Part shown: one piece after another, positions 1 through 64,000 of the stretch | How positions within the stretch are numbered: position 1 is the first letter of the stretch | Layout: each line of letters begins with the position of its first letter | From: Candidatus Liptonbacteria bacterium | GTDB taxonomy: Bacteria; Patescibacteriota; Minisyncoccia; UBA6257; 2-01-FULL-56-20 | NCBI GenBank assembly: GCA_016204385.1 | Contig: JACQKW010000013.1 | Coordinates: 12,507-76,506, forward strand | Length of the DNA: 64,000 bases | Direction: 5' to 3' | Translations under genes and position numbers: made by a program | Notes under the pieces: generated by a model | The model's database searches: none | Told to the model about the DNA's origin: nothing | What the model saw: only the letters and a program-made list of their open reading frames with translations

Positions 1-486
1 AAGTATTGCGGAAATCTCGCCGTACGAAAGCTCGGCGACGTACCGCAAGCGAAACAGTTCCTGCTCATATTCGTCGAGTGTTTTCATAAACTCGTTGAGG
101 TGTTTGGTTTCAAGCGCGTCCTCATACTGGCGTTCCGGGTTATGCGTCGCAATCGCCTCCACTTGGGCCATTTCTCCCACGTCAGAGAATGCATACTCCC
201 GTTTGTGCCGGAAATGATCGGTAACGGTGTTCCGCGCAAGCTGCCAGAACCATACGGCAAAATTTCCGCGCGAAGGATCGAACAAATCAATCTTCGTGAC
301 AAGCTTCAGGAAGATCTCCTGTGTGAGGTCTTCGGCATAATCTCTGCGGTGGAGGCGGTTCACGCAAAAGCCGTACACCTTTTCGACGAGTTCCCGATGG
401 AGCGTGTCCGCGGCGCGCGAATCGCCTTTTTTCATGCGCATCGCGAGCCTGCTTAATTTGTCGGTGATAAAAATTCGGCCTTTCAT
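1..486 (-). CDS. RNA polymerase sigma factor, sigma-70/ECF type (C-terminal part runs off left edge)
   Basis: Own translation of the minus strand from ATG at 486-484: MKGRIFITDKLSRLAMRMKKGDSRAADTLHRELVEKVYGFCVNRLHRRDYAEDLTQEIFLKLVTKIDLFDPSRGNFAVWFWQLARNTVTDHFRHKRE...LFRLRYVAELSYGEISAIL. The frame is open to position 1, so it is absent from the ORF track (no stop). Sigma region 2 and the start of region 4 are recognisable. Confidence 0.7.
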   Translation of the reverse strand, partial: MKGRIFITDKLSRLAMRMKKGDSRAADTLHRELVEKVYGFCVNRLHRRDYAEDLTQEIFLKLVTKIDLFDPSRGNFAVWFWQLARNTVTDHFRHKREYAFSDVGEMAQVEAIATHNPERQYEDALETKHLNEFMKTLDEYEQELFRLRYVAELSYGEISAIL

Positions 487-599
487 AAAAGATACGCGCT
501 GCAATTGGGGTCATTGCCCGTATATTCGCACAGTCCACTATACCGCACGCAGGAACATCCTTTCAACCTCCGTCTCGTGTGATACTATAGTAAAGAAAT

Positions 600-1889
600 A
601 TGGCATACCGCCGCATGACATTCCGAAAAACCGCGGTTCTCGCGCTGTTCATTGCGATTTTCGTCATCGTTTCGCTTGCGCCGCACGGCGCCCGCGCGCA
701 GTTTGAGAGGACGCAAATTGAAGTGCAGACGCTCTCTGCCGTTCTGTCTCGACTCAAAGAGCGCGTTCGTGAGCTTCGGGCAGAAATTTTGAAGGCGCAG
801 TTGGATGTGCGCTCTTCGCCCCCTGTTCCTGCCGCCGCGGCGAACCCAACGCCGAGCATCGCAGAGAAACTCGCGCGGCAGTTGCGGATCGGAGCGCAGG
901 GAGAGGACGTCCTAATCCTCCAGGCGCTCCTTGCGGCAGATTCCGGAATCTATCCCGAAGGGCTTACGACGGGATACTTCGGCACGCTCACCGAAGCGGC
1001 AGTAGTACGGTTCCAGTCGAGAAACGGGATATCTCCCATCGGACTCGTGGGGCCGCAGACCCTCGGAGCGCTGAACGAAATCCTAAGAAAGAATGAATTT
1101 TTATTCAGGTTCGATGATTCTTCTCGAACGCCGCTCTGCGCAATCGTGCCCGGAGGGAACATTCCCGAAGGATGGAGGCGAACGCGCGAAGGAGGATTGC
1201 ATGTCGTGCCGGTGTGCGGAATGCCTCCTCTCGCAGCCACGAATGAAAAAGAGGTACTGCGCACACCCTCCCCCGCGGGTTCCGGAACGACAACCGTTGA
1301 TATCTCCCCTCCTTCCATCGAAGGAGTGCGCATTGAACCCGGGCCTTTCCATGCCACGGTGAGTTGGACGACGAATGAGCCCTCTGATTCGCGCGTAGCG
1401 TACGGCGAAACCGTGACGTACGGATTCTCCACGGCGCTCCTTTCAATACTCCGCACGGGCCATTCGCGCACGCTCACGGGGCTGAATGCGAGCACCACGT
1501 ACCATTTTGAGATCCACGTGCGGGATGCGCGAGGAAACGCCACATCGTCCCCGGACCAGGCGTTTACCACTGCGGACCTTCCCCCGCCAGACACCGCGCC
1601 GCCGCTCATCCGTGATGTGAGCGTGAGCGCAAGTTCGACCACTGTGAGGATTTCATGGTTTACCGACGAGGTGGCATCGAGCCGGATATACTATGCGTCC
1701 GCAACAAGCTCGCTCGACCTTGCCGCGACGAGCACGCGGAGGGTGATACGCAGCGCGCTCGCCACCGATCATTTCTTCGATATCACCGCGCTTCAGGCAA
1801 GCAGTACATATTATTATGTCATCGAATCCTCTGATGCGGCGAATAATATTTCAACCTCGACTACGCAGTCATTCCGCACGACGGATTGA
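600..1889 (+). CDS. secreted protein with peptidoglycan-binding domain and FN3-like repeats
   Basis: N-terminal signal/TM (VLALFIAIFVIVSLAPHGARA). PG_binding_1-like segment (LILQALLAADSGIYPEGLTTGYFGTLTEAAVVRFQSRNGISPIGLVGPQTLGALN). Two repeats of the type ATVSWTTNEPSDSRVAYG / VRISWFTDEVASSRIYY. Confidence 0.65.
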   Translation: MAYRRMTFRKTAVLALFIAIFVIVSLAPHGARAQFERTQIEVQTLSAVLSRLKERVRELRAEILKAQLDVRSSPPVPAAAANPTPSIAEKLARQLRIGAQGEDVLILQALLAADSGIYPEGLTTGYFGTLTEAAVVRFQSRNGISPIGLVGPQTLGALNEILRKNEFLFRFDDSSRTPLCAIVPGGNIPEGWRRTREGGLHVVPVCGMPPLAATNEKEVLRTPSPAGSGTTTVDISPPSIEGVRIEPGPFHATVSWTTNEPSDSRVAYGETVTYGFSTALLSILRTGHSRTLTGLNASTTYHFEIHVRDARGNATSSPDQAFTTADLPPPDTAPPLIRDVSVSASSTTVRISWFTDEVASSRIYYASATSSLDLAATSTRRVIRSALATDHFFDITALQASSTYYYVIESSDAANNISTSTTQSFRTTD

Positions 1890-2019
1890 GTTTTTCTGAT
1901 GTTCCCGCGTGCCCCCGCACCGAACGCCGGAGCATGAAAAGAGTCTTACGAAACGATACGCCGCAGAAGATGGCGACGGTTTCGGATAGATGTTTCTCCG
2001 CATTAGGTGTGGGGGTTGA

Positions 2020-2052
2020 CCCCTCACTTATGGCTTATGCATAAGTGAGGGG
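2020..2052 (+). terminator. 13-bp-stem hairpin downstream of 600..1889
   Basis: cccctcacttatg (2020-2032) pairs with cataagtgagggg (2040-2052). It is flanked by ggttgac direct repeats and followed by a weak T-run. Confidence 0.4.
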
Positions 2053-2119
2053 TTGACTCGATTTTTATAGATGGTATACTTTTTGCACGTCGAATAGGTA
2101 TGCCCCGCGTGGGCGTTTT

Positions 2120-2566
2120 TTGTTGGAAAATATGGCTTTAACTATACTGATAGTGCGGCTTTTCGCGCTGTTACCGCTTATACCGGTGAGCGTGCAAGGC
2201 ATTCCCGGAATGATCGGTGCGGATTTACAAGAACAAGCTGCATTCCCGGAAAATGCCCTAAAGAGCATGCGTATCGTGCACGTCACCGCATATTCGAGCA
2301 CTCCGGAGGAAACGGACGATACCCCGTTTGTAACCGCATCGGGTACCGCGGTGCGCGACGGCGTGATTGCGGCGAATTTTCTCCCGTTTGGGACAAAAGT
2401 CCAAATTCCCCGGCTCTTCGGTCAGAAGTTATTTGTCGTCGAGGACCGCATGCACCGGCGAAAGGAAAATTTCGTCGATATATGGATGCCGGCGAAATCC
2501 GACGCACTGCGATTTGGCATTCACGAAGCGGAACTCATTATCCTCGCGGACGGAGAGGGAAAATGA
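2120..2566 (+). CDS. 3D domain-containing protein (RlpA/MltA-like double-psi beta-barrel)
   Basis: HVTAYSSTPEETDDTPFVTASGTAVRDGVIAANFLPFGTKVQIP...VVEDRMHRRKENFVDIWM matches the 3D-domain pattern. N-terminal signal-like segment present. Confidence 0.75.
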   Translation: MLENMALTILIVRLFALLPLIPVSVQGIPGMIGADLQEQAAFPENALKSMRIVHVTAYSSTPEETDDTPFVTASGTAVRDGVIAANFLPFGTKVQIPRLFGQKLFVVEDRMHRRKENFVDIWMPAKSDALRFGIHEAELIILADGEGK

Positions 2567-2592
2567 ATAACCGCACCGCAGAGCGGTGCGGC
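2562..2592 (+). terminator. hairpin overlapping the stop codon; exact 31-bp copy at 30896..30926
   Basis: aatgaataaccgcaccgcagagcggtgcggc with a 9-bp stem ccgcaccgc/gcggtgcgg. A second hairpin ccccgca/tgcgggg plus T-run lies at 2626-2648. Confidence 0.5.
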
Positions 2593-2641
2593 ATCGCACC
2601 CGATCTGCGGGGAGCGGCTTATTCACCCCGCACCTGCGGGG

Positions 2642-3187
2642 TTATTTTGTTGATTGCATAATGAAATACGGAAGGAAATTGCGCGGCTCGAACGAGACGT
2701 GAACGCCGCCGAATACGTCCGCAAGCATAGACGCCATAAGGAACGAGTGCTGATAGAGAAGCATAAGGCCGCCGGTTTCGAGCGCGCGATGGGAGCGTTC
2801 CACCAGTTCCCTGCGCGCCTGGGGCGCGAGAAACGAGAAAGGGATTCCCGAAATGATCGCGTGAATCTTTGGAAGGCCGAGCGCGTTCAGATTTTTTGAC
2901 ACGTGCACCACGTCCGCATCCAGGGATACGAGGCGCTTGTCCTCGATGCGCCGGAGTTCGGAAAGCAATTCCTTATTTTTTTCAATCGCGACGAGCTTGC
3001 CGTCCGGCGGGAGCGCACGCAGAAGGTATTTTGTGATGACGCCGTCACCCGCGCCGTATTCCACAATGTATTTGCACCCGGGTTTGATCTCGCGAGAAAC
3101 CCTTTCGCATACAAATTTTGAGCTTTTGCTTAGTGCCGCAATATGCGGATCCTTCAAGACGGATGTAATAAATTTTCGGTACGTCAT
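2642..3187 (-). CDS. class I SAM-dependent methyltransferase
   Basis: Motif I-like VEYGAGDGVITKYLL followed by an acidic residue after beta-2 (LVAIEKN). Size and layout resemble small rRNA/phospholipid N-methyltransferases. Confidence 0.7.
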   Translation of the reverse strand: MTYRKFITSVLKDPHIAALSKSSKFVCERVSREIKPGCKYIVEYGAGDGVITKYLLRALPPDGKLVAIEKNKELLSELRRIEDKRLVSLDADVVHVSKNLNALGLPKIHAIISGIPFSFLAPQARRELVERSHRALETGGLMLLYQHSFLMASMLADVFGGVHVSFEPRNFLPYFIMQSTK

Positions 3188-3202
3188 ATTCGTGCGTTTT
3201 GA

Positions 3203-4585
3203 TTATATCATAGATTGAATACCTCGAAGTTTTTTGTGATAGGTGATCGCAAAGCGGTGCGCTTCGTCGCGGACGCGGATGAGCGTTCTTTTCTCTACGC
3301 CCTTGGGGATTATGCCGATTATGTCGTTACGTTTCCGCTCCGGGCCTTTCGCGATGCCGATCACAGGAATTTTAAGGCCGGCCTCGGAGAGCACGTGCTT
3401 CGCCGCATTTACCTGTCCCCTGCCGCCGTCAATCAAAATGAGATTCGGAAGCGGCCACCCTAAATCGCCGTGGGCGATCGGGTGTCTGAACCGCCGCCGA
3501 AGCACTTCTTTGAGCATTCCCACATCGTCCGATTTCTGGATTGTCCGAATTTTGAACTTGCGATACTCGTTTTTATCGGGCTTGTCTCCTCTGAAAACCA
3601 CCATCGAGCCCACCGCGGACGTTCCGGAAATGTTCGAGATGTCATAGCCCTCGATGCGATAATGAGGAGTGAGAATTGAGAAGTGAGTAGTGAGCTCGTT
3701 GTCGCCGATTAAGGCAACATCCTGAATGTGCTGTAGCGCAAAAATCTGGCGGCGAATTGTTTCCGCTTTTTCAAATTCAAGCGCTTTGCTCGCCGCCTTC
3801 ATTTCATGTTCAAGCGACGTGAGGATCATCCCCTTTTTGCCGCGAAAGAACAGCTTGAGATTCTTGATATTCTTTGCATACTCTTTTTGGTTTATCGCAC
3901 CCACGCACGTGCCCGGGCAAAGCCCGATTTCATATTCAAAGCATGGCCGCCTTCGGCTCTCATAATGCGAATCTTCGAATGTGTGCGAATGCTGCCTGCC
4001 CGACTTTGCCTGAGGCAAACTCAGGCGGGCGGGCGAATTGCGAATCCACCGATTGTCGACTGGCAGATTTGGATGAGTACCATAAGGGAAAATTCGCCGC
4101 ATGATTTTGAGCGCCTCGCGGATGCTCCCGGCCGAAGTAAACGGTCCATATCTCTCCCCTGCCGGTTTGGACTTGCCTGCCTGCCCAAGGCCCCGCATTT
4201 GCGGAGCCTCGCCTTTGGCGGGGCGTGGCCGATAGACATGGCCGCGCACAAGGAGGACGCGCGGAAACGCTTCTTTCGTGAACTCCACATAGAGAAAACT
4301 CGTGTCGTCTTTCTCGCGGACATTGTAGGGCGGCTGGTGCTTCTTGATGAGTTCCGCTTCAAGAATAAGCGCCTCGATTGCCGTGTCGGTTTTCTTATAC
4401 TCGATCTTTTTAATTTCGCGTACGAGCTTTTGGATGCGGTAGTCGTGTGGGCGCAGAAAATAGCTCGACACCCGCCGCCGCAAGTTTCCCGCTTTGCCGA
4501 TGTAGAGAATTTTGCCTCTCTCGCCCTTCATGAGATAAACGCCGGGCGAAATAGGCAATTTTTCATAAAGAGTTTTCATGTTCAC
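3203..4585 (-). CDS. uvrC: excinuclease ABC subunit C (short form, no C-terminal HhH2)
   Basis: GIY-YIG N-terminus (PGVYLMKGERGKILYIGKAGNLRRRVSSYF), UVR-like helix (LEHEMKAASKALEFEKAETIRRQIFAL), and an endonuclease domain ending RDEAHRFAITYH. Contains repeat-derived in-frame inserts (see findings). Confidence 0.88.
   Translation of the reverse strand: MNMKTLYEKLPISPGVYLMKGERGKILYIGKAGNLRRRVSSYFLRPHDYRIQKLVREIKKIEYKKTDTAIEALILEAELIKKHQPPYNVREKDDTSFLYVEFTKEAFPRVLLVRGHVYRPRPAKGEAPQMRGLGQAGKSKPAGERYGPFTSAGSIREALKIMRRIFPYGTHPNLPVDNRWIRNSPARLSLPQAKSGRQHSHTFEDSHYESRRRPCFEYEIGLCPGTCVGAINQKEYAKNIKNLKLFFRGKKGMILTSLEHEMKAASKALEFEKAETIRRQIFALQHIQDVALIGDNELTTHFSILTPHYRIEGYDISNISGTSAVGSMVVFRGDKPDKNEYRKFKIRTIQKSDDVGMLKEVLRRRFRHPIAHGDLGWPLPNLILIDGGRGQVNAAKHVLSEAGLKIPVIGIAKGPERKRNDIIGIIPKGVEKRTLIRVRDEAHRFAITYHKKLRGIQSMI
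3667..3694. repeat. 4 x 7-bp tandem NNNTGAG repeat inside uvrC
   Basis: gagtgag aattgag aagtgag tagtgag. It encodes LTTHFSILTPH on the minus strand. Confidence 0.7.
3988..4045. repeat. palindromic element B, copy 1 (in frame inside uvrC)
   Basis: aatgctgcctgcccgactttgcctgaggcaaactcaggcgggcgggcgaattgcgaat. About 96% identical to 62400..62454. Internal dyad cctgagg/ctcagg and outer gcctgcccg/cgggcgggc. Confidence 0.85.
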
Positions 4586-4653
4586 TATTTTACCTGTTCC
4601 TCACAAAAAACAAAAAAATCCGAACTATTTCCTGTGACAACCTTGAGGCGGCG

Positions 4654-4692
4654 TACTGTCCTGTTTGACGACCGTTCAGTAGGACAGTAATT
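4654..4692. repeat. hairpin element F, copy 1
   Basis: tactgtcctgtttgacgaccgttcagtaggacagtaatt with an 8-bp stem actgtcct/aggacagt. Paralogous to 9578..9616. Confidence 0.7.
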
Positions 4693-4734
4693 TATAGAAA
4701 TAAGAAGGAAAAAGCCTCAAAACGAGGTTCAAGA

Positions 4735-4764
4735 TAAAAAAGACCGCCCGAGGAGGCGGTCTTT
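4735..4764. terminator. bidirectional intrinsic terminator after the giant gene
   Basis: aaaaaagaccgcc-cgaggag-gcggtctttt: A-run, 7-8-bp GC stem, T-run. Confidence 0.7.
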
Positions 4765-4781
4765 TAATGCGCATTACGTTT

Positions 4782-7700
4782 CTACCGTTCGTACATTTTC
4801 CAGTTCCCGAGCATGATCTGTCCGATGCTCGTGTCCTGCCACACGACATCCCAACCCCTCAACGCAGTCGGCGATAAAGGATCGTACCTCAAGATCGTTG
4901 GCGGCGATGGCAGCGTTACGCTGAGCGGAAGGTTGGTCCCGGGGTTCACGACAATGATTTCGTCTTTTGTGTCGGGCCCAACCACAAGCGCGATCAATTC
5001 TGCTCGAAGTCGGGCCTCCTGCGCCGCTATTTTCCCTAATTTTTGGTCCTCATTCTTTTTGTCCTTTGCATCGGTTGAGCTTATAAGCGCGCTCAATTCC
5101 GCTCGAAGTCGGGCTTCCTGCGCCAATAGTTTCTCTAATTTTTTGCCCTCATTCTTGCCGTGTGTTTCATTTTGTCTGCCGTTCTTCCCTTTTCCATTCG
5201 AGTCGAGCGGAGTGCCGAGCGTTTCTTCATCGGGCGGCGGCGGCGCGAACACATTTGGCCTTGTGTTGGGCGCGTTCACATTCCCTGCGTAGAGACGGTC
5301 GCCGGAGCGGAGTTGGTGGACGCCAAACATGCTCCCTTCAAGAGGCCCGGTAAAGTATTTGAGCGACCACGTGCTTGAGGGAGCATTGAAGTTTTGCGCA
5401 TGCAGGAATGACGGATTATGGCTTATCAATTCGTCTACCCCGTCCCCGTCAATATCCGCAGAGAGAAAAGCATCTTCTAAACTGTGGCCTGTCACGCCAA
5501 GATTCCATGACCCGATTGTACCGAACACGCGAGGTGTAACGAGGCGGTCTGGACTGTCGTTCCACTGCGTGACCCAATCGTTGAATGCAGTATTGAAGTT
5601 TTGGATCTGTGCGTTTGTGCCGTCGTTCACACCATCTCTATTCTGGTCACCGTCACGACCTTGAAATATGTTTAGGAGGCCTATGGTCGAAAAGAGACTT
5701 TGGGTGGACGTTGCTGCATCAAGATTCAGAAAGTTGAACTGATCTCCGAATCGAATCGGCCAACTTGATTCGTTTCCACATCCTCGTGGGCTACATACGC
5801 TTGAAGCCGTCAGCTGATGCGAATACCTTGCCATTTCCTGCCAAGGATCTGCTCCACCTCGGAAGCGGATAATGCTTGCCTCGGAAATTCCGCCTGCTCC
5901 CGGGGAGAAGCGCTCGCGAGCATTATTCCCGATATAAGGATACATGATGAGCATTTCCTCCCGCTCGTCCGGCTCGTTCCCGAAATTCCCGATATTTCCA
6001 AATATGATCATGTCCGTGGGATGCAGTTTCCACGGGCCCAGCATGCCGCTAATAATGCCGCTCACGCTGTCCCGGTTATCCCACACGGTTTCCCACGAAT
6101 AGGTCGCGGTCGCGCAGTCAAACCCGCCGCTCCGGAAGATTTTCTGGAGCATGGCGCGCGCCGGAGTCCCCGCGCTTATGCTTAAAAGTTCTGCTCTCCC
6201 CTCAAGCGCGAAGAGCCGCGTTTCGGGCAGGAAGAACCGGTCGCCCTTGTCTATCGTCCACGCGCCAAGCGAACCCTGTCCTTGCGAAATGACATTCCAG
6301 ATACCGTCCCTGAATTGCTGAACCATGAATTTTTTCGTCATCGTGTTTACGGTGAGCACCTCGTTTCCGCATCCGGTCATGTCGCCCACGAGCACGATGT
6401 CGCTTGACGGTATTTTCCCTTTGTCGGCATAGGTTCCGTCGCTCCACAACAGCTTATTAGAAAATTCTTCCTGCGAAGTGAACCTGTCCAATTCGTTGAA
6501 AATAAAAGCTTCGGTCGAGGTTGGGGGCCTCACGCCGGCGGTAAAGACGTGTTCCACATTAACTGGCTCGTACCAAATGGCGTCAAACGGGGAGTTCGAT
6601 TTGACGTTCGGATCCATTTGGAATCCAAACTTCGATTGGTCTTCCGGCGCGTACCAGATGTCGCTTGGGACGGTTTGCGGTCCTGCTACGCCATACTCAA
6701 CCTCAGTAACCCATCCGTAGCTTATTTCTTTCCGGGTGGTGACATTTTCGGTGACCGAACTTGTGCCCGCCGCTTCATAATTCAATGCGCTAAAGAGAGG
6801 GATAAACGGGCTGTGATCGAGCTGAGATGTGATATTGCACGGCGGCCCGTTTTCGCATCTCAACATAGCTGGAGCCGTTGAGTTGTTGAACTTATCTTTA
6901 AGCTTTCGCGCCGCAAAGGTTGAGCCGCCGGGGATCATATCCAAATCCTGCCATCCGCTTAAAATTTCATATTCGTAAGATAAATATAACGATCTGCCTA
7001 TGGGAATTCGTATAGGAGGACCAAAGGGATCTAAGGGATTTGGAATTATGATAAACCCGGCTGGCTTTGTTACCCACGCATCGAGAATTCTCTCTCCCGC
7101 AGTTCTCGAAACCCCTTCGGTTCGAGCATCAATATCAAGGCCGTACCACAAGCTTCTGAAAGTGATGGACTCGAGATGTTCAAACGTTCGGGCAAGAAAG
7201 TCGTTAGATTGCTTTACTACATTATCCTGGGTAAGTCCCTGGCCGCTCCCCTGCGACATCGCCACCTTTCGCAGTTTCTGCGGCATACCGGTGCCGCCGT
7301 TTAACGCCCTCACCTCGTCGTAGAACCTGGAGTGATAGCTATCCGGGAATACCAAGCCGGTATTGTAGTGCCGCCGGAGCAGTTCCTTTGCCGCTGGGCT
7401 GTTGATGGCAATGCGGAACGGTATTGCGTCGTCGTTAAATTGCGAGAGGAAATCGAAAAGTCCCTGCAAGCTCACGGGAATGTGGGCGCCCACAAACGGG
7501 CCGTCAATCGCGATCCAGAGGCCCGTGTGGTGGTCTATGTTCTGCCCCTCGAGCTTCGCCAAGGCATAGCGCGTAACCTGCGTGCCCATCGAACCCGCCA
7601 TTACGATAGCCCGCTGGTTTTCATATCCCGGCTTCATGGTAAGCCACGGCTTGGGAAGATGAATGTTTTTCAAAATCTCCATAAGCGCAAATGCATTCCT

Positions 7701-9338
7701 CTGGATAAAATCCTGGCCGTTCGCGTAATCCACGAGAAGAACGTCATACCCTTTGTCACGCATCTTGTTGACGGTCGGTTCCAGATCGCGGTACAAAGTG
7801 GTTGGAGTCCTGTTCTGCTCTATGTCAAAGCCGTCCACAAGAATGACTAAATTTTTTACAAAGCAACGGTCGGGATCAAAAACAGGTTTCCGATACGTCG
7901 CAGGATAGATGCGCGTGTTTAAAATGCCGGAGGCCGTGTTGCCCAAGTAGTCAGCGTAGAGAGGGCCGGTTACTTTAGGATCCTCTCGTTCTTGGTCATG
8001 AATTCCCAGCCAATCGATTACTTGAGACAAGTCGGCGATGGTGTAGCGGTAGGGGGCAAAGAATACCGGCCAAGGAATTTCGGCTGAATTCCACCACGGA
8101 GGAGTGCTTGTCGCATTAAAGAACGCTCCGGCGCTTGTCTGCGGCGGCCACTCCGCCTCTGGCCACCATACTGGCCTCACCTTAGGAAACTTTCCCTGAA
8201 GAAGCTTTGGAATGCTGCAATCGGTTCCCCTGTTCCCGCCGGGCGGCGGATAGTAATCAACGGTACCCACCGCGTATCGGACTTGGCCATCAATGGTTGC
8301 GCGGATGTGATAGGTGAGGTGCGCCACCATAGTGACGCCTGGCGGCGCCTCTTGCACGAATGTTGCCCGGGACATGTCCCACGGATATTTTTGATCGAGT
8401 TCAACGGGGATAAACGTGTCCGGACTAATGCCGTCTCCGCGCGGCACGCCGGGAAATCTGATGGCAAGGTCAGTAACCGTCTTTGAAGCCGGGTTCTTGA
8501 TTGCAAACTGCGATGGCAGTGAAAAAAGCAGGTAGTTTCCGATCGTGCCGTCGGCCTTCTCATTCAAAAATCCTGTGCCGAAGAAAAGAGAGGTGAGCGG
8601 CGTGGTTGAACTCGCGGGAGTTTCTTTGACATAAGAAATTCTCCCGTCTCCGCGAACCCAATTCTTCTGAAAATCTTGATTGAAAGGAGTGCTTGTTGGA
8701 TATGGAGTCCCGTCTTCATAGAAAAGACTTAGGCGGCCGTTCGTAAAATCCTCCGGATTGAGTTCGTTGTAGTCTATGGCGCCGATCGCGATTGGATTCA
8801 CGCCGCCCTCGACGATCGGCTGCGCCGCCAATGCAAGATTATCCGCCTTCGGCAGGAGATTTTCATTCGTAAACGCACTCCTCCGAAGATCCCCGTACGC
8901 ATTCCGAAGATCGGAGTGGGAAAGCTTGATAGCTTCAAACGTCTGTGGCAAACCCTCGGTCGCAATGCCATTCGCCTTCTTTACGAGGTCCGTATATAAT
9001 ATCGAACCCATGTCAAGCAGGATGCCGGTCCCGATCTTCGCCGCAGGATAGTTTTCATACGTTTCTCTAGTGTTATCTCGAAACGTCGGCAGCGGGCCTT
9101 GGTTCCCTCCACCAAACGGGTCTAGGTTATCACCAGGGTTTTTGATTATCGGCGTCGTGCCGCCGATGGGAAAATCTATGGGCGGTTCTGCACAGTTATC
9201 GAGGAGAGCGCAGTTGTCGCCCGGAAATTGGGCGTACGCGACAAATGCGAACAGAAAAACGGCAAGCGTGGCAAAGCTCGCCGCAAGAATTATCTGTAGC
9301 TTTTTTCCGCCGACCCAGCTTGTAAGATGAGGCGACAT
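4782..9338 (-). CDS. giant secreted protein (~1518 aa) with lipase-like alpha/beta-hydrolase core, FG-GAP/VCBS-like segment and C-terminal coiled-coil repeats
   Basis: Signal anchor KKLQIILAASFATLAVFLFAFVAYA. Nucleophile-elbow-like AGSMG in RAIVMAGSMGTQVTRYAL. DIDGDGVDELI calcium-binding/FG-GAP-like motif. 33-aa tandem repeat (AQEARLRAEL...). The ORF-track start at 9392 lies in repeat DNA; the start at 9338 (MSPHLTSWVGGKK) is preferred. Confidence 0.75.
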   Translation of the reverse strand: MSPHLTSWVGGKKLQIILAASFATLAVFLFAFVAYAQFPGDNCALLDNCAEPPIDFPIGGTTPIIKNPGDNLDPFGGGNQGPLPTFRDNTRETYENYPAAKIGTGILLDMGSILYTDLVKKANGIATEGLPQTFEAIKLSHSDLRNAYGDLRRSAFTNENLLPKADNLALAAQPIVEGGVNPIAIGAIDYNELNPEDFTNGRLSLFYEDGTPYPTSTPFNQDFQKNWVRGDGRISYVKETPASSTTPLTSLFFGTGFLNEKADGTIGNYLLFSLPSQFAIKNPASKTVTDLAIRFPGVPRGDGISPDTFIPVELDQKYPWDMSRATFVQEAPPGVTMVAHLTYHIRATIDGQVRYAVGTVDYYPPPGGNRGTDCSIPKLLQGKFPKVRPVWWPEAEWPPQTSAGAFFNATSTPPWWNSAEIPWPVFFAPYRYTIADLSQVIDWLGIHDQEREDPKVTGPLYADYLGNTASGILNTRIYPATYRKPVFDPDRCFVKNLVILVDGFDIEQNRTPTTLYRDLEPTVNKMRDKGYDVLLVDYANGQDFIQRNAFALMEILKNIHLPKPWLTMKPGYENQRAIVMAGSMGTQVTRYALAKLEGQNIDHHTGLWIAIDGPFVGAHIPVSLQGLFDFLSQFNDDAIPFRIAINSPAAKELLRRHYNTGLVFPDSYHSRFYDEVRALNGGTGMPQKLRKVAMSQGSGQGLTQDNVVKQSNDFLARTFEHLESITFRSLWYGLDIDARTEGVSRTAGERILDAWVTKPAGFIIIPNPLDPFGPPIRIPIGRSLYLSYEYEILSGWQDLDMIPGGSTFAARKLKDKFNNSTAPAMLRCENGPPCNITSQLDHSPFIPLFSALNYEAAGTSSVTENVTTRKEISYGWVTEVEYGVAGPQTVPSDIWYAPEDQSKFGFQMDPNVKSNSPFDAIWYEPVNVEHVFTAGVRPPTSTEAFIFNELDRFTSQEEFSNKLLWSDGTYADKGKIPSSDIVLVGDMTGCGNEVLTVNTMTKKFMVQQFRDGIWNVISQGQGSLGAWTIDKGDRFFLPETRLFALEGRAELLSISAGTPARAMLQKIFRSGGFDCATATYSWETVWDNRDSVSGIISGMLGPWKLHPTDMIIFGNIGNFGNEPDEREEMLIMYPYIGNNARERFSPGAGGISEASIIRFRGGADPWQEMARYSHQLTASSVCSPRGCGNESSWPIRFGDQFNFLNLDAATSTQSLFSTIGLLNIFQGRDGDQNRDGVNDGTNAQIQNFNTAFNDWVTQWNDSPDRLVTPRVFGTIGSWNLGVTGHSLEDAFLSADIDGDGVDELISHNPSFLHAQNFNAPSSTWSLKYFTGPLEGSMFGVHQLRSGDRLYAGNVNAPNTRPNVFAPPPPDEETLGTPLDSNGKGKNGRQNETHGKNEGKKLEKLLAQEARLRAELSALISSTDAKDKKNEDQKLGKIAAQEARLRAELIALVVGPDTKDEIIVVNPGTNLPLSVTLPSPPTILRYDPLSPTALRGWDVVWQDTSIGQIMLGNWKMYER
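4986..5160. repeat. 2 x 99-bp tandem repeat inside the giant gene
   Basis: aagcgcgatcaattctgctcgaagtcggg... at 4986 and aagcgcgctcaattccgctcgaagtcggg... at 5085. Period 99 bp = 33 aa. Confidence 0.8.
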
Positions 9339-9382
9339 GTGAGTATGTGGAGAGCATAGTGCGGGGGGCTTAGGGGTGTCAA

Positions 9383-9521
9383 ACCCCCACACCTAACGTG
9401 GAGGTGTATTCACCTCGAAGCCCACACAATTCTTCACTACTCGTTGTTTTGGGGCATACCCTGTTTCAAGCAGATAACGCAGAATACCTTTTGCTTCGCG
9501 CTCCCCGTTAGGTGTGGGGGT
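9383..9521. repeat. 16-bp perfect inverted repeats flanking a 107-bp segment upstream of the giant gene
   Basis: acccccacacctaacg (9383-9398) and cgttaggtgtgggggt (9506-9521). Confidence 0.85.
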
Positions 9522-9577
9522 CAAATCACTGCAGTACGCGTCTCCAATCTCCTCCTTTTTCTTGCATTCCGCCATTC

Positions 9578-9616
9578 TATTGTCCTGTCTGACGGTCGTT
9601 CAATGGGACAGTAATT
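9578..9616. repeat. hairpin element F, copy 2
   Basis: tattgtcctgtctgacggtcgttcaatgggacagtaatt. About 81-88 bp further on it is followed by an aaaaaagaccgccc terminator-like hairpin (9667-9698), the same layout as copy 1. Confidence 0.7.
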
Positions 9617-9723
9617 CGCGTTACGGCAACAACGGAGGTGCTCGGTTGGTGACGCGGCCGGCAACGAAAAAAAAGACCGCCCGGGGTTCGGACGGTCGGG
9701 ATGCGATGAAGCGCAGGGCTTCG

Positions 9724-10116
9724 CTAGCTGGTGGAGCTCACTTCCCGCGGCGCGGGATACGGCGCGGGCTTCTTGTCCACCCACTGGAAGACCGGTGGTG
9801 GGGTCATGGCGAACAGGTACGTCCTCACGTCGCCGTCGCGGCGCCGGAGAACCACGTAGTGAGTATCCCCATACACCACCTCCTCGCCGATGGTCTCGTA
9901 GATTTCGTTTGGCTTGAGGAATCTCGTTGCCATCGGGATTCCCAGCGCTGCCCGCTTTTGCCTCTCTTGAGCAAACGGGAGAGAAAAACAACCGGCGAGC
10001 GCGAATAGTATGCCGATAGCGAACTCGAGTTCGTTATCTGCCCTAACAGTCGTTGTGCCCGCAAGAAACAGAAGCACGAGCGCGAGCAATCCGAAGAAAG
10101 ACCCATCTTTTTTCAT
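9724..10116 (-). CDS. small secreted protein, unknown function
   Basis: Signal peptide MKKDGSFFGLLALVLLFLAGTTTVRA. SD-like GAGAGGTG upstream of the ATG. Confidence 0.55.
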   Translation of the reverse strand: MKKDGSFFGLLALVLLFLAGTTTVRADNELEFAIGILFALAGCFSLPFAQERQKRAALGIPMATRFLKPNEIYETIGEEVVYGDTHYVVLRRRDGDVRTYLFAMTPPPVFQWVDKKPAPYPAPREVSSTS

Positions 10117-10255
10117 TTTTCACCTCTCAAAGAGCAAGGGGAAGCACCATTGCTTCGAACGCATTATACCACCCTCTTAATCTCCTGTCAAATTCTACTC
10201 AAATCGTATCATTCAACAATTCGCGCGAATGGTTCAGAGTAAGAAATGGCTTTGC

Positions 10256-13009
10256 TTATTTCAAAACTCGTCTCAAATACTCGCCCGTAAAACTCTCCTT
10301 TTTTCTTGAGATCTCCTCGGGCGTCCCGGCGGCGACCACTCTGCCGCCCTTGTCGCCTCCTTCGGGACCAAGATCAATCACCCAGTCGGCGGTTTTGATC
10401 ACATCTAAATTGTGTTCGATTACGACCACCGTATTTCCGCGCTCGACGAGCCGCTGGAGGACTTTGAGTAAATTGTCTACGTCCGCAAAATGGAGTCCGG
10501 TTGTCGGTTCATCAAGTAAATAAAGCGTTCTCCTCGTGTCACGTTTTCCAAGCTCCGCCGAGAGCTTGATCCTCTGCGCCTCTCCGCCCGAGAGCGTGGT
10601 GGCAGATTGGCCGAGTTCCAAATAGCCCAAGCCCACGTCTTCCAAAATGCTCAAGCGGTCGTGGAGATGCGGGATATCTTTAAAGAATTTCACCGCTTCC
10701 TCGATTGTGAGTTTTAGGATATCGTAGATGTTTTTACTTGCGCTCCTATCTTTCGAAGAAAGATGGGAGGGTGAATACTCTACTTCAAGCGTCTCGCGGT
10801 CGAAACGCTTGCCTTTGCACACTTCGCATTCCACGTAGACCGTCGGCAAAAAGTGCATTTCTATCGCGATATAGCCGTGCCCCTCGCAGTTCTCGCACCT
10901 GCCGCCCGGGACGTTGAAGCTGAACCGCCCGGGTTTCCAGCCGCGCACGCGCGCGTCCTCGGTTGAGGCAAAAAGCTCGCGGACAAACGTCCACGCGCCC
11001 ACGTAGGTTGCCGGATTCGAGCGCGGCGTGCGTCCTATGGGCGACTGGTCAATGTTGATGACGCGGTTAATGTACTCGGTGCCGAGAATCGCATTGACTG
11101 AGGTTGGTCTGTGCCGCCCCGACGCTCCAGTCGGGGTCCCGACCCCGCGGTAGCGGGCGTCGGGATTGAACTTGTTTGCAAGCGTCTTAAAAATCACATC
11201 GTAGACCAAGCTCGATTTTCCCGAACCCGAGACGCCGGTCACCGCCGTAAGGCGCCGCAAGGGAACATCCACGTTGATATTCTGCAAATTATTTGCCGTG
11301 GCGCCTTTCACTTTTAGAAAATCATGTCCGCCAGCTGGCGGATTCGCGACCTTCCGCCGCTCTTTCGGCACTTCGATGAACTGGTGGCCGCGAAGATAGT
11401 CGAGCGTGAGCGAATTGTTCTTTTTTACATCCTTAATGATTTCTGGGATTGTTCCCTGCGCGATGATTTTCCCGCCGTGCACTCCCGCACCCGGCCCGAT
11501 ATCCACCAAATAATCGCTCTTACGGATGGTCTCCTCGTCGTGCTCGACCACGATGATGGTGTTCCCGAGGTCGCGGAGCTCGTGGAGCGTCTTGATGAGT
11601 TTCGCGTTGTCCTTTTGGTGGAGGCCTATGGTCGGCTCGTCCAAAATATAGAGCGTTCCCACGAGCCGCGAGCCGATCTGCGAGGCGAGCCGGATGCGCT
11701 GTGATTCTCCGCCGGAGAGCGTCCCCGCCCTCCGTTCGAGCGTGAGATAATCGAGCCCCACGTCAATCATGAACTTCAGACGGTTTTTTATCTCGCGGAG
11801 CGGTGTTTCCGCAACAAGATAGCGGCCCGTTGCCGGTTGGCCGCTATCTTGTTTAAAACCCAGCGGTTTTAACCCGCTCTCCGCCGGTTGGCGGATCGCT
11901 TTTCCGCCACGGGAAAACTCCCGTTTTCCCGACCCCTTTCCCTCGTCTCGTAATTCTTCGAATTTCGATCCGCCTTCCTTAAGCTGTGCTTCGAGCTTAC
12001 CGAAAAACTCATGCGCGTGCGCGATCGAAAATTCCACCACGCTTGCGATATTCTTCCCGTCAATTAATACATTCAAGCTCTCTTCGCGCAAGCGTTTTCC
12101 GAGGCATGCAGGACAGATCTTTTCCGACCATATTTCTTCCGTGCCAAGCCCGTGGCACGTTTGGCAGGCGCCGTAGGGGCTATTGAAAGAAAAAAGGCGC
12201 GGTTCGATCTCGGGAAACGAAAAACTGTCCTGCGGGCAGGTGAATTTTGCTGAAAGAGAAATTTCGTCGTCCGTAATGATCGTTACCACGTCATTTCCAT
12301 ACTTAAGGGCGGATTCTATCGCTTCCGCTAATCGAAGCCGGTTGTCCTTGTCTTTATAATCCATACCTGACGGAATGCGATCCACCACAAGCTCTATCGT
12401 GTGCTGTTTGTACCGCGAGAGTTCTATGCGGTCGCGGAGCATGTGCATTTTTCCGTCAATCCGCACCTCGCGGAATCCGGCGTTCAGGAAATCGTAGAGC
12501 ATCTGGTAGTACTCCCCCTTTCTGCCCCGCACGGCAGGGGCGAGAATGAGTAAGTTTTTTCCTGATTTGTTCTTTCCTGCGATATCAATAACGGCATCCA
12601 CGATCTCCTCGTTCGTCATCTTTTTGATCTCCCTGCCGCATTTTGGGCAGAACGGTTTCCCGAGGCGCGCAAAAAGCACGCGGAGATAGTCGTAGATTTC
12701 GGTGATCGTCGCGACCGTCGAGCGCGGATTGTGCGAGTGGCTTTTCTGGTCTATGGAAATCGAGGGCGAGAGGCCTTCTATTTCGTCCACGTCCGGTTTG
12801 TCCAAGCGTCCCAAAAACTGCCGCGCGTACGCCGAGAGCGATTCGATGTAGCGCCGCTGGCCTTCGGCGAAGATCGTATCGAACGCCAAGCTCGATTTCC
12901 CCGAACCGGAAAGCCCCGTAAAGACGATCATCTTGTCGCGCGGGATTTCAAGATTGATGTTCTTTAAATTGTGCTCGCGTGCGCCGCGGATTATGATTTT
13001 ATCCTTCAT
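10256..13009 (-). CDS. uvrA: excinuclease ABC subunit A
   Basis: [20 protein letters not shown] start. Walker [24 protein letters not shown] and a second [11 protein letters not shown]. Zinc modules CPKC...CQTCHG and CENCEGHG...CEVCKG. ABC signatures LSGGE. The ORF-track N-terminal extension (to 13108) was rejected. Confidence 0.95.
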
Positions 13010-13101
13010 GAACGATGAAAACTCCCCTCCGAGCCGCCTAGTAGGGGGGTACAGAAGAAGTGTAACGCGTAATTTTAAAAAATGCAACGATCTGCAAACA
13101 T

Positions 13102-13133
13102 TTAACAATTCCTACGATCGTAGGAATTGTTAA
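13102..13133. repeat. perfect 32-bp palindrome with ACGATCGT core
   Basis: ttaacaattcctacga|tcgtaggaattgttaa, about 95 bp upstream of the uvrA ATG. Confidence 0.9.
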
Positions 13134-13366
13134 TATTCATTCGGTCTGGCATGGAGTATTCGCGGGCGCCGCGAATAAAGAAAATGCCCGCGCTTGCGCA
13201 CGGGCATTGAAATTCGCATCGAAGAGCGCGCTATTCGATATGCCAACGCCTGGATTTTATGGTCCGGCGAAGTCGACCCCCTAAACTCCGGGGTGCTCCA
13301 CAAGGGTTGATCTTATCTCTCCCGTGGTGGCGTATCGAACGGCTGCTCGACCGATGTTCTTTCGTT

Positions 13367-14287
13367 TCAGGGTACTGCGACTGGCCTTGACCTCGTGGTC
13401 TCGTCTACGCCAGAAAGCTCTTCGTGGGCTCCGCGGAGATGGCGTTCGAGATTATGCGCAAGGAGCATCCGCTCTTTGCAGAGCGGGCACCGGTAATGCA
13501 TCTCGGGCTTGCCTTCCGGATCTGTGCGCGAAAACGTGTCGAATTCGAAGGCGTACCATGCGCCGTTAAACATGATGGTGGCAGTCCTCGGTCCTTTGAG
13601 GAGCACCTCGTTTTCTCGCCCGTTTTCGCCGCGGCGTTTGCCGAGCACGAACATGCCTGCGCCGACGAGGAACACGAGCAACACGCTTGCGCCCGCGAGC
13701 CAGAAGTTGTTCTTGCGGAGAGCGGTAATGCGCGAGAGTTCAGCCACTAATGCGGCAAGGCGCTCGTCGCGATCGGTGATCTGCGAATCCTTAAGCGCCA
13801 CGGCTTCGCCCTGCGCCTTTCCGATCTTTTCGAGCTCGCCTCGGAGCGACGCTATTTTGCCTTCGAGCTCCTGCGCGCGCGTTTCTAGCTGCGCTGATTT
13901 TCGCCGCTCGTGGTCGAGTTCTTCGGTGAGCGCGATGACGTGGTTCACTCTCTCCCTTCGAGCGGAAAGACGGTCACGCGCCATGATGAGCCGGGATGTT
14001 TCGGCAATCTCCGCTCCGGGTTCCCTATAACAGGGCAACGGAACCGTGATTTCGGCACCAAGCGGCAAACGCCGCAGGTTCTGCTCCGGCGGGATGCCGG
14101 AGATGCGGATCACCGCCGAGAGCCAATCCATGCTGCAGCCATTCCGTTCGAGCGCCTGTGTAATGCCTTCGCCCTCTTGGAGCTTCATCACGATGGTTCG
14201 GGAACCCTCGCGCGCGGACGAGTGTCCGAAGGCGCTCACGAAACAGGCAGAGAGCAATGCCAAAATCCTTAATGCGGACCGCTTCAT
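13367..14287 (-). CDS. membrane-anchored coiled-coil protein with C-terminal zinc-finger-like motif
   Basis: Signal MKRSALRILALLSACFVSAFG. Long coiled coil (ELDHERRKSAQLETRAQELEGKIASLRGELEKIGKAQ). TM WLAGASVLLVFLVGAGMFVL. C-terminal CPLC...HNLERHLRGAH. SD GGGAGGG before the ATG at 14287. Confidence 0.55.
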   Translation of the reverse strand: MKRSALRILALLSACFVSAFGHSSAREGSRTIVMKLQEGEGITQALERNGCSMDWLSAVIRISGIPPEQNLRRLPLGAEITVPLPCYREPGAEIAETSRLIMARDRLSARRERVNHVIALTEELDHERRKSAQLETRAQELEGKIASLRGELEKIGKAQGEAVALKDSQITDRDERLAALVAELSRITALRKNNFWLAGASVLLVFLVGAGMFVLGKRRGENGRENEVLLKGPRTATIMFNGAWYAFEFDTFSRTDPEGKPEMHYRCPLCKERMLLAHNLERHLRGAHEELSGVDETTRSRPVAVP

Positions 14288-14552
14288 TTCCCACCCTCCC
14301 TTCCTTGTGCCGTTCATCGGCGACAGGTTTTAACTTCAGTTCACTCTGAAACGTGGTTGATATTCCGTTTTCAATGTGCCAAACGAACGACTGGAAAAGT
14401 AGCATTTCGCACGATGCGTGTCAATCCTTCGACTATGTTCAGGATTGACCTGGATTTTATCCCTCATCTTTAATTAACGACGTCCGACGTCGTAATGTGG
14501 AAGTGTTTCACTTTTCCTGCTACACCGCAGCACTTTCGCGGAAAGTGCTGGG

Positions 14553-16667
14553 TCAGGTTTTATGGCTAAGAATTCTTCGCTGTTGGCTTGAATTCTTAGA
14601 CAAAGCCCTTATTTCATCGCGAAGAATCGCCGCTAATTCGAAATCCAATTGCCGCGCCGCTTCCTTCATCTCGCGTTCTTTTTTCTTTATGAGTTCGGCA
14701 ATTGCGGTTTTTGATTTCGGGAGTGGTTTTGTCTCAAGCGCAAGAATTTCGTCAATATTCGGCAGTATATCCTTTATCTCTTTTTTGATCGTCGTGGGCG
14801 TGATGCCGTGTTTCTTGTTGTACTCAAGCTGGAGTTCTCTTCTACGCTCGGTTTCATCTATCGCGCGCCGGATGGAGCCCGTGATGTGGTCGGCGTAGAT
14901 CAGGACTTCTCCCGCTACGTTTCGCGCCGCGCGGCCGATGGTCTGGATAAGCGACGTCTCGCTCCTTAAAAATCCTTCTTTGTCGGCGTCCAAAATCGCC
15001 ACAAGCGACACCTCGGGCAAGTCCAACCCCTCTCGGAGAAGGTTCACTCCCACAAGCACGTCAAATTCCCCTTTCCGCAAGCTCGTCAAAATCCGTATCC
15101 GGTCGAGCGTTTTTACGTCGCTGTGAAGATAGGTCACTTTCATTTTTCCCAATAACTTACCATCGTGACGATCGTTAGGATGGTAAGTTGAGAGATATTC
15201 TGTTAAGTCCTCGGCCATTTTCTTTGTGAGCGTTGTGACAAGCACTCGTTCTTTTTTCGCCACGCGTCCCTCTATTCGCGGTATCAAGTCATCCACCTGT
15301 CCTCGCGCGGGGCGCACGGTGATCTTCGGGTCCACAAGGCCTGTGGGGCGGATGATCTGCTCCACGATCTGCCCTAAGCTCGCTTGCCCTGAGGTACTCG
15401 AATGGGTTGAAGGGTCGCTCTTTTTTCGCTCGTATTCCGAGGGCGTTGCCGAGGTATAGATGATCTGCCCGACCCGCTCGCCGAATTCCTTAAAGGTAAG
15501 AGGGCGGTTGTCGGCGGCGGACGGCAGTCGAAAACCGTATTCGATGAGGGTTTTCTTCCGCGAGGCGTCTCCGGCATACATGCCGTTTAACTGCGGCACG
15601 GTCACATGCGATTCGTCAATTACCGTAAGAAAATCGGCTTGCCCTGAGGTACTCGAATGGGTCGAACGGGGGAAATAATTAAGCAATGTCTCCGGCGGTT
15701 CCCCTGCGGCGCGGCCGGATAAGTGCCGTGAATAATTTTCGATGCCGTGGCAGTAGCCGACTTCCTTCATCATGGCGATATCGAACTTTGTGCGCCGCTC
15801 GAGGCGTTCCGCCTCAAGAAACAGTTTCTTGTTTTCAAAATACTTCAGCCGTTCTTTGAGCTCTTCTTTAATTGCCGTGATCGCGCGCTCCCGCTCAAGC
15901 GGAGGCGTGATGAAGTGCTTTGCTGGCGCGATATAGATTTCTGACACCGTCGGGGTTTTCTCGGGAACAAAACCTTTCACGGGGTCAATCTCATAAATTT
16001 TCGTTATCACGCCGTTCTTGAGTTCAAAATTATAAATCACTTCCCTGTCCGGAGGCATTACTTCCCAATTGTCGCCGCGGAGTCGGTACGTGCCGCGCTT
16101 GAGGTCGCTCGTCGTGCGCGTAAATTGAAGCTCAATGAGCTTTCGGGCAAATTTCTTGCGGTCAATCCTGTCCCCTACTTTGAAATGGAAAATGTTTTCC
16201 GCATAGACCTCCGGCGCGCCTAAACCGTAGATGCAGGAAACGGACGCCACCACGATCACATCAGGCCGCGTAAGGAGCGCGGTCGTCGCCGCATGCCGGA
16301 GCTTGTCTATCTCGTCGTTGATCATCGCCTCTTTCTCGATATACGTGTCGGTCGTCGGCATGTACGCCTCCGGCTGGTAGTAGTCGTAGTATGAGACGAA
16401 ATAGTTCACGGAATTGTTCGGAAAAAGCTCGCGGAATTCGTTTGTAAGCTGGGCGGCAAGCGTTTTGTTGTGCGCGATCACGAGCGTGGGTTTCTGAATC
16501 TCCGCGATCACGTTCGCGACCGTAAACGTCTTCCCGCTTCCGGTAACCCCAAAAAGCGTCTGGTGCCCATAACCCTTCTTAATGCCTTCCACGAGCGCGC
16601 GAATGGCTTTCGGCTGATCACCCGAGGGTTTGAATTTTGAGATTAGTTTGAATGACTTTTGTAACAT
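14553..16667 (-). CDS. uvrB: excinuclease ABC subunit B
   Basis: [22 protein letters not shown] start. Walker [15 protein letters not shown] box ([11 protein letters not shown]), helicase motifs, C-terminal UVR domain ([13 protein letters not shown]). Carries two identical 26-bp in-frame inserts. Confidence 0.95.
15155..15188. repeat. imperfect 34-bp palindrome with ACGATCGT core inside uvrB
   Basis: acttaccatc-gtgacgatcgttag-gatggtaagt. Encodes [13 protein letters not shown] on the minus strand. Confidence 0.75.
15382..15407. repeat. 26-bp exact direct repeat, copy 1 (in uvrB)
   Basis: gcttgccctgaggtactcgaatgggt. Encodes THSSTSGQA. Confidence 0.9.
15637..15662. repeat. 26-bp exact direct repeat, copy 2 (in uvrB)
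   Basis: Identical 26-mer 255 bp from copy 1, also in frame (THSSTSGQA). Confidence 0.9.
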
Positions 16668-16700
16668 CTCTATACGGCAAAAACCGCCTGCGTCTTGGGA

Positions 16701-16750
16701 TGCAGGGGTACTGCAAAAGAAATTGTAGACTACTTGAACCAAGAAATCAA
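16701..16750 (-). promoter_or_regulatory. putative uvrB promoter (TTGATT-17-TACAAT) with TGCAG-N5-CTGCA dyad at the predicted start site
   Basis: Minus strand: TTGATT (16750-16745), 17-nt spacer, TACAAT (16727-16722). The dyad TGCAGTACCCCTGCA lies at 16715-16701. Confidence 0.5.
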
Positions 16751-16771
16751 CGTGATAAAAGGGGCTCGAGA

Positions 16772-16798
16772 AACAGCCCCCGCCGGGCGGGGGCTGTT
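16772..16798 (-). terminator. GC-rich hairpin after 16809..17675
   Basis: aacagcccccgcc-ggg-cgggggctgtt; short T-run on the minus strand. Confidence 0.5.
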
Positions 16799-16808
16799 AT
16801 CCTCGATG

Positions 16809-17675
16809 CTATCGCGTCCGTATTCGTATCTTCCCTTGAAGGTCGCTGATCTGCTCCAAAATCTTCTTGATCTGGTCTCGAATATTTTGAGCTTCCTCCT
16901 CGCGCAGTCCCTTTCCCTTGATCTCCACGCGGAGTTTGCCGCGATCTTTCTCGTCTTTGTCCTCGTCCTTTATCTTAATTTCAACGCGGATTCTCGGCCG
17001 TTCGCGGGCAATGCTGAAGTTCCTGACCACATGGGCTCTCACCACGAGCGAAATGTTTTCGTCAACAGCCCCCTGCACGCTCACTTCGTCGCCAACCTGA
17101 ATTTGATTTATATCAAAACGGTCAAGTTCGCGGCCCTCACGGAAAACGAGCTCGGGCAAACCGCTCGTGTCAATCGTCCAGACAATTCCGAAGACCTTGG
17201 CGGTAAAGGAAGTACTCGCCACGCTCTGCACAATCATCCCGCGGCCCAAGAACCGGCCCGCAGGATTAATCTCGAGCTTCCGCTCCTTCACCAACGGTCT
17301 CGGCCCCACGGGCGGCGTCGTTGTTGCCGCAGGAAGAGTGGTAATTGTCGCGGAACAGCTCGCGTTCACGGTGCTTGTCGCGGAATCATTCACGCGGACC
17401 GCGGCTTGCTTGGTGCCGGTGGTGTTATAGGTAAACACAACCGTGCTTGATGTGCCGCTTGCATCGCCTGACCAGAGGAAAGCATGGGGCAACACGCCGC
17501 CGCTTGCGGCCGCATTCCAGGTTACCATGTTCACGTTCACTGAACCGGAGCACGAAGCGCTAAGAGGAGCCGGATTCGTGCTTGTCGAATTCTGGGCAAA
17601 AGCGAAAGAGCCAAGAAGCAAAAGGCTTATCGCCCCGATTCCGCCCAGTTTCGCCAATGTATTGCTACTCATCAT
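16809..17675 (-). CDS. secreted protein, unknown function (charged C-terminal helix)
   Basis: Signal/TM LAKLGGIGAISLLLLGSFAFA. Beta-rich middle. Lys/Glu-rich C-terminus (RIRVEIKIKDEDKDEKDRGKLRVEIKGK). Start at MMSSN preferred. Confidence 0.5.
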   Translation of the reverse strand: MMSSNTLAKLGGIGAISLLLLGSFAFAQNSTSTNPAPLSASCSGSVNVNMVTWNAAASGGVLPHAFLWSGDASGTSSTVVFTYNTTGTKQAAVRVNDSATSTVNASCSATITTLPAATTTPPVGPRPLVKERKLEINPAGRFLGRGMIVQSVASTSFTAKVFGIVWTIDTSGLPELVFREGRELDRFDINQIQVGDEVSVQGAVDENISLVVRAHVVRNFSIARERPRIRVEIKIKDEDKDEKDRGKLRVEIKGKGLREEEAQNIRDQIKKILEQISDLQGKIRIRTR

Positions 17676-18528
17676 TTTTCGGAAATTCCTTTCCTTCACG
17701 TTTTTGTTCGACCTTTTGGGTTTCATCCTTTTGTTTGCCGCGGTTATCGTCGCTCGTGTCCTTTTCCTTAATTTCGGGAGATTTTATTTTTTCTTTCAAT
17801 TCAATGATTTGCCGTTCCAACGAATCATCGTTTTCCCGAATCACCGGAAGGCATTTCTTTTCGAATTTGAGTATGAATGAAGGGTTTTCTTTGAGAATGC
17901 TCTCGATTCCCTCGATTTCGCTCCTTAAAATTCCCTGGAATGATTCGCAGACTGCCTTCCGTTTGTCGTTTCCTCTTTTCTCTTCCCTCTCGTCTTCGCG
18001 TTTGCCCGATTTCAAACGTATTGTCCGAGGAGAAGAAGTGGAAACCGCTTCGGGATCTGCAGAAACTGAACTCGTGGCGAACGCAACGGTACGTGCGGGT
18101 TCGCCGTTCAGGGCGGCGAGCGATTCCCGCAGTTCTCCTTCGAAATCTGATTTCAGCGTGAGGATTTTTGGATTTTCCGGCGCATCCGATTCAAATGTTT
18201 TTATCTCCTCGAGCCTTCGTTCGGCGAATTTGAGATGAAGAGAAGGTTTTCCAAGATCGCTGGTGAGCGCCAGATCCACTGCTTCCTTAGAACGTTTTAG
18301 GGGATACAGGATGCTCTCCGGACCAACATTCCTTTCGTCCGCATACACCGCTCCCCCGCTCACGATGATCATTATCGCCACGCCGCTCGCCAAGCCCTGC
18401 AGAAAATATCTGAACGCAGAATGAGGGCGGCGCTCCCCCCTGAATTTCTGGTCAAACGCCGAAAGAAAGACGTTTTTTGAATGCTCCACAAATTCCTTCC
18501 GTGGTGCGTATATTTTTTTCAAATTCAT
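17665..18528 (-). CDS. membrane protein, DUF5667-like (unknown function)
   Basis: N-terminal cytoplasmic segment, one TM (FLQGLASGVAIMIIVSGGAVYA), and helical repeats typical of small CPR anti-sigma-like proteins. The assignment is from memory only. Confidence 0.45.
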   Translation of the reverse strand: MNLKKIYAPRKEFVEHSKNVFLSAFDQKFRGERRPHSAFRYFLQGLASGVAIMIIVSGGAVYADERNVGPESILYPLKRSKEAVDLALTSDLGKPSLHLKFAERRLEEIKTFESDAPENPKILTLKSDFEGELRESLAALNGEPARTVAFATSSVSADPEAVSTSSPRTIRLKSGKREDEREEKRGNDKRKAVCESFQGILRSEIEGIESILKENPSFILKFEKKCLPVIRENDDSLERQIIELKEKIKSPEIKEKDTSDDNRGKQKDETQKVEQKREGKEFPKNDE

Positions 18529-18620
18529 CGAAATAATTTATTCATGAAAAGATACGCAGTAGAAGCAATAACGTTACAGCCCTCAAAAAGGCTGATTATT
18601 CGAGCATTCGCGCACGACGG

Positions 18621-19820
18621 TTACTCGCTCTTGCGCCCAACCCGATAAATCACTCCCGCCTTGTCGTCGGAGACATAGAGCGCCTTGTCCGGGCCGATCA
18701 CGAGGTCAACGGGCCTGCCCAATGCGCCCTCGGATGTGAGCCAGCCGGAGATAAAATCTTCCGACGGGAATCCGCCATCGAGCGTTCGATCTACTTCGTC
18801 CATATCGAAATGCACGACCTTGTACCCCACGGGTTCGCTCCGGTTCCACGAACCATGGTATGCGACGAGCAAATCGTTCCAGTATTCATTGGGCCATGCG
18901 GGTGATTCGGGAATAAATACGAACCCCAATGGTGCCACGTGCGCCGGAAGATCCATGAAACTCGGCGTCTCAAACGGTTCCATGCAAGGATTTCGTATAT
19001 AGGTGTTCTTGTCAAAATCAGCATCATGAATGTTCTTGCCGTAGCAAATGGGCCATCCGTAATTTTTTCCCTCCTCGATGATATTTACCTCGTCAGGAGG
19101 AATATCGTCCCCGATCAAATCCCGTCCCATATCCGTTCCCCACATCCGCCCTTGCGCGTCCCAATCGAAAAACACGGTGTTCCGAAGCCCGCGCGCGAAC
19201 TCCCGAAAATTACTCCCATCCTCATCGGCCGTAAAAATCTTCGCTCGGCGTTCGTCCCCTTCATTGCACACATTGCATGACGATCCGATGGACACGTATA
19301 GCTTTTTGTCGGGTCCAAATTTTATGGTGCGGGTGAAATGTCCTTTGCCCGACGGAAGGTCAATGATTTTATGAAGCGTATCCTCCGAATATGTTCCCAC
19401 TCGCGACACTTTATCTTCCTCTGCGATATAAAGAAGGAAAACATTGTCCGGAGCGAACGCAAGCCCGTGCGGATTTTTCAAATCCAGAAAAACGGCGTTT
19501 TGGCTTTGCACGGCGCCGCTTTCTTTGTCGATTTCAAGAAGCGACACGGTGCCTTCCGACGTTTGGCTCACCCACATGTTCCCGAACGAATCAAACGCCA
19601 TCACGCGTGCACCCGGCAAATCTTTCGCAAAGATTGATACTGAAAAACCGCGCGGCAGCGTGAGCGGAATTCCGCCCGCCTCGATAACCTTCGTGATGTC
19701 CCCGGGCGGGGGCATAATTGCCGGCCCAATGCCTCGGAGATGCGAGAAATAAAACGAGGCGGCCAAACCTGCTCCCAATAAAGCAAACGCTATTGCGGCG
19801 GCGAGTATCGCATTTCTCAT
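18621..19820 (-). CDS. PQQ-dependent sugar (glucose/sorbosone) dehydrogenase family protein
   Basis: Beta-propeller motifs PHGLAFAPD, LYVSIGSSCNVCNE, NYGWPICYG, HGSWNRSEPVGYKV. Signal anchor from MRNAILAAAIAF. Confidence 0.8.
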   Translation of the reverse strand: MRNAILAAAIAFALLGAGLAASFYFSHLRGIGPAIMPPPGDITKVIEAGGIPLTLPRGFSVSIFAKDLPGARVMAFDSFGNMWVSQTSEGTVSLLEIDKESGAVQSQNAVFLDLKNPHGLAFAPDNVFLLYIAEEDKVSRVGTYSEDTLHKIIDLPSGKGHFTRTIKFGPDKKLYVSIGSSCNVCNEGDERRAKIFTADEDGSNFREFARGLRNTVFFDWDAQGRMWGTDMGRDLIGDDIPPDEVNIIEEGKNYGWPICYGKNIHDADFDKNTYIRNPCMEPFETPSFMDLPAHVAPLGFVFIPESPAWPNEYWNDLLVAYHGSWNRSEPVGYKVVHFDMDEVDRTLDGGFPSEDFISGWLTSEGALGRPVDLVIGPDKALYVSDDKAGVIYRVGRKSE

Positions 19821-19827
19821 TTTGCAT

Positions 19828-20046
19828 CTACCCCTTTCGGAGAATCTTCTGCCAAAAGAGCGGATGGTCAACGATGATCTCGCTTATGAATGCAAACGGC
19901 AATGCGACGAAGAAGGCGACGAACACGACCCGCAAATCGAGCGTTGCATCGGTCGCAAAAGAGATCGCAATCAAATCTTCGATAGTGCCCATCAGCAACC
20001 CGACGATCAGAAATTCCATCAGCCGTAATTTGTTCAAGTGGCGCAT
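19828..20046 (-). CDS. small 2-TM membrane protein
   Basis: Hydrophobic segments MEFLIVGLLMGTIEDLIAISF and VVFVAFFVALPFAFI. No clear SD. Confidence 0.4.
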   Translation of the reverse strand: MRHLNKLRLMEFLIVGLLMGTIEDLIAISFATDATLDLRVVFVAFFVALPFAFISEIIVDHPLFWQKILRKG

Positions 20047-20052
20047 TTGCTT

Positions 20053-20589
20053 TTAGTTCGGTTTTGACCTTTTTGGATCATTCACTTCCGGTGTGAATTT
20101 AACCTGTCCGCCGAAAATAAGATCCTTCACCCGTTCCGGGTGCGGAATTTGGCGTATCACGAATTGGCGATGTTCCCCTGCAGTTTGCACATGGAGGTCA
20201 CCGAATTTGAGCAGCGTGGGAATGATGCCGCGCACATCAATGCTTACGTCCTGGATGCGCTCGAGCCTGAACTCGGAGATTTCCCTGCTAAACAGGTGGT
20301 GCTGCTCGACGGCAATAATGCGGCGGTCGGTGACGATCCAGAGATCTAAATAGTAATTTGTCCACACCACGAAAAACCCCATCCATAACAAAAGGTACCA
20401 GACGGCAGTGAGAAATACCCCGAACGAGAGCGTTTTTAGGTTCACGAGCGCCTCGAACCCCCCGAGAACACCGAGAAGAACGAATGGTATGAACGCGAGC
20501 ACAAGAATAAGGAGCGATTCGAGAAGAAGCGCGTACCAATGGCGCCGCACTTCAAGAAGGACAGTTTCGTCCGAGGGAATAGTGATCAT
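20053..20589 (-). CDS. PH-domain (bPH_2/YdbS-YdbT-like) membrane protein
   Basis: Two TM helices followed by LWIVTDRRIIAVEQHHLFSREISEFRLERIQDVSIDVRGIIPTLLKFGDLHVQTAG. Confidence 0.7.
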   Translation of the reverse strand: MITIPSDETVLLEVRRHWYALLLESLLILVLAFIPFVLLGVLGGFEALVNLKTLSFGVFLTAVWYLLLWMGFFVVWTNYYLDLWIVTDRRIIAVEQHHLFSREISEFRLERIQDVSIDVRGIIPTLLKFGDLHVQTAGEHRQFVIRQIPHPERVKDLIFGGQVKFTPEVNDPKRSKPN

Positions 20590-20978
20590 CGCGCGAATAG
20601 AAAAAGCGAAAACGCCATGAGAATGAGAAGCATAGCGGATACGGTATAAAAGATCCTGCGCATTTTCTTGATTTCGCTTCGGAGGGGAATGAGGTCAAAT
20701 TGATGCCAGTGATATCCTAAAATGAGCACCGCGATGAGGTACAGAAAGAGAATCACGGAGAAGCCGAGGATAAGGATCCCCGGCGGCGTTCTTGCCGCAA
20801 TCTCATGAAAAGAGAGCGATACTCCCATGCCTCTCATTGTAGCGGCGGGAGGCGAAAAAATGAAGACTCCGCTCCTCGCCGCCCGAGACCCGCCGGTATG
20901 AGCGGGATTAAACGGACAAAGAACGCCGCCCGCGCTCACGAATTTATTGTAGAGCGGAAGCGCTTCGACGGCGCTCAT
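20586..20978 (-). CDS. membrane protein, unknown function
   Basis: Two C-terminal TM helices; start/stop overlap with neighbouring genes suggests an operon. Confidence 0.4.
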   Translation of the reverse strand: MSAVEALPLYNKFVSAGGVLCPFNPAHTGGSRAARSGVFIFSPPAATMRGMGVSLSFHEIAARTPPGILILGFSVILFLYLIAVLILGYHWHQFDLIPLRSEIKKMRRIFYTVSAMLLILMAFSLFLFAR

Positions 20979-20987
20979 CCATTGGAC

Positions 20988-22550
20988 TTACGTGATCTCC
21001 TCCCGCTTCGTCTTGATAAACCCCCTAAAATTTTCCACAAACTCGATGAATAATTGGAACGGCAGTTCAAGGATCACGTTGAAGATGATGACGAGGATGT
21101 TTACCTTCGCGAGTCCCGCGAGGATCCATTTCCCGATCGTGACGAGCGGCATGCTCACGACTTCCAAAAGAAAGGCGAGAAAAGAACCCTTCCGCTCTTC
21201 GAGGCTTATCTCTTTCGAGCGGTTATTGACCTTGACGCCGGCCGCGGCGACAAGCGACGTGAAGAAAACAAAAATGATTATGTTCGCAATATTAAAGGAG
21301 AGCGCGAGGAGCAGCTTTGAGAGAAAATAGAGCACGACGAAGAAGATGCCGAAATACGAGAACCGCGCGATGGATTCTCCGAGCGACATCCTTCTCCTCG
21401 GGGGTTTTACTGCATATTTCTTCTGCGACTCTTCGGATAACGCGTTCCGCATCTCGTTCACGACCAATTCTTCGTTCCGGGCAGACGGCATTCGTATGGA
21501 CAGGACGATGATGAGCATGAGGAACGGCGGGAACGCGATGTTCACGAGCGTGTTTGCAAGGGAAAAGCCGCCGAAGAGGTATGTCTCAATCGGGATCTCA
21601 ACCGCAAGGGCAACCGCGATCTTCGAGAGGAAAAAGGATACGACGCTGAAAAACGCAAGGCGGGTGAGCCGTGACCGCTGCCTTCGGTATCTGCGCCGAT
21701 AGTGGTGGCGCGCCTCTGCCTCGCGAGCCTCCTCGCCGTCAAGGATTTTTTCCGCATCTCCCGCGCTGTTCGCATCCTCGATGATATCGCCCACAATAAA
21801 GAACACCGTATTGTAATGGTTGCATAACTTGAAGAACGCGGGCGCAAGCGGGTGCGCAATCAGTTTCTCGATATGCGCCTTAATCCCGGGGAGCTCGCCC
21901 GCAACGCGAGGGCAGTCTTTTTCCTGCATGGTATGCCAGTCGGGATAGACGAACTTGAAAAGGCGGTAGTGAAGCTGGTCCTTGTCCACCTTGAGAAGGG
22001 CTTTCTGGATCGCAATAAAAAGCTGTGCCTCAATGTCCTCGCGCGGGTACCGGCTCCCGTTCATTGAAAGACGGTCCTTGAGTGAGACGAACATCAGGTC
22101 TGAAATCAACTTGTCCTTCGTCGGAGGGAAAAGGCTTTCTTCGATTGCGTTTACGGTGATCTTCGTGAGCCACTCAACAATCTCCTCTTGCTCGGTGTGC
22201 GCGAGCACGCATCCTAAATTATCGATGAGCCGCTGCACCTCCTGGATCTTCGCCTCCGGGACCGCGTCGTTTGAAAGATGTCCCGAACGGATGATCTCTT
22301 TAATGAGCGGTTCCGCAACGTTCCCGTCTTTATGGATAAACAGCCGCCGTTGAAGGACGCGGTCAATGAATTTTTTTCTGAAAAGATGCTCTTCCTGATA
22401 ATCAACGAGGTTCCTTACTTTCTCGTAAAAAACCGCCACTTGAGACGCGATCTCGTCAACGTGGATTTTAGGCATATCCTCGCCCGGGACGCTTTCCTTG
22501 CGGGAGGCAAAATAGCCTCGAAGAAGCTCTTTTATAGGCTCATGAAGCAT
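20988..22550 (-). CDS. large multi-pass membrane protein, unknown function
   Basis: 520-aa ORF with a soluble helical N-terminal half and at least 5 TM helices in the C-terminal half. Confidence 0.55.
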   Translation of the reverse strand: MLHEPIKELLRGYFASRKESVPGEDMPKIHVDEIASQVAVFYEKVRNLVDYQEEHLFRKKFIDRVLQRRLFIHKDGNVAEPLIKEIIRSGHLSNDAVPEAKIQEVQRLIDNLGCVLAHTEQEEIVEWLTKITVNAIEESLFPPTKDKLISDLMFVSLKDRLSMNGSRYPREDIEAQLFIAIQKALLKVDKDQLHYRLFKFVYPDWHTMQEKDCPRVAGELPGIKAHIEKLIAHPLAPAFFKLCNHYNTVFFIVGDIIEDANSAGDAEKILDGEEAREAEARHHYRRRYRRQRSRLTRLAFFSVVSFFLSKIAVALAVEIPIETYLFGGFSLANTLVNIAFPPFLMLIIVLSIRMPSARNEELVVNEMRNALSEESQKKYAVKPPRRRMSLGESIARFSYFGIFFVVLYFLSKLLLALSFNIANIIIFVFFTSLVAAAGVKVNNRSKEISLEERKGSFLAFLLEVVSMPLVTIGKWILAGLAKVNILVIIFNVILELPFQLFIEFVENFRGFIKTKREEIT

Positions 22551-22957
22551 GGAAAAAGGGGCTTTAAAACCCCGTTCTTATTATAACATCCCATGCCCTC
22601 CGTCAATAGTTGCCTGAATTCCAAGCAGAACAGACGCTCTGCGTCTGTTCTTACGCTTCTCCCCTCTCTCCGGGAGCAAGGATCTGGTAAGACCCTATAA
22701 AAGCTTTGAGAAGCTTGTACACTCCTTGAAATTCGTCTCTGCGATCAATTCGTATCATTGTGCCGTATATTTTTTTCTATCGGTTCGCGCTGCGGCACCT
22801 CGCTAAATATCGTCGTACGAGGAACGAATAAGATCTTCGAGACGCCTTGTAAGGAGTCCTTGCAAGTATGCAATTTTGTATGCGCTCATTCGCTCTTTCT
22901 ATGCTTATTTTTCGGGCAGTTCGACCAGGCCGCCCTCCATTCACGCAGACACTTCCA

Positions 22958-22988
22958 TAAAAAAAATGTTCCGCCTCGAGGGGAACAT
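22958..22988 (-). terminator. intrinsic terminator (minus strand)
   Basis: Minus strand: ATGTTCC-CCTCGAGGC-GGAACAT followed by T8. Confidence 0.7.
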
Positions 22989-23173
22989 CCACAACATATG
23001 CACGGGTTATCGAGAACTTATCCAGACCGCATATCCCATGTCATTGATACAACGCGTATGAATCCTGCGCTCACTGTGTAGAGAGTGGGCAAAGCTTGTA
23101 TGGGTGTGAGGGTGTGCCCCCGCACCCATGTACTTCCCGACATGAAAACAGCTTCGAAAAAACTTAGCCGCTC

Positions 23174-23821
23174 TCATATCTTCGACAAGGGGCATAGTGA
23201 ATGGGTGTGGGGGCGTGCGGGACAATATTTCCGTCCGTAGTCAATCAAGCGATACGTAAAGTCAAACCACTCTTTTTTCGGCAAAATCTTCATTAAATCC
23301 TGCTCGATTTTATTTGGGTCTACATGGTTTGTAAGTCCCAGTAATCTCGAGAGCCGGCGGACGTGGGTGTCTACCGCGATTCCTTCCACCACGCCGTAGG
23401 CATTCCCGAGTATCACGTTTGCGGATTTTCTCCCAATGCCGGGAATGGCGAGCATCTCATCCATTGTTTTGGGAAGCGTGCCGTGAAATTTATTTTTCAC
23501 CACTTTTGCCGCGGCGAGGATATTTTTCGTCTTCGCGCGGTAAAATCCGGTCGGGCGCACATCGCGCTCAAAAATTTTAGGTTTCGCACGCACGTAATCG
23601 TCGAGTGTTCGATATTTTTTGAACAGCGTTTCGGTAACCTCGTTTACCTTCTTATCCGTGCACTGCGCGGAGAGCACCACCGCGACCAAAAGTTCCCAGT
23701 GAGTATTGTATTTCAAAACAATTCTTGCGCCCGGCAAAAGTTTTTTGAGGAGGCGGACGATTCGCGTTGCTTTCTTTCTTCGCGAAACGAGCACGCGCTC
23801 CAAAACCTTTTTTTTCTCCAT
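23174..23821 (-). CDS. nth: endonuclease III (HhH-GPD) with atypical C-terminus
   Basis: LVAVVLSAQCTDKKVN. HhH LLAIPGIGRKSANVILG. Catalytic region VDTHVRRLSRLLGL. The C-terminus YCPARPHTHSLCPLSKI has only 2 of the 4 canonical Fe-S cysteines. Confidence 0.85.
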   Translation of the reverse strand: MEKKKVLERVLVSRRKKATRIVRLLKKLLPGARIVLKYNTHWELLVAVVLSAQCTDKKVNEVTETLFKKYRTLDDYVRAKPKIFERDVRPTGFYRAKTKNILAAAKVVKNKFHGTLPKTMDEMLAIPGIGRKSANVILGNAYGVVEGIAVDTHVRRLSRLLGLTNHVDPNKIEQDLMKILPKKEWFDFTYRLIDYGRKYCPARPHTHSLCPLSKI

Positions 23822-23830
23822 CGGCGCGAA

Positions 23831-25222
23831 TTAAATCTTCTCGAGTAATTTAATGAGGAGCCGCATCGGCGCGCCTGCCGCGCCTTTCGATAAAAATTCC
23901 CCCTCGATCGCCGTCATGCGCGGCGCGATGTCAATGTGGACCCAAGGATATTTCTTCGCGAACGCATAAAGGAATACTGCGCCCAGCACGGCACCTCCGT
24001 ATCGCGATCTGCGAATATGATCGTTCGCAATATCGCCAAATGTTCCTTTGATATCTTCCTTATACTCGTCCCATAAGGGCATTGGCCAGACGTAATCCCC
24101 GCTTTCTTCGCCGAGTTTACGGACGAGGTGTTCCAATTTCTCGTCTTTTGTAAAAATTGCCGATGCGCGCTCACCAAGCGCCACCACCGCGGCGCCGGTC
24201 AAGGTCGCCACATCAACAACCAATCGCGGCTTGTATCTTTCCGCATAGGTAAGCGCGTCTGCGAGGATAATCCTGCCTTCCGCGTCAGTATTCAAGACCT
24301 CGATCGTTTTCCCTGACATTGATCGGAGCACGTCGCCCGGGCGGTAACTCGAGCCGGACGGCATGTTTTCCACGGCAGGAATGAGGCCGATTACATGCTT
24401 TTTAAGGCCTAATTTTGCCGCGAGCACCGCGGTGTGGATCACCGCCGCGCCCCCGGACATATCAAGATGCATATCGCTCATTCCTTCTGTTGATTTGAGA
24501 TTCAGGCCGCCGGTATCAAACGTAACCCCTTTTCCCACGAGCACGATCGGCTTGCCTGGCACGCCGCGGTATTCGAGAATGATGAATCTCGGCTCTTCGC
24601 TCGAGCCCTGCGAGACCCCGAGAATCGCACCCATCTTAAGTTTCTTGATATCTCTCACGCCGAGGATCTTTACTTTCACCTTCGTGCCTCGCGCCGCTTT
24701 CTTCGCCTCGTCCGCGAGAATCGTGGGCGTCATCATCCCGGCGGGGGTATTCGCTAATGCGCGGCATGCGTTTACTTCCTCGCCGATGCGCTGTCCCCGG
24801 ATAAATGCATTCCGCACCGCGCGGTCAACGTTTCCCGTGACTATGACCGTTTTCACAAAACGCCAGCCGTCGGGAGGGGGTGTTTTATAGGAAACGAATT
24901 CGAAGTTCGCCATTTCAAAATTCGTCGCAATGAGTTCTGCGGCATCGGTGCGGGACAATTCCAAATGCGGGAGAAGAAGATCGTCAAAGCGGAATCTAAA
25001 TATCGCTATCCGGTGCGCTTTTGCAATCGTGACTATCTTGCGAAGGAGGTTGAGGTAGTGCCGGCGGCTGACCTGTTCTTTCCCGATTCCTACCGAGAGC
25101 ATTTTTTTTCCGCTTGGGAGGCGCACAAGCGAACTTTCTTCAGCCGCTTCAAATTGTATCGAAGCAACTTTATTTTTTTTATGAAGCTTTTTTGCAAGGA
25201 CAAATTGGATCTTCTTATGCAT
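23831..25222 (-). CDS. pepA: leucyl aminopeptidase (M17)
   Basis: NTDAEGRIILADAL signature, VGKGVTFDTGG, DMSGGAAV. Confidence 0.9.
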   Translation of the reverse strand: MHKKIQFVLAKKLHKKNKVASIQFEAAEESSLVRLPSGKKMLSVGIGKEQVSRRHYLNLLRKIVTIAKAHRIAIFRFRFDDLLLPHLELSRTDAAELIATNFEMANFEFVSYKTPPPDGWRFVKTVIVTGNVDRAVRNAFIRGQRIGEEVNACRALANTPAGMMTPTILADEAKKAARGTKVKVKILGVRDIKKLKMGAILGVSQGSSEEPRFIILEYRGVPGKPIVLVGKGVTFDTGGLNLKSTEGMSDMHLDMSGGAAVIHTAVLAAKLGLKKHVIGLIPAVENMPSGSSYRPGDVLRSMSGKTIEVLNTDAEGRIILADALTYAERYKPRLVVDVATLTGAAVVALGERASAIFTKDEKLEHLVRKLGEESGDYVWPMPLWDEYKEDIKGTFGDIANDHIRRSRYGGAVLGAVFLYAFAKKYPWVHIDIAPRMTAIEGEFLSKGAAGAPMRLLIKLLEKI

Positions 25223-26069
25223 TGGCGTGTTGCGATGTGCGAATCATTATATTCTTTTTTTGCCTCGTAAGAAAGCCCTCGTGCGCAAGCTCTGCGAGCG
25301 CGAGAGAGATTTTTCCCGGAGATTCATCGAGCAATGCCGCGATCTTCTCTTTGCGCATCGAGCGGGATTTGAGAAGCAGCGCGACGATCTTTCCGCGAAG
25401 TTCGCGAGTTGAGCCCGAAAAACGCGGCTGTGTTCTGTGCAGTGCGCTTTTCCTGTTGGGATTTACTCCACTCCTCCCAAGCATTGCCCCGTAATCCATG
25501 AGCGCCGAGTACCACTCCCGGGGATTGCGCCGGTCCATGGTTCGCGAGATAAGCGGGAAAATTTCCTCATCGCGTACTTTTCGCTGGTGCGGGAAAAAGA
25601 AATGGATAAACGTGCGCCGTATATTCGTTTCAATGAAGGGTGCGGGGATATTGAATGCGAATGCCGCGATTGCGCCGGCGGTGCCCGGCCCTATCCCCGG
25701 CAGTTTCTCAAGCACTCGCGGGTCGTGAGGAAGCCTGCCGCGGAAGCGGCCCGCGACGATCCCGCTTAGTTTTTTAAGCCCGAGCGCGCGGCGGTTATAC
25801 CCCAATCCCCTCCACGAAAGAAGAATACTGCGGGGAGAAGCCCGAGCGAGAGATTGAAAATTCGGAAAGCGCTTAATGAAGCGGTGATACGTTCGAAGCA
25901 CCCGCGAGACCTGCGTTTGCTGAAGCATTATTTCCGAGACGAGTATCCGGTAAGGGTTTTTTGTGTTGCGCCACGGGAGATTTCTTCCGTGGCGCAGGTA
26001 GTGGCTGCGAATCGCTTTTTTGAACCTTGCGATTGCCCGGATCGGCACATTCCCTCGTGCCTTATTCAT
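25215..26069 (-). CDS. HhH-GPD DNA glycosylase, MutY/EndoIII-related, no Fe-S cysteines, C-terminal wHTH-like tail
   Basis: LPWRNTKNPYRILVSEIMLQQTQVSRV is MutY-like. HhH LPGIGPGTAGAIAAFAF. No Cys cluster and no NUDIX domain. Confidence 0.75.
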   Translation of the reverse strand: MNKARGNVPIRAIARFKKAIRSHYLRHGRNLPWRNTKNPYRILVSEIMLQQTQVSRVLRTYHRFIKRFPNFQSLARASPRSILLSWRGLGYNRRALGLKKLSGIVAGRFRGRLPHDPRVLEKLPGIGPGTAGAIAAFAFNIPAPFIETNIRRTFIHFFFPHQRKVRDEEIFPLISRTMDRRNPREWYSALMDYGAMLGRSGVNPNRKSALHRTQPRFSGSTRELRGKIVALLLKSRSMRKEKIAALLDESPGKISLALAELAHEGFLTRQKKNIMIRTSQHANA

Positions 26070-26604
26070 CGCGCCAATGCAACGGAAATTGTTCCACTAT
26101 CGTGTAATCCGCGCCCCCCGGCGATAGGTGCGATTCCATAAGCCGGAACGATGTAACGTCGTCGCTCCAGTCCACTTCTTGGGACAGCCGTTGTATCGGA
26201 AACGAACGAAATTCCTCCAGTCGAAACCGTGCGAGCGTAAGGTGGAGCGTAAACGGCCGTGGCTCGGGATGGATTCCCAGAGCCGCGGCAATCCCGTCTC
26301 TTAGGGCGACGATACGGTGCGGCGTATCGCCTTTTGCCCAGACAAGCCGAGGAGATCTTTGAGAGGGGCCGAACGAAACCTTCTTAAATTCAATTTGAAA
26401 CGGTTTTGCGTGATTTTCAAGGGATTGAAGCGTTTCTACTAAGCGCCGTACGTTCCCTTCGTACCATGGAGGGATGATCGTTATGTGAAGGTTTTTAGAA
26501 GAAAGCCATCGCACCGGGAGGCGTGAGTAACGCTCTTTCCATGCATTGATAACCTTCGCGAGCTCGTGAGATATCCCAAGCGCGACAAAAACTCGCCTCT
26601 TCAT
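26062..26604 (-). CDS. thpR: RNA 2',3'-cyclic phosphodiesterase (2H family, LigT/ThpR)
   Basis: Two HxTx motifs: NLHITIIPP and FTLHLTLARF. Confidence 0.85.
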   Translation of the reverse strand: MKRRVFVALGISHELAKVINAWKERYSRLPVRWLSSKNLHITIIPPWYEGNVRRLVETLQSLENHAKPFQIEFKKVSFGPSQRSPRLVWAKGDTPHRIVALRDGIAAALGIHPEPRPFTLHLTLARFRLEEFRSFPIQRLSQEVDWSDDVTSFRLMESHLSPGGADYTIVEQFPLHWRDE

Positions 26605-26682
26605 TGTACATTCATCGTATCACGAAAATCCGCTCGGAAAATAAAAAGAAGGGAGTTTGGGGCTCCCTTCTCAACACACGCG

Positions 26683-26934
26683 TTACATCAGCGGTTCGGG
26701 TGTCGGCAGATCGAGGAATTGCCGTATGCGGTCCTCCTTGCTCACCTGTCCTTGGCCCATTACATCTGGGACGAGAGGTTTCATAAGCCCTGTATACATA
26801 TAAAACAGGAGTTCGCAATTCGAACATTTGAACCTGGACGTGGATCCCCTCGCCTCCTCTATCGTTTCGAGCAAGGTTGAGCTGCACTTCGGGCAACACA
26901 CGCAAAACACTTTTGCTTTCCTTGTGTCGCTCAT
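26683..26934 (-). CDS. small zinc-ribbon protein
   Basis: CCPKC...CSNC. SD GGAGG 7 nt upstream of the ATG. Confidence 0.55.
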   Translation of the reverse strand: MSDTRKAKVFCVCCPKCSSTLLETIEEARGSTSRFKCSNCELLFYMYTGLMKPLVPDVMGQGQVSKEDRIRQFLDLPTPEPLM

Positions 26935-27007
26935 GGGAAATCCTCCGTATAAAACTGATTATGCCGTACTGATCAAATAATAGTACAGTTACCGCGAAAC
27001 GCAAGCA

Positions 27008-27040
27008 AAAAACAAAAAACCCGGGCTATACCGGGCCTTT
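27008..27040 (-). terminator. intrinsic terminator after the RRM gene
   Basis: cccggg-ctata-ccggg hairpin flanked by an A-run and a T-run. Confidence 0.7.
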
Positions 27041-27046
27041 CGTTTT

Positions 27047-27370
27047 TTACCAGTTGCTTCCCTGGTTTCCGAAGTCGCCCCGGCGGTCATACCCGCCGCC
27101 TTCTCGGCGAGGGGGCCGCTCTCCCATTGGGCGAGCTTCGTTTACCGTAAGCTTGCGGCCGTCCAGCTCTTTTCCATTCCACATCTCGATGGCTTTCTTA
27201 GCGTCCTCTTCAGACACCATTTCGACGAAGCCAAAGCCCTTATGGTACCCCTTGAGCTTATCGTACTTGATCTCCGCGGACTCAACGCCGCCCGCCTGCG
27301 CGAACGCAGACTTAAGCGTGTCGAGCGTCGTGTCAAAGGACATGCCGCCTACAAATAATCTTTTTCCCAT
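27047..27370 (-). CDS. RNA-binding protein (RRM/RNP-1)
   Basis: RLFVGGMSF (RNP-2) and KGFGFVEM (RNP-1). Gly/Arg-rich tail. Confidence 0.9.
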   Translation of the reverse strand: MGKRLFVGGMSFDTTLDTLKSAFAQAGGVESAEIKYDKLKGYHKGFGFVEMVSEEDAKKAIEMWNGKELDGRKLTVNEARPMGERPPRREGGGYDRRGDFGNQGSNW

Positions 27371-27524
27371 TTCCTCTGCTCAATTCAAATTTAGTAACGC
27401 GTGGAAACCGACCCTCCCCCTCGATTTTCGAAAATTGTTTATTTTCTAAAAACCTGCTGAGATACTTGCCACGAAAAGAGTATACCATATAGGGCGGAAT
27501 TGCACAAGCCCCACTACTCTCGCA

Positions 27525-27908
27525 TCACTTCAGCCATTCCTTGGGAGACTTCGGCCATCCGACGAGAAGAAGAAGCGCAAGCGGCGCTCCCCAGTTCGCC
27601 CAGCGTTCTACGAAGTCCCACACCGGCATTCCGACGATGGGCCGAAGGAGCGCGGTCCAAAATCCCCAGAATACCATCCAGAGAAGCGCAATTCTTATCG
27701 GTTTCACAAGAATCAGGATCGCGAGCGCAATATCCATGATCCCTATGATAAGCAGAAGTTGTTTTGCGATTCCCGGATCTGCGACTCCGAACTGCGCAAA
27801 CCAGCTTATCCAATCCTTCTTTCCCTGAACCGCAAAGACGCCATGGCCGATGAACTCGCCGGCAACCGCGATCTTAAGAACCCACTCGATTATTTTCTGA
27901 TTATTCAT
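27525..27908 (-). CDS. DoxX-like membrane protein
   Basis: Four hydrophobic helices, about 125 aa, WxxW-rich. Confidence 0.55.
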   Translation of the reverse strand: MNNQKIIEWVLKIAVAGEFIGHGVFAVQGKKDWISWFAQFGVADPGIAKQLLLIIGIMDIALAILILVKPIRIALLWMVFWGFWTALLRPIVGMPVWDFVERWANWGAPLALLLLVGWPKSPKEWLK

Positions 27909-28140
27909 GTGGTGATGTTTTTCTAAACTTTTGAATCAGGGAGTAGGCGGTGTAAGCCAACGAGGCCCATAAAAGAATGCTCAAAATCACCGCAAACCAG
28001 TGTCCGTGTTCAATGTGTTCGAACGGAAGAAACTCTTGTAATTGTTGACCTACGGTTTCGGATCCCTCTTCGTGCGCGCCGTTTGCTATTGCAACCAATG
28101 GGAGGGCGAAACTGCTTATTGCAATAAGATATTTTTTCAT
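27901..28140 (-). CDS. small exported His-rich membrane protein (copper-module associated)
   Basis: Signal MKKYLIAISSFALPLVAIANG, HEEGSE/HIEHGHW, and a C-terminal TM. Confidence 0.45.
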   Translation of the reverse strand: MKKYLIAISSFALPLVAIANGAHEEGSETVGQQLQEFLPFEHIEHGHWFAVILSILLWASLAYTAYSLIQKFRKTSPHE

Positions 28141-28209
28141 GCAATTTTTTGTTTATGGTTTGATTGATAACTTGCTTGCCGACCAACAAGCAATTCTCTT
28201 TCTTTAGTA

Positions 28210-29286
28210 TTATTCCAGACAACATGGTTTATATCCTTCATAAAAGAACGGGATAACCATGCCCGCAGACGCATGATGCACGTGGTGACAGTGAAAAAGC
28301 CACACCCCGGGGTTATCAGCCACTATCTCGATATCGTAGCGCTCGCCGGGAAGCACCGGGAGATTATCTCTCATTTGTTGAGCGATTTGAGGTACTGGAT
28401 TCCCATCAATCGCCACCACTTTGAAGGAGTGGCCGTGGGTGTGCATGGGGTGGATTTCTTGAGTCCCGGCGTTAATAAGCCGAATCAAGACACGCTCTCC
28501 TTCTTTGACCATGAGAGTTTCCGTATCCGGGAAAACGCGGCCATTGATAGTAAAGATATTATAATTTGGCATTTTGTGGACATGTTCTCCTTCTCCTTCC
28601 TCTGCATGATCAAGCGCCCCATTTGATCCGTCTGGATTGATTTCCCATTCATCCAGCATATAGACGTACTCTCGGTCGTATTTTTGAGGATTTTTTGATT
28701 CAATAATGAACGCTCCATAAAGGCCCATGTCCAACTGAGTGACTGCGTCTACATGGGAAGAACCATGAGTATGGTAAAAGTGCGTACCGGCATTTTTGGC
28801 AGTAAACTCATACGTAAACGTTTCTCCGGGCTTAATGGGGTACTGCGTGAGTCCGGGCACGCCGTCGGCTTTGTTTTCTACATGCACCCCGTGCCAATGG
28901 AGAGAAGTGCCGACCGGCAAATTATTTTTTACTACCACCCGCACTTTATCGCCTTCAGTAACGCGAATTTCCGGTCCGGGAACTTGACCGTTGTATGCCC
29001 ACGCATGGACGAATTTGCCTGTCCCGAGCGCAGTCGAGGGGCCTTTGGCGTATTCCCATCGAATTTCATCGAGAGTGAGCTCGAATTCTTTTATCCCGTC
29101 TTTTGTGGTCGGCGCAAAAGCCGTCCTGGTACTTGGCGTTTTAAGCGGTAGTTTCTCAAGATTGGCAGTAGAGGAATGCGGCGTGTCATGATTTTTTTCC
29201 GAGGTCTGATTTCGAGAAACAGAAACGATCCCGACAACGAGCGCGAGCGCTATTATAATACCGATGAAGATTTTGATGTCCCGCAT
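28210..29286 (-). CDS. multicopper oxidase
   Basis: Copper ligand motifs HWHG, HTHGSSH, HPMHTHGH, HCHHVHHASAGM. Confidence 0.85.
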   Translation of the reverse strand: MRDIKIFIGIIIALALVVGIVSVSRNQTSEKNHDTPHSSTANLEKLPLKTPSTRTAFAPTTKDGIKEFELTLDEIRWEYAKGPSTALGTGKFVHAWAYNGQVPGPEIRVTEGDKVRVVVKNNLPVGTSLHWHGVHVENKADGVPGLTQYPIKPGETFTYEFTAKNAGTHFYHTHGSSHVDAVTQLDMGLYGAFIIESKNPQKYDREYVYMLDEWEINPDGSNGALDHAEEGEGEHVHKMPNYNIFTINGRVFPDTETLMVKEGERVLIRLINAGTQEIHPMHTHGHSFKVVAIDGNPVPQIAQQMRDNLPVLPGERYDIEIVADNPGVWLFHCHHVHHASAGMVIPFFYEGYKPCCLE

Positions 29287-29289
29287 AAA

Positions 29290-29619
29290 TTATTTATTTT
29301 TCCAAAGCTCGCGGAGAATCCGGCATGGTTCCACGATCCTCGGATCAGTGATTGTATAGTTGGCATTGAGCCCGTCTCTACGCACGGTGACCAGCCGCGC
29401 GTGGCGCAAAAGTGCTAAATGTTGGGATACATTTGCTTTCGGCAAGCTAAGGATTTCGATCAGTTGCTCCACGGTGCGTTCCCCGTACTTTTTGAGTATA
29501 TTCAAAATTTCAAGCCGTTTAGGATTGGCAAGGATTTTATATATTTCTGCATTTCGCTCGTAGGTTGTTTTTGGAAATGGAGATTTCACCCCGTTAGAAA
29601 TTTTTGCTGTAGTAGTCAT
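29290..29619 (-). CDS. ArsR/SmtB-family metalloregulator
   Basis: ILANPKRLEILNILK...VSQHLALLRHARLVTVRRDG. Confidence 0.85.
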   Translation of the reverse strand: MTTTAKISNGVKSPFPKTTYERNAEIYKILANPKRLEILNILKKYGERTVEQLIEILSLPKANVSQHLALLRHARLVTVRRDGLNANYTITDPRIVEPCRILRELWKNK

Positions 29620-29670
29620 ACCTAAATTATTGACCCGTTTGTAACGATGTATAATTTCTAACGGGGTTTC

Positions 29671-29686
29671 ATAGTTTCGAAACTAT
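29671..29686. promoter_or_regulatory. perfect 16-bp palindrome, candidate ArsR operator
   Basis: atagtttc|gaaactat, 52-67 nt upstream of the arsR-family ATG. Confidence 0.5.
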
Positions 29687-29787
29687 ACTGCAATAGTATA
29701 TCAAACCAACCATTCCGGACAATAGTATAATATCCACACTCCCCTTCGAGAATCGGCCGCTCGCTCACCGAGGTTATTCGAGGCATG

Positions 29788-30792
29788 TTATTTCACCGTG
29801 TGAAACGGCTTTCTCACGATAAAATTGCGAATATTTTCTATCGTCATGTGTAAAATTCGTTCGAGCGCTTCCTGCGAGTTGAACGCATTGTGCGGGGTGA
29901 TAAGCACATTCGGCATTTTCATGAGGATATGGTTCTCTAACATCGTGCGGAGTTCCTGTTCTTTTGGATGCGCCTCACGCAGGTAGAACACCTCGTCTTT
30001 CGATTCCCCTTCCTCTTCGAGCACGTCGAGCCCCACGCCTGCCAAGATTCCCTCTTGGAGCGCGTTCACAAGCGCCTCCGTCTCCACAATCGCGCCCCTC
30101 GCGGTGTTCACGAGGTACGCGCCTTTTTTAACTATGCGGATGTTCTTGCTATTGATGAGATGATGCGTCTTTTCGTTGTGTGGAGTGTGAAGCGAGAGTA
30201 TGTCTGAAGTTTTGAGAAGTTCCTCGAATGTTACGTACGCGAGACTATATTCTTTGGCAAATTTCTTGTCCGGCACCGGATCGTATGCAATCACGTTCAT
30301 GCCAAAACCATTTGCGATTTTGACCATTTCTTTTCCGATTCTGCCCGTGCCGATGATGCCGATTGTTTTCCCCTTGAGATCCGTCCCCCGAAGACCCGTG
30401 AGCGAAAACGAGCCGGTTTCTTTGATTTGGTCAATGCCGTGGTAGATTTTCCGCGTGAGGTTCAGGATCAGGCCGAACGCAAACTCCGCGACGGTGTTGT
30501 CGCCGTAGCCCGGAACGTACGCGACCGCAATCCTCCGCTTTTTGCACTCTGCGGTGTCAATGTGATCGTAGCCCGTCGAGCGGGTGGTGATGAATTTCAA
30601 ATTCGGAAAGCAATCGAGAACCTTCTTGTCTATCCTCGAATCAACGAATACCGAAAGAATCTCAAAATCCTTTGTGACCGGCAGGCACAAGGACGTGATC
30701 TTGTCTTTTGTAATGAAAACATCAGCGCCAGGAAAAGATTTTCTGATCATCGCCTCTTCCCACCCCTCGATTTCGAAAAACGCGAGTTTCAC
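29788..30792 (-). CDS. D-isomer-specific 2-hydroxyacid dehydrogenase (D-lactate dehydrogenase-like)
   Basis: NAD motif GIIGTGRIGKEM. Catalytic region NTARG...PH. Confidence 0.85.
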   Translation of the reverse strand: MKLAFFEIEGWEEAMIRKSFPGADVFITKDKITSLCLPVTKDFEILSVFVDSRIDKKVLDCFPNLKFITTRSTGYDHIDTAECKKRRIAVAYVPGYGDNTVAEFAFGLILNLTRKIYHGIDQIKETGSFSLTGLRGTDLKGKTIGIIGTGRIGKEMVKIANGFGMNVIAYDPVPDKKFAKEYSLAYVTFEELLKTSDILSLHTPHNEKTHHLINSKNIRIVKKGAYLVNTARGAIVETEALVNALQEGILAGVGLDVLEEEGESKDEVFYLREAHPKEQELRTMLENHILMKMPNVLITPHNAFNSQEALERILHMTIENIRNFIVRKPFHTVK

Positions 30793-30895
30793 GACTTACA
30801 GTATAACAGATAAATCACCAATTAGTTGCGCAGCCGGGTTTTACGGAAAATGAGCCACATTCTTGCGTACCGGAATGGAGTTATCGTGATGTAGA

Positions 30896-30926
30896 AATGA
30901 ATAACCGCACCGCAGAGCGGTGCGGC
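30896..30926. repeat. exact second copy of the 2562..2592 hairpin
   Basis: aatgaataaccgcaccgcagagcggtgcggc, 31/31 identical. Confidence 0.9.
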
Positions 30927-31070
30927 CCGCTCCGCCGGAGCTTCAACGAGGCGAGCAACGCGGCGAGGTATTCTTGCGGACGAAACAATAAAAAGACCCT
31001 CGGCGCGATGTTGCCACACCGAGGTGAGCAAACTTTCGGCTCTCTTTCGGGGTTTCTTTAGATATCACGC

Positions 31071-31114
31071 TCCCTCATATCGGCCTATTCGTACGAATAC
31101 GCCGATATGAGGGA
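31071..31114. repeat. 44-bp near-perfect palindrome
   Basis: tccctcatatcggcctattcgt|acgaatacgccgatatgaggga (one mismatch). Core ATTCGTACGAAT. Confidence 0.9.
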
Positions 31115-31171
31115 ATACAATATTATTTTGAGGATACAGCAAGGGGCTTGCATCTCCTCTCTCGCGGGGTA

Positions 31172-31831
31172 TTACGACATATGCAAAAGAAGCTCGGGTG
31201 TTAACTCGCGAAAATTTCCTATTATTACGTCGGCTTCCCGGAGATCCGAGGCATCGTGCGATGTGGTGATACCGATACACCGCGTACCCGCAGCTTTTGC
31301 AGATAACACGCCATTCCGCGAATCTTCTATCACCGCGCAGTCCGAGGGCGGAATTTTAAGAAATTCCGCCGTTTTTCGGTAGGGTTCAGGGTCCGGTTTT
31401 CCTTTTTTTACATCTTCCGCAGATAGTACCAATTCAAAATACTGCTCAAGTTCATACGATTTGAGCACGAGGTCAATTTCGCGGCGCGTCGCGCTTGACG
31501 CGAGCGCAAGGCGAAATCTTTTTTTGAGTGATTTTATCGCTTCGATCACGCCGGGAAACGGCCGGTTTTCTTTGTAAAAGAGATCAAGATACAAATCGGC
31601 TTTCTCTTTGAGCAGAGACTGAAGCGAGAGCGAAAGACGGTGTTTTTCCATAAAACTGCGGAATCCATCCGCATCGGTCCTTCCTCCGAAGAATACGAGA
31701 TACTCTTCGTGGCCCAACTTCGCGCCGTGCTTCTCAAGCACTTCCCGAAACGCATGCTCGTGCACATGCTCGTCGTCCACGATTACGCCATTCATATCGA
31801 ATATAACCGCGCGGATCATAGAGGAGCCCAC
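31172..31831 (-). CDS. HAD-family hydrolase (beta-phosphoglucomutase-like)
   Basis: VIFDMNGVIVDDE (motif I), LASSA (II), GKPDPEPY and EDSRNG (III/IV). Confidence 0.85.
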   Translation of the reverse strand: MGSSMIRAVIFDMNGVIVDDEHVHEHAFREVLEKHGAKLGHEEYLVFFGGRTDADGFRSFMEKHRLSLSLQSLLKEKADLYLDLFYKENRPFPGVIEAIKSLKKRFRLALASSATRREIDLVLKSYELEQYFELVLSAEDVKKGKPDPEPYRKTAEFLKIPPSDCAVIEDSRNGVLSAKAAGTRCIGITTSHDASDLREADVIIGNFRELTPELLLHMS

Positions 31832-32271
31832 TGCGATTTCCGTCGCACGCCTGCAAATTCTTCCAACTTTTTTCTCACGAGCAGCAAGAATTTATTCTGT
31901 TCAAAACCGAGTTTTATCTTTTCAAGCTCGCAGACGCTCATCCACCGGATGGCCTTCCCTTCCCGCAGTTCTGGAATCTGATTGTCCTCTATTTTACAGA
32001 TCACAACTCCGACATCTTGCGAGATGTGCGGCAGATGGTTTACCCCAATAAATACACACGCGTCCTCGGGTAATTCCACTCCGAATTCCTCTCGAACTCC
32101 TCGTTTCGCGATCTCCGCAATCTCTTTATCGCCCTCTCTCCCCTCTCCGGGAAAACACCACGTATTTGGATAATACTTTAATTTCTCGTCCCGAAGCTGC
32201 AGCAACATTTTCCCGTCCGGACGCACGAGAATGAACGTGACACCGGTCAATTCTTTACAACTATTTCCCAT
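31816..32271 (-). CDS. NUDIX hydrolase
   Basis: Nudix box GEGREGDKEIAEIAKRGVREEFGVEL. Confidence 0.75.
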   Translation of the reverse strand: MGNSCKELTGVTFILVRPDGKMLLQLRDEKLKYYPNTWCFPGEGREGDKEIAEIAKRGVREEFGVELPEDACVFIGVNHLPHISQDVGVVICKIEDNQIPELREGKAIRWMSVCELEKIKLGFEQNKFLLLVRKKLEEFAGVRRKSQWAPL

Positions 32272-32359
32272 GGCACTTTTGTTACTTCTTGAAATCTAAG
32301 AAATATCACGCGGATTTTATAATACCAATTTGCCCTTATTTTAAGCCATTTTCGGGGTA

Positions 32360-32387
32360 TTGACAAATTCTGTGGGTTTGCTATAAT
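32360..32387 (+). promoter_or_regulatory. consensus sigma-70-type promoter
   Basis: TTGACA (32360-32365), 16-nt spacer, TATAAT (32382-32387). Confidence 0.65.
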
Positions 32388-32393
32388 GGAAGC

Positions 32394-32516
32394 ACAATTA
32401 ATCCTGGGTAGGGCCATAACGGCCTGGCGGTAGGAGGGAGCGATCCAGTAGAGCCGCAGCTCCAAACAATGTCGAAGCCCAATCCGTTCATCCGTTCACG
32501 GTGCGGGCTTTTTTCT
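32394..32516 (+). ncRNA. candidate ~120-nt small RNA of unknown class
   Basis: Lies between the consensus promoter and a hairpin plus T6 terminator (aagccc...gggcttttttc, 32475-32516). Contains no ORF. Internal hairpins GGCC-ATAAC-GGCC and GGAGC...GCTCC. Confidence 0.45.
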
Positions 32517-32549
32517 TACCATTACCCCCCATGACACCTGTTATATTTC

Positions 32550-32882
32550 TTACCGATACCGCATGACTTCTGACTTTTTCGCTCCATACTTTTGCCTCAT
32601 CCACTTCTTATTATCCTCCAACAGCTCTCTGCCGTGCTTATTATCTGGAGCAATAACTAGGTCAAAAGACCACTTTTTATTCTTCAGTTTGACGGGCGTG
32701 TGCAACATAACGACAAAATCCACATCAGCTGGTCTCCGTTTTGTCGAAACGAAACTTCCCATCAGATGCACGGAGGAGATCGGTAAAACTTTCTCAATTT
32801 TTTGTACAACTTTTTCAACGTTCTTCCACATTTCTTTTCGATAGGAAGACTGCAGTAATTTTGGTGGTATTCTACTTCCCAT
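32550..32882 (-). CDS. minimal nucleotidyltransferase-domain protein
   Basis: HLMGSFVSTKRRPADVDFVVML resembles the GS...D.D motif of pol-beta-type NTases. Confidence 0.55.
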   Translation of the reverse strand: MGSRIPPKLLQSSYRKEMWKNVEKVVQKIEKVLPISSVHLMGSFVSTKRRPADVDFVVMLHTPVKLKNKKWSFDLVIAPDNKHGRELLEDNKKWMRQKYGAKKSEVMRYR

Positions 32883-32929
32883 GGCACTTCTTATACTTTC
32901 CGCCTAAGGCGGGGATGCGGGACTCCGCT

Positions 32930-35545
32930 CTATTTTCTATGATGCGATGCATTGATAAGACCGCATTGCTTGTATTTATAGGGTCGTCCATCTGGCCGTT
33001 TCGCTCCGCACGGGCAGGGATCATTGCGTCCGACGCCCTTACCTGCGGCTGAATCGGCAATTCTTTGTGGTTGCGCGCCGCCTGCGTCTGCCGACTGTCC
33101 CACAAACTTAAAGATGTTCATGAAAATCCATCCGTTGAAATTTCCCCAAAAGTTCTGGAACAGGCGGTGCGCTTCGCGCCGGTATTCGACGAGCGGGTCC
33201 TTTTGTCCGTAGGCCCGGAGACCGATTGACTCGGAGAGCGCTTCAAGATCCTCAAGGTGATTCATCCAAAGGAGATCGAGGATTCCGAGCGCGCGCGGGA
33301 GCGTCATGGGATCTAAACTTACCTCGACGCTCCTCCGAGTGATGAGCGAGCGCAATGCTTCCTCCGTGGGCTCTTCCGGCCACTTCCAATCCTTATTTAC
33401 CAGCGACGCTTCCTCAAAAAGCCTTTTTATTTCCTTCGTCCCCTCCTCGCTCCACGCTTCCTCCTCGCCAAACACCTGATTGACCACGCGGTCGAAATAT
33501 CCAAGCGCCGATTCCCCGACAATCTTTGCCAGCTCTCCGCCGCTTGAAATTTCGCGCAAACTCTCGAGGATCTTCTGCCGTTCACGATAAATTGCCGCGC
33601 GCTGTTTATTCAAGACGTCGTCATATTCAAGGAGATGTTTCCGAAGGTCGAAATTCGCTCCTTCAACTTTCGCCTGCGCTTGCTGAACCGCCTTCCCGAC
33701 GATCCCCACCTCGATCGGCTGATCATCGGGAAGATGAAATCGTTCCATAAGGCCCTTGATCCTGTCTCCCCCGAATATCCGCAGAAGGTCATCGTCAAGC
33801 GAGAGGAAAAATTGCGACGATCCAGAATCGCCCTGCCGGCCCGCGCGCCCCCGCAGCTGATTGTCAATCCTGCGCGCTTCGTGGCGCTCCGTTCCGATCA
33901 CGTGGAGTCCCCCGAGTTCGCGAACGCGTTTTGATTCTTCCTCATCCGGAGGATTTCCTCCCAGAATAATGTCCACTCCTCTTCCCGCGACATTTGTCGC
34001 CACCGTAACGGCTTTGAGTTTCCCCGCCTGCGCGATGATCGCGCCCTCGCGCTCGTTGTTCTTCGCATTCAGCACTTCGTGAGGGATTCCTTTGCGTGCA
34101 AGGTACGCCGACATGAGCTCGTTCTTTGTGATCGAAGCGGTTCCCACGAGCACCGGCTGCCCCGCGTCGTGGCGTTTTTTGATCTCCTCCGTCGCCGCAA
34201 GAAACTTCGCGTCTTCGGTTTTATAGATGACGTCGGTCAAATCTTTTCTTATCAGCGGGCGGTTCGTCGGAATGCGTATCACTTCGAGGCGGTACACTTT
34301 ATGAAATTCCTCCGCCGATGTCTGCGCGGTTCCGGTCATTCCGGAGATCTTCTCATACATGCGGAAATAATTTTGGATCGAGATCTTCGCGTACGTGCGC
34401 GATTCTTCTTTCACGCGGACCTTTTCTTTCGCTTCGATCGCCTGATGAAGCCCGCCGCTGTAGCGCCTCCCGTGGAGCAGTCTGCCGGTGAACTCGTCCA
34501 CGATCACGATCTCGTCGTTCTTGACCACGTAGTCTTTGTCTTTTTTGAACAACGCCTTCGCGCGCAAGCTCTCCTCAAGGTAATGGACCAGCCGGATATT
34601 CTGCGGCTCGTAAAGATTCTTTATGCCGATCAGCTTTTCAACTTTCTCGATGCCCTGCTCCGTAATGCTCACCGAGCGCAATTTCTCGTCAACCGTGTAA
34701 TCCGCATCCGCCGCAAGGAGCATTACGACGCGCGCAAACGTCTTATAGTGCTCGCTTGACGCGACATCGGGGGCGGAAATGATGAGTGGCGTCCGTGCCT
34801 CATCGATCAAAATGCTGTCTACCTCATCTATGATCGCGTAATGGTGCCCCCGCTGGACTTGGCCCTCCGTGCTATAGGCAAGGTTGTCCCGCAAATAATC
34901 GAAACCGAATTCGTGGTTCGTGCCGTAGGTGATATCTGCGAGATACGCCTCCCGCCGCGTAATCGGGCGCAAAAATTCCTGCTGGACGAGAAAGCTGCCG
35001 GTCGTGTCGCGCGCCGCGTCAATCTTGTCGCGCTCCGGCTCCGGAATGCGCCATTCGGGATCGTAGAGATACGCGGCGTTCGGCACCAGGCACGCAACGG
35101 AGAGGCCGAGTGCGCGGTAAATCTGCCCCATCCATACCGCATCGCGCCGCGCAAGATACTCGTTCACCGTGACCACATGCGCTCCTTTGCCGGAGAGCGC
35201 GTGAAGGTACGCGGGCGCGACTGCGGCAAGGGTTTTTCCCTCCCCGGTAACCATCTCCGCAATCGCTCCGCGCTCGAGCGCGAGCCCTCCCATGAGCTGG
35301 GCGTCAAAGGGCCTTTGGCCGAGCGTGCGCACCGCCGCCTCCCGGACAAGCGCGAATGCGCGCACCACGGCGTCTTCAGACATCCCGCGTTTCTCTATGC
35401 GGTCTTTGAGCGCAAAACTTTCTTTGCGCAGCGCTTCGTTGTCGAGCTTTTGGATATCAGGTTCAAGGCGGTTCACCCGCTCAACTTCTGCGGCGAAATT
35501 GGAGAGCGTCTGGCGCCCACCAAATTTTTTTAAAAAGCTAAGCAT
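32930..35545 (-). CDS. secA: preprotein translocase ATPase SecA
   Basis: MVTGEGKTL Walker A, DEVDSILIDEARTPLIIS, C-terminal zinc finger CPCGAKRPDGRPYKYKQCG. Start at MLSFLKKFGG preferred over the ORF-track 35563. Confidence 0.95.
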   Translation of the reverse strand: MLSFLKKFGGRQTLSNFAAEVERVNRLEPDIQKLDNEALRKESFALKDRIEKRGMSEDAVVRAFALVREAAVRTLGQRPFDAQLMGGLALERGAIAEMVTGEGKTLAAVAPAYLHALSGKGAHVVTVNEYLARRDAVWMGQIYRALGLSVACLVPNAAYLYDPEWRIPEPERDKIDAARDTTGSFLVQQEFLRPITRREAYLADITYGTNHEFGFDYLRDNLAYSTEGQVQRGHHYAIIDEVDSILIDEARTPLIISAPDVASSEHYKTFARVVMLLAADADYTVDEKLRSVSITEQGIEKVEKLIGIKNLYEPQNIRLVHYLEESLRAKALFKKDKDYVVKNDEIVIVDEFTGRLLHGRRYSGGLHQAIEAKEKVRVKEESRTYAKISIQNYFRMYEKISGMTGTAQTSAEEFHKVYRLEVIRIPTNRPLIRKDLTDVIYKTEDAKFLAATEEIKKRHDAGQPVLVGTASITKNELMSAYLARKGIPHEVLNAKNNEREGAIIAQAGKLKAVTVATNVAGRGVDIILGGNPPDEEESKRVRELGGLHVIGTERHEARRIDNQLRGRAGRQGDSGSSQFFLSLDDDLLRIFGGDRIKGLMERFHLPDDQPIEVGIVGKAVQQAQAKVEGANFDLRKHLLEYDDVLNKQRAAIYRERQKILESLREISSGGELAKIVGESALGYFDRVVNQVFGEEEAWSEEGTKEIKRLFEEASLVNKDWKWPEEPTEEALRSLITRRSVEVSLDPMTLPRALGILDLLWMNHLEDLEALSESIGLRAYGQKDPLVEYRREAHRLFQNFWGNFNGWIFMNIFKFVGQSADAGGAQPQRIADSAAGKGVGRNDPCPCGAKRPDGRPYKYKQCGLINASHHRK

Positions 35546-35552
35546 AATTGAT

Positions 35553-35652
35553 TGTGATGCCAATATGCGAATCTAATGCCAATCTACAAATTGCGAATAT
35601 GGTGTTTTATTCGCAATTCGCAATATTTGCATGAAATTTGTAGATTTGCATC
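35553..35652. repeat. intergenic repeat element A, copy 1 (between hpf and secA)
   Basis: Contains the dyad gccaatctacaaatt (35578-35592) / aatttgtagatttgc (35635-49) and attgcgaat/attcgcaat words. Shares gatgcaaatctacaaatt..atgc.aata..attgcgaata..tagattggcatta with 62368..62487 in the opposite orientation. Confidence 0.75.
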
Positions 35653-35989
35653 ATCTTACACAGCGCGATCGTCGTGTATAGCGGGTTCTGTATTTTTCTA
35701 TTTCTGCTCGAAGTTTGCTTCTGAGGATATCTATCGCGATCCTCAAATCCATTGCCTCGTGGAATGCGCGGAGTATTTTCCCGGGAAGCCGGAGGTCTGC
35801 TTCCGCTCGGAACACGTTTCCTTTGTGGTGATGGCGGGTGGTCCGCGAGACCTCGAGATACACCTCGGCGACCCCCGCAAGGTCAAAACGCCTCACGAAC
35901 TTTGAGAGCCCCCCGATTTTTTCTTCGATATACGCGCGAAGGCTTGGCGTAAGGCCCACGCTGCTCGCTTCGGTGATATGGATACGCAT
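35651..35989 (-). CDS. hpf: ribosome hibernation promoting factor (RaiA/HPF family)
   Basis: MRIHITEASSVGLTPSLRAYIEEKIGGLSKF...FRAEADLRLPGKILRA is typical S30AE/HPF. Confidence 0.85.
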   Translation of the reverse strand: MRIHITEASSVGLTPSLRAYIEEKIGGLSKFVRRFDLAGVAEVYLEVSRTTRHHHKGNVFRAEADLRLPGKILRAFHEAMDLRIAIDILRSKLRAEIEKYRTRYTRRSRCVR

Positions 35990-36078
35990 ATGATTGGGCG
36001 CGAAACTTAAGTATAGAGAAAAGGCACTGATATGTGAAGCTCCGCGGCGTTCTGCGGAGGCGGATAACTATCGTACAA

Positions 36079-36110
36079 TAAAAAACCCGTCCCGCCGTGA
36101 GGCGGGACGG
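36079..36110 (-). terminator. intrinsic terminator (minus strand)
   Basis: ccgtcccgcc-gtga-ggcgggacgg, a 10-bp stem with T6 on the minus strand. It lies 220 nt downstream of the murB stop. Confidence 0.65.
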
Positions 36111-36331
36111 TGCGAGATCAATACAGGATTGCTACCTGCGCGATCGCCGAGACTTTTTCCTCGACACCTTCTTTTTTCGGGACGCTTTTCTTTTCTTTGT
36201 CCCCTTTCTTTTCTTCATCTCGGTGGGATTATTTTGTTATTGGGTTGCCGACCACCACCCCAATCAATCATTGCACGTTATATTGTAAGTATACCACGAA
36301 AAAAATGTTCTGAAAAAAAATTGTGGATAAC

Positions 36332-37261
36332 TTAATCCACGAACTCAACTTCGTGTTCGAGGTCAACGAAAAATTCTTCCTTTACGCGCGTTTGTATGAG
36401 AGAAATAAGCGCGCGAACGTCAGATGCCCTTGCGTCAAACACGTTCACGATGAAATTTGGATGCTTTGGCGAGATCATTGCTCCGCCCAGGGACACCCCT
36501 TTTAGTCCCGCTTCCGCAATGAGATGCGCGGTGGGTATCACGGGAACAGGATCGCTTTTCATCACGCTTAGGACACGATGCAGTTCCGATGCGGGGAACG
36601 ACGAAACCAGTACGTTCTTAAAAATGCTCCCGATGTTCGGATACTCCATCGGATGCCGTACACGGCGGTAGTCGATCTTTTCATTGATCGCCGCTTGTAT
36701 CCGCTCCGGTTCGCCGTGTGAAAGCTTGATCGTCGCGGCAAGAATGATTTCTTTTCCCGGCCTCTCCTTAAAGATGCTCGACCGATACGAGAAACGGCAT
36801 TCTGTATTCATCCTCGACACAACCTGAACTGCATCGGTATCGAAACTTTCAACAGATACCACCACATCCTTGATTTCTCCTCCAAACGCGCCGGCGTTCC
36901 CGCGGATCGCGCCGCCCACGGTTCCGGGGAGTCCGCCCGCCCATTCAACGCCGGTAAGCCCGTGCGCAATCGTATGGTTCAAAAGGTCGTCCATATTCAC
37001 CCCCGCTCCCACGCGAAGCGTTGTTCCGTTCCCCTCGAGCGTGCACAACGCGGGTTTGAGCACAAGGCCGTCAAATCCACGGTCGTTAATCAGCAGATTC
37101 GTGCCGCCTCCTAAAATGAGCAGTTTGTCCTCGCACGCTCCGATTGCGCTACGAAGTTCTTCTTCATTCGTTGGCGCACAAAAATAGCGGGCTCTCCCGC
37201 CGATCTTATAGCTCGAAAATTGGCTTAGAGGAACATTCTCTTGAAACCGCATAAATATCAA
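36332..37261 (-). CDS. murB: UDP-N-acetylenolpyruvoylglucosamine reductase
   Basis: FAD-binding ILGGGTNLLINDRGFDG, GLPGTVGGAIRGNAGAFGGE, and a C-terminal MurB domain. Confidence 0.9.
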   Translation of the reverse strand: MIFMRFQENVPLSQFSSYKIGGRARYFCAPTNEEELRSAIGACEDKLLILGGGTNLLINDRGFDGLVLKPALCTLEGNGTTLRVGAGVNMDDLLNHTIAHGLTGVEWAGGLPGTVGGAIRGNAGAFGGEIKDVVVSVESFDTDAVQVVSRMNTECRFSYRSSIFKERPGKEIILAATIKLSHGEPERIQAAINEKIDYRRVRHPMEYPNIGSIFKNVLVSSFPASELHRVLSVMKSDPVPVIPTAHLIAEAGLKGVSLGGAMISPKHPNFIVNVFDARASDVRALISLIQTRVKEEFFVDLEHEVEFVD

Positions 37262-37649
37262 TTACGCTGCCGCCCCACCCAGCGTCATTTTTTCAAAAAA
37301 TGGTGTTGGGTGGAGCGGCCGTGGTGACCTCCTAAAACTGTTTGTTTTGAATGAGTGCTCTCCGACCGCTCCGCTATCAGTATAGGACGTGCGGAGAGGT
37401 AGGCAAGCAGCTGTGAAAAAAACCCCGCCCTCTCTGCACACGATCGGGGAAGGCAACAGGCGTGTACGGCTGTCCATCGCCAGACTTCCTTACAATCACG
37501 CGCGTAGAGGGCGGGGCCAAACAGAAGGAGGTAAACAGTCTTTAAATGAATACTCAAAGACTATTTGCGCTCATTCGAAGCAAGTATACCACGGCATAGG
37601 TACTCCGGTCAACCCCCCGCCCATGCATAGGCGGGGGGTTGCGTGCCCG

Positions 37650-38267
37650 CTAAAATGGAGCCCGCCTATGCTCCGTATATACAAGATATTTGTATCCGGC
37701 AAAATCGAAGATCATGCCTGCAAAAATGCCTATGACCGCGCCGATATTCGCCCATGCGTTCGGCACTATATGCTCCGGCCGCACGAGTGTGTTCACTATG
37801 TACGAGGCGGTGAAAATATTTATGAACCCGCCAATCCCTGCGACTGCATAGAAAAGGATCGTCTCACGGAGCGAAAGCCTTCGTCCGTGGCGAAACGTCC
37901 AATTCCTGTTCCACAAGAAACTGTTGGTCGTCGCCGCAACGAATGAGACGGTTTTGAATATCGTAAACGTGGCGCCGAATGCCGCGCCGGTCGAGAGGAT
38001 AAGGATGTTTAACACTCCCGCATCCACGAAAAAATTGAGCGTACCGACCGCAGAAAACTTCGCAAATTGGTATACGGGACGCCAAACCCCTCCCAGAAAA
38101 AGCGCGAGGGTAAGCGCAACGGGCGCGAGTGCGGTAAACCCTGCGGCAACGAGAAACCGGAGCGGCGCGGTAGGCTCTGCGATAAGATTGCTCACCATCG
38201 GCTGTGCGAGGATCCCAACCGTAAATCCGATTATGGTTACGAGTAAAAAATCTTTCTCGGTAGCCAT
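37650..38267 (-). CDS. GtrA-family membrane protein
   Basis: FAKFSAVGTLNFFVDAGVLNIL and 4-5 TM helices. Confidence 0.65.
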   Translation of the reverse strand: MATEKDFLLVTIIGFTVGILAQPMVSNLIAEPTAPLRFLVAAGFTALAPVALTLALFLGGVWRPVYQFAKFSAVGTLNFFVDAGVLNILILSTGAAFGATFTIFKTVSFVAATTNSFLWNRNWTFRHGRRLSLRETILFYAVAGIGGFINIFTASYIVNTLVRPEHIVPNAWANIGAVIGIFAGMIFDFAGYKYLVYTEHRRAPF

Positions 38268-38286
38268 GCGGAACCGGATCGCGAAA

Positions 38287-39045
38287 TTATCGGAGCGCGT
38301 ACGTCACGCTCACCGTCACGCGAAGCTCTTCGGTTCCCGGCTCGATCACCGGCGCCTTGGGCGCAGTAAAATCGCCGCCAAATCCGCCCCGCTCGGCGTA
38401 GAACGGGATCGGATATCCGCCCGACGATTCGCTTACATTCAACACGCGCCCTAACCCCACGCCGTTTTCTTTCGCCATCTGCGCCGCTTTCGCGCGCGCT
38501 TTTTGAAACGCTTCGGCGCGCGCTTCGGCAACGTATTTCTCCTGATCGTCCACGGTAAAGTTCACTCCGCTTATTTGATTGATACCGAGCGGCGTGAGGC
38601 CTCCCAGAATCGTGGATATTTTTCCGAAGTCGCGGATTTTTACGGTCACCGTTTGGGTAAGCGTATACCCCGTGATAATGCTTCGTTCCGTATCGGGTTC
38701 GTAGCGGTAATCCGGCGCCAAATTATATCCCGTGGTGCGGATGTCTTTGGCGTCTATTCCTTCTTTCTTCACGAATTCGATCGCAGAATTAATCTTCCTG
38801 TTGTTCTCGTCCGCGAGCGTGTTCGGGTTCTGCCCGCGCGAGACCACCGAGAACGAAAGCTGTGCGATGTCGGGGACCACGTATGTTTTTCCTTCTGCGG
38901 AAACCGAAATGACCCTTGCGGGATGGAACGAATCGCCGAATTTTTGGATCGTGGGCATCACGAAAAAAAGCACATTTGCGATGAGTGCTGCAATGAAAAT
39001 ATTGAGGAAAAACCAAAAATATTGTTTTGTTCTGTCGCTATTCAT
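38287..39045 (-). CDS. SIMPL (DUF541) domain protein
   Basis: N-terminal TM, then ...GYTLTQTVTVKIRDFGKISTILG...AEARAEAFQKARAKAAQMA, typical of the 26-kDa periplasmic immunogenic protein family. Confidence 0.75.
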   Translation of the reverse strand: MNSDRTKQYFWFFLNIFIAALIANVLFFVMPTIQKFGDSFHPARVISVSAEGKTYVVPDIAQLSFSVVSRGQNPNTLADENNRKINSAIEFVKKEGIDAKDIRTTGYNLAPDYRYEPDTERSIITGYTLTQTVTVKIRDFGKISTILGGLTPLGINQISGVNFTVDDQEKYVAEARAEAFQKARAKAAQMAKENGVGLGRVLNVSESSGGYPIPFYAERGGFGGDFTAPKAPVIEPGTEELRVTVSVTYALR

Positions 39046-39785
39046 ACTGCGTATGCGCTCGCCGCGGCGATGATTTTCCTGAATTCCGCGGCGTTCAAGC
39101 TCGCGCCGCCAACCAATGCTCCCGCTATTTCATTATACTCGAATATACGCCGAATGTTCTTGGATGTTACCGAGCCGCCGTACAAAACTTGCAAATCGCG
39201 AAGCGCAAATCGCGAAGCGCACATTTTCTTGATGAAATGAGCCATTGCCGCCGAGTCTCTGGGATTATCGGCTCGGCCGGTGCCGATTGCCCAGAGCGGT
39301 TCGTAGGTAATAACGAGATGTGAGATGTGAGATGTGAGATGTGAAACACCTCCTAAATCTTTCCGGAGCTGGGTTCCCGCGAAACGTTTGGCGGCGGCAA
39401 GGCCTTTTCGGCGCACGGAGATCGGTTCGCCGACGCAGAGGACTACACTAAGCCCCGCCTTGAGGGCCGCGACGACTTTCTTCCCGATCATCTCGTCCGT
39501 CTCATGGAGCCACCTGCGCCGTTCCGAATGGCCGACTATCACATATTCCACGCCCGCTTTTTTGAGCATTTGGGGCGAAACCTCGCCCGTGTATGCGCCT
39601 TGTTCCGTCCAAAACATATCCTGCGCGCCAAGTTTTGCGCGCCTCAAAATCTTTCCCACGGCCTTCAAAAACGGAAACGGCGGACAGATGACAACGCCCT
39701 TCGCGTCGCTCGCACGCGCAAGCCGCACCGCCTCCGTTTCACGAATCGGGTTCAATTTCCAGTTTGCAACAAGCAATTTGGCCAT
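39042..39785 (-). CDS. tpiA: triosephosphate isomerase
   Basis: VANWKLN, VICPPFPFL, GHSERR, YEPLWAIGTG, LYGGSV. Confidence 0.9.
   Translation of the reverse strand: MAKLLVANWKLNPIRETEAVRLARASDAKGVVICPPFPFLKAVGKILRRAKLGAQDMFWTEQGAYTGEVSPQMLKKAGVEYVIVGHSERRRWLHETDEMIGKKVVAALKAGLSVVLCVGEPISVRRKGLAAAKRFAGTQLRKDLGGVSHLTSHISHLVITYEPLWAIGTGRADNPRDSAAMAHFIKKMCASRFALRDLQVLYGGSVTSKNIRRIFEYNEIAGALVGGASLNAAEFRKIIAAASAYAV
39315..39342. repeat. 4 x 7-bp perfect tandem repeat (gagatgt) inside tpiA
   Basis: gagatgtgagatgtgagatgtgagatgt. Encodes SHLTSHISHL just before the YEPLWAIGTG active-site loop. Confidence 0.9.
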
Positions 39786-39880
39786 TTATGGAAATTGTAC
39801 CACATGGTTCGACTCCGCACGCTTGCGTTCTGTTCCCATAACCGTTATTCTCTGTTTTAGCTCCAGGGAGGGATAGCGAG

Positions 39881-40090
39881 ATGAAAATATCACGGATCCG
39901 GCCGATGCGGAATTATTTCAATGTCCGCGACGGAAAGGCCGCAGCGCGGAAAGTCCTTGCCGTGTACCCTAACGGAGACGGCAAGCGGTACGTGCATTGG
40001 CAGGAATGCTTCGGTCAATTTCACACATTCGAGTCCCTGCTTTCGGAATTCGCCAAGTGGGCACAACGAGAGGTCCGCAAAACCGACTAA
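39881..40090 (+). CDS. small protein, unknown function
   Basis: SD GGGAGGGA upstream. Followed directly by an intrinsic terminator. Confidence 0.5.
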   Translation: MKISRIRPMRNYFNVRDGKAAARKVLAVYPNGDGKRYVHWQECFGQFHTFESLLSEFAKWAQREVRKTD

Positions 40091-40120
40091 GCCCGCGCGT
40101 TCGGCGCGCGGGCATTTTTC
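40091..40120 (+). terminator. intrinsic terminator
   Basis: gcccgcgcg-ttcg-gcgcgcgggc plus T5. Confidence 0.75.
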
Positions 40121-40191
40121 TATAAAAAAGGCGCGATTACGATCGCGCCTCACGTGAACCCCCACACCAAGATTGATGGTGGGGTGGTGAA

Positions 40192-40455
40192 TCACTCCCG
40201 GACACACCTCGGCCCTCGAATGCTTCTTTTGATGCTTCTCGCGCCGTAGACGAAAAGGCGCCACACCGCGACGACGCCCACGGCAATAATCGTGCCGCCC
40301 GCGAGCTTTGCCGCGATTCCCTCGAGCTGGTAGAGCGTGTATCCGAAAAACACTACGCCCCCCAGCACGAACTTGCACCCGAAAAAGAGAGCAACTTTCG
40401 AGAGAACCCCTCCCATGTTTTCCCTCCCTCGTAAGAGATGAGTTGCTTCCGCCAT
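40192..40455 (-). CDS. small membrane protein (short version of ORF 40192..40677)
   Basis: MAEATHLLRGRENMGGVLSKVALFFGCKFVLGGVVFFGYTLYQLEGIAAKLAGGTIIAVGVVAVW has 2-3 TM helices. The upstream part of the ORF is GC hairpin DNA. Confidence 0.4.
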   Translation of the reverse strand: MAEATHLLRGRENMGGVLSKVALFFGCKFVLGGVVFFGYTLYQLEGIAAKLAGGTIIAVGVVAVWRLFVYGARSIKRSIRGPRCVRE

Positions 40456-40792
40456 GATACCGCCTTTTAAAAAGCTTAGCAATATTGCCTCTCTCGCACT
40501 GCCCCGAACACCTTGGGGGTTATAGGATTGACCAAAACGCATGCCGGTATAAAATGGAATCCCCACGGGCTTACGCCCGTGGTTCCATCCGTCGCGAGCT
40601 TCGCTCGTCTCGCTCTCATCCCCGCCTTCACAGGCGGGGTCTTCTCGCTTAGGATAAAACCCAGAACACCGCCGCACGCGCCTTTCTCGATAGCCAAGCT
40701 GCGGCGGCGCACGACGCCCAGGACTCCCTTCGTCCTGGGCGATTTATTTCAGTCTGTGCTCCCATCAAGATTTGTCCGCCGCTTTCCAATCA

Positions 40793-40826
40793 TAAAGTCA
40801 TCTTAACGATCGTTAAGATGACTTTA
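40793..40826. repeat. perfect 34-bp palindrome with ACGATCGT core
   Basis: taaagtcatcttaacga|tcgttaagatgacttta. Confidence 0.9.
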
Positions 40827-40895
40827 GTATAAGTTCCGCCGCGGGAAAACTGCTGGGGCAAGCAAAACTGACGCAAGAATCAGTCCGTTTTCTTG

Positions 40896-41145
40896 CAGCG
40901 CATACGGGAATCGAACCCGTGTTCCAACGTTGATCCCGTATAAAAATTTGTGTTGTGTGTACCGCTAACCGGATTCGAACCGGTGTTCCAGCGTTGAGAA
41001 CGCTGTGTCCTAGGCCAGACTAGACGATAGCGGCATAAATCAAGAACACTCTAACACAAATTTTATACGGGACAAGGAACGTGGCGCCTGCCCCGCACCG
41101 AGCTTCGCTCTGGTGCGTGGGTCCTAGCCACTAGACGAATGCGCC
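40896..41145 (-). other. composite locus: tRNA-like 5' part and 3' part separated by an inverted-repeat-bounded insert containing tRNA-Glu
   Basis: The 5' part GGCGCAT-TC-GTCT-AGTGGCTA-GGAC (41145-41121) and the 3' part GAAC-ACGGG-TTCGATT-CCCGT-ATGCGCT-G (40924-40896) have acceptor strands that pair 7/7 with one G.U. The inverted-repeat arms are at 41053-41084 and 40924-40954. Confidence 0.6.
40960..41034 (-). tRNA. tRNA-Glu (anticodon CUC)
   Basis: GCCGCTA-TC-GTCT-AGTCTGGCCTA-GGAC-A-CAGCG-TTCTCAA-CGCTG-GAAC-ACCGG-TTCGAAT-CCGGT-TAGCGGT-A. Full cloverleaf, no encoded CCA. Confidence 0.9.
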
Positions 41146-41236
41146 ATAGCAAAAATACTATAACGTAGTTTTACTACGGGTCAAAGAATTGTGCTGATGC
41201 CAGGCAACCGTACAGAGAGAAATGCCAACCCCGCGC

Positions 41237-41593
41237 TTATGCCCAGCCCAAAGGCTTGTAGCCGCTTGTACGCGGGGCGGAGACAATGAGTATTTCAAGA
41301 GGTTTTTTGCCTGTGTTTATCACCGTGCGCTTCGGTCGAACGTTTACACGGACGAATGTTCCTTCGGAGACAGGATGCTTCTCGCCATCAATCACCGCCA
41401 CGCCCCTGCCGCGCAGGACGACGAAAACCTCCTCTTGATCCCGATCGATCTCGTCATGTTCCGGAATCCGATCGCCAGGCTTGATCGTTACCATGTTCAT
41501 CCCGAATGACTTCAGGTTAAGAGACCTTCGCACAAGCGACCATCTGCCGTTCTTTTTGAATTTTCCCTTCCGTACGATGTGAAACTTCGCCAT
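41237..41593 (-). CDS. cupin-domain protein
   Basis: MNMVTIKPGDRIPEHDEIDRDQEEVFVVLRGRGVAVIDGEKHPVSEGTFVRV (cupin motifs 1 and 2). Start at MAKFHIV preferred. Confidence 0.7.
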   Translation of the reverse strand: MAKFHIVRKGKFKKNGRWSLVRRSLNLKSFGMNMVTIKPGDRIPEHDEIDRDQEEVFVVLRGRGVAVIDGEKHPVSEGTFVRVNVRPKRTVINTGKKPLEILIVSAPRTSGYKPLGWA

Positions 41594-41628
41594 AGATTCC
41601 TCTCTCTTTTTCTTTTCCACTCGTTAGC

Positions 41629-42912
41629 TTACCGCATTTTTATCTCCTCGACAACTTTTTCAAGCTCCATCGCGCGGGAACCTTTGATAAGAATCAGGTC
41701 CCCTTCCTTTATCGTATCTTGCGTCGGGATCCTCGCGTCGTCCGCGATATCGAAACTCAATACTTTCTTTTTTGAAAATCCGTGCGTTACCGCCGCGTCC
41801 GCGATGAACTTTGCCCGCGGCCCCACGGTAATCAGCATATCAACCACGTTCGCGGCAAGCCGCCCCACGCGTTCGTGCGCTTCCATGGCATATTTCCCTA
41901 TCTCGAGCATATCGCCTAAGACGGCAATTTTCCGCTTTCCCGGCAAATCCCGAAGAGTGTCTAACGCCGCGTGCATAGAAAGCGGGCTTGCGTTGTAGGA
42001 ATCGTCGAGGATCATCGTACCTTTTACGCCCGGGAGAATATTCATCCTTCCTGAAGGCGGACGGTAACCCCTAAGCGCCGAGGCCGCCTTTGAAAGCGGT
42101 ATCCCGAAGATGAGGCCGACTGCCGCGGCTGCGGCGGCCGAATATGCCTGGGGTTTTCCGAACGCCCCGTCGATCGCCACCTCCTCGCGCTCGCGCCCGT
42201 GCCGAAGCGTAAATGATATGCCGCGCGGCTTCGCTCCGTCGTTGCGGTATCCGAAACGCGCGATCTGCACCTCCGCGCCCTTGCCAAACCCGAACGCGGC
42301 AAGATGCGCGCGGGTTCGGTTCGCAAGATCCATGACCGTCGGATCGTCTGCGTTTAAGATCGCAAACCCCGCAGCAGGCAGATGTTCAATAAGCCTCGAT
42401 TTTTCTCTCACCAGTTCCTCGTGATCATGAAAAAATTCTATATGCACGGGGACTTCGCCGATCGCGGTTACGATTCCTATATTCGGCTCTGCGATTTCAA
42501 GTAACGCCTTCATGTCGCCCGGCCGATCAACTCCATATTCAAGAATTAGTATCTCGGGGTACGACTGGGATTTTGGAAACAAAAGCCGGAGCGCGGAGAG
42601 CACAAGGACCTTTTTCCAGAATATCGCCTTCCTGACCATGCGCTTTTTCTTTTCCTCGCGAGTCACCAGTTTCCAATCCCGTTCCCTCCACTCGCCCAAC
42701 ACGGTAAGCGCAATGCCCAATTCACTGTTTAAGTTTCCGCGTGAAATTCGCACCCTGCGTTCACCCGAGAGCACGGCGTGAACCGCATATTTCGCGGAAG
42801 TTTTCCCCACGCTCCCCGTAATCCCGATGATCCCCGGGCGATAACGCGCGATCACGCGGCGCGCAAGCGATTTGAGCGCCGCGGTAAGCATCCGCGCAAA
42901 GAATCTGTTCAT
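41629..42912 (-). CDS. murF: UDP-N-acetylmuramoyl-tripeptide--D-alanyl-D-alanine ligase
   Basis: GITGSVGKTS P-loop, Mur ligase middle and C-terminal domains (DDSYNASP, VLGDMLELG-like VLGDMLEIG). Confidence 0.9.
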   Translation of the reverse strand: MNRFFARMLTAALKSLARRVIARYRPGIIGITGSVGKTSAKYAVHAVLSGERRVRISRGNLNSELGIALTVLGEWRERDWKLVTREEKKKRMVRKAIFWKKVLVLSALRLLFPKSQSYPEILILEYGVDRPGDMKALLEIAEPNIGIVTAIGEVPVHIEFFHDHEELVREKSRLIEHLPAAGFAILNADDPTVMDLANRTRAHLAAFGFGKGAEVQIARFGYRNDGAKPRGISFTLRHGREREEVAIDGAFGKPQAYSAAAAAAVGLIFGIPLSKAASALRGYRPPSGRMNILPGVKGTMILDDSYNASPLSMHAALDTLRDLPGKRKIAVLGDMLEIGKYAMEAHERVGRLAANVVDMLITVGPRAKFIADAAVTHGFSKKKVLSFDIADDARIPTQDTIKEGDLILIKGSRAMELEKVVEEIKMR

Positions 42913-44555
42913 TGCGCGGTGATCCGATCCGGAGGAATATCGAAATAGTTCAGCATAAATTCCGAAAGTTCACGGAACGCGGGCACGACGGTCAAGGCCG
43001 CAACGGGTGCGCCTTCCGGATCATCAAGGCGCACAAGGATTGTAAACCGCGGATCTGCGGTTGGCCCGAAACCGACATAGGTGTTGATGACGCGGTCGGT
43101 ATAACCGCCCTTTGCAAAATCCGGTATGAACGCGGTGCCCGTTTTTCCGGCGAGCGAGTATCCGCTTACCTTCGCAACGCCCGCCTTGTCCACCGCGGAT
43201 AGCATCATTTGCGTTACCTGCGCGGCTGTCCTCTGCGAGACGACTCTTTGGACAATCTCCGAAGACAACTCCGCGTTCACGTACGGGCGCATGCGCACGC
43301 CGTCGTTCGCGATCGCCGAGATTGCATTTACGAGCGCAATGGGGGTAACCGCCACGCCTTGCCCGTACGACGCAGTCGCAAATGAAATATCCCTCTCTTT
43401 GGGATTCAAGCGTTTCAAATCTCCCTCCACTTCTCCCGGAAGCCCGATGCCGGTTTTTTCTCCGAAGCCAAAATTTTTTACGTACTCGGTGAACACGTCG
43501 CGGCCGGTCGCCTGTTGCGCAAACACCGCGCCGGTGTTGATTGAATGCTCGATCACCTCGTGCATAGTCACTTTGCCGTACGGACCATGGGAATCGAGAT
43601 CGTAATTCCGTATCGTGCGGCCATTCAGCGTAAGCGTCCCGCGATCCGTGTACGTCGTATCAGGAGTAATTTTTCCCGAGTCGATGCCCGCCGCCATCGT
43701 GATGACTTTGAAGATCGATCCGGGTTCATAGATTGCCTGCACCATCGGGTTCAAGAAATTTTTGATGTCCGCGCGTGAATACTCGTTCGGATCGAAGTTC
43801 TGAAGCGCCGCCATGGCAAGGATCTTCCCGCTTCTTGGCTCTTCTACAATCACGCCTCCTCCGCCCGCTGAATATTTTTGAACGAGGCGCCGAAGGACGC
43901 GCTCCGCTTCGGTTTGGATGTTCGGATCTATGGTAAGCGCAATATCCTCTCCGGGGAGCGGCGGCTTTAATTTTGTCCCGTCAATTTCCCCGGCGGTGCC
44001 CGCGAGACGCCCTTCGTAATATTTTTCGATCCCGTAAAAACCGCGTGCGCCTATCCCCTCGGGTTTCGGCCCCACGTAGCCCAGCACGTGCGAGGCGAGC
44101 GGCCCGAAAGGATAAAATCTTTTGGGCTTTTCGACGACGTAAATACCCTTGATTTTGAGCCGATCCACGGCATTCGCAACCGCAGTGTCGGCTTTGTTCA
44201 CCAGCGACTCGTATTGGCTTTCGCGCTTTGAAAATTTCTTGACAAGTTCATCCGTAGGGATCCCCGCGGCATCCGCCAATGCATGGGCGGCCTCTTCCGG
44301 ATCTTCGATAGCTTTGGGAACCGCATAAATAAGCGGGAAATCCTTATTGATCGCCACGGGAAGCTCGCGTCCGTCCCGGTCGATAAAGGAAATGACGCCG
44401 CGCGTCGCCTCGAGCAGTTCCGGGGCAAAATATCGCGATTCCGCCTGGGCGAAATAGTATTCGCCGCTCGCAAGCTGAACGTCATACAAATGAAAAAGCA
44501 GGTACGCGTAGGCAATCGCGAAAAATCCGGTCAGAATTGAGAAGCGAACTCCCAT
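42909..44555 (-). CDS. ftsI: penicillin-binding protein 2/FtsI-type transpeptidase
   Basis: N-terminal TM. SxxK (GSIFKV), SxN (HSIN), KTG (GKTGTA). Confidence 0.9.
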   Translation of the reverse strand: MGVRFSILTGFFAIAYAYLLFHLYDVQLASGEYYFAQAESRYFAPELLEATRGVISFIDRDGRELPVAINKDFPLIYAVPKAIEDPEEAAHALADAAGIPTDELVKKFSKRESQYESLVNKADTAVANAVDRLKIKGIYVVEKPKRFYPFGPLASHVLGYVGPKPEGIGARGFYGIEKYYEGRLAGTAGEIDGTKLKPPLPGEDIALTIDPNIQTEAERVLRRLVQKYSAGGGGVIVEEPRSGKILAMAALQNFDPNEYSRADIKNFLNPMVQAIYEPGSIFKVITMAAGIDSGKITPDTTYTDRGTLTLNGRTIRNYDLDSHGPYGKVTMHEVIEHSINTGAVFAQQATGRDVFTEYVKNFGFGEKTGIGLPGEVEGDLKRLNPKERDISFATASYGQGVAVTPIALVNAISAIANDGVRMRPYVNAELSSEIVQRVVSQRTAAQVTQMMLSAVDKAGVAKVSGYSLAGKTGTAFIPDFAKGGYTDRVINTYVGFGPTADPRFTILVRLDDPEGAPVAALTVVPAFRELSEFMLNYFDIPPDRITAQ

Positions 44556-44878
44556 TGATCCCCTATTTTGAGATAGTGCGGTTTTGTTTCCTTTACTAAG
44601 TTGCGCTCTCGCGCGAATCGCTCGAGCTCGTCACGGTCAAAAAACGCGAAAAGCTTATCCTTGAGCGCCGCCGTCTCTTCATGGAGCGCATGTAACTCCT
44701 CGCGCTGTGCCGCGGTCGCGTGCGCTGCGTTCACCGTTCCATTATAAAGCATAATAAGCAAAACCACACCGCCGATAATGGGGATAGAAAACAGCAGCGT
44801 CAGTCGTGCGATGAATGATTTATTCTTTTTTGGACTGATGATGGTCATAGTAAAAATAGTACTTAGGAGGTAGAACAT
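44531..44878 (-). CDS. FtsL-like cell-division protein (TM + coiled coil)
   Basis: Position between rsmH and ftsI. TM LLFSIPIIGGVVLLIML followed by a helical region. Confidence 0.5.
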   Translation of the reverse strand: MFYLLSTIFTMTIISPKKNKSFIARLTLLFSIPIIGGVVLLIMLYNGTVNAAHATAAQREELHALHEETAALKDKLFAFFDRDELERFARERNLVKETKPHYLKIGDQWEFASQF

Positions 44879-45804
44879 AGAACTTGTAATGCGCGGAGTT
44901 TCGCGGAGCGGCTGCGGGGATTATTCTCGATCTCGCTCCGGTGTGGTCGTACGGGTTTTTTGGTTAGGACATCCGCAATTCCTTCTCGCTCGAATGCTTT
45001 AAAATAGTTTTTTACGAGCCGATCTTCGAGCGAATGGAAACTGATAATGACGACTCTTCCGTTCCGGTTCATCGCGTTCGGCAGCGCGCGAAGGATCTTT
45101 TCCAAATTTCCCAATTCGTCGTTCACGTAGATGCGCAACGCCTGGAATGTTCTCGTGGCGGGGTCAATCCTGTGCGCTCCGCCGCGGCGGCGGCTTCGCT
45201 CATAATTTCGAGGTAACGCGGCGCGCACGGCATCCGCAAGCTCACCGCTTGTCTCGATTCCTTTCTCTCGGACACGTTCCTTGATCGCTCTCGCGATCCG
45301 CTTTGACATCCGCTCTCCTCCGTACTCACGAATAATTCGGGCAAGCGTTGCTTCGTCTATCTCGCGGAGCACGGTCTTCGCGGGCGTCCGTTCGTCGTTA
45401 TAGGTCATGAGGAGCGGTTCGTCGCGATCAAAGCTGAATCCCTTTCCCGCATGGAGCTGAACGGAAGAGAACCCGAGATCGAGGAGCAATCCGTCCGGCT
45501 TCGGCAATTTTCGCTCCGCAAGGATCTCCGGCAAATCCGCGTAATTTCCTTGCACGAGAATTGCGTTCGTGCGATTTGCCTGCCCCGCAACGAACTCGTT
45601 CTGCTTCGGGGCTGTCTGCGATTCGCTCTTTACGATCATCTCCCTGTCCCAATCCACTCCGAGCAATGTCCCGCTCGGAGAAATATGCTTTACGATTTCA
45701 ATCGAATGTCCCCTGCTCCCGAGCGTCCCGTCAACGATGAACTCGCCGGGTTTCGGATCCAAATATGTGATAACCTCTTTTAAAAGAACGGGAACGTGAG
45801 GCAT
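44863..45804 (-). CDS. rsmH: 16S rRNA (cytosine1402-N4)-methyltransferase
   Basis: HVPVLLKEV, DGTLGSRGHS, LLDLGFSSVQL, SFHSLEDR. Confidence 0.9.
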   Translation of the reverse strand: MPHVPVLLKEVITYLDPKPGEFIVDGTLGSRGHSIEIVKHISPSGTLLGVDWDREMIVKSESQTAPKQNEFVAGQANRTNAILVQGNYADLPEILAERKLPKPDGLLLDLGFSSVQLHAGKGFSFDRDEPLLMTYNDERTPAKTVLREIDEATLARIIREYGGERMSKRIARAIKERVREKGIETSGELADAVRAALPRNYERSRRRGGAHRIDPATRTFQALRIYVNDELGNLEKILRALPNAMNRNGRVVIISFHSLEDRLVKNYFKAFEREGIADVLTKKPVRPHRSEIENNPRSRSAKLRALQVLCSTS

Positions 45805-45865
45805 ATAACTAACAACTTATGACATATGACTTCAACCTCTGACAGTCATCGTTCTACCTCATCAG

Positions 45866-46297
45866 TTAAATGCCTAATTGTCCGAGTTTCTCTGCAATCT
45901 CGTCCGATGCGCCCTCGGTCTTTTGCTTATAGCGCTCCCACGTGGCGTGATCCCAAATCTCAATGCGATTGTAGAGCCCCGCAACCACCACTTGCTTTTT
46001 GAGCCCCGCATATTTGCGCAGATAGTCGGGGACAAGGATCCTTCCCTGATGGTCGAGCTCCACGTCCATCGCGCCCGCAAGCATGAGCCGCGCGAACGCG
46101 CGGGAGTTCGCCTGTGCAAGCGGAAGCGCGACGAGTTTTCCCGCAAGCGCCTCCCACTCTTTGTTCGCAAACACGAATAAGCTGTTATCGAGTCCGCGCG
46201 TGATGATGGCGCCGGCAGTTAATTTCTCGCGGAACTTCGCCGGAATCGCCACCCGACCTTTTGAATCCAGATTGTGTTGGTATTCGCCGAGAAGCAT
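45866..46297 (-). CDS. mraZ: transcriptional regulator MraZ
   Basis: Two SpoVT/AbrB-like repeats: LDSKGRVAIPAKFR and LDHQGRILVPDYLR. Confidence 0.9.
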   Translation of the reverse strand: MLLGEYQHNLDSKGRVAIPAKFREKLTAGAIITRGLDNSLFVFANKEWEALAGKLVALPLAQANSRAFARLMLAGAMDVELDHQGRILVPDYLRKYAGLKKQVVVAGLYNRIEIWDHATWERYKQKTEGASDEIAEKLGQLGI

Positions 46298-46618
46298 AGG
46301 ATTTAGAACTTAGCCATTAGAATTTAGAAAGAATTTATTAGCCCAATGCCATTGATCTAAGTGCGAGCATGTAAGTCCTCACGGTTATTGAGATATCCCC
46401 AGAAACGGGTACTTATACCCATATTTATCCACCATTCCCCACCTACATGTAAGACTACCCCACCATATCAAAAAGGTGCAAAAAACAAAAATCCGCCTTT
46501 CGGCGGAGCGAAATATCCTTTATTCAAGCGAAAAAATTATTTTAGCTATATGAATCTATGCACAAGTTATACACCATGCTATTTTTAAATGTTTTGTTCA
46601 TCGCCATAATATATGACA

Positions 46619-46649
46619 AAAAAAAGAGCCCGTCGTTCTCGGGCTCTCG
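46619..46649 (-). terminator. intrinsic terminator
   Basis: Minus strand: AGAGCCCGA-GAACGA-CGGGCTCT followed by T8. Confidence 0.75.
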
Positions 46650-46925
46650 TTAGGGCTTCCCAAGGACTGCGATGAAGCATTCTCCGCGAGAACTCATGTC
46701 TTCTACTTTCAGGTTGTGCGCTGCGGCAATCATGGTGCAGATGCGTTTTGCGGCGCCTTCGCCAATTGCGCCATCAACCGAGTGAACAATGCCATCGCCG
46801 TCGTCGATCCTAAACGTTGTGCCTCCGCGCGTGAAGCTAATCTCCCCCGTCGTTAATTTCACGTGGATGAAATCGCCCTCTTGAAGCGTCGGTGTCCCGC
46901 CTCGGTCCCGCGCATCGCTCGTCAT
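46650..46925 (-). CDS. small protein, unknown function
   Basis: MTSDARDRGGTPTLQEGDFIHVKL... with SD GGAG upstream. The longer ORF-track start was rejected. Confidence 0.45.
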   Translation of the reverse strand: MTSDARDRGGTPTLQEGDFIHVKLTTGEISFTRGGTTFRIDDGDGIVHSVDGAIGEGAAKRICTMIAAAHNLKVEDMSSRGECFIAVLGKP

Positions 46926-47233
46926 CGCTTTCTCCTCAAAAATTACTGCCCCAACCCTACCACACGTACCCCGACGTTGCAATGGATATTCACGATAAAA
47001 AAATACGCCCGTGTGAGTCCTCTGTCGGAGACCCACACGGGGTCGCTAGTGGTCGATACGCAGACCGAGGGGAACCCCACGAGGGGTCAGGGCGCTCGGT
47101 GCGCGAGTCAGCGACTCTCTGATTATCACCACTATCGAAATCCCGTCAAGTATGGCTATGTGGAATATGCCGCTCCGCTATTCGCTTACTTGTGGTAAGT
47201 TTATCGAACCACTTGTGGTGAGCGTGCCGAACC

Positions 47234-47287
47234 ATTCGTACACCTGCCCGTCTGCCTGCCTCTGACATGGCCTCCGGCGGGAATTAG
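47234..47287. repeat. element C, copy 1 (downstream of cfa)
   Basis: attcgtacacctgcccgtctgcctgcctctgacatggcctccggcgggaattag. About 83% identical to 48494..48547, same orientation. Confidence 0.8.
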
Positions 47288-47323
47288 CCGATAAGGATAT
47301 TAGCGATCGCACTGCGCGGCACT

Positions 47324-48448
47324 TCAGCGTTCCGAGCGGTAACCGCCGGGCGCGCCGCGTTTTGAAAATACTATCTGCCACAACTGCAGTTCACGCGCGC
47401 GAAACGTTCCCGCTGATGCGAGAAGATAATATTTCCACATGCGGTAGAATCGCTCGCCATATTTCTTTTTCAGTGCCGGCCAGCGGGCATCGAAGTTGCG
47501 AAACCATGCCATGAGCGTGGCGTCGTAATCGGCGCCGAAATTATGCCAGTCATCCATCACGAAAAGCCTTTCCGCTGCTTTCCCAATCTGCGCGATTGAC
47601 GGAATCATTCCCACGGGGAAAATATACTTGCGTATCCAGGGATCGGTACTTGTTCTTGAAACGTTGCTCCCGATCGTGTGAAGGAGAAAAAGCCCGCTCT
47701 CTTTGAGGACGCGGCGCGCCGTTTTCATAAACACACGATGGTTTTTGTAGCCCACATGCTCGAACATGCCAACCGACACCACGCGATCAAACAAGCCGCG
47801 AACACTCCGATAATCTTCGAGCCGAATGTGAACCGGGAGCCCGCGGCAGCATTCCGCGGCACGCGCCGCTTGTTCCTTCGAAACGGTCACCCCCGTCACC
47901 TTCGCTCCGTAGCGCTCTGCGGCATACTTCGCGAAACCGCCCCAGCCGCACCCGATGTCGAGCACCTCCATCCCGGGTTTCAAGAAAAGTTTGCGGCAGA
48001 TGAGATCAAGTTTTGCTTCTTGCGCCTCGGCGAGCGTTCGCGCCCCGCCATTCCAATACGCGCAACTGTAGATCATATACGGATCGAGCATCGCGTGAAA
48101 GAGGTCGTTGCCCAGGTCATAATGCCGCTCGCCGATCACAAACGCTTTTGATCTCCGCCCTTCATTCACGAGCAGGGCGGCGAGGCCCAAAAGAATAACG
48201 CGCACGCTCTTCCGCGCCTTCTCTCGAAGCCCGGAGTGTGTAATTTTCTCTATGAGCGTATCAATCGCTCCGCACTCCCACCATCCGTCCATATATGATT
48301 CGCCGAACCCCATGCTTCCGTGCCGAAGCACGCGCGGGTAGAACCGCTCGTCGAGAACCTTGATATCCCACGGATCAGGACCGTCTACTGTGATTCCCGC
48401 GGCCGAGAAAAGCGCCTTAATGACTTTTTTAGAAAACTGGTTGCTCAT
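47324..48448 (-). CDS. cfa: cyclopropane-fatty-acyl-phospholipid synthase
   Basis: VLDIGCGWGGFAKYAAERYG SAM motif, MFEHVG, and a C-terminal CFA synthase pattern. Start at MSNQFSKK preferred. Confidence 0.9.
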   Translation of the reverse strand: MSNQFSKKVIKALFSAAGITVDGPDPWDIKVLDERFYPRVLRHGSMGFGESYMDGWWECGAIDTLIEKITHSGLREKARKSVRVILLGLAALLVNEGRRSKAFVIGERHYDLGNDLFHAMLDPYMIYSCAYWNGGARTLAEAQEAKLDLICRKLFLKPGMEVLDIGCGWGGFAKYAAERYGAKVTGVTVSKEQAARAAECCRGLPVHIRLEDYRSVRGLFDRVVSVGMFEHVGYKNHRVFMKTARRVLKESGLFLLHTIGSNVSRTSTDPWIRKYIFPVGMIPSIAQIGKAAERLFVMDDWHNFGADYDATLMAWFRNFDARWPALKKKYGERFYRMWKYYLLASAGTFRARELQLWQIVFSKRGAPGGYRSER

Positions 48449-48493
48449 CCCGTATTCTTTAATAGATTTTACCTCGCCGCAAACTCCTCGCCT

Positions 48494-48547
48494 ATTCACG
48501 CGCCTGCCCGTCCGCCTGTCTCTGACATGGCCTCTCGCGCGAATTAG
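48494..48547. repeat. element C, copy 2 (upstream of cfa), splitting an ATTCGCGCGAAT-type palindrome
   Basis: attcacgcgcctgcccgtccgcctgtctctgacatggcctctcgcgcgaattag. Confidence 0.8.
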
Positions 48548-48552
48548 AGACG

Positions 48553-48813
48553 CTACAGTAATGACAAAACGTGACGCACGGTTGATTTGTGCATTAACGC
48601 AAGCCGATAGAACATTTGAAGGCTACGCTGATCTTTCTCCACGATATCCGCAGAGGCAAGGAGCGTAAGGTGCTTCGAGGTCGCTTTGAACGAAAGATTG
48701 ATCTTATGAGCGATCTCTGCAACCGGCGCTTCCTGCGTCCGCTTGAGATATTTAAGGATTGCGAGCCGCCGACGGTTTGCAAGCATTTTGAGAGTACGTT
48801 CCAATTCTTTCAT
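48553..48813 (-). CDS. ArsR-family transcriptional regulator (small)
   Basis: LKMLANRRRLAILKYLKRTQEAPVAEIAHKINLSFKATSKHLTLLASADIVEKDQRS. Confidence 0.8.
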   Translation of the reverse strand: MKELERTLKMLANRRRLAILKYLKRTQEAPVAEIAHKINLSFKATSKHLTLLASADIVEKDQRSLQMFYRLALMHKSTVRHVLSLL

Positions 48814-48840
48814 GATTTCCCTATTGTATCATATTCGCCT

Positions 48841-48852
48841 ATTCGCGCGAAT
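48841..48852. promoter_or_regulatory. perfect 12-bp palindrome ATTCGCGCGAAT upstream of the ArsR-family gene
   Basis: Lies within the conserved block tcgcctattcgcgcgaattagagatga, which repeats at 49126-49152. Confidence 0.5.
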
Positions 48853-48878
48853 TAGAGATGATTACAACGTAAGTAAAT

Positions 48879-49097
48879 TTACAGTATTTCAAACGTCTTC
48901 TGTCGCGCGGAAAATCCCGAAATAAGGCGGACCCGCGATAGCGGAACGGCAAAATATTCGGCGAGTGCCTTCGTGATCGCAATATTAGCTTTGCCGTCCT
49001 TTGGAGGGTCCGTGACGGCCACAATATAATTCAAGTCGTCGATCTTTTGGACGCCCGCAACTTTCGCCGACGGCTTGGCCTTCACGAAGATTTTCAT
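48879..49097 (-). CDS. DUF167 (YggU-like) protein
   Basis: MKIFVKAKPSAKVAGVQKIDDLNYIVAVTDPPKDGKANIAITKALAEYFAVPLSRVRLISGFSARQKTFEI. Confidence 0.75.
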   Translation of the reverse strand: MKIFVKAKPSAKVAGVQKIDDLNYIVAVTDPPKDGKANIAITKALAEYFAVPLSRVRLISGFSARQKTFEIL

Positions 49098-49134
49098 AAA
49101 TTTACTTGTGGCGAACTAATCAAACTATTCGCTT

Positions 49135-49146
49135 ATTCGCGCGAAT
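49135..49146. promoter_or_regulatory. second copy of ATTCGCGCGAAT palindrome, upstream of the DUF167 gene
   Basis: ttcgcttattcgcgcgaattagagatga. Confidence 0.5.
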
Positions 49147-49206
49147 TAGAGATGAGAAACGAGACAAAAAGAGGGGGCGGGCAGAATGTTGGAATGTGGT
49201 GGTTGG

Positions 49207-49572
49207 TTACTTGCCGTCCGGATTGTACAGTATCTCAATGTTCGTGCCGTCGGGGTCTACGATGAACGCGATGTATTGCTCTCCGCGGTGGGGGCGCGTG
49301 CCCGGCTTTCCGTTATCTTTCCCTCCGGCCGTAAGTCCCGCTTCGTAGGCACGCTCCACCGCGGCTCTCTCGGGCGCGCGGAACGCCACATGCGCGCCTC
49401 GGGTCACATACTCTTGCATTCGGAGCCAGACGCTCGTGCCCTCGCGTCCCTTGTAGCTTACAAATCCGTCCCCCTCCCTGAACAATTGGTATCCGAGCGC
49501 TCCCAACACCGCGCCATAGAACTTTTTGCTTTGCGCAAGATCGCTCACGCGAAGCGAGATATGGTCAATCAT
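49207..49572 (-). CDS. VOC/glyoxalase-family protein
   Basis: MIDHISLRVSDLAQSKKFYGAVLGALGY...HVAFRA...GEQYIAFIVDPDGTNIE. Confidence 0.8.
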   Translation of the reverse strand: MIDHISLRVSDLAQSKKFYGAVLGALGYQLFREGDGFVSYKGREGTSVWLRMQEYVTRGAHVAFRAPERAAVERAYEAGLTAGGKDNGKPGTRPHRGEQYIAFIVDPDGTNIEILYNPDGK

Positions 49573-49847
49573 ATTATTTCCACGCCGTGAGAGAAGGCGA
49601 AGTGCCCTTTAATCTCTTTCGCGGGTTCTGTGGGTGTGGGATACATCCACGCGGCGTCTTTGTTCACGTCCTTCCCCACCGTTATGTCGTAGTAGTCGCA
49701 CACGCCTTTCCACGCGCACGTGTAGGTGTTACCGCTTTTCGTGAGATATTCCATTTTCACGGAGTCCGGCGGAAAGTAGTGGTTCTTTTCGACCACCACG
49801 GTCTTCTCGCTCTCCGCGATGATCGTGTTTTTCCAGATTGCCTTCAT
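49569..49847 (-). CDS. DUF427 protein
   Basis: NTIIAESEKTVVVEKNHYFPPDSVKMEYLTKSGNTYTCAWKGVCDYYDI. Confidence 0.75.
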   Translation of the reverse strand: MKAIWKNTIIAESEKTVVVEKNHYFPPDSVKMEYLTKSGNTYTCAWKGVCDYYDITVGKDVNKDAAWMYPTPTEPAKEIKGHFAFSHGVEII

Positions 49848-49916
49848 GCGCGTTGCGTGATTCGGAGCGTATTCAAAAAACTAAATTTTTGTATCTTCAT
49901 TATCTTTACCATAAGT

Positions 49917-50017
49917 CCGGGTCGTCCCCGGCTTGGATAGTTACTCGCGTAGCTCTCTCGAGTCGGGGCATTGCCCCTTAATTATCTATACAAGTATAAC
50001 CGATTTTTCAGGATAAA
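49917..50017. repeat. ~100-bp direct repeat, left copy
   Basis: ...cggcttggatagttactcgcgtagctctctcgagtcggggcattgccccttaattatctatacaagtataaccgatttttcagg... matches 53076..53174 at about 85-90%. Confidence 0.85.
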
Positions 50018-50065
50018 TTAAGAAAAAAGTTTCTTTTACTCGCGTTGCGATTGCTGCTACTTTAT

Positions 50066-50743
50066 TTATTGCTTTTTATCAAGGAGAGGTGGTCTGATGA
50101 ATTGTTGTACGTCTGATTTAATAAGTATTCTCTTTACATCTGTCTTCTTGACAAGAGATAGCATGGGGTTTGTTGAGTTTTTTGGATTATTCTCGTCGGG
50201 AATTGAAAATCCAATATATTCGACTTTTTTCTTCTTTCTAATACGGACCCAATCAATAGCGGGGACTAAGTCAGAATCTGAACTTACCACAATGGCTGTA
50301 TCATACTGATTGTCTACCGCCCCCACAATAAGATCAGTAGCAAGTTTAACGTCTATCCCCTTCTCGCGTAACCTTTCAAATCTAATTTTATCGATGCCAG
50401 CCTTACGAATTCTTTGATAATCGACAACACGGCTATCTATTGTTATCTCCTCGAGTCTTGTTTTAAGTTTACTTGTTTTAATTTCCCACTTATCACGCTT
50501 TAAAATAGTGAAAAGAGAGGTTTGTTTTGCCATCGCCTCCTTGCTTCTTGGGTCACCTTCTTTTTCTCGGACGGTACCAACATAAAATCTTTTACCCATG
50601 TCAACAATGATCCGCCCATTCGCCAAAAATTTGGCGAACCCTTCAAAATCGAAACCAGCCTCTTGTACCCCAAGTTTTTTAAGTGCCAAATGGTAAAAGT
50701 TACCTGCATCAATGAGAATCGAGACCCGTTCTTTACTAGCCAT
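50066..50743 (-). CDS. NYN-domain (LabA/DUF88-like) protein
   Basis: VSILIDAGNFYHL...EKGIDVKLATDLIVGAVDNQYDTAIVVSSDSDLVPAI (PIN-like acidic residues). Confidence 0.7.
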   Translation of the reverse strand: MASKERVSILIDAGNFYHLALKKLGVQEAGFDFEGFAKFLANGRIIVDMGKRFYVGTVREKEGDPRSKEAMAKQTSLFTILKRDKWEIKTSKLKTRLEEITIDSRVVDYQRIRKAGIDKIRFERLREKGIDVKLATDLIVGAVDNQYDTAIVVSSDSDLVPAIDWVRIRKKKKVEYIGFSIPDENNPKNSTNPMLSLVKKTDVKRILIKSDVQQFIRPPLLDKKQ

Positions 50744-51110
50744 ATCCCTTAAATTATGCATGAAAATAAAAACCTGCACACTACCTTTCGGCAGGCGCAG
50801 GTGACTTTCATGTCTATGATAGGCATTTATGCCAAAGGGGTCAAGTCGTTCTTGTTAATATTGCTATTTGATCAGTATTTACCTTGCCTTATTCAAGTTT
50901 CCTGGTTACTTGTTACTCCTCCGGGGTGCTTGCCCGCCTCCCTGTCTGCCTCTGGCACGATGGAGGGAGGCCGCCTGCCTGCCGGTAGGCAGGTAGAGTT
51001 TACTCGTGGTGAGTGAAGTCGAACCATTTTCTTGTCCCGTAGTGAATGCTTTGCGTTCTACTACTGGGGTTTGTTGACCAGTTATACATTTTTAAAATTA
51101 CGCCGAGATC

Positions 51111-51995
51111 TCATAATTCCCTCTCCTCTATTTTAAAAGAGTTAAATTGAGCCTTTGGCTCACTCGACCCCCTCGAGGGAATTAGACCTACACTCATCGC
51201 AAGTGGTTCAAGTAGTGGGGCCGGTGTAAAAATGTACGTGCCAGATAAAGTTTGATAGTCCGCGTTTTCCGGCTTATTCGGTAGGTATTTTATATCTAGA
51301 ATTACCCTAAATTGACCGGCAGAAAGAGGGTCGTGTAGTATTCTCGTTTGGATTTCTGATCCCTTTCGAAAACCGCCAGCAGTGGTCAAGCGTATTCTTC
51401 CTGTTCTCTGTTCTTGAATAGGCACCCAATCTTGCCCAACGCCCCGCAGGGCTTTTAGAGTCACAGATGTATAATCGTCATCTCCTATAACGATCTCATA
51501 AAGACCGTGAATCAAAATCACGATATTGCTCACTTCTGTCCCCAAAGGAATAAATTTTAACTCAAAAGTCGATTTAGCGGAGATCGGTTGGTGAAATTTA
51601 AGTAGGCCGGCGGTACTAGTGGTGACTAGTTGAAACAAAGCACGATCCTTACTAAGAGCCGTCAGGCTTGCAAGCCCAAGTTGTTGCCACCTCCCATCTT
51701 CGAAGTTACTCTCGTCTAAAATTTTTGCACTTGATATCAAGTTCTCGGTATGTTCGCCTGCCTGGCTGGAACGATCAATCATTGTAAAGGGACCATATCC
51801 TAATTTTCCAGTTATAAGATACTGCCCAATGAAGTAAATAAAAATCAGAAGCAACACCACTAAGAACACTGGAAGGAATCCTCGTTTTTCTAAGTCGGGC
51901 CCCCACCTTTTCTTAATGATGTCGTAGATGACACCCTGAATCCGCCGCCATAGAAATTCTTTATCGCTTTTCAATTCGGGAATTTCATTACTCAT
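51111..51995 (-). CDS. membrane-anchored protein with beta-rich (jelly-roll-like) ectodomain, unknown function
   Basis: TM LPVFLVVLLLIFIYFIGQYLI. Beta-strand-rich remainder. 4-bp ATGA overlap with the upstream gene. Confidence 0.5.
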   Translation of the reverse strand: MSNEIPELKSDKEFLWRRIQGVIYDIIKKRWGPDLEKRGFLPVFLVVLLLIFIYFIGQYLITGKLGYGPFTMIDRSSQAGEHTENLISSAKILDESNFEDGRWQQLGLASLTALSKDRALFQLVTTSTAGLLKFHQPISAKSTFELKFIPLGTEVSNIVILIHGLYEIVIGDDDYTSVTLKALRGVGQDWVPIQEQRTGRIRLTTAGGFRKGSEIQTRILHDPLSAGQFRVILDIKYLPNKPENADYQTLSGTYIFTPAPLLEPLAMSVGLIPSRGSSEPKAQFNSFKIEEREL

Positions 51996-53050
51996 CGAAG
52001 TAGTTCCCAGGCAGTGCCTCGGATATAAAAATTATCAATAACAACACCATCGCTGTTTTGCCACAACGCTAATCCAACCTGGTCGGATCCTCCATCAGGA
52101 GCCTGAATCCGGTCGTTATCAACATACTCCAGTACTACTTCCGATGCTGAAAACTTAAAGTTTGGATTTACTTGTTCATCAAATTCCAATGGTCGAATAG
52201 CGAGTTGATAAACGAAATCTTTTCGAACAAATCGTGCGTGATAGCGAACCCCGGCTGTCATCTCAAAACTCCTCCCTCTGATTTCTGGTAATTCACTGGG
52301 ATGGTGAAAGAGTATGGTTGCCTTATTGCCTACACCGCCTAACACAAACTCATTACGGGTTGAATTAAGGAAATAAAAAACCAATCCCACACGCTTCCCT
52401 AGAGGAGTAAATTCAAAGTCAACCGTTATATCGCTAGAGAACGGATACAGAAAAGCGAGGGAGCCGTGTTTATATTCAGTAGTTTTTGTTTGTACGAGAA
52501 GCTTCTCGTTATCTACTACAAACCAATCGGCTGGATTACCTTTCGGAATTAACCAAACCTTCGATTTCGTCAGTGGAGTGGTAAAAGAATCCAGATATCC
52601 AATTGTTAAATCAAAATCTAAGCTTTTAGACGATCCTGTTGGTTCAGTATACTCCAACCGCAATTTATATTTTTGTGGAGCTAATGCGTAAGCAGGCTCA
52701 AAAACAACGGAGTCGTCCGCGAAACTTGTTGCCCCGTGGAATTCATTGACCAAAACATTTTCTGAATCATTAATTTGTAGTTGTAGTGATTGAAAATTAA
52801 TAGTTGATCGGAACCTCAAAACAATGTTTGGACGTAGAGTGGTGGAATAAATACTGTTTTGAACCCCCCGGCGTAACAAGACATTATCGACAAAAACCTC
52901 TACTGATTCTTGTGATGGAGTAATTTGTGGACCAACGATCAGTTCCTGTTGTTTGTGATTTGCAAATAACAAAATAACCACCACGGTAGCGAAGACAATC
53001 GCCCCTATCAATAAAATAATCCGGAAATTATTAGGAGTGTGAGATTTCAT
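51992..53050 (-). CDS. membrane-anchored protein with beta-rich (jelly-roll/LamG-like) ectodomain, unknown function
   Basis: TM FRIILLIGAIVFATVVVILLF. C-terminus LALWQNSDGVVIDNFYIRG resembles DUF1080/LamG-type ends (from memory). Confidence 0.5.
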   Translation of the reverse strand: MKSHTPNNFRIILLIGAIVFATVVVILLFANHKQQELIVGPQITPSQESVEVFVDNVLLRRGVQNSIYSTTLRPNIVLRFRSTINFQSLQLQINDSENVLVNEFHGATSFADDSVVFEPAYALAPQKYKLRLEYTEPTGSSKSLDFDLTIGYLDSFTTPLTKSKVWLIPKGNPADWFVVDNEKLLVQTKTTEYKHGSLAFLYPFSSDITVDFEFTPLGKRVGLVFYFLNSTRNEFVLGGVGNKATILFHHPSELPEIRGRSFEMTAGVRYHARFVRKDFVYQLAIRPLEFDEQVNPNFKFSASEVVLEYVDNDRIQAPDGGSDQVGLALWQNSDGVVIDNFYIRGTAWELLR

Positions 53051-53075
53051 TTAATTATTAGGTAAAAAAACTGAA

Positions 53076-53174
53076 CCGGGTTGGCCTCGGCTTGGATAGT
53101 TACTCACGTAGCTCTCTCGAGTCGGGGTATTGCCCCATTAACTCGTACAGTATAACCGATTTTTTGAGGAAAAT
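53076..53174. repeat. ~100-bp direct repeat, right copy
   Basis: ...cggcttggatagttactcacgtagctctctcgagtcggggtattgccccattaactcgtacagtataaccgattttttgagg... Confidence 0.85.
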
Positions 53175-53237
53175 CGAAGGGGAACACTGTGGATAACTTT
53201 CGGTTTTCTTTCGGTATCCTCGTTTTATAATAATACT

Positions 53238-54683
53238 ATGGTCACCAAAAAACAAAAACAAATTTGGGATTTTGTTCAAAAATTTCTTTCCCAAAAAGGA
53301 TTCTCTCCCACCCACGAAGAAATAAGAAAACATTTCAAACTTCGGGCTGTTTCAACGGTTGCGCAGCATATTAAAGCACTAGAAAATAAGGGGCTTATTG
53401 CCAAACAAAGCAATCAAAGACGCGGTATTGAAATCACAAAATCAGAGCCGTTAGTAAAAATTCCCCTCCTCGGCACAATTAGTGCGGGTCAACCCATAGA
53501 AGCAATTCAAGACAAGGAAATGATCGCTGTTCCTAAGAGCAAAATTCCTCCTTCGTCAGAAGTTTATGCTCTCCGGGTAGTCGGCAGTAGTATGGTTGAT
53601 GAAAATATAAATGATGGGGACATTGTTTTGGTCCGCCAACAAGCAACAGCAGAGAATGGGCAAAAAGTTGTAGCTCTTATTGATAACCACGATGCGACAC
53701 TAAAGAAGTTTTATAAAGAGCGAGGGTATGTCCGTTTGCAACCAGCAAACAAAACTATGGAGCCGCTTATTTTCCGAAACGGGCGGGATATTTCAATACA
53801 AGGGATAGTGCTTGATGTTATTCGCGAGGAGGGAAATTCTAAGATTCAATTATCAGAGGAATATAAAGAATCGGGAAGGAGTCTATTACAAAATGCATAT
53901 TATAAAAAGCAGGGATTTATTCTGTATCATGGAAATTCTTTAGGTATCCTATCTAAACTTCCGGAAGCTTCCGTAGATATGATTTTTTCAGATCCTCCGT
54001 ACAATCTTTCAAATGGAGGGTTTACTGTCCACGCGGGTAGAATGGTTAGTGTTAATAAAGGTGAGTGGGATAGAAGTAAGGGATTTCAGGATGATTACGA
54101 CTTCCATTACAATTGGCTCGCGGCCGCTAAAAGGGTTTTGAAGCCTGGTGGTAGTTTATGGGTTAGTGGAACCTATCATTCGATTTACCAATGCGGTTAT
54201 GCACTTCAGGCTCTTGGCTACCATATTTTGAATGACATCTCGTGGTTTAAGCCCAATGCGGCGCCAAATTTAAGTTGTAGATTTTTCACGGCGAGTCATG
54301 AAACTTTAATATGGGCGAGGAAAGAAAAAAAAGGAAAACATATTTTTAATTATAAAACGATGAAAGATGGGATTTGGAATGGAGACTTTCTCAAAAAACC
54401 TAATATGCAAATGCGTTCAGTGTGGGCTATTGGAACTCCAAAACCAGAAGAAAAAAAATTTGGCAAACATCCAACCCAAAAACCTTATGAACTATTGAAG
54501 CGCATTGTTCTTGCCAGCACTAACAAGGGAGATTTAATTATTGATCCTTTTACCGGTAGTTCAACAACGGGCATGGCGGCATATCTCCAAAACAGAAATT
54601 TCATCGGTATCGATACCGAAAAGAAATATTTAGATTTATCTATCAAGAGATTGGAAGATCTGAGTAAAAGATCTCTAGTATAG
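53238..54683 (+). CDS. LexA-like repressor (wHTH + S24 peptidase) fused to beta-class N6A/N4C DNA methyltransferase (CcrM/HinfI-like)
   Basis: Residues 1-200 contain the LexA DNA-binding domain (THEEIRKHFKLRAVSTVAQHIKALENKGLI), the cleavage site ISA83-G84QP, GSS117M and ATLK155KF. Residues about 230-481 contain FSDPPYNL (motif IV) followed by IIDPFTGSSTTGMAA (motif I), i.e. beta-class order. TATAAT (53226-53231) ends 7 nt before the ATG, so the transcript may be leaderless. Confidence 0.85.
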   Translation: MVTKKQKQIWDFVQKFLSQKGFSPTHEEIRKHFKLRAVSTVAQHIKALENKGLIAKQSNQRRGIEITKSEPLVKIPLLGTISAGQPIEAIQDKEMIAVPKSKIPPSSEVYALRVVGSSMVDENINDGDIVLVRQQATAENGQKVVALIDNHDATLKKFYKERGYVRLQPANKTMEPLIFRNGRDISIQGIVLDVIREEGNSKIQLSEEYKESGRSLLQNAYYKKQGFILYHGNSLGILSKLPEASVDMIFSDPPYNLSNGGFTVHAGRMVSVNKGEWDRSKGFQDDYDFHYNWLAAAKRVLKPGGSLWVSGTYHSIYQCGYALQALGYHILNDISWFKPNAAPNLSCRFFTASHETLIWARKEKKGKHIFNYKTMKDGIWNGDFLKKPNMQMRSVWAIGTPKPEEKKFGKHPTQKPYELLKRIVLASTNKGDLIIDPFTGSSTTGMAAYLQNRNFIGIDTEKKYLDLSIKRLEDLSKRSLV

Positions 54684-54685
54684 AC

Positions 54686-55258
54686 TTATTTATAGCCGGG
54701 CATGGCTGCCTGAAGTACTTCGGTATAATGCAGTTTACCGTCAACATAATCACGTAAGGTCATAAGAAGATCGCGAAACATGTACGCCCCGAGGTTTATT
54801 TTTTCATTCTTACAAAAAAGTTCAATAACCGTTGCTACATAATCAAGAGAAAGAGTGTAGTTCTGCTCTATATAGGAATACTTTGAGATAATAATTTTAA
54901 CGGTCTCAAGTTGATAACCATTTCGTTCTTCAACCGAAGAAAAAGGCGTAGCGGCGTTGTAGTAGTTAATATAATATTCAACAATCTCTCTTACTTCTTT
55001 ACGATACTGTGGAATTTTGAGGAGCAAATCCACAACCCAAAATGTATGGGTGGGTGGCCTAAGTACCTTATCTGATCCGGGAATTAAAATCTTAACAACA
55101 AAATCAAGTTTTGGATTTATCCCACGACTTCCTTGAAACAGTCCTATTAACGTTCCATCTTTAGTTTTATAGGTCAGAAAGGCTTCGGCTTTAGGCCTAA
55201 GCTGTTTTAGATTGGTACCATCGTAATATTTTGAATTATAGACTGAGTTTGTGGGCAT
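54686..55258 (-). CDS. hypothetical protein in R-M-like module
   Basis: 190-aa ORF, tail-to-tail with the methyltransferase (2-bp gap) and 3 bp after the upstream nuclease-like ORF. No motif recognised. Confidence 0.5.
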   Translation of the reverse strand: MPTNSVYNSKYYDGTNLKQLRPKAEAFLTYKTKDGTLIGLFQGSRGINPKLDFVVKILIPGSDKVLRPPTHTFWVVDLLLKIPQYRKEVREIVEYYINYYNAATPFSSVEERNGYQLETVKIIISKYSYIEQNYTLSLDYVATVIELFCKNEKINLGAYMFRDLLMTLRDYVDGKLHYTEVLQAAMPGYK

Positions 55259-55261
55259 TGT

Positions 55262-55894
55262 TTATTTCTTGGGAATTGGTAGGCCGAGAACTTTTAGTGG
55301 TAGCATGTGAAAATAATAATTACAGCCGACATCACTGATAAAACTTAGTGTATCTTTATATTCTGGTTTCTTGAACCAATCACTTAATATATAGATAAAT
55401 TCAACATCAATCTTGAGTAATTTAAAAAGTTTTTGATACTGTCTCTTTTTAAAATCACAGGTTTGTAATTTTTCATCTACGGAGCCGGCGACCTCTTGAA
55501 ATTTCATCTCTATAATGAATACCTTCCTTTGGTTTTGTACATAAAGCGCTTCGTCTGGAAGTAACTTTTTTGAGAGGACCGTTTTATAATCAACCCCACG
55601 CTTTTCAAGGAAACGATAGAGTTTGTTCTTGCCGATACTCTGAGCTACCTTTTCGCCATCGTAAAATATCGAATCACCCTGCACAGAATATCTGGGTGTC
55701 TTAGCAAATACTAAAAGTAAATTAACCCGTTCCTCAAAATCCAGCCCAACGCGCGTACTTGCTCCCCCAATGCCATCTTTAATCATTTTTTTGTCATTAG
55801 AAATTCTGGTTTTTAACTTGGAATCTGACGGAACAGAAAGTATTGATTTTTCCAGTCCTCCCTCCTTCGTGTAAAGCTTCGAACGAGCAATCAA
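55262..55894 (-). CDS. putative PD-(D/E)xK restriction endonuclease
   Basis: LLPDEALYVQNQRKVFIIEMKFQ fits PD...(D/E)xK. Adjacent to a methyltransferase and AT-rich like the rest of the island. Confidence 0.5.
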   Translation of the reverse strand: MIARSKLYTKEGGLEKSILSVPSDSKLKTRISNDKKMIKDGIGGASTRVGLDFEERVNLLLVFAKTPRYSVQGDSIFYDGEKVAQSIGKNKLYRFLEKRGVDYKTVLSKKLLPDEALYVQNQRKVFIIEMKFQEVAGSVDEKLQTCDFKKRQYQKLFKLLKIDVEFIYILSDWFKKPEYKDTLSFISDVGCNYYFHMLPLKVLGLPIPKK

Positions 55895-56125
55895 CCTTTA
55901 TCGTTTCCCATCTTCGACCGCAAGCCGTTTGCCGACCCCGTACCAAAGATTATGCCTTGCTACGGGGTAAACCTTCCTGCTCCGTCCATAATGCGGCGGG
56001 ACAGGTTCGTACGTACGGATTTACGTACTTATCATCGCTCTCGGTGGAGATTTTTTCAAGTCTCCTTAGGCATGGCGATAGACCGAAAAAAAAGAGCCCC
56101 GTAGGGCTCTCGGACGAGGGCATGT

Positions 56126-56284
56126 TCACACGTCAAGCGATTTCACGAGGTTCGCGAAAAGCTGCACGCATGCCGTGTGAACATGGAAAAGAACGTTGCT
56201 CTGATCGTGCGGAGCGTATATCGCGACCGTGCGCTTGCCCTCCACGGGATCCGACTTCTTACACAGCACGCAATTTCCAGTCAT
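56126..56284 (-). CDS. small Cys/His protein (short version of ORF 56126..56710)
   Basis: MTGNCVLCKKSDPVEGKRTVAIYAPHDQSNVLFHVHTACVQLFANLVKSLDV. SD GGAGA upstream. Terminator hairpin gagccc-cgta-gggctc downstream (56086-56111). Confidence 0.3.
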   Translation of the reverse strand: MTGNCVLCKKSDPVEGKRTVAIYAPHDQSNVLFHVHTACVQLFANLVKSLDV

Positions 56285-56498
56285 TCTCCGTCTCCTCTCA
56301 AAGATTTCTGCCTGTACCCTACCACATAGTGTTTTTGGTTGTAAAGAAACCGTCGCCGCAGTAAAAATCAACGCAATGAAGCCCTCGGACATAGGGCTTT
56401 TGGGCCGTCGCCTGGAGCAGAAAAATTGTGTGGCAGGCAAGTTTGATTCGACTCTGTATTGTGATACTATAATCTTGGACGTAGGAAGGGAGGATCTC

Positions 56499-56702
56499 AT
56501 GGGCGATCCAGGAGAACCCGGATCAGCGTCGAGGGAAATAATTAGAGTTTCTCTCCTCGCGGGACGTGGTATGGCAGTATGCACCTGCAACGCTCCTTCA
56601 GGTGCTGACGACATGGAGCATGCACCCGATTGCTCGGTCAGGACCTCGTTCGAGCGAGCCAGGGAGATCATGAGAGAGGAAAGAGAAAGACGGGAGAGAT
56701 AG
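56499..56702 (+). CDS. small protein, unknown function
   Basis: SD GGGAGG 6 nt before the ATG. Upstream TTGATT...TATAAT promoter-like pair (56445-56476). Arg/Glu-rich C-terminus. Confidence 0.35.
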   Translation: MGDPGEPGSASREIIRVSLLAGRGMAVCTCNAPSGADDMEHAPDCSVRTSFERAREIMREERERRER

Positions 56703-56847
56703 AGGAGCACGGCAATTCAGGGTTGCGAAGTTCGTTTCACTCAAGCTCGGCAGTCGTGTCTGATTGCTGGGCTTTTTCTTTTTCTTCTCTTTTGGGCCGG
56801 TTTTTGAAGTATTAAAAAAACCGCTCGGCGGGCGGTTAGAGCGGATT

Positions 56848-57150
56848 TTATTTCACGCGCCTCCTTTTCTTCAACGAATAGGCTCCAAAGCCAATCAAGC
56901 CAAACCCTAAAAGATAACCATCCACAAAAACCGGCATGACCGGCTGACTACAACCCGCGAGGGCGCAAATCTCCGGCGAAGGTTTTTGCGTCGACGGAAG
57001 CCCCGTGATAAGCAATCTTGGTGCCAGCCGCACTGTGTCGCTCCCGCAACTGCCGCAACCTACTTCAATACGATTTCCCCCTAATAGAAAGCTAGCAACA
57101 ATTACCGCTATCCCAAAAACAATGAAGATGTATAGAAAAAGCTTGTTCAT
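56848..57150 (-). CDS. small membrane protein with N- and C-terminal TM and KKRRRVK tail
   Basis: SD GAGGAG. The C-terminus PVMPVFVDGYLLGFGLIGFGAYSLKKRRRVK resembles a sorting-signal architecture. Confidence 0.55.
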   Translation of the reverse strand: MNKLFLYIFIVFGIAVIVASFLLGGNRIEVGCGSCGSDTVRLAPRLLITGLPSTQKPSPEICALAGCSQPVMPVFVDGYLLGFGLIGFGAYSLKKRRRVK

Positions 57151-57217
57151 ATTTACTCCTCAAGAATACCCCTTTTCTGCCACTTTTTGAAGCACAAAAA
57201 AACCGTGAGCTTCTGGC

Positions 57218-57625
57218 TCACGGTTGTGTCGGCTGTGTTTTCTCGAAGGACACGCCCCATCCGATTCTGCGAAAGAGATCCACTACAAAGACGACGAACT
57301 GCTTCGCCGATTTCAGGGGCAGGGTTGCGTCTTCGCGCACGCTCACGACCTTTGTGACGCAGTCACCCATCCCGAAGGGATAGGGTTTCCCCTTCTCCTC
57401 GTAGATAAGCGAGAACATTGAGAAGCCCCGGCCGCGGCTTACGCGAACTATTCCCCCTTCCAGTCCCGAAAATTTCTCTTGTGCAATGGCGGTGAGGAGA
57501 GCGCCGAGCGCCTCGGCGAAGGGTTGTGCAAGCGCGGCTTCGTTCATGTAGGCCTGAAGTTCGCCGAGATGAAACGAGGGATTGCCCGGCACGGCGGGAA
57601 GAAGCTTCACGGTAACCTCTCTCAA
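57218..57625 (-). CDS. hypothetical protein (TTG start)
   Basis: AAGGAGG 7 nt upstream of TTG at 57625. 135 aa. Confidence 0.5.
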   Translation of the reverse strand: MREVTVKLLPAVPGNPSFHLGELQAYMNEAALAQPFAEALGALLTAIAQEKFSGLEGGIVRVSRGRGFSMFSLIYEEKGKPYPFGMGDCVTKVVSVREDATLPLKSAKQFVVFVVDLFRRIGWGVSFEKTQPTQP

Positions 57626-57816
57626 TGGAATTCCTCCTTATGTGTTGTCCGATTCACTGATTCCATAAAAGCAGAGATGGTTCAAAAAATCAATCTCCCG
57701 TAATGCTTCAATAGCTCGGAACCATTACGGCACTCTTTACATCACTTCGATTGCGTTGTATGGTAAAAGTAGTTTCTTGAAGTCTCAATAAACAAGAGTC
57801 GAAAGGGGGTGGTATC

Positions 57817-58017
57817 GTGTCTCAGGGATTTGGAACGGTCAAGATCAACCTTGGTGGTTTCCTTGTCCACACGAAAGGAGATGTCGAAATAAACTATGAC
57901 TACAAGGGTAGGGTGGACAGCGTGAATGGCTCGGCTCGGGTCGAATATGACCACCTTGGAAGAATAACGAGCGTGGAGTGTTCTGACGATGCGGAGATCG
58001 TTGTCGTCAACGCTTAG
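57817..58017 (+). CDS. small protein, unknown function (GTG start)
   Basis: SD AAGGGGGTGG upstream. 66 aa. Confidence 0.35.
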   Translation: MSQGFGTVKINLGGFLVHTKGDVEINYDYKGRVDSVNGSARVEYDHLGRITSVECSDDAEIVVVNA

Positions 58018-58133
58018 CTTGTTTTCCTCACTATGCGTTGACATTTCCGTGCGCGCCGTCTACGATACAATCAGCACCTATTGAAAGGAGAGGTGCGCAA
58101 CATACGGAAGTGGAGAAAGGAGGGGGAAACACC

Positions 58134-58313
58134 ATGTCACGCAAGTACATCGGACCGCGCAACAAGAAAGGCAACCGGCCGTTCGTGAGTACTTCGCACG
58201 AGGGTTTCGGCCACGGACCGCGCGACAAGCGGGTCTACCGCGAGAACCGCGGCGGGTTCGGCACGGCAACACGCCGGCGCTACGATTCAACGAAGGGCCG
58301 GTACGTGAAGTAG
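58134..58313 (+). CDS. small basic protein, unknown function
   Basis: AAGGAGG before the ATG at 58134. MSRKYIGPRNKKGNRPFVSTSHEGFGHGPRDKRVYRENRGGFGTATRRRYDSTKGRYVK. Confidence 0.4.
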   Translation: MSRKYIGPRNKKGNRPFVSTSHEGFGHGPRDKRVYRENRGGFGTATRRRYDSTKGRYVK

Positions 58314-58683
58314 CTCCACCAGAGAACCACCATGATGCCGCGAGAGAAAGCGCGGCACCCGTGTACCACCGGCGCGTGATTAAGGAGCACGCGCCGCCGG
58401 TGTACCCACATACAGCGCTTGGCTCGGAATCATGAGTCCATGCAACACCTAGAGAAATAGGGATATCGTGACGCCACGAATGTTCCGGCGCGACACCATA
58501 GCGCCCAATGCGGCAGGCGTAACCGGCGCGATCTAGGGCGCCGCAGAAGCAGCACTTCACCACCACTAATGCGCACGCGTGCGCACGTTCCAAAGGCCTC
58601 ACCGCGAACACCAATGCGGTGAGGCTTCAGTCATTTTTAGGAGCTTATATCAGACGTTCCCTTTCGCCTAATGCAGGAACTCG

Positions 58684-58944
58684 CTAAAACTGAATAATAT
58701 AAAACCCTTTCCTTTCGATAAGCTTCTTCTGTCCGTAGTCGTTCAAGCGGAATTTTCTAACATACTTCGCTTTTTTCCGCAATTCGCGGCCAGTGTATTT
58801 TTTGGTTTTCGGATTCCACTCGCGGAGCACGAGGGTGTCCCCGCTCTTCACGCGAAAATCCGCCACGCGGAACTCGAATTTTTTCTTCCCGCGCTTCACG
58901 TCGTGAAACCACTTCGGCCAAATTTTTTTGGTTATGGTAGCCAT
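58684..58944 (-). CDS. ASCH/DUF3850-like domain protein
   Basis: KKFEFRVADFRVKSGDTLVLREWNPKTKKYTGRELRKKAKYV. Confidence 0.6.
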   Translation of the reverse strand: MATITKKIWPKWFHDVKRGKKKFEFRVADFRVKSGDTLVLREWNPKTKKYTGRELRKKAKYVRKFRLNDYGQKKLIERKGFYIIQF

Positions 58945-58988
58945 ACTTGTTATTATCGCCTTTCCCACCCTGTGTGGCAATCACCGGC

Positions 58989-59378
58989 TTATCTATCTCC
59001 TTCCTTTGTTCCGCTATGCCACGCGATAACTTCCTTGATATTCTCCGGCGACTTCGGGAAAAAGATTGGCAGGCCGTTCGCGCGCGCCCATTCTACTTCG
59101 CGCCGCGCGCCCAAGGATTTCTCCCAGCCGGGAATTGCAAGCACCGCGTCGGCAACATTTTTCAAGAACTCGAAATCGAGATCGTAATAGAATTGTTCGG
59201 GCGCGCGGCTCCCCTTCTCGTGGTGAAGCGAGGTGTGCGAATGCGCGCAAAAAAATCCTATCCCTGCGTTCGCAAGCGCCACGGTATACTTCTCCGCGTG
59301 TTCGACGTTTTTTGCTTTGTATTCCCTGCTCCCGTCGCCGCCTGTGCTCAAAGGCCCCGCGATAAATATAATTTTCAT
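58989..59378 (-). CDS. DUF4406 / nucleoside 2-deoxyribosyltransferase-like protein
   Basis: MKIIFIAGPLS...ADAVLAIPGWEKSLGARREVEWARANGLPIFF. Confidence 0.6.
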   Translation of the reverse strand: MKIIFIAGPLSTGGDGSREYKAKNVEHAEKYTVALANAGIGFFCAHSHTSLHHEKGSRAPEQFYYDLDFEFLKNVADAVLAIPGWEKSLGARREVEWARANGLPIFFPKSPENIKEVIAWHSGTKEGDR

Positions 59379-59721
59379 CCCGCGCGAGCCCTTCTTCGAG
59401 GCAGATAACTTATCGTGCATACCCGGTAGTAGAAACTCGATCTAGGGTTCCCCTGTAACAAGACCTTTTTGAAAATACATGTTGAGATTACTCGTCTCTA
59501 TGTCATTTCTGAAACTTCCCCGCTCGACAACGAAAATCGAGTTTTCACTACCGGGCATACCGTGAAGTATAGCATCTTGTTTTTATGCTCTCCACCGAAC
59601 GAGTGCCACGCGCACTGCCCGGTTTTTTTTCCGAGCGTCGAATACAAAGCGGCGAACAGGACACGGGGCAAAAAAACCGCCCCTTCTGCGGAAGGGGCGT
59701 ACGTTGGGCTGAAACGCCGGA

Positions 59722-59991
59722 TCAGCGCTGGGCGCCCCGGACAAAGTTCGCTGGCACTTGGACGGGCTCCATCCGCCTAAGACGATCGCGCTCCATTGCG
59801 CGCCAATCCTCATCCGGAATTGGTGATGACGAGCGCTGAGGCGCGCCTTCGAGCGGCACCGCAAACTCGCCGTGCGTAATGCAGAAAAGAATGCGCTCTC
59901 CTCGTTCGGCTTCATCCCGCACGCGGGTGACGTCCGGATAGTAGCACCCGCACACCGATGATTTCTGCCCCACAAAATACGGTCCGGGCAT
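59722..59991 (-). CDS. hypothetical protein
   Basis: GGAGG SD 7 nt upstream of the ATG. 89 aa. Confidence 0.4.
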   Translation of the reverse strand: MPGPYFVGQKSSVCGCYYPDVTRVRDEAERGERILFCITHGEFAVPLEGAPQRSSSPIPDEDWRAMERDRLRRMEPVQVPANFVRGAQR

Positions 59992-60261
59992 TGTGAATCC
60001 TCCTTCCTGTAAATTTGTTCTACGAAAAAAATATCATACGGATTGCTTTAATTCAATAGTGTTTATTAAAGAGGACTGCGCCTCGTCTTTGCAGCTCTTT
60101 GTGCGAATTAAAAATAAAAAAACGGGGGCCGTCCAATGAATCTGGACGAGCCCCCTTTGTGCTACTTCTTCCTATCTTCTCACCGCGAGCGTGCAGTTTC
60201 CACCTCCCGCGCGGTGCGGTGAGATCCGGCCCCCGCATAGCCGCCTCGCCTTCGGTCAGCT

Positions 60262-60786
60262 TCAGGGAAAACCCCTCCAAAAAACAACATAGATCATCAA
60301 CGCCGCAATTACGCACATGGCAATGAGGAGGAAGTTTTGAAGGTCCTCCGGCAACGGGAGCAGCGACCTGGGCACTTCGCGGCTCTTGGCCACGACGAGA
60401 GGCCGGAGCGATCCAAGGCGAACACTCTCGGAAACGATCTTTAGGGGCTTGACCCCCTGGAGCATCTCGCCCGGCTTGGTCAAAACGACGATCGTGCCAT
60501 CTTCCTTATCGAAGATGCGCCCCGGCTCCTTGAGGAACGGATTTGCCCCGAGAATACGTCTCAATTTCACTTGGTCGTCGAGGCAAACGCACGGGAGCGT
60601 CGAGAGCGTGTCGCCCGGCTGGACGACGTAGCCATGCGCTCCGAAGATCTGGTCGGAGGCGGACATCCAGACGCCCAAGAAAATCAGGCACGACACTGCA
60701 AACGATTTCTTCACCGTGCACCCTCCTTTAGGATTGCCCCACGTTGCGGGGGAAAACAGGAAAAAAGTTGTCAAACCGAATGCCAT
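60262..60786 (-). CDS. LysM-like exported protein with C-terminal TM
   Basis: YVVQPGDTLSTL is LysM-like. Signal-like SFAVSCLIFLGVWMSA. C-terminal TM FLLIAMCVIAALMIYVVF. The exact start is uncertain. Confidence 0.45.
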   Translation of the reverse strand: MAFGLTTFFLFSPATWGNPKGGCTVKKSFAVSCLIFLGVWMSASDQIFGAHGYVVQPGDTLSTLPCVCLDDQVKLRRILGANPFLKEPGRIFDKEDGTIVVLTKPGEMLQGVKPLKIVSESVRLGSLRPLVVAKSREVPRSLLPLPEDLQNFLLIAMCVIAALMIYVVFWRGFP

Positions 60787-60817
60787 CTAAATTACATAGC
60801 GTCTATTTCTATATGTC

Positions 60818-60967
60818 AAGCGTTCGTAATGGTTCAATAGCTTGGAACTCCGACGTTTCGGTCGGAGTCCGACCTCGCATCCTGCGAGCGTCGGGCCTCT
60901 GACCTGTCGCGTGTGAACGGAGCGCTCTGCTATTGAGCTCCGACGTTGCAGTCGGGGCTAAACGCCC
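60818..60967 (-). pseudogene. tRNA-Val-like gene interrupted by CCGAC/GTCGG hairpins (D stem 10/11 and anticodon loop 37/38), T arm not recognisable
   Basis: GGGCGTT-TA-G[CCCCGACTGCAACGTCGGAG]CTC-AATAGCA-GAGC-G-CTCCG-TTCACA[58 nt, 60911-60854]T-CGGAG..., aligned by eye to the intact tRNA-Val. Confidence 0.6.
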
Positions 60968-60969
60968 GG

Positions 60970-61041
60970 TGCGCGTTGCAGGGATCGAACCTGCCACCTC
61001 TCCGATGTGAACGGAGCGCTCTGCCACTGAGCTAAACGCGC
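60970..61041 (-). tRNA. tRNA-Val (anticodon CAC)
   Basis: GCGCGTT-TA-GCTC-AGTGGCA-GAGC-G-CTCCG-TTCACAT-CGGAG-AGGTG-GCAGG-TTCGATC-CCTGC-AACGCGC-A. Confidence 0.9.
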
Positions 61042-61307
61042 ATTCTTATTTTTCTCTCTTTGATAATCTTCTCAAGATAATCTCTTCTTTTCAACTTCTT
61101 GAGCTTTTTTTCAACGCTACGTGCCACTTCAATAGTCGAAAACTCTTGAGAGAATACGAGACGAAGCTCACCAAACCGCTTCGTTGACCAAGTAAAACCG
61201 CCTCTGTGGTGCCTAAATCGCGAACGCAAGTCCGTAGTGCTACCAACATACAATCTCTTGTCTCGCAAACTTTCCAAGATATAAACGTACCCGGTCATAT
61301 ATAGCAT
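61032..61307 (-). CDS. stand-alone GIY-YIG nuclease-domain protein (~90 aa)
   Basis: GYVYILESLRDKRLYVGSTTDLRSRFRHHRGG...E. Its stop overlaps the first 10 nt of tRNA-Val. The ORF-track extension to 61415 is hairpin DNA. Confidence 0.75.
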   Translation of the reverse strand: MLYMTGYVYILESLRDKRLYVGSTTDLRSRFRHHRGGFTWSTKRFGELRLVFSQEFSTIEVARSVEKKLKKLKRRDYLEKIIKERKIRMRV

Positions 61308-61321
61308 TTCAACCGACTGAG

Positions 61322-61365
61322 CCCCGACGAGCTCTGCTGTCGGGGCCCCGACGGTAACGTCGGGA
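61322..61365. repeat. two tandem CCGAC/GTCGG hairpins
   Basis: ccccgac-gagctctgct-gtcgggg (61322-61345) and ccccgacg-gtaa-cgtcggga (61346-61365). Same family as 60848-60867, 60868-60895 and 60938-60957. Confidence 0.8.
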
Positions 61366-61394
61366 CTACACGCGCTCAACTTCACCATCGTAAA

Positions 61395-61426
61395 CAAAAA
61401 AGCGCTTTTCTGCAAAGCGCTTTTTT
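61395..61426 (-). terminator. bidirectional intrinsic terminator after rplL
   Basis: aaaaaagcgcttt-tctgc-aaagcgctttttt. Confidence 0.8.
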
Positions 61427-61430
61427 GAAT

Positions 61431-61802
61431 CTATTGCAGTTCCACCTTTGCTCCCGCGGCTTCGAGCTTCTTTTTCATCGCCTCCGCTTCTTCTTTCTTT
61501 ACGCCTTCCTTTACCGTCTTCGGCGCGCCGTCCACGAGATCCTTTGCCTCTTTGAGGCCCAAAGTTATCACTTCGCGGATTGCTTTGATCACCTCGAGCT
61601 TTTTGTCGCCGGATGTCTTCAGGACCACCGTAAATTCGGTTTTCTCCTCAACGGCCGCTCCTCCCGCGCCTGCGCCTGCGGCAACCGGCGCCGCGGCGGA
61701 GATGCCGAATTTTTCCTCAAGCGCTTTTACAAGCTCGGAGAGGTCCTTTGCGGAAAGCGCTTCGATCTTCAAAATAAGATCTGAAAATTTTGCGTCTGAC
61801 AT
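61431..61802 (-). CDS. rplL: 50S ribosomal protein L7/L12
   Basis: ...[52 protein letters not shown]. Confidence 0.95.
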
Positions 61803-61810
61803 AGTTCTTG

Positions 61811-62362
61811 TTATTTATTTTGTTCGACCGTTTGATTCCCGACCGTCCCTGCATCGCCGCGCGATTGCGGAGCGGGTTGGTTACTCTTTTCCTTGAGGAC
61901 ATAAAGGAACGAGCGGATGGGCGCGGCGAGCATCCCCAGGAGCTGTGCCAGGAGCACTTCGCGCGGGGGCAGACTGCCGACCGCGATCACTTCCTCGGCG
62001 GAGAGGTAAATGTTCCCCTTGAGGTCATAGCCGCCCAAGATTTTTTCTTTCTCAATCCCCAGCTCTTTCATCGTGCGGTACACCACTCCCGCCCCCTGCT
62101 CGATGTCCGGCGCAAATACCGTCCCAAGGGACACTTTGTGCTCTCCGGCGTTAAATTCCATTCCCTTTTCCTTGAGAAGGACTCCTAAAAGGCGCTTCTT
62201 GATGACCATAAACCGCGCGCTTACATTCCGCGCCGCTTGCCGGATCCGCCGGAGCTGTTCGGACGAAACTCTCGTAAAATCCGTGAAGATCAAAAATGAA
62301 CTCTTCTCAAGAAGCTCTTTCCCTTTTTTTAGTTCTTCCTGTTTTTGCGCTTTTGTTTTCAT
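61811..62362 (-). CDS. rplJ: 50S ribosomal protein L10
   Basis: Position directly upstream of rpl[38 protein letters not shown] matches the L10 pattern. Confidence 0.88.
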
Positions 62363-62367
62363 GCTAA

Positions 62368-62487
62368 GCGTGATGCAAATCTACAAATTTTATGCCAATA
62401 ATGCCTGCCCGACTTTGCCTGAGGCAAGCTCAGGCGGGCGGGCAAATTGCGAATACGGATTAGTGATCATTAGATTGGCATTATCAT
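62368..62487. repeat. repeat element A copy 2, with element B (62400..62454) nested inside
   Basis: gatgcaaatctacaaattttatgccaata[B]cggattagtgatcattagattggcattatcatc. The B core is gcctgcccgactttgcctgaggcaagctcaggcgggcgggc. Confidence 0.8.
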
Positions 62488-62661
62488 CAACAAAAAACGG
62501 CCCTTCCAAAGACCGTTCAGCTAACTCTTAGCCCATTAGCTATTCGCCATAAGCTATCTGCCAGCTTCCTCGGCGGGGTTTGCGCAGTGCTTCGATCCAC
62601 AAAAAAACTGCAACCCGCGGTCTTCGGAATTGGCTTTAGTATACCTCCTGCCCTGCTCTTG

Positions 62662-63975
62662 TCAAGTTCCGTCGTAATGCCCTTCAAACAGCGTACGGGC
62701 GAGTTTTGCATATCTGCCGCCCGACCGCGCATGCACAAACACATTCGTCCGTTTATCATAGCGGTACTCACCCCGCCACGTTCTGAAATGCTCTGCCACG
62801 CTCCGAACGGATTCAATGATATACCTGACCTCGCGGTCCGTCATTGTGGGATGAACCGAGATCCGAATGAATCCCGGCTTGAGCGACCAGTCCCCCCGGT
62901 CAAGCCTGTCGGTTATTGTTTTCGATTTCTTCATCGAAATGTGGAACAGATAATGTCCGTAGGTCCCCGCACATGCGCAGCCGCTTCTTGTCTGCACGCC
63001 AAAGCGATCGTTTAGCAATGCGGTGCCAAGATTATAATGCAGTCCGTCTATGCAAAACGAAAAAATTCCGAGGCGATCTCGAACGTCGCCCGCGAGTATC
63101 GTAAGGCCGGGGATGCGCCGAAGGCCGCGAAAGAGCATTCCGACCAATTCTTTCTCGCGCGCCATAAGATGCCCTATTCCCATTTCTTCTTTTAATCGAA
63201 CAGAGAGGGCAGCTTTGATCGTGCCCAAAAACGGCGGCGTTCCCCCGTCTTCTCTCTGTTCAATATCGGAAAAATAGCGCTGTCTTCCCCACGGATTGGT
63301 CCATACGACGGTTCCCCCTCCCGGCTGATCCGGAATTCTGTTCTGATAGAGCCGAGAGTCGAATATGAGGATACCCGGGGTGCCCGGGCCGCCGAGAAAT
63401 TTATGCGGAGAAAAATAAATCGCGTCGAGTTTCTCCGCGGAATCCTTTGGATGCATATGTATGTCCACGTACGGCGCGGATGCCGCAAAATCCACAAAGC
63501 ACAATCCGTTATTCGCGTGCATCACCTTCGCGATTTTGTGGTAGCGCGTGCAGATGCCCGTTACGTTCGAGCACGCGGAGACCGCCGCAATTTTCGTTTC
63601 GCGGTTCTTGTATCGCGCGAGAAGCGCTTGTAAATGATCGAGGTCAACGTATCCCTCCCTGTCGGGACGTATACATTCGACGTCCGCGATTGATTCAATC
63701 CACGTGGTATGGTTCGAATGATGTTCGAGATGCGTCACAAATACGACCGGCTTTTTTCGACCACGAAGCTTCATTCCGCGGCGGTATTGCTCCGGCACGC
63801 GGAGCCCCAAGATCCGCTGAAATTTGCATACCGCGCCCGTCATTCCGGAACCAGTCGCAAGCAACACATCTCTCGGGCCGGCGCGTACATGACGTTTGAT
63901 GATTTCCTTCGCCTCACGGTATGCCTCCGTCATCACGCTCCCCGTCACGGTCTCCTCGGTATGCGTACTCCCCAC
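62662..63975 (-). CDS. class V aminotransferase / cysteine desulfurase-family PLP enzyme
   Basis: ATGSGMTGA, HHSNHTTW, and the PLP lysine in FSPHKFLGGPGTPGILIF. The true N-terminus may lie beyond the window edge. Confidence 0.8.
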   Translation of the reverse strand: MGSTHTEETVTGSVMTEAYREAKEIIKRHVRAGPRDVLLATGSGMTGAVCKFQRILGLRVPEQYRRGMKLRGRKKPVVFVTHLEHHSNHTTWIESIADVECIRPDREGYVDLDHLQALLARYKNRETKIAAVSACSNVTGICTRYHKIAKVMHANNGLCFVDFAASAPYVDIHMHPKDSAEKLDAIYFSPHKFLGGPGTPGILIFDSRLYQNRIPDQPGGGTVVWTNPWGRQRYFSDIEQREDGGTPPFLGTIKAALSVRLKEEMGIGHLMAREKELVGMLFRGLRRIPGLTILAGDVRDRLGIFSFCIDGLHYNLGTALLNDRFGVQTRSGCACAGTYGHYLFHISMKKSKTITDRLDRGDWSLKPGFIRISVHPTMTDREVRYIIESVRSVAEHFRTWRGEYRYDKRTNVFVHARSGGRYAKLARTLFEGHYDGT

Positions 63976-64000
63976 CAGGGGGCCAAATTGCTCAATTATC

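Follow-up and report, generated by a model that had tools for sequence, protein, structure and literature searches.

Palindromic inserts, one of them carrying a complete tRNA-Glu(CUC), interrupt a tRNA-Glu gene of a groundwater Candidatus Liptonbacteria bacterium

Anatomy of the nested tRNA-Glu locus

The DNA analysed here, which we call the window, is a 64-kb stretch of a MAG contig of a groundwater CPR bacterium (Candidatus Liptonbacteria, Paceibacterota). Downstream of murF, on the minus strand at 41145-40896, it contains a tRNA-Glu gene in three pieces, between which lie two inserts, a 35-nt hairpin (41120-41086) and a 143-nt insert (41076-40934) that is bounded by a 20/21-nt inverted repeat and encloses an intact tRNA-Glu(CUC) (Table 1). 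The interrupted gene is referred to below as the outer gene, the intact one as the inner gene or cargo, and the 143-nt insert as the cassette. Every element listed in the original prediction was found where it had been placed on this strand, including the extra hairpin in the 5' part and the outer acceptor strands (GGCGCAT/ATGCGCT), which pair 7/7 with G1.U72; only the terminator-like hairpin at the 3' end (GCAAGAA/TTCTTGC) did not hold up, as it failed a terminator scan. The inner tRNA obtained 57.5 bits with RF00005, for which the gathering score is 29, and ARAGORN called it tRNA-Glu(ctc).

Table 1. Features of the nested tRNA-Glu locus, with positions in the window
Feature	Coordinates	Strand	Basis or remark
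Promoter-like site P1, TTGACC-16-TATAGT	41157..41184	-	Scan, 10/12 matches, 0.4 sites expected in shuffles; upstream of the outer tRNA
Outer tRNA-Glu piece 1, GGCGCATTCGTCTAGTGGCTAGGAC, acceptor 5' strand and D arm, positions 1-25	41121..41145	-	
Palindromic hairpin, CCAC-GCACC-A-GAGC-GAA-GCTC-GGTGC-GGGG and tail CAGGC, 35 nt	41086..41120	-	Between tRNA positions 25 and 26
Outer piece 2, G26, anticodon-stem 5' strand CCACG, loop TTC, positions 26-34	41077..41085	-	Alignment to orthologous tRNA-Glu(CUC) and ARAGORN on the joined pieces
CCACG-TTC of outer piece 2	41084-41077	-	
Filler CTTG, 4 nt, cassette border	41073..41076	-	Direct reading; borders compared with L086, L116, L122, L052 and L024
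Cassette left arm, TCCCGTATAAAATTTGTGTT	41053..41072	-	Inverted repeat
Promoter-like site P2, TTGTCC-16-TAGAGT	41075-41048	-	8/12, under the scan threshold
Spacer, 18 nt, AGAGTGTTCTTGATTTAT	41035..41052	-	Contains the second hexamer of the weak promoter-like site P2
Inner tRNA-Glu(CUC), intact	40960..41034	-	ARAGORN; Rfam RF00005
Spacer CACAC, 5 nt	40955..40959	-	
Cassette right arm, AACACAAATTTTTATACGGGA	40934..40954	-	Inverted repeat
Outer piece 3, TCAA of the anticodon loop, stem 3' strand CGTTG, variable loop, T arm, acceptor 3' strand, discriminator G, positions 35-73	40896..40933	-	

Outer piece 3 is 80% identical to the 3' half of the inner tRNA over 40 nt, and the outer 5' end is 84% identical to the inner tRNA over 19 nt. 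From these identities, and from the ARAGORN call on the joined outer pieces described below, the nested structure is far beyond chance. The minimum-free-energy fold of the RNA has -111.1 kcal/mol (z = -6.9, with none of 200 shuffles equally stable) and contains the acceptor stem, the T arm, the long helix and the inner cloverleaf; the inverted repeat of the arms, expected to be extendable, lengthens in this fold to ~28 bp. P1 is likely the promoter of the whole nested unit; expression of the inner gene would depend on read-through of the outer pieces, because its own promoter-like site P2 is weak.

The outer gene as a second tRNA-Glu(CUC)

The interrupted outer gene was called neither by ARAGORN, which at default score and with introns of <=300 nt allowed reported the inner tRNA alone, nor by Rfam at E <= 10; cutting the ARAGORN score threshold to 70% on the native sequence yielded spurious calls only. 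Once both inserts had been removed in silico, ARAGORN at default thresholds called a tRNA-Glu(ctc) of 73 nt whose acceptor stem pairs 7/7, whose D and T arms are intact and whose single mismatch, C.U, lies in the anticodon stem (CCACG/CGTTG, C28xU42). Over both junctions the joined sequence reads ...GTGGCTAGGAC|GCCACGTTC|TCAACGTTGGAAC..., or in longer form GTGGCTAGGAC-GCCACGTTC-TCAACGTTGGAACACGGG. The anticodon had been predicted to be CCU (tRNA-Arg) on a stem with a bulged U, and ARAGORN accepts this joining too; however, the orthologous single-copy genes and the nested copies, the inner one included, align TTC|TCAA in the loop, by which homology the outer anticodon is restored to CUC (CCACG-TTC|...|TCAA-CGTTG), with the C28xU42 mismatch in place of the bulge. 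As both copies read CUC, the outer gene is redundant with its cargo. We also looked for an older, third tRNA-Glu shell around the outer gene, which would be expected from an L018-like stage (L numbers denote related loci and contigs), by aligning type-II tRNA-Glu to both flanks. The alignments did not exceed shuffles, and there is only a weak inverted match (10/13) between the P1 spacer and 40851-40839.

These well-formed outer genes bear on an account which we regard as unlikely, namely that the inserts are genuine intervening sequences: the unit would be transcribed, RNase P and RNase Z would free the inner tRNA, the hairpin and the helix-bounded insert would be excised, and the exons would be joined by ligation or kept together as a split tRNA. 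Two different tRNA-Glu(CUC) would then come from the one locus, and bacteria would have a protein-dependent, archaeal-like tRNA intron system, which we consider doubtful. Extended to the other loci described below, it would mean that CPR excise inserts from stable RNAs and ligate the ends by a helix-guided pathway that depends on proteins, with the outer tRNAs and 5S genes as functional multi-intron genes whose introns encode a second RNA copy, and to this we also give a low probability. In its favour, all seven outer tRNAs tested at various loci were called by ARAGORN at default thresholds after in-silico excision as valid cloverleaves, three of them flawless with perfect stems (L018, L086, L122), and the outer genes of L086 and L122 encode CCA. 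Outer genes are thus better preserved than one would expect of pseudogenes that died long ago, unless the insertions took place recently. The precursor fold, in which the outer and the inner elements form together, points the same way. So do the compensatory pair changes between the outer and inner copies, which in the window are found at acceptor pairs 2, 6 and 7 and at T-stem pair 51-63, but these differences are equally explained by a cargo that is a foreign allele. The redundancy of the outer gene with its cargo also stands against RNA excision.

Related genomes and recurrence of the nesting

The locus belongs to a conserved synteny, mraZ-rsmH-ftsL-ftsI-murF-tRNA-tpiA-SIMPL-gtrA-murB, in which related Liptonbacteria/Paceibacterota genomes have either one plain tRNA-Glu(CUC) (L007, L010, L013) or the same nesting at the same place (L019, L018); the single plain gene is, judging from this comparison, the ancestral state of the locus. 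The outer gene of L019 contains three inserts, including the same hairpin at 25/26, and has a C50xC64 mismatch. The closest non-self MurF was 63% identical; a scan of genome contigs for close relatives returned only a relative with 51% MurF identity on a contig that ends before the locus, and no record was found for the cupin ORF (as delimited) that was used for a strain-level comparison.

The window cargo and the plain tRNA-Glu(CUC) that L007 has at the syntenic locus share 95% identity, while the outer gene of L019 is 95% identical to the plain gene of L013, and that of L018 is 88% identical to the plain gene of L010. Moreover, L018 carries as intact cargo the tRNA type that the window has in broken form as its outer gene (86% identity, with acceptor and T arm the same), with window piece 1 equal to the corresponding part of this cargo except for a 1-nt D-loop difference. 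By these cross-identities cargo and host gene are different alleles, and the cargo of one genome reappears elsewhere as the broken host.

Nesting of the same kind was found at about a dozen further loci, of Ala, Ile, Arg, Val and Pro tRNAs and of 5S rRNA. The genes nested in the same orientation are Ala(CGC), Ala(UGC), Ile(GAU), Arg(UCG), Arg(UCU), Val(CAC), Pro(CGG) and Glu(UUC), and also 5S rRNA, and half-gene relics were found for Thr, Leu and Lys. Inserts occur at tRNA positions 22/23, 25/26, 34/35, 35/36, 37/38, 43/44 and 53/54; these presumably recall non-canonical archaeal intron sites, which would be a point for RNA excision. Cassette and hairpin are arranged regularly in seven loci, in the loop and at the base of the same stem, 12-13 nt apart. 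The nested tRNAs of L086 and L122 apparently lie in an rRNA operon spacer and would in that case be co-transcribed, a further point for RNA excision; for L122 the start of a 23S rRNA lies ~2.4 kb downstream, and for L086 the basis is only the order of Ile, then Ala.

Signs of decay are present at several loci. Joining the Ala(CGC)-type outer genes of L024 and L098 gives anticodon CGA on Ala-type bodies with G3.U70, that is, a mis-decoding tRNA, and the existence of such genes, of orphan halves and of decayed outer copies argues against RNA excision. L098 has an orphan 5' half, L024 and L098 differ by rearranged halves, outer 5S segments are deleted in L052, and a degenerate, hairpin-ridden tRNA-Val copy adjoins the window's own tRNA-Val. 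Fragments of the same type adjoin 25 of the 89 tRNAs in the fetched loci, a frequency biased by the sampling of loci for the presence of hairpins. The suggestion that the locus is recombination debris was thus partly right, for orphan halves do occur in related loci and beside the tRNA-Val of the window. Complementarity of leader and trailer (>=9 nt) was found for 10 of 72 tRNAs, against 2.3 expected; it is no general feature of the tRNA genes of these organisms, since nearly all the positives (eight of the ten) are nested units.

It is quite improbable, in our estimate, that no mobile element was involved and that replication or repair errors, by microhomology-mediated template switching or duplication at a structured, highly transcribed gene, were followed by divergence. 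Both junctions of the large insert do lie on microhomologies shared by the anticodon loop TTCTCAA and the promoter-like TTC(T/C)TTG(A/T)CCCG: at the 5' junction TTC is in register with P1, and at the 3' junction TCAA is the reverse complement of TTGA. The P1 region and the region upstream of the inner tRNA, left arm included, are 72% identical over 39 nt, and the rearranged halves of L024 and L098 and the commonness of orphan fragments would suit such errors as well. However, the inner and outer genes are not recent in-situ duplicates, since they come from different sequence lineages and each has its matches among the plain genes or cargos of other genomes. The regular cassette-hairpin geometry also speaks against local errors, as do arms of the same families around cargos of unrelated genes on unrelated contigs and a hairpin that is 31-33/35 identical across genomes whose MurF is only ~60% identical.

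A metagenome assembly artefact, in which a chimeric path ran through k-mers common to the tRNA genes of co-occurring species, is highly improbable. The window is part of a MAG contig, and in Logan assemblies made independently from two source groundwater samples, SRR12113383 and SRR12113384, the contigs end at 41088 and 40822, which leaves the inner 266 nt outside independent confirmation. The former break is inside the multi-copy hairpin and the latter inside a 34-nt perfect palindrome, so the breaks are explained by repeats, and their interpretation as strain heterogeneity or misassembly was rejected. Furthermore, the outer halves that flank the insert pair 7/7, separate studies deposited at NCBI (MAGs), JGI and ENA (contigs) have yielded the same architecture, the 5' junction of L019 recurs independently in the Logan contig L020, and a chimeric join would give a hybrid tRNA rather than nested copies with inverted arms.

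The hairpin as a dispersed, translated repeat

The hairpin elements are 35 nt long when single and 66 nt when double, with C-rich and G-rich termini and a CA..G tail, and their preferred sites in tRNAs are 25/26 and 43/44. The window contains one copy, that in the tRNA-Glu gene, which matches the copies that occupy the 25/26 site in other tRNA-Glu and tRNA-Ala genes at 31-33 of 35 positions. The core pattern was present in >120 metagenome contigs among the matches listed, with copies in tRNA, 5S rRNA and protein genes. The hairpins stand in either orientation relative to the tRNA, which counts against their excision from RNA.

Of the 126 copies listed, 32 are in ORFs and are read through in frame, in host proteins that include PNPase, UvrB, IF-2, H+-PPase and PheT. 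A single frame is used by 22 of these 32, encoding PSTRA[EK]LGAG[LP]VPHRN[EK]VSGAG (hairpin-family peptide: PSTRAELGAGLVPHRNEVSGAG), and where at least 300 nt are open on both sides, 14 copies are read through and 2 break the frame. This preservation of frame indicates that copies located in ORFs stay in the RNA, which weighs against excision of the same hairpin family from tRNA precursors. A dispersed palindromic repeat that occurs in frame in protein genes and also in RNA genes corresponds to the Rickettsia palindromic elements, and in-frame read-through in housekeeping genes suggests that, as with those elements, the hairpin is selfish DNA rather than a spliced intron.

Arms and borders of the cassette

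The arms of the cassette form an inverted repeat of 20/21 nt with one extra A, as in elements with terminal inverted repeats. The exact arm is single-copy in the window, where no other copy of the right arm was found at <=3 mismatches, but related arms recur elsewhere. An arm family CCCG[TC]A[TC][TA]AAAATTT flanks nested tRNAs in L024, L086, L122 and the window and nested 5S rRNA in L116; CCCGTAYTAAAATTT is found around Glu, Ala, Ile and 5S cargos in unrelated contigs; and the families CCCCGTTAGA and CCCCCACACC occur at dozens of loci, including non-tRNA sites in the window. The cassette arms thus resemble those of MITEs in having multiple copies and related ends at unrelated sites. Recurrence of the repeat at many non-tRNA sites, as in an ordinary MITE, had been named in the original prediction among the findings that would refute it; it was indeed found for the hairpin and for the related arm families, and it weakens the reading of the inserts as intervening sequences.

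No direct repeat that could be a target-site duplication is present at the cassette flanks (CCACGTTC CTTG|...|TCAACG), which have a 4-nt filler or 'tail' instead. On the plus strand this filler reads CAAG and resembles the CA..G tails of the hairpin elements. Neither does the cassette have the features of an integrative element, as it measures 143 bp, has no ORF, contains a tRNA in full and has left the old gene's two halves in place. In 40700-41400 the Intron_gpI model (RF00028) gave no match at E <= 10, Rfam in E-value mode found no known RNA family in the inserts, and Rfam had no family for the hairpins or arms of L086, L122 and L039. Inspection by eye of the borders in the window and in L086 revealed no bulge-helix-bulge (BHB) motif, in which a 4-bp helix lies between 3-nt bulges on opposite strands, and the bulge geometry of L086 is the reverse of BHB; the missing group I signal and, as far as inspection by eye goes, the lack of a BHB tell against RNA excision. 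A strand asymmetry of G.U versus C.A in the arm mismatches was considered as a sign of selection at the RNA level and was dropped, because six inspected cassettes had no consistent direction. The proposal of an intervening sequence retains its near-perfect outer cloverleaves, whereas its CCU anticodon was wrong, neither a group I match nor BHB was seen, and the hairpin is translated in ORFs.

Probable insertion of palindromic elements with a replacement gene

We favour, with a probability of roughly 0.6, the explanation that palindromic elements were inserted at the DNA level, one of them with a replacement gene, that the outer gene is a relic and that the inner gene works. The first reading of the original prediction, a miniature element bounded by terminal inverted repeats that has brought its tRNA cargo into the anticodon region of another tRNA gene, is accordingly the best-supported description of the locus. 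We infer the following order of events. A resident tRNA-Glu(CUC), at a single locus downstream of murF, would have been broken by two palindromic DNA insertions, presumably with the participation of a mobilising enzyme: a hairpin of the widely dispersed family would have entered between positions 25 and 26, and the 143-bp cassette, whose cargo is a complete tRNA-Glu(CUC) of a different sequence lineage, would have entered between anticodon positions 34 and 35. Disruption of an essential single-copy gene would have been tolerated because the insert supplies a replacement of the same isoacceptor. One precursor, probably transcribed from P1, would then be processed by RNase P and RNase Z, which would free the inner tRNA, RNase III may cut at the long helix, and the outer pieces would now be only leader and trailer. 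Repeated rounds could produce Russian-doll loci and orphan halves.

On the one hand, decay and orphans count for the outer gene being a relic (C28xU42, C50xC64, CGA, the L098 half, the tRNA-Val copy, the L052 5S). On the other hand, the near-intact outer tRNAs, the missing target-site duplication and the weakness of the promoter-like site P2 count against this explanation. The cassettes are found almost only inside cognate genes, which suggests homology-directed spread or an in-situ origin and is not predicted by random insertion and selection alone.

Comparison with known systems

Small palindromic repeats are known from other bacteria, among them REP/BIME and Correia-type MITEs and the Rickettsia palindromic elements (RPE), reportedly described by Ogata et al. 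in 2000. The elements here share with them that they are short, palindromic, non-autonomous, present in many copies, located in frame in housekeeping genes as well as in stable-RNA genes, and apparently tolerated. In contrast to RPE they are much shorter (35 or 66 nt), and no sequence relation is to be expected; moreover, RPE and REP are not known to have a cargo, whereas one version here carries a complete gene in its loop.

Phages, ICEs and genomic islands insert into tRNA genes and restore the gene from the attP copy. There, as in the nested loci, insertion is harmless because of the replacement tRNA sequence, and a displaced fragment of the old gene stays behind. However, such elements measure kilobases, encode an integrase, exchange no more than the 3' part of the gene and create a short direct repeat, whereas the cassette here has 143 bp and no ORF, brings a whole tRNA into the anticodon or D region and leaves both old halves.

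The intervening sequences of bacterial 23S rRNA are cut out by RNase III and the rRNA is not religated. They are likewise helix-bounded inserts in a stable-RNA gene, and the long helix here is a plausible RNase III substrate, but a fragmented 23S rRNA works, while a tRNA cut between 34 and 35 would not. The analogy therefore covers release of the inner tRNA and not function of the outer one.

For archaea, PMC10714607 (which cites Fujishima et al. 2009, 2010) summarises tRNA introns that are non-canonical or multiple, split and tri-split tRNAs, and the transposition of introns in Thermoproteales. Common points are several inserts per tRNA (D-arm, 25/26, anticodon-loop, T-loop), complementary halves and related inserts in different tRNAs. 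The archaeal introns differ in having a bulge-helix-bulge cut by EndA and no second tRNA copy, whereas here the organism is a bacterium, no such motif was seen at the borders, and related hairpins are translated. Group I introns have been described in tRNA genes of Patescibacteria (PMC13011429), that is, in the same phylum, with inserts in the anticodon loop (including 35/36) and tRNAs hidden from annotation tools as a result. They are ribozymes of ~200 nt or more with a conserved core (the Rfam Intron_gpI model has 253 positions), in contrast to the insert here, which consists of a long helix (28 bp) and a tRNA. In the literature on tRNA introns in CPR, on nested or split bacterial tRNAs and on palindromic elements in Patescibacteria, we did not find this architecture described.

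Implications

The outer genes escape standard annotation tools, which also give no indication of the copy that works, and inventories of CPR tRNA and 5S genes, as well as claims of missing or duplicated tRNAs in minimal genomes, need to take nested loci into account. The locus supplies exact junction sequences that can be used against existing metatranscriptomes. If excision from RNA were nevertheless true, the inserts would be a new class of bacterial tRNA intervening sequences; bacteria would then have a third kind of intron and, for the first time, a counterpart of the multi-intron and split tRNAs of archaea.

With insertion at the DNA level, our preferred reading, the cassette would be a compact route for mobile DNA into an essential single-copy gene, the replacement being supplied by the invader. 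The hairpin family adds a peptide of 10 or 22 residues to IF-2, PNPase, UvrB, PheT and H+-PPase and is a CPR analogue of the Rickettsia palindromic elements. The rule of same kind and same orientation, which covers >10 tRNA species and 5S, together with the chain of cargo and host genes points to an ongoing replacement of stable-RNA alleles between CPR lineages, which would be relevant to gene transfer in organisms thought to be streamlined.

Architecture of the nested tRNA-Glu locus

The original prediction of a split tRNA gene with an embedded tRNA-Glu holds as to architecture: a broken outer tRNA-Glu gene lies in three pieces on the minus strand of the window (41145-40896), interrupted by a 35-nt hairpin at tRNA position 25/26 and by a 143-nt inverted-repeat-bounded cassette whose cargo is an intact tRNA gene. 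Beyond the elements that can be read at their coordinates, this architecture is real because gene calls, identities between outer and inner genes and folding agree. The inner tRNA (57.5 bits) is the sole call at the locus by ARAGORN and Rfam; neither the intron mode of ARAGORN nor the E-value mode of Rfam called the interrupted outer gene. The 3' half of the inner tRNA shares 80% identity over 40 nt with the outer 3' piece, the outer 5' end shares 84% over 19 nt with the inner tRNA, and the regions upstream of the two genes share 72% over 39 nt. In the fold of the 261-nt locus (-111.1 kcal/mol, z = -6.9), the outer acceptor stem, the outer T arm, the hairpin, a ~28-bp helix and the inner cloverleaf all form. 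The palindrome that follows the outer tRNA ~70 nt downstream may act as a bidirectional terminator.

Features of the nested locus and associated elements (L-numbers are handles of related or hairpin-bearing contigs)
Contig	Feature	Position	Strand	Sequence or remark
Window	Promoter-like site P1	41184-41157	minus	TTGACC-16-TATAGT, 10/12 match
Window	Outer tRNA piece 1	41145-41121	minus	GGCGCATTCGTCTAGTGGCTAGGAC
Window	Hairpin, 35 nt	41120-41086	minus	
Window	Outer tRNA piece 2	41085-41077	minus	G-CCACG-TTC
Window	Filler	41076-41073	minus	CTTG
Window	Left arm of cassette	41072-41053	minus	TCCCGTATAAAATTTGTGTT
Window	Spacer, 18 nt	41052-41035	minus	
Window	Inner gene, intact tRNA-Glu(CUC)	41034-40960	minus	
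Window	Spacer	40959-40955	minus	CACAC
Window	Right arm of cassette	40954-40934	minus	AACACAAATTTTTATACGGGA
Window	Outer tRNA piece 3	40933-40896	minus	TCAA-CGTTG-GAAC-ACGGG-TTCGATT-CCCGT-ATGCGCT-G
Window	Cassette-hairpin geometry	41076-41121		
Window	Perfect AT-rich palindrome, 34 nt	40793-40826		TAAAGTCATCTTAACGA/TCGTTAAGATGACTTTA
Window	tRNA-Val(CAC)	61041-60968	minus	
Window	Region with degenerate second tRNA-Val 5' part	60800-61041		GGGCGTTTAGC-CCCGACTGCAACGTCGG-AGCTCAATAGCAGAGCGCTCCGTTCACA
L010	Palindrome before plain tRNA-Glu(CUC)	9341-9435		CCCCCACACC
L024	tRNA-Ala(CGC) locus	9885-10165		X5'(hairpin) - Z intact - X3' - Y3'
L098	tRNA-Ala(CGC) locus	6045-6420		X5'(hairpin) - Y5' - X intact - Y3'
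L024	Variant hairpin	7540-7590		CCCCAGTAGC-AGAGC...GCTC-GCTACGGGG
L098	Variant hairpin	3860-3900		as in L024
L052	Nested 5S	400-800		
L088	Nested 5S	1700-2150		
L116	Nested 5S	400-800		
L116	Group I intron match in 23S rRNA gene	1373-1566	minus	31.6 bits, E = 9e-5

Identity of the outer gene and alleles in relatives

The window belongs to a Candidatus Liptonbacteria MAG. Its MurF is 100% identical to HY435_01500, the next relative being at 63%, and related contigs conserve the order mraZ-rsmH-ftsL-ftsI-murF-[tRNA]-tpiA-SIMPL-gtrA-murB, in which one plain, un-nested tRNA-Glu(CUC) fills the gap after murF in L007, L010 and L013. Alignment to these genes makes TTC the last three nucleotides of piece 2 and TCAA the first four of piece 3, so that the rejoined loop reads TTCTCAA and the outer anticodon is CUC, not the CCU first proposed. 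Once hairpin and cassette are removed, a 73-nt tRNA-Glu(CUC) remains that ARAGORN accepts at default settings, with one mismatch in the anticodon stem (C28xU42); the outer gene is redundant with its cargo, both being CUC.

Nested genes occupy the same murF locus in two more MurF relatives. The outer gene of L019 (NCBI GCA_016204335.1), 95% identical to the plain gene of L013, has three cuts: an inverted-repeat cassette with an intact tRNA-Glu(CUC) in the D loop, a copy of the window's hairpin (32/35 identical) at 25/26, and another hairpin in the T loop. In L018 (GCA_040960625.1), where the outer gene and the plain gene of L010 share 88% identity, a cassette bounded by TCCCG...CGGGA interrupts the D arm and carries, intact, the gene that in the window is the broken outer one (86% identity, with acceptor stem and T arm the same); the cargo of the window in turn shares 95% identity with the plain L007 gene. 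This identity pattern indicates that cargo and host are different alleles; judged by sequence, the cargo of one genome is the broken host in another.

Beside the plain gene of L010, the right arm of a palindrome with 21-nt arms abuts the tRNA 5' end, and its 51-nt loop holds promoter-like sequence resembling P1 and the corresponding site P2 upstream of the inner tRNA, which suggests either that these elements favour tRNA 5' ends as hot spots or that they bring promoters with them.

Dispersed copies of the hairpin

The hairpin has covarying stem ends (CCC[CA]...[GT]GGG) and a 5-nt tail, CA[GTA]GC. Among the matches listed, its pattern GCACCAGAGCNNNGCTCGGTGC occurs in >120 JGI metagenome contigs, mostly from groundwater and sediment, and also in one viral contig with unrelated flanks. 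Copies lie at position 25/26 of other tRNA-Glu and tRNA-Ala genes, at 43/44 in the opposite orientation in tRNA-Ile and tRNA-Ala, and within the D or T loop where the host is an orphan Leu or Thr fragment. The dispersed nature of the hairpin accounts for contigs of two independent Logan assemblies ending within it, at 41088; both assemblies also break at the 34-nt palindrome, in which the other break (40822) falls; the 5' junction of L019 is independently reproduced in a Logan contig (L020), and an assembly artefact, ranked last among the explanations, is highly improbable. In L024 and L098 a variant hairpin that shares the CAGGC tail interrupts a broken tRNA-Pro(CGG), again at 25/26, and the hairpins therefore form a superfamily.

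ORFs read through 32 of the 126 copies among the matches listed, and 22 of these 32 share one frame, encoding PSTRA[EK]LGAG[LP]VPHRN[EK]VSGAG (two-hairpin form) or its first ten residues, in hosts including PNPase, UvrB, IF-2, H+-pyrophosphatase and PheT. Among copies flanked on each side by at least 300 open nt, 14 keep the frame and two break it, both of the latter in contexts unlike CPR. Since the reading frame is kept, copies within ORFs remain part of the RNA, and in this they resemble Rickettsia palindromic elements, not introns. The 66-nt two-hairpin element lies in frame in housekeeping genes of L039, L040, L046, L092, L102 and ~25 other loci, its hosts also including TatD-like, thiolase-like and other genes, and IF-2 orthologues carry at the same site a 10-residue form in L091 and a 22-residue form in L046.

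Same-kind nesting, geometry and arm families

Nesting recurs across genes. In loci retrieved by way of the hairpin, an intact gene was found nested in a broken, co-oriented counterpart of its own kind for Ala(CGC) and Pro(CGG) (each in L024 and L098), Ala(UGC) (L122), Ile(GAU) (L086), Arg(UCG) and Arg(UCU) (L078), Val(CAC) (L010), Glu(UUC) (L036) and 5S rRNA (L052, L088, L116), and same-type fragments lie beside 25 of the 89 tRNAs in these loci. Nearly all cassettes found sit in cognate genes. Each cassette occupies the loop closed by a 5-bp stem of the target, and a hairpin element marks the base of that stem; at seven loci (the window, L086, L116, L122, L052, L088 and L024) the two tails point towards each other across 12-13 nt. 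The composite takes either orientation relative to the target, the cargo always being co-oriented with it. The inner 5S genes score 71-82 bits in Rfam, and the nested 5S genes are bounded by the same kinds of arms, with the GCACC hairpin and other hairpins alongside; the group I match on L116, the contig of one of them, is sub-threshold (gathering score 50).

Arm families also recur across genes and contigs. One, CCCG[TC]A[TC][TA]AAAATTT, includes the window's cassette arms; two others, CCCCGTTAGA and CCCCCACACC, often occur as simple palindromes at non-tRNA sites as well, among them 29589-29666 and 9384-9520 of the window. These two and further window palindromes (2004-2052, 37423-37516, 37613-37638, 23213 and 40159) have C-rich/G-rich ends, and solo CCCCCACACC arms are found in the window as well. 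Its palindromes comprise 14-nt CCCCGTTAGAAATT arms around a 50-nt loop holding TTGACCCGT...TATAAT, 15-nt CCCCCACACCTAACG arms around 107 nt, a CCCCTCACTTATG hairpin and, between murB and gtrA, 11-nt CCCCGCCCTCT arms around a 72-nt loop; the CCCCGTTAGAAATT and CCCCCACACCTAACG families recur in dozens of other CPR contigs. Leader/trailer complementarity was rejected as a general property of tRNA genes in these organisms, since the cases (10/72 versus 2.3 expected) were nearly all nested units.

Fate of the outer genes

DNA-level insertion with gene replacement was ranked first (probability about 0.6) because of the evidence against living outer genes. Genuine RNA-level intervening sequences, ranked second, could account for the finding that all seven excised outer tRNAs tested are ARAGORN-valid cloverleaves, three of them flawless, and that outer and inner genes differ by compensatory pair changes; selection is not required for these differences, however, if the cargo came in as a foreign allele, as the identity pattern indicates. 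Such intervening sequences are unlikely given one stem-breaking change each in the outer genes of the window and L019, the anticodon CGA that joining would put on Ala-identity bodies in L024 and L098, orphan halves in L098, L024, L056, L029 and L126, deletions with loss of conserved segments in the outer 5S of L052, the degenerate, hairpin-ridden second tRNA-Val adjoining the window's own tRNA-Val, the redundancy of outer gene and cargo, and the related hairpins that are not removed from mRNAs. Local template-switch debris, ranked third, is improbable.

The second tRNA-Val part, which comes directly after the window's other tRNA gene, Val(CAC), on the minus strand, with CCGAC...GTCGG hairpins within and after it and without a matching 3' acceptor strand, is a tandem, decayed relic and is not nested. 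The tRNA-Ala(CGC) locus is rearranged between the closely related contigs L024 and L098, and all three outer 3' halves read CGAGT versus CGCAT in the intact gene, which would give CGA on a G3.U70 (alanine-identity) body.

Proposed mechanism and relation to known systems

Transcription would start at P1, and the inner tRNA probably depends on read-through because the internal site P2 scores only 8/12. The long helix would form in the P1 precursor, from which RNase P and RNase Z would release the inner tRNA, possibly with RNase III acting on the helix, and the outer pieces would be discarded. Insertion into an essential single-copy gene would be survived because the insert supplies the same isoacceptor. 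As a candidate route of spread, elements may pass from one lineage to another and then recombine homologously via the conserved outer halves; the cognate-site rule would follow from this.

Among known systems, Rickettsia palindromic elements and repeats of the REP/MITE type come closest to the hairpin. The replacement logic has its nearest parallel in integrative elements that target tRNA genes and rebuild the one they disrupt, and in appearance the locus is most like archaeal multi-intron and split tRNAs. Group I introns in tRNAs of Patescibacteria (PMC13011429) are also among the closest systems; Rfam excludes them here. Our literature search turned up no account of a tRNA or 5S gene lying within a broken copy of itself, or of these repeats in CPR. 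It is doubtful that the locus is something categorically new, and we file it as small palindromic selfish DNA with gene-replacement cargo.

Follow-up and report, generated by a model that had tools for sequence, protein, structure and literature searches.

A 6-kb AT-rich stretch of the Candidatus Liptonbacteria chromosome appears, judging from its sequence, to be horizontally acquired DNA consisting of two modules, and the direct repeat of about 110 bp found within it is best explained as a portable promoter with a transcribed leader rather than as the scar of an integrase, a reading that we hold with a probability of roughly 0.55. On this reading we regard the site as a fairly ordinary variable locus; there is nothing unusual in itself about a foreign restriction-modification (R-M) island in which a regulatory region has been duplicated.

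Within the window (the whole 64-kb stretch of DNA that was analyzed), the GC content measured in 500-nt windows is 0.35-0.46 at about 49750-55750 and 0.50-0.59 in both flanks. Per gene, GC3 is 0.33-0.41 in the six island genes and mostly 0.55-0.70 in the other (host) ORFs. Both measures support the AT-rich island of about 6 kb proposed in the first-pass annotation, which we place at 49750-55850, with its right edge corrected to approximately 55.79-55.9 kb. The nearest DUF427 relatives (76-77% identity) showed no synteny. Module 1 (approximately 53185-55800) would be an R-M-like cassette circulating among CPR bacteria under its own conserved promoter/operator; besides a PD-(D/E)XK gene and a gene of 190 aa, it contains a fusion of LexA with a methylase of the CcrM type. 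Module 2 (3,159 bp) comprises a NYN-domain gene and the genes of two membrane-anchored proteins.

Direct repeats of about 100 bp and 85-90% identity had been described at 49917-50017 and 53076-53174, and they are real: over these coordinates 87 of 103 positions agree (84.5%, with small indels). Identity reaches 91.8% (56/61) in a 61-nt core, which we annotate on the minus strand (copy 1, 49917-49977; copy 2, 53076-53136; 3159 bp from start to start), and is 82% (92/112) over the full repeat of approximately 109-112 nt. The similarity has a sharp onset at 49917/53076 and fades out at approximately 50025 and 53182, and the DNA to the left of the two copies is unrelated (49% identity). Their longest shared exact run is 21 nt. 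The near-palindrome (GGGGCATTGCCCC in copy 1, GGGGTATTGCCCC in copy 2), the motif CTCGAGTC and the minus-strand TATACT (49993-49998 and 53149-53154) that had been attributed to the repeats were all found, and each copy does precede the start of a minus-strand gene (49847 for copy 1, 53050 for copy 2). A 39-nt core pattern matched twice in the window and never in 100 shuffles, and neither nhmmer nor a covariance model found a third copy in the window. No true copy of the unit was found in genome (species representatives), viral or plasmid collections, and the only metagenome that carries it has two.

The first gene downstream of copy 1 is a minus-strand DUF427 gene of host GC (49569-49847; Pfam PF04248, E 2e-30), whose product is 100% identical to an NCBI protein named as Candidatus Liptonbacteria. 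Between the repeats lies the 3,159-bp block with the NYN gene and the two genes for membrane-anchored proteins, all three on the minus strand. The repeats do bracket these genes as had been claimed; the single block, however, is probably two transcription units, because the NYN gene (50066-50779; LabA-like nuclease fold; Pfam PF01936, E 2.5e-15; GC3 0.35; partial match to PADLOC HEC-09, E 1e-13) has its own 331-nt upstream region (50780-51110, minus strand), with a promoter-like site (TTGACC-17-TATCAT, 50844-50816). The GC-rich motifs of this spacer are common to host intergenic regions (repeat family D4), and the genome also has several other short intergenic repeat families. Next upstream is a gene for a 294-aa protein with one hydrophobic segment (51111-51995), which has no match in Pfam, NCBIfam or PADLOC and is weakly similar to the 352-aa protein of the following gene (51992-53050; N-terminal hydrophobic segment), the first gene downstream of copy 2.

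Public metagenome contigs, among them Logan contigs of the same species approximately 1.2-2.2 kb long, provided four further alleles of the unit (L001, L009, L003 and L004), six with the two of the window. The core consists of a hairpin H1, an invariant centre and a variable hairpin H3. The centre, CGGCTTGGATAGTTACTC-R-CGTAGCTCTCTCGAGTCGG, is identical in all six alleles, a block of 38 nt in which one G/A position varies; the 5' half of H3 is different in every one of them. The flanks of the unit in L003 are unalignable or weakly similar, and its core is identical. L004 matches the window at 86.6% over 179 nt, with an identical 40-nt run that corresponds to the core (copy 2, 53088-53127), and there the unit is flanked immediately by a minus-strand gene on one side and by the start of lexA on the other. 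In each of the four distinct contexts a minus-strand ORF starts 20-69 nt past the core, and the four genes (DUF427, the 352-aa protein, a DUF4145-like gene and a ClpP-like gene) are mutually unrelated; these four independent contexts all belong to one narrow lineage. The first-pass annotation had held that occurrence upstream of many unrelated genes would indicate a generic promoter module, and with four different downstream genes this is in part what we observe.

Just upstream of the core, the minus strand of all five copies that are long enough (two in the window, three in the metagenome) carries a -35 hexamer (TTGATT, TCGATT or TTAATT) and, 16-17 nt further on, a -10 hexamer (TATACT, TATAAT or GATAAT). 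In the five-copy alignment this promoter-like extension occupies 49978-50025 in copy 1 and 53137-53182 in copy 2 (both minus strand), with a 17-nt spacer between the TATACT and a -35 TTAATT (50016-50021) or TCGATT (53172-53177), respectively. The spacing is fixed even where the spacer itself has diverged (L001, L003). The hexamers are thus of the sigma-70 type, conserved, within the 16-18 nt spacing and aimed at a nearby ORF. In the window copies they score 8/12, with a weak -35, which is under the threshold of the consensus scan, so the scan did not list them. Since the promoter-like elements recur in five copies, and an unrelated gene follows at 20-69 nt in each of four contexts, the unit is best read as a promoter with a leader; promoter activity and the transcribed strand are what we infer here. 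The unit would act as a minus-strand transcription head, in which a sigma-70-like promoter (-35 TTGATT-like, 16-17 nt, -10 TATACT/TATAAT) precedes a 61-nt leader formed by a GGGG-loop-CCCC hairpin with a hypervariable 5' half, the near-invariant 38-nt block and a CCGGG-loop-CCCGG hairpin. The invariant core may serve as the operator of a DNA-binding protein, or as an RNA leader with a regulatory or stabilizing role; in a lineage that has not been cultivated, the 38-nt sequence is a concrete candidate for either kind of element.

Besides the weak -35 hexamers in the window and the derivation of all four contexts from one lineage, the predicted structure of the leader counts against reading the unit as promoter and leader. 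The plus strand folds better, into one imperfect hairpin of 24 pairs with bulges (-31.7 kcal/mol), versus three hairpins on the minus strand (-21.8); the folding z-scores of copy 2 are -2.4 and -0.7, respectively. Of the four substitutions in stems, three leave a G.U pair on the plus strand, one-sided changes favour this strand 3 to 1, and among five sequences there were no compensatory pair changes on either strand. The minus-strand folds of the full leaders differ inconsistently between copies. In favour of a minus-strand leader are its hairpin loops, GYGA and GCAA (GNRA type), and the U-run that follows H1 in three of five alleles (copy 2, L003 and L004); the U-run is absent in copy 1 and L001, and the H1 stem has five pairs only, with mismatches in copy 2 and L003. 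No Rfam model reached its gathering score in the window, and the hits at E <= 10 in 49700-53400 were no more than noise.

Some of these features would also suit a self-contained minus-strand sRNA gene, with promoter, RNA of about 75 nt and terminator, that is not the leader of the downstream gene. The promoter-like hexamers, the 5' hairpin, a seed-like invariant stretch of 38 nt and, in three alleles, a GC hairpin with a U-run are what such a gene would contain; the neighbouring genes are unrelated, and a lineage-specific sRNA is expected to have no Rfam match. We consider this unlikely, however: the unit points into a gene at short distance in all four contexts, only 25 nt are left for a separate promoter after copy 2, and the terminator lacks its U-run in two alleles and has the short, partly mismatched H1 stem. 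The unit resembles attenuators and 5'-leader RNAs in having a promoter-proximal conserved segment flanked by hairpins, with overlapping alternative helices, and in the GC hairpin and U-run just before the ORF in three alleles; unlike them, it precedes functionally unrelated genes, has no covariation, Rfam family or conserved leader peptide, and both copies in the window have a weak terminator or none.

The unit also appears to be the joint at which strains carry different cargo. In L001 the DUF427 side and the core are retained and are followed by a different gene, of a 196-aa family that adjoins the LexA-methylase in L017, although this could be an assembly path through the repeat and not a true strain variant. 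In L009, which has its own H3 allele, the left flank of copy 2 is connected with 7 nt matching the right flank of copy 1. Both would fit recombination sites, attL/attR-like or for cassette exchange, served by a recombinase encoded elsewhere, in which case the 3,159-bp block would be excisable and the promoter features incidental. The direct repeats exactly bracket a compositionally foreign block, the long plus-strand hairpin with its G.T pairs is like folded single-strand substrates, the H3 5' half differs across all alleles, and the L009 junction is what the junction of a circle or tandem would look like. Yet this, too, is unlikely. The lack of an integrase reported before holds for the approximately 45 ORFs scanned across the 64 kb, among which we found no tyrosine or serine recombinase, transposase or HUH protein and no match to the IntI/phage-integrase family. 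Five of the 61 core positions differ between the repeats, and therefore there is no fully identical crossover segment. No tRNA or tmRNA was found at the repeats, and the integron core sites R'' (RYYYAAC) and R' (GTTRRRY) are absent from both strands of both copies, the nearest strings being GTTACTC and GAGTAAC, neither of which fits. Furthermore, the evidence of L009 amounts to 7 nt with an H3 allele of its own, and the promoter hexamers are conserved while the surrounding bases are not. Of the two explanations first offered for the repeats, a duplicated promoter/5'-leader is thus better supported, and strict att-like scars of an integration are not supported, given the lack of a recombinase in the window, of identical repeats, of a tRNA/tmRNA target and of attC core sites. 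A weaker form of the latter agrees with the data: strains differ in cargo at the position of the unit, and the 3,159-bp block has the appearance of an insertion made by recombination within the unit.

Like integron cassettes and their attC sites, imperfect-palindrome direct repeats of approximately 60-110 nt here separate co-oriented foreign gene blocks, and one strand of the repeat folds better than the other. In contrast to integrons, there are only two sites, without R''/R' core sites and with no IntI in the window, the repeat contains a putative promoter and stands on the 5' side of the genes that follow it, and its core is invariant in sequence (38 nt in six alleles), whereas attC sites are conserved in structure only. 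As in islands delimited by attL/attR, the repeats edge a compositionally foreign block beside conserved host genes; unlike in those, there is no integrase and no tRNA/tmRNA target, the repeats are 92% and not 100% identical, and they enclose no more than one half of the AT-rich island.

The unit might instead be a short selfish repeat of the MITE or REP type, or a hairpin element of the plus strand, dispersed into intergenic DNA and conserved through recent spread and not through function. This would explain an identical core between unrelated flanks in L003 and the stable plus-strand hairpin, and would not be out of place in a genome with other short intergenic repeats. We consider it very unlikely. 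There are two copies in 64 kb and two in the only positive metagenome, none in the genome (species representatives), viral and plasmid collections, and the boundaries show neither terminal inverted repeats nor a target-site duplication, all of which speaks against a MITE/REP-type repeat. Moreover, the orientation to the downstream gene is constant, and compared with L004 the core is a conserved footprint in a diverging homologous region, not an insertion.

With the unit taken as a promoter and leader, we infer an order of events in which the ancestral layout would have been DUF427 <- unit -> LexA-methylase, as in L004. Besides that contig, the abrupt limits of the repeat similarity at both ends (49917/53076 and approximately 50025/53182) favour an insertion. 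Module 2 and a second copy of the unit would then have entered via recombination inside the unit, so that one copy would now drive DUF427-glyoxalase and the other the two membrane-protein genes. The locus would illustrate a way for a reduced CPR genome to take up and reshuffle accessory genes with no visible integrase, a short promoter-leader unit serving both as expression signal and as homology patch for cargo swaps. The arrangement is reminiscent of defence-island hotspots, in that the cargo beside a conserved joint differs between co-occurring strains or relatives and includes genes of nuclease, protease and R-M type (NYN; ClpP-like with GIY-YIG/T5orf172-like; DUF4145-like; the alternative 196-aa R-M partner). 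Unlike in such hotspots, no cargo matches a validated defence system, the sole hit being the partial one of the NYN protein to HEC-09, and the joint is a regulatory unit of approximately 110 nt, not a core-gene pair. It is quite unlikely that the 61-nt core is a new CPR regulatory and recombination joint, that is, a recombinase-independent, integron-like cassette system. If it were, an invariant leader/operator would plug interchangeable nuclease, protease and membrane cargo beside a LexA-fused methylase cassette; recombination within the unit would swap the cargo, whose expression would respond to damage or infection.

The LexA-methylase gene (53238-54683, plus strand) encodes a full-length LexA (wHTH and S24 autoprotease; PF01726, PF00717) fused to a CcrM-type N6-adenine DNA methylase (PF01555, E 4e-56; PADLOC MTase_II, E 5e-96). 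The LexA part scores 184.9 with TIGR00498 (lexA; cutoff 110.95), and the PDB counterparts are LexA 3k2z (full-length, E 1e-33) and CcrM 6pbd (E 1e-55). SAG, GSSM and LKKF motifs were seen in the translation; besides both domains, the protein has the Ala-Gly cleavage site and the Ser/Lys dyad of LexA, and RecA-dependent cleavage is predicted. Its conserved promoter/operator (53185-53237, plus strand) contains TGTGGATAA (53188-53196), which fits the DnaA-box consensus, TTTCGG-N5-TTTCGG (53198-53214) and TATAAT (53226-53231); because the latter lies only 6 nt before the ATG, the sequence suggests a leaderless mRNA. These elements recur upstream of homologues in L004, L006, L007/L008 and L016, and a 35-nt run is identical to L004.

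The invariant, roughly two-fold symmetric core of the repeat may function as a DNA operator at which a repressor, either this LexA domain or another regulator, gates the upstream promoter. Expression of the cargo genes would then begin as part of the SOS response. We put this forward tentatively; it refines the explanation of the unit as promoter and leader and does not exclude it. Invariance without covariation is typical of protein-DNA sites, an approximate dyad can be drawn (CCCCGnCTyG..AGyTAC-N4-GTArCT..CrAGnCGGGG), and the unit adjoins a lexA-type gene at copy 2, in L004 and probably in L003. However, the core is missing from other CPR loci that carry a homologous LexA-methylase gene, the TTTCGG repeat and TGTGGATAA shared by homologues are better LexA operator candidates, and the dyad is imperfect and, at 46 bp, long for LexA.

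The fusion is followed on the minus strand by a gene for a 190-aa partner (54686-55258), 76-77% identical to the gene at the same position in L006, L007 and L008, and by a PD-(D/E)XK nuclease-like gene (55262-55894), a probable restriction subunit, whose match to Pfam PF20472 (E 8e-5) is below the cutoff (22.9 vs 23.7 bits). The latter protein is 70% identical to those of the 175-aa genes in L007/L008 from residue 37 onward, and the true start is probably at 55786 (175 aa), not 55894. DNA homology of module 1 with its relatives spans 53242/53461-55780. At least 120 full-length homologues of the fusion (60-77% identity) occur in Parcubacteria, Woesebacteria and others, accompanied by the same partner genes; the PD-(D/E)XK-like partner is conserved beside the methylase in L007, L008, L016 and L017. 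This joint conservation of a methylase gene with an adjacent putative endonuclease gene predicts a Type II R-M system, and the right half of the island appears to be a mobile R-M-like module found across CPR; its nuclease activity and methylase specificity are predictions.

Some Type II R-M cassettes have a built-in controller, either a C protein or a methylase with an N-terminal HTH (M.SsoII, M.MspI). Module 1 is similar in its compact, mobile and compositionally foreign organization with a methylase and a PD-(D/E)XK-like gene, in the DNA-binding domain attached to the methylase and in the conserved operator-like repeat in its own promoter. It differs in that the controller is a complete LexA with a self-cleaving S24 domain, and in an extra gene, of 190 or 196 aa, swapped between loci. 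A complete LexA fused to a CcrM-type methylase in an R-M-like cassette is a widespread and apparently undescribed architecture, which would couple DNA methylation or restriction to the SOS signal, and we consider it the more notable by-product of the analysis of this island.

The GC content falls to 0.35-0.46 at ~49.75-55.75 kb, compared with 0.50-0.59 on both flanks (500-nt windows), and GC3 is 0.33-0.41 in the six genes located there, compared with 0.55-0.70 in nearly all remaining ORFs. Both measures bear out the AT-rich island described in the first-pass annotation. From left to right, the island contains a NYN-domain gene, a 331-nt spacer that has a promoter-like site of its own, genes for two proteins without assigned function with one hydrophobic segment each, copy 2 of the direct repeat treated below, a 481-aa fusion of a complete LexA and a CcrM-type N6-adenine methylase (53238-54683, plus strand), and finally, on the strand opposite to the fusion, genes for a 190-aa protein and a PD-(D/E)XK-like protein. 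The surroundings are ordinary chromosome genes (mraZ, mraW, PBP, Mur ligases, triosephosphate isomerase, secA, uvrA, uvrB, uvrC, and ribosomal protein L10). Exact-protein look-ups returned no record for the NYN gene, the PD-(D/E)XK gene, the LexA-methylase or P0090, and the nearest DUF427 relatives (76-77% identical), whose contexts are unrelated, provided neither shared synteny nor an empty site. Directly to the right of the island, ~950 nt of host-like GC (55895-56850) lack a convincing gene, with overlapping ORFs that match no family, and Rfam over 55700-57300 (E <= 10) gave nothing relevant. A strong minus-strand terminator lies at 56092-56111, possibly at the end of a 52-aa ORF.

The same annotation had reported two direct repeats of ~100 bp and 85-90% identity. 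These are real, and every motif listed for them is found. Identity is 84.5% over 49917-50017 and 53076-53174, 82% over 112 columns, and 91.8% between the 61-nt cores (copy 1, 49917-49977, before the DUF427 gene; copy 2, 53076-53136, before a 352-aa gene), which start 3,159 bp apart. Similarity reaches ~50025 and ~53182 and has a sharp left-hand limit, beyond which flank identity is 49%. A 39-nt core pattern matched at two places in the window, and 100 shuffles produced no match. Neither nhmmer nor a covariance model found a third copy in the window, and the covariance model run over the window plus 14 loci recovered only the copies already known. Pattern scans found two copies of the unit in metagenome contigs (L003 and L004) and none in viral contigs; the genome representatives gave no true copy, just a chance 20-mer in Parapedobacter, and blastn against a plasmid collection gave none. 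Rfam matched nothing relevant to the repeats, either over the whole window at gathering score or over 49700-53400 at E <= 10.

Pattern scans and exact-protein look-ups yielded four additional alleles of the unit, making six in all. The metagenome contig L001 (Logan, SRR12113383) is 99.8% identical to window positions 49128-49977; past the core the two part, and L001 runs on through unlike sequence that includes the 3' end of a gene belonging to a 196-aa family. In contig L009 (SRR12113383), the left flank and the core are those of copy 2, a GGGG-loop-CCCC hairpin is present in a version particular to this contig, and the final 7 nt, connected to this left flank, agree with what lies to the right of copy 1. 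Such a join may reflect a circular or tandem form of the 3,159-bp block, or simply a branch point in the assembly. The same-species contigs L001, L009 and L002 (SRR12113384) differ in their GGGG hairpin versions and in the sequence beyond. The continuation of L001 and the 7-nt match in L009 suggest that the cargo at the unit still varies within the population, with the caveats that both contigs are short and that L001 may represent a path taken by the assembler through the repeat. In the two contigs from metagenome Ga0213870 (L003 and L004), the unit adjoins a DUF4145-like gene and a ClpP-like gene, and in L004 a lexA-type gene starts on the opposite side.

Alignment of the alleles resolves the unit into a conserved core and a promoter-like extension. 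The sequence CGGCTTGGATAGTTACTC-R-CGTAGCTCTCTCGAGTCGG is identical in 6/6 alleles, and the conserved block is bounded by a CCGGG-loop-CCCGG hairpin of variable loop on one side and by the GGGG-loop-CCCC hairpin on the other, the 5' half of the latter being different in each of the six. Window and L004 are 86.6% identical over 179 nt, including an identical 40-nt run that is the core and a second one of 35 nt over the lexA-methylase operator region. Directly upstream of the core, a minus-strand -35/-10 pair with 16-17-nt spacing is present in the five copies that extend far enough (aligned -35 variants TTGATT, TCGATT and TTAATT; -10 variants TATACT, TATAAT and GATAAT), and L001 and L003 keep the hexamers despite a diverged spacer. 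Four different genes start 20-69 nt past the core on the minus strand. Kept hexamers together with four different downstream gene starts are what a promoter followed by a conserved transcribed leader would be expected to show.

The strand on which the core itself would act is less clear. A minus-strand role is favored by the promoter-like hexamers, by runs of U that follow the CCGGG hairpin in three alleles, by GNRA-type loops (GYGA, GCAA), and by the sole variable position, which yields G-C or G.U in one possible helix; a plus-strand role is favored by a more stable, 24-pair hairpin (-31.7 vs -21.8 kcal/mol) and by three of the four one-sided stem changes. No pair on either strand showed compensatory changes, and the full-leader folds are not alike between copies. 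Given this conflict we treat the invariant core as something that could be either a protein operator or an RNA element. Candidate targets of the LexA domain of the fusion are the core, TTTCGG-N5-TTTCGG (53198-53214 and 31034-31050) and TGTGGATAAC. A leader peptide was rejected by direct reading of the sequence, since short ORFs starting in the hairpin shift frame or are missing between copies.

The first-pass annotation had offered two readings of the repeats, att-like integration scars or a duplicated promoter/leader module. The second is better supported, with the hexamers kept in five copies ahead of four different genes. The integration-scar reading is not supported in its strict form: a Pfam scan of the ~45 window ORFs found no recombinase of any class, integrase or transposase (the annotation had likewise seen no integrase), the repeats coincide with no tRNA or tmRNA (ARAGORN places tRNAs in the window at 40959 and 60968 only), the copies are non-identical, and they bracket just half of the AT-rich DNA. 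What survives of the att reading is a patch of homology for cargo exchange. An integron is likewise not supported, because core sites are absent, the ~45 ORFs include no recombinase, and the repeats are non-identical. Under the promoter/leader reading, the duplication could have a simple origin. In L004 the unit lies directly between a minus-strand gene and lexA; an ancestor in Liptonbacteria may have had the corresponding order DUF427 <- unit -> lexA-methylase, and a 3,159-bp segment with its own unit may then have entered by recombination inside the unit. These two steps would produce exactly the present layout, and the sharp similarity boundaries of the repeats fit them. The locus is a new instance of a familiar situation, plus one sharply conserved 38-nt element.

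The right half of the island recurs elsewhere in the CPR. The fusion gene adjoins the same partner genes (70-78% identity) in five other CPR loci (L006, L007, L008, L016 and L017), DNA-level homology covers 53242/53461-55780, and the middle gene is exchangeable, being of the 190-aa type or of the unrelated 196-aa type (L017). High identity across CPR classes and foreign composition indicate that this half is a mobile, horizontally transferred cassette. In L007, from another CPR genome, a tRNA-like sequence (7792-7865), a typical landing site of mobile DNA, directly adjoins the cassette. The repeat unit is not a general part of the cassette, because the homologous cassettes at all five loci have none. 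The cassettes have in common instead TGTGGATAA(C), which matches the DnaA-box consensus, the direct repeat TTTCGG-N5-TTTCGG, in either orientation, and a TATAAT ~6 nt 5' of the ATG. These elements lie at 53188-53231 in the window, outside the repeat, and in L004, L006 (8013-8043), L007 (~7950-8000) and L016 (1505-1600). The position of the TATAAT suggests that LexA-methylase mRNAs are leaderless. A second exact AACTTTCGG-N5-TTTCGG site, at 31031-31050 (plus strand; ~0.008 exact matches expected by chance), occupies a non-coding, hairpin-rich region of 380 nt flanked by genes for a HAD hydrolase and a 2-hydroxyacid dehydrogenase, and the same regulator may act there as well.

The fusion is a by-product of the analysis more noteworthy than the repeat locus. 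Its LexA part has wHTH and S24 domains, scores 184.9 against TIGR00498 (lexA equivalog; cutoff 110.95), and has both the cleavage site and the Ser/Lys motifs; on the methylase side there is a match to PDB 6pbd (E 1e-55). Full-length homologues number at least 120 (60-77% identity) and span CPR lineages, the named ones coming from Parcubacteria and Woesebacteria genomes, and the layout with LexA at the N-terminus recurs in another ~25 clusters defined at 50% identity. The full fusion is absent from phage records, and no paper describing it was found in the searchable literature. The Patescibacteria SOS network was reportedly treated by Sanchez-Osuna, Barbe and Erill (2017, Environ Microbiol 19:3465; cited in PMC8565304). 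The fusion could tie methylation or restriction to the SOS signal. GANTC avoidance (observed/expected 0.64) is uninformative on methylase specificity, because other N-centred palindromes have lower values.

Several other repeats were observed in the window. The palindrome ATTCGCGCGAAT, within TCTCTAATTCGCGCGAATAGGCGAATA, occurs at 48535-48553, 48840-48861 and 49134-49155, upstream of three neighbouring minus-strand genes (CFA synthase, an ArsR-like regulator and DUF167), and looks like the ArsR-type operator of a small local regulon. Two short intergenic families, a GC-rich GTCAGAGGCAGGCAGACGGGCAGG-like motif and a CACCACAAGTAA motif (47186-47287, 48494-48547, 49102-49125, 50933-51030), are common to host intergenic regions and the island spacer upstream of the NYN gene. 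At 60830-61041 (minus strand), tRNA-Val(CAC) is immediately followed by a degenerate tRNA-like copy broken by hairpin inserts; a 19-nt exact repeat lies at 60912 and 61006. A 32-nt exact repeat with a terminator-like hairpin is shared by distant intergenic sites (2561-2592 and 30895-30926), and a separate 26-nt exact repeat links the uvrC coding region (3993-4018) with the region upstream of the L10 gene (62402-62427).

Follow-up and report, generated by a model that had tools for sequence, protein, structure and literature searches.

Fungal mitochondria harbour endonuclease ORFs that carry a replacement portion of the gene they enter, the so-called mORFs, described for atp6 in Allomyces and for atp6, atp9, cox2 and nad3 in Glomus (PMC3630166). 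What remains of the native portion is a duplicate without function; the ORF may continue the reading frame of its host gene, and the mORF in atp9 is of the GIY-YIG type (PMC3630166). A free-standing GIY-YIG homing endonuclease, SegB, is encoded in the tRNA cluster of phage T4, where its site is a conserved tRNA-gene sequence; it drives the inheritance of its own gene and of the flanking tRNA genes, replacing the tRNA region of the recipient (PMC2330249).

The tRNA-Val locus analysed here, on the minus strand of a 64-kb window (the whole stretch of DNA under study), resembles the mORFs in that a stub, an ORF, an intact tRNA and a truncated displaced body lie together. In related loci (L001, L011, L123, L136, L185, and L152 as compared with L128), an endonuclease-type ORF is likewise accompanied by an incoming copy of the target gene and by displaced native fragments. 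It differs from the mORFs in its target, a bacterial chromosomal tRNA gene, in the supply of a whole gene rather than a C-terminal portion, and in having a minimal Slx1-like domain and conserved hairpin-doublet boundaries. SegB is phage-borne, recognises a T-psi-C motif and carries a DNA-binding part of the I-TevI kind (NUMOD3) at its C terminus, whereas the protein considered here has 88 aa and no such extension, and the junctions lie in the D arm. The setting of I-TevI/Seg-type enzymes, a group I intron or a phage genome, is also absent: no intron family was found at the locus, and the nuclease ORF has no PHROG match.

As in the REP/REPIN-RAYT systems (REPtrons), short palindromes occur mostly as inverted doublets, with many solo copies and few beside a dedicated nuclease gene; the linked gene is nevertheless of the GIY-YIG type, not an IS200/IS605-type Y1 transposase. 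In-frame copies in genes, including uvrA among repair genes, are shared with the CGTC REPs and Rickettsia RPEs, which have an 8-9 bp stem starting with A/T, a 4-5 nt loop, a terminal CGTC tag and a CCA tail (PMC3733652). The present hairpin has a GC-rich 7-bp stem with a CCGAC core and CGTC inside the stem only, and membership of the CGTC REP family was ruled out by stem, tag and tail features. Unlike REPs and RPEs, it has a strong tRNA D-arm bias and a cargo tRNA. The protein itself is, like bacterial Slx1/UPF0213 (YhbQ-type) proteins, a minimal stand-alone domain without auxiliary domains (PMC1564403). Members of that family pass for housekeeping proteins inherited vertically; the subfamily described here is patchy, tRNA-linked and located in repeat-bounded inserts, while the GC content of its ORFs follows that of the host.

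Architecture of the tRNA-Val locus

Read along the minus strand, the locus leads from the rplL terminator to a tRNA-Val stub, two CCCGAC/GTCGGG hairpins, a D-loop remnant, the ORF, an intact tRNA-Val(CAC) and a truncated Val pseudogene studded with hairpins, with the following features:

61375-61366, minus strand: tRNA-Val stub GCGCGTGTAG (10 nt), 9/10 identity to nt 1-10 of the intact tRNA
61321..61365, minus strand: left double hairpin (HH_L), inserted after G10 (TAG^CTCA)
61365-61347, minus strand: HH_L hairpin 1, TCCCGACGTTACCGTCGGG, i.e. TCCCGACG-TTAC-CGTCGGG
61346-61321, minus strand: HH_L hairpin 2, GCCCCGAC-N10-GTCGGGGC
61321-61308, minus strand: D-loop remnant CTCAGTCGGTTGAA (tRNA nt 11 to ~23), continuous with the ORF start
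61032..61298, minus strand: GIY-YIG gene, 88 aa from ATG 61298 (91 aa from ATG 61307)
61048..61075, minus strand: promoter-like hexamers TTGAGA-16-AAAAAT, inside the 3' end of the ORF, just 5' of the intact tRNA
60970..61041, minus strand: intact tRNA-Val(CAC), Rfam RF00005 at 65.6 bits, called by ARAGORN
60967-60958, minus strand: inner pseudo-5' piece GGGCGTTTAG, 2 nt past the intact tRNA, preceding the right hairpin
60957-60938, minus strand: right hairpin (H_R) CCCCGACTGCAACGTCGGAG = CCCCGAC-TGCAAC-GTCGGAG, at TAG^CTCA
60937-60912, minus strand: displaced tRNA-Val body CTCAATAGCAGAGCGCTCCGTTCACA (nt 11-37: D arm, 5' anticodon stem, anticodon CAC)
60911-60897, minus strand: 15 nt of unassigned origin between A37 and the first anticodon-arm hairpin
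60896-60868, minus strand: nested hairpin of a second doublet
60867-60848, minus strand: hairpin CTCCGAC-CGAAAC-GTCGGAG, end of the pseudogene
11117..11165, plus strand (uvrA on minus): solo double hairpin in frame inside uvrA, a perfect doublet adding ~14 aa

An earlier note on this DNA had placed the stub, the left hairpins, the D-loop remnant, both ATGs, the intact tRNA and the second copy, and these coordinates were verified on the minus strand. It had also described an ORF of ~90 aa with a stop overlapping the tRNA. The ORF was indeed found to encode 88 aa, the start at 61298 being preferred over 61307 on alignment with homologues, and its stop TAG (61034-61032) is nt 8-10 of the intact tRNA-Val. 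We read the stub GCGCGTGTAG, from its match to the intact gene, as nt 1-10 of a former resident tRNA-Val that remained upstream of the insert, and the intact tRNA-Val(CAC) as the functional copy, that is, the cargo or replacement tRNA. The left double hairpin is predicted to fold as DNA at -20.8 kcal/mol (z -4.0). The promoter-like hexamers match at 9/12 positions, where chance alone predicts 0.7 such sites for the region; they may be an internal tRNA promoter, of which they give only a hint.

The hairpin that the earlier note had seen at TAG^CTCA in the second Val-like copy, 2 nt after the intact tRNA, is there at 60957-60938; it is a single hybrid with one type 1 and one type 2 arm. Over 49 nt, the displaced body shares 78% identity with the intact tRNA. 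Neither a T arm nor a 3' acceptor strand of this displaced copy was found anywhere in the 64-kb window, and the interrupted copy has no Rfam tRNA score even at E<=5 and no ARAGORN call. The same note had placed an insert exactly between positions 37 and 38, the anticodon strand resuming after it as T-CGGAG. This does not hold, as bases were counted twice: TCGGAG belongs to the last hairpin, forming its 3' arm, 15 non-hairpin nt separate A37 from the first hairpin, and the apparent site is a coincidence of the hairpin arm. An ending of the TCGGAG type is usual for the hairpin element (e.g. L004, L010), and anticodon-arm insertions also occur in L136, L206, L057 and L079. A 24-bp sequence was likewise said to replace the T arm and to recur elsewhere; the recurrence is real (60848-60825 and 57722-57699, with 2 mismatches and 0 such repeats expected), while the supposed replacement is neighbouring promoter-proximal sequence that follows the truncation. 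Two contigs with an identical RplL (L085, L086) gave no empty site for the same species: they share this arrangement and break off within the locus.

A minimal Slx1/UPF0213-like protein

The predicted protein matches Pfam PF01541 with an E-value of 1.1e-14 (55 bits, cut-off 22.6). Residues Y9, Y20, G22, R30, H34 and E66 are invariant across 18 homologues; from family knowledge, we take the invariant Tyr (GIY), Tyr-x-Gly (YIG), Arg and Glu to be catalytic. The AF2 model (pLDDT 92.2) consists of a three-stranded sheet with helices, comprising the catalytic domain and two short helices only. Foldseek matched this model to UPF0213, Slx1, the UvrC N-terminal domain and I-TevI, with 1zg2 (UPF0213) and Slx1 at the top (TM 0.56-0.63, rmsd 2-3 A) and I-TevI below both Slx1 and UvrC. 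At the sequence level, 1zg2 was the best match (E 1.8e-5), followed by 1ywl (E 0.035), and the match to TIGR01453 (19.5 bits) lay below the cut-off of 56. No C-terminal DNA-binding region (zinc finger, NUMOD or HTH) was found in the 88 residues. On homology and the structural model, the protein is a predicted nuclease that is Slx1/UPF0213-like, not I-TevI-like. Slx1 cuts branched and stem-loop DNA, as reflected in the titles of PDB entries. The suggestion that the protein is a classic homing endonuclease of introns is not borne out: it is a stand-alone Slx1/UPF0213-type domain without a DNA-binding extension, and no intron ribozyme was found at the locus. The ORFs of this group are ~10 GC points lower than their flanks, and their GC content follows that of the host (r = 0.73), which points to long residence or vertical descent within lineages. 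An 88-aa domain of this kind has no obvious means of sequence recognition, a point that we count against the cassette interpretation discussed below.

Recurrence at tRNA genes

A search for relatives, the pattern of which limited detection, gave 183 matches in 185,579 species genomes; 80 loci were fetched and 79 were analysed, mostly from Patescibacteria with some from Omnitrophota. A same-strand tRNA abuts the ORF, on one side or the other, in 71 of the 79, and in most of the other eight, where no abutting tRNA was called, a tRNA 5' half is visible by eye. A same-strand tRNA starts between -30 and +200 nt from the ORF stop in 64/79 loci; in 27 of these 64 it starts exactly at -9, the stop being tRNA nt 8-10. 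A hairpin doublet lies upstream of the ORF in 66/79 loci. The earlier note had supposed that the association of GIY-YIG gene, hairpins and tRNA is not accidental, and these frequencies bear it out; the gene was not seen beside unrelated genes.

Ten tRNA partners occur (Thr, Val, Arg, Ile, Asn, Ala, Phe, Lys, His and Pro). Equivalent upstream stubs are present in most related loci, tRNA-specific remnants of 6-17 nt follow the hairpins, and the ATG of the ORF lies at a near-constant short distance (~10-27 nt) past them. The GIY proteins group by tRNA identity across hosts of 28-58% GC. Nucleotide homology between organisms is confined to the stub/hairpins-ORF-tRNA unit (~420-480 nt) and ends at the end of the tRNA. 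Assemblies and contigs often break at the GIY-YIG/tRNA locus. An all-against-all blastn comparison of 93 cassettes gave no near-identical pair at different sites: the top pair, at 99.8%, was the same locus, a syntenic pair reached 78.7%, and among pairs whose flanks are not homologous the highest identity was 86%. Recent movement is therefore undocumented, which counts against the cassette interpretation. In the literature searched, neither an arrangement of GIY-YIG gene, tRNA and hairpins nor the hairpins themselves were found described for CPR bacteria, which, coverage being incomplete, is absence of evidence only. The design appears to be an undescribed one that recurs at many tRNA genes of CPR bacteria.

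Splitting of resident tRNA genes in related loci

In five related loci, the stub is an exact complement of the 3' acceptor strand carried by the displaced copy downstream:

L001: stub GGGCCAG, displaced 3' strand CTGGCCC
L011: stub GCGCCTG, displaced 3' strand CAGGCGC
L123: stub AGGCTCG, displaced 3' strand CGAGCCT
L136: stub CCGCTCG, displaced 3' strand CGAGCGG
L185: stub TCCGCAG, displaced 3' strand CTGCGGA

It follows from this pairing that a single resident tRNA was split in each, at nt 10/11, by an insert comprising hairpins, ORF and a complete new tRNA. Judged from these pairings, the tRNA genes of the relatives were evidently once continuous; the displaced copy of the window has no 3' end for such pairing. 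In 4/5 of the split loci, the acceptor stem of the intact tRNA that lies between these two parts differs from that of the resident, and pieces of the form xTAG, like GGGCGTTTAG, precede the right-hand hairpins in all five. Both junctions between insert and resident tRNA coincide exactly with hairpin boundaries. An orthologous site is seen empty in L128, with an intact Thr(CGT), and filled in L152, where the corresponding position holds the stub GCCACCTTAG together with degenerate hairpins and another, complete tRNA of a different kind. The D-arm remnants are sometimes chimeras of resident and incoming tRNA (L001, L123), which suggests that gene conversion has blurred the order of events. A simple long target-site duplication was rejected as the source of the two copies that bear hairpins: stubs and displaced 3' strands have 0/35 mismatches, whereas the pseudo-5' pieces beside the right hairpins show ~11/42 differences.

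A family of hairpin doublets

The pattern CCGAC-N3-30-GTCGG occurs nine times in the 64-kb window against 2.55 expected, and nine or more were reached in 0/100 shuffles. The motif is thus beyond chance, and 6/9 of these matches are in the tRNA-Val locus, where the earlier note had seen a cluster within 530 bp; the hairpins are not confined to it, given the solo doublet in uvrA (11117-11165). The window hairpins have predicted DNA folds with z ~ -4 (-4.06 for the uvrA doublet). The stem is 7 bp, GC-rich and of the form NNCCGAC, with loops of 3-34 nt. No variation was seen in its core C-CGAC/GTCG-G, whereas covariation marks both outer pairs (82-85% Watson-Crick); position four does not pair. 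Hairpins 1 and 2, with loops closed by G..G and C..C respectively, are reverse-complement types of each other, and the pattern of pairing demonstrates, at the level of aligned copies, an inverted-doublet, REP-like element under structural constraint. Hairpin GC content is 67% regardless of that of the host (r = 0.10).

In 318.7 kb of related loci, 210 hairpin matches were found, of which 145 lie <=200 nt upstream of the ORF, 43 <=300 nt downstream and 17 elsewhere. A random scatter through intergenic DNA does not describe them, 193 being within or next to the ORF/tRNA unit. The ends of the stubs cluster at tRNA nt 10-12 (19 loci) and nt 15-17 (19 loci); the automated stub-to-tRNA alignment is noisy above two stub mismatches and was used for these two clusters only. 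The insertion flanks have the consensus wAG^yTnA. A metagenome scan gave at least 120 doublets; among the 120 listed, 33 are at tRNA/GIY loci, 30 are in frame inside long ORFs (DnaK and 29 others) and 57 are elsewhere. Among the matches listed, the insert length is divisible by 3 in 23/31 long-ORF doublets. The hairpins have spread independently to other sites, coding genes included. The idea of a site-specific element accordingly stands as regards the preferred D-arm points (nt 10-12 and 15-17) and falls as regards tRNA specificity, 33 of the 120 metagenome doublets listed being at tRNA/GIY loci.

By analogy, organellar GC clusters and double hairpins offer a lead. The mobile GC clusters of yeast mitochondria are short GC-rich palindromes, some in frame (var1), for which a TAG/AG target preference has been reported, and in Allomyces mtDNA double-hairpin elements are neighbours of an inserted, mobile ORF of the GIY-YIG type. 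To our knowledge, neither a cargo tRNA nor a systematic ORF-hairpin unit has been described for these yeast and Allomyces elements.

Discussion

We propose that the locus, whose architecture recurs at ten tRNA identities and has split resident tRNA genes in relatives, is probably a copy of a mobile, selfish, tRNA-replacing cassette that split the original tRNA gene, a view we hold with moderate confidence. The cassette would open with a GC-rich double hairpin and a short piece of D arm, followed by the gene for a minimal GIY-YIG protein of the Slx1/UPF0213 type and by a complete tRNA, with a second hairpin at its far end. It would have entered the resident tRNA-Val between G10 and C11 (TAG^CTCA), leaving nt 1-10 upstream as the stub and pushing the resident body downstream, where this body would have decayed by further hairpin insertion and truncation. 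The cell would then depend on the tRNA-Val(CAC) of the cassette, and this reliance would make the cassette hard to lose. The ORF may be read from the transcription context of the resident tRNA and, without a stop of its own, would end at the TAG of tRNA nt 8-10. It can be hypothesised that the GIY-YIG protein cuts hairpin or D-arm DNA, driving insertion by break-and-repair or by hairpin-bounded mobilisation, and that the hairpins are the cis-acting ends of the cassette, the recognition site of the protein, or both. The intact cargo tRNA keeps TAG^CTCA, which is counted against the cassette on grounds of self-immunity.

If this proposal is true, ultra-small bacteria with genomes of ~1 Mb put up with the overwriting of essential tRNA genes by a selfish element, and the host is made dependent on the tRNA of the element, an addiction strategy so far described for fungal mitochondrial protein genes. 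The stand-alone Slx1/UPF0213 family, widespread and without a known function, would also be tied to a specific DNA structure and a specific genomic behaviour. At the practical level, the stubs and the interrupted copies mislead the annotation of tRNAs and cause breaks in CPR genome assemblies.

We know of no strand-transfer activity in GIY-YIG chemistry, and the spread of a 45-nt hairpin to unrelated sites is therefore not explicable by homing alone, which also counts against the cassette. A bolder reading, which we offer tentatively as possible rather than probable, is that the hairpin doublets and the 88-aa Slx1-like protein constitute an unrecognised class of bacterial DNA transposon. Its DNA, solo doublets or doublets flanking the nuclease gene and a tRNA, would be cut and moved by this structure-specific nuclease, which lacks a transposase or integrase fold, with a preference for wAG^yTnA sites, the tRNA D arm among them. 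Its autonomous copy would be retained by destroying an essential tRNA and supplying a substitute. If so, the protein would be the first candidate enzyme for REP-like palindromes without a RAYT. Which enzyme might serve palindromes without a tyrosine transposase was not settled in PMC3733652, and the protein would be a candidate.

We regard as rather unlikely an explanation by two separate elements, in which a free-standing GIY-YIG homing gene and independent miniature hairpins, not cassette ends, have met at the same loci. The homing site would be the doublet or an empty stub-hairpin-tRNA allele, with movement by double-strand break repair, and another enzyme would move the hairpins, which would colonise any dispensable TAG^CTCA site. 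The position of the ATG, ~10-27 nt past the hairpins, is reminiscent of GIY-YIG enzymes whose cut falls at a fixed spacing from the site they bind. The hairpins have their own target consensus, wAG^yTnA, and pile up wherever a copy is dispensable, in some cases as two insertions or one inside another (L010, L009). No GIY gene lies near 87 of the 120 doublets listed, and 17 of the 120 are in a stub-hairpin-spacer-tRNA arrangement without an ORF that could represent empty alleles. Against such a meeting of strangers, the insert junctions in split loci are exactly the hairpin boundaries, a single locus may have its own private hairpin variant in nearly identical copies (L018, L025), and the hairpins were not found linked to any other candidate enzyme. 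The loci L162 and L197 also look somewhat more like internal ORF deletions than virgin sites, which argues weakly in the same direction.

The cassette proposal must also be weighed against an improbable alternative, a domesticated host factor. Like a RAYT, the protein would be a structure-specific nuclease for hairpin or cruciform DNA, inherited vertically beside tRNAs for its expression, and the tRNA fragments would be by-products of hairpin-induced rearrangements. This would agree with the Slx1/UPF0213 family, mostly vertically inherited, minimal stand-alone nucleases (PMC1564403), and with the correlation of ORF and host GC content, the conserved catalytic residues and the lack of recent copies among those found. 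It is at odds with the patchy distribution of the relatives (the 183 matches, whose detection was limited by the search pattern), with ten tRNA partners and protein clades tied to tRNA identity, and with a resident tRNA split by an insert bearing a foreign tRNA allele. ORFs 10 GC points below their flanks, and assemblies that break at the locus, likewise speak against it.

The earlier note had hinted at an intron-like reading, in which the hairpins would be removed from the RNA, the interrupted Val copy is functional and the GIY-YIG protein is the homing endonuclease of the intron. The inserts do lie at recurrent tRNA positions (10/11, 15/16 and the anticodon arm), and introns do occur in Patescibacteria tRNA genes (PMC13011429). 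The introns described are group I introns of 184-894 nt, with endonucleases reported, in the passages considered, as HNH, LAGLIDADG and PD-(D/E)XK, not GIY-YIG (PMC13011429). In the inserts, no ribozyme or known RNA family was detected (Rfam at gathering and E<=5 gave the intact tRNA only). The interrupted copy of the window is truncated, without T arm and 3' acceptor strand, each interrupted copy seen adjoins an intact isoacceptor, and the supposedly resuming TCGGAG is the hairpin's own arm. The same hairpins occur in frame in protein genes with the frame kept, as expected if they are not removed. This reading is largely refuted at the window locus, and we consider it highly improbable.

An integrase island in a tRNA gene was rejected, as the window has no second tRNA-Val 3' part, the duplicated parts are 5' parts, no integrase lies beside the locus and a low-GC block at 50-55.8 kb is not adjacent; so was a phage or defence origin, with no PHROG match for the nuclease ORF, no PADLOC match and, in IMG/VR, neither hairpin doublets nor close relatives of the nuclease, only distant ones in viral contigs. 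A further observation concerns the coding sequences that carry solo doublets. The 14-aa insert in UvrA is missing from Geobacillus UvrA and from the 11 closest homologues (best 74% identity), and conserved CPR proteins, UvrA and DnaK, bear hairpin-encoded peptide inserts.

Organisation of the tRNA-Val locus

The tRNA-Val locus combines a GIY-YIG gene, an intact tRNA-Val(CAC), tRNA pieces and hairpins in the following order.

61427-61395, minus: terminator hairpin after rplJ and rplL
61375-61366, minus: tRNA-Val stub GCGCGTGTAG
61365-61321, minus: two adjoining hairpins, TCCCGACG-TTAC-CGTCGGG and GCCCCGAC-N10-GTCGGGGC
between hairpins and ORF, minus: D-loop remnant CTCAGTCGGTTGAA
ATG 61298 (or 61307) to TAG 61034-61032, minus: GIY-YIG ORF
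61041-60970, minus: intact tRNA-Val(CAC) (ARAGORN and Rfam)
directly 3' of the intact tRNA-Val(CAC), minus: CC, then GGGCGTTTAG
after GGGCGTTTAG, minus: single hairpin CCCCGAC-TGCAAC-GTCGGAG
60937-60912, minus: CTCAATAGCAGAGCGCTCCGTTCACA, tRNA nt 11-37
after the nt 11-37 piece, minus: 15 nt of unknown origin
after the 15 nt, minus: nested hairpin, then CTCCGAC-CGAAAC-GTCGGAG, with unrelated sequence beyond

Because the intact tRNA-Val(CAC) spans 61041-60970, the stop codon TAG of the ORF constitutes nt 8-10 of this tRNA. Re-reading of the minus strand confirmed the coordinates and sequences of the earlier note, except for an insert at positions 37/38 after which T-CGGAG was thought to resume the tRNA: the last hairpin itself supplies TCGGAG as its 3' arm, a normal ending for the element. 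The second, interrupted Val-like copy has tRNA nt 11-37 after the hairpin; it is not called as a tRNA (ARAGORN and Rfam find the intact tRNA-Val alone at the locus), and the window contains neither a T arm nor a 3' acceptor strand for it. A former tRNA-Val(CAC) can be read as having left its two halves in the stub (61375-61366) and the body (60937-60912), the body being truncated and unable to show pairing with the stub. A sigma-70-like hexamer pair lies at 61048-61075 (minus), in the stretch of the GIY ORF that encodes the conserved C-terminus and in the right position for the intact tRNA-Val; the conserved ...YLEKII... coding sequence might double as a tRNA promoter.

The GIY-YIG protein

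The ORF product is a GIY-YIG domain (PF01541, E 1.1e-14), with Tyr, Tyr-x-Gly, Arg, His and Glu invariant in an alignment of 18 homologues. The nearest solved structures by sequence are the UPF0213 proteins 1zg2 and 1ywl, and the best structural matches of the predicted model (pLDDT 92) are 1zg2 and Slx1 (TM 0.56-0.63), ahead of UvrC and I-TevI. Given this ranking, and since the protein has no DNA-binding extension and matches no phage or defence family, it is not an intron endonuclease of I-TevI type. The closest homologue (99% identity) is annotated to a Candidatus Liptonbacteria MAG. The GIY proteins group by tRNA identity across hosts differing widely in GC, and the GC of the ORF follows that of the host (r = 0.73), yet is 10 points lower.

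Recurrence of the architecture

Scanning one genome per species yielded 183 relatives, from which 80 loci were fetched and 79 were usable. A tRNA lies on one flank or the other of the ORF in 71/79 loci, which bears out the suspicion that the association is not accidental; most of the other eight carry a tRNA 5' half by eye, in several cases of tRNA-Asn followed by sequence resembling a group I intron (cf. PMC13011429). A same-strand tRNA starts within -30 to +200 nt of the ORF stop in 64 of the 79, and exactly at -9 in 27 of those 64. Partners are Thr, Val, Arg, Ile, Asn, Ala, Phe, Lys, His and Pro. CCGAC hairpins are present within 230 nt upstream of the ORF in 66/79 loci, and 193 of the 210 hairpin matches in 318.7 kb of related loci fall within or beside the ORF/tRNA unit. 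Stub ends fall into two groups of 19 loci each, one at tRNA nt 10-12 and one at nt 15-17. Nucleotide similarity between organisms is limited to the stub and hairpins, the ORF and the tRNA, and ends there. Two homologous loci repeat the layout of the tRNA-Val locus with other tRNAs.

L004 (AT-rich Moraniibacteriota genome): promoter and TCCGCGATAG, a pair of GC-rich CCCGAC hairpins, the remnant CTCAAT, the ORF, then a promoter and intact tRNA-Asn
L001 (Liptonbacteria): stub, hairpins, remnant, ORF, tRNA-Ile(TAT), hairpin-interrupted second Ile gene

In four loci (L007, L014, L027, L070), the tRNA-Asn 3' of the GIY stop, missed by ARAGORN, is normal as far as the anticodon loop. The divergence beyond that point is compatible with a group I intron of the kind that PMC13011429 reports for Patescibacteria tRNA-Asn genes.

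The hairpin element

The motif CCGAC-N3-30-GTCGG occurs nine times in the window against 2.55 expected (at least nine in 0/100 shuffles), six times at the tRNA-Val locus and twice within uvrA, and the predicted single-strand folds have z about -4. In a set of 155 hairpins, the core C-CGAC/GTCG-G hardly varies. The two pairs that follow it covary (CG, TA, GC; 82-85% Watson-Crick) and the fourth position shows no pairing, so that both structure and sequence are under constraint. The first hairpin, with its loop closed G..G, belongs to the type that is the reverse complement of the second (C..C), which makes the element an inverted doublet of one unit. Hairpin GC is 67% irrespective of host GC.

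A metagenome scan with the doublet pattern returned at least 120 loci. Among the 120 listed, a GIY ORF lies directly downstream in 13 and within 250 nt in 3, while 17 doublets sit in a stub beside an intact tRNA with no ORF, 30 inside long open frames and 57 in other contexts. In long open frames, where they encode peptides such as PRRxxGVGVPTxASGK, doublet length is divisible by three in 23/31 and leaves a remainder of 1 in 0/31. A perfect doublet at 11117-11165 (plus) lies in frame within the window's uvrA (10256-13108, minus), adding 14 aa that neither solved UvrA structures nor the 11 closest homologues contain; a DnaK doublet adds 14-15 aa at the identical site (between AYGFGK and VFDFGGG) in two organisms (L106, L108). 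The flanks give a target consensus wAG^yTnA, with no target-site duplication, and the tRNA D arm (TAG^CTCA, CAG^TTGG) matches it. On account of these contexts, in-frame copies and D-arm fit, the hairpins are mobile-like and strongly enriched at tRNA loci (33 of the 120 listed), but not tRNA-specific.

Nested hairpins, one complete within the loop of another, are frequent upstream of the ORF (L010, L009, L008, L012, L014, L032). One stub, in L010, holds two doublets, at nt 10/11 and 16/17, and the D-loop site variant is distinct (AGCCGACC…GTCGGCT).

Splitting and replacement of a resident tRNA

Five loci have, downstream of the intact tRNA, a hairpin-interrupted copy that keeps its 3' end; without exception, this end can pair perfectly with the 7-nt acceptor strand of the stub far upstream.

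Stub and displaced 3' end pairs
L001: GGGCCAG/CTGGCCC
L011: GCGCCTG/CAGGCGC
L123: AGGCTCG/CGAGCCT
L136: CCGCTCG/CGAGCGG
L185: TCCGCAG/CTGCGGA

The stub and 3' end enclose an intact tRNA whose acceptor stem differs in 4/5 loci; a once-continuous tRNA gene has therefore been interrupted between G10 and C11 by ~450-500 bp. The insert begins with hairpins, D-arm remnant and ORF, followed by a complete tRNA, a short 'xTAG' piece and a second set of hairpins; its two junctions with the resident tRNA lie at hairpin boundaries. Orthologous sites record the same event: a plain tRNA-Thr(CGT) in L128 corresponds in L152 to the stub GCCACCTTAG with degenerate hairpins and a complete but different Thr(CGT) gene, in which both acceptor strands have changed together.

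Another locus, L093, is otherwise near-identical to L128 and has an additional ~550-nt stretch with a Cys-rich ORF between tRNA-Thr(GGT) and tRNA-Thr(CGT). It looks like a second, unrelated mobile ORF exploiting the tRNA cluster, possibly of HNH type, a guess from its Cys motifs by eye.

Proposed mechanism and comparison with known systems

The loci establish what the unit consists of, that it inserts at nt 10/11 or 15/16, that it supplies a replacement tRNA, and that its decay leaves stubs, displaced bodies and stub-hairpin-tRNA arrangements with no ORF. In the mechanism that we propose, the Slx1-like nuclease would drive insertion through recognition or cleavage of hairpin or D-arm DNA, and the doublets would act as cassette ends, much as two miniature elements enclose a composite element. 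Reliance of the host on the cargo tRNA would then stabilise the insert. The promoter of the resident tRNA may express the ORF. With the ORF stop codon inside the intact tRNA, only transcripts still uncut at the 5' end of that tRNA could be translated. As a hint, the hexamers inside the conserved 3' end of the ORF might serve as the cargo tRNA promoter.

The main rival is that the ORF is a free-standing homing gene with the hairpin as its landmark, the hairpins independently colonising dispensable D arms. No near-identical cassettes were found at different sites, which counts against a mobile cassette, and the tracking of host GC by the ORF is a further weakness. The cassette also leaves the immunity of the cargo tRNA unaccounted for, and we know of no chemistry by which a GIY-YIG enzyme would insert 45-nt hairpins.

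The logic of the tRNA-Val cassette is that of mobile endonuclease ORFs in mitochondria, where a replacement portion of a gene arrives with the ORF and the native one stays as a duplicate (PMC3630166), and likewise of T4 SegB, a GIY-YIG enzyme targeting a conserved tRNA-gene sequence (PMC2330249). The hairpins resemble REP doublets in being an inverted doublet of one unit, and CGTC REPs/RPEs in their in-frame insertion into repair genes, the latter families 'apparently lack[ing] a dedicated transposase' (PMC3733652). They lack the defining features of those families, and the linked gene is not a tyrosine transposase, unlike in REP systems. A full-text literature search of incomplete coverage found no description of the GIY-YIG/tRNA/hairpin arrangement, and there is a substantial chance that the cassette represents a new way of moving DNA.

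Other repeats in the window

The window uvrA appears to have been a repeated target of palindromic insertion. Five more strong hairpins of other sequence types lie at 11810-11983 (RNA-parameter fold -76 kcal/mol) and encode a segment ~45 aa longer than in the 66%-identical UvrA homologue P0057. At 10727-10783, an extra segment relative to most homologues overlaps a small hairpin, and the Liptonbacteria UvrA homologue P0065 has a different insert there.

A 24-nt repeat, GTTCCAAGCTATTGAACCATTACG, is present at 60825-60848 and 57699-57722 (minus) with 2 mismatches between copies, the latter forming the loop of an 8-bp inverted repeat. Both copies precede a minus-strand ORF start by 40-75 nt. The repeat does not belong to a tRNA and may be an operator or regulatory site. 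The 21-nt palindrome CCGCACCGCAGAGCGGTGCGG is identical at 2571-2591 and 30905-30925, and the near-identical palindrome GCCTGAGGCAA(A/G)CTCAGGC occurs at 4008-4026 and 62417-62435; such palindromes may be shared terminators or members of further small repeat families. A low-GC block (50000-55800, 35-45% vs 51-57% around) lies ~5 kb beyond the tRNA-Val locus, with DUF1937/DUF4406 and DUF3850/ASCH genes and regions of overlapping ORFs on both strands in between, and this region may be acquired DNA.
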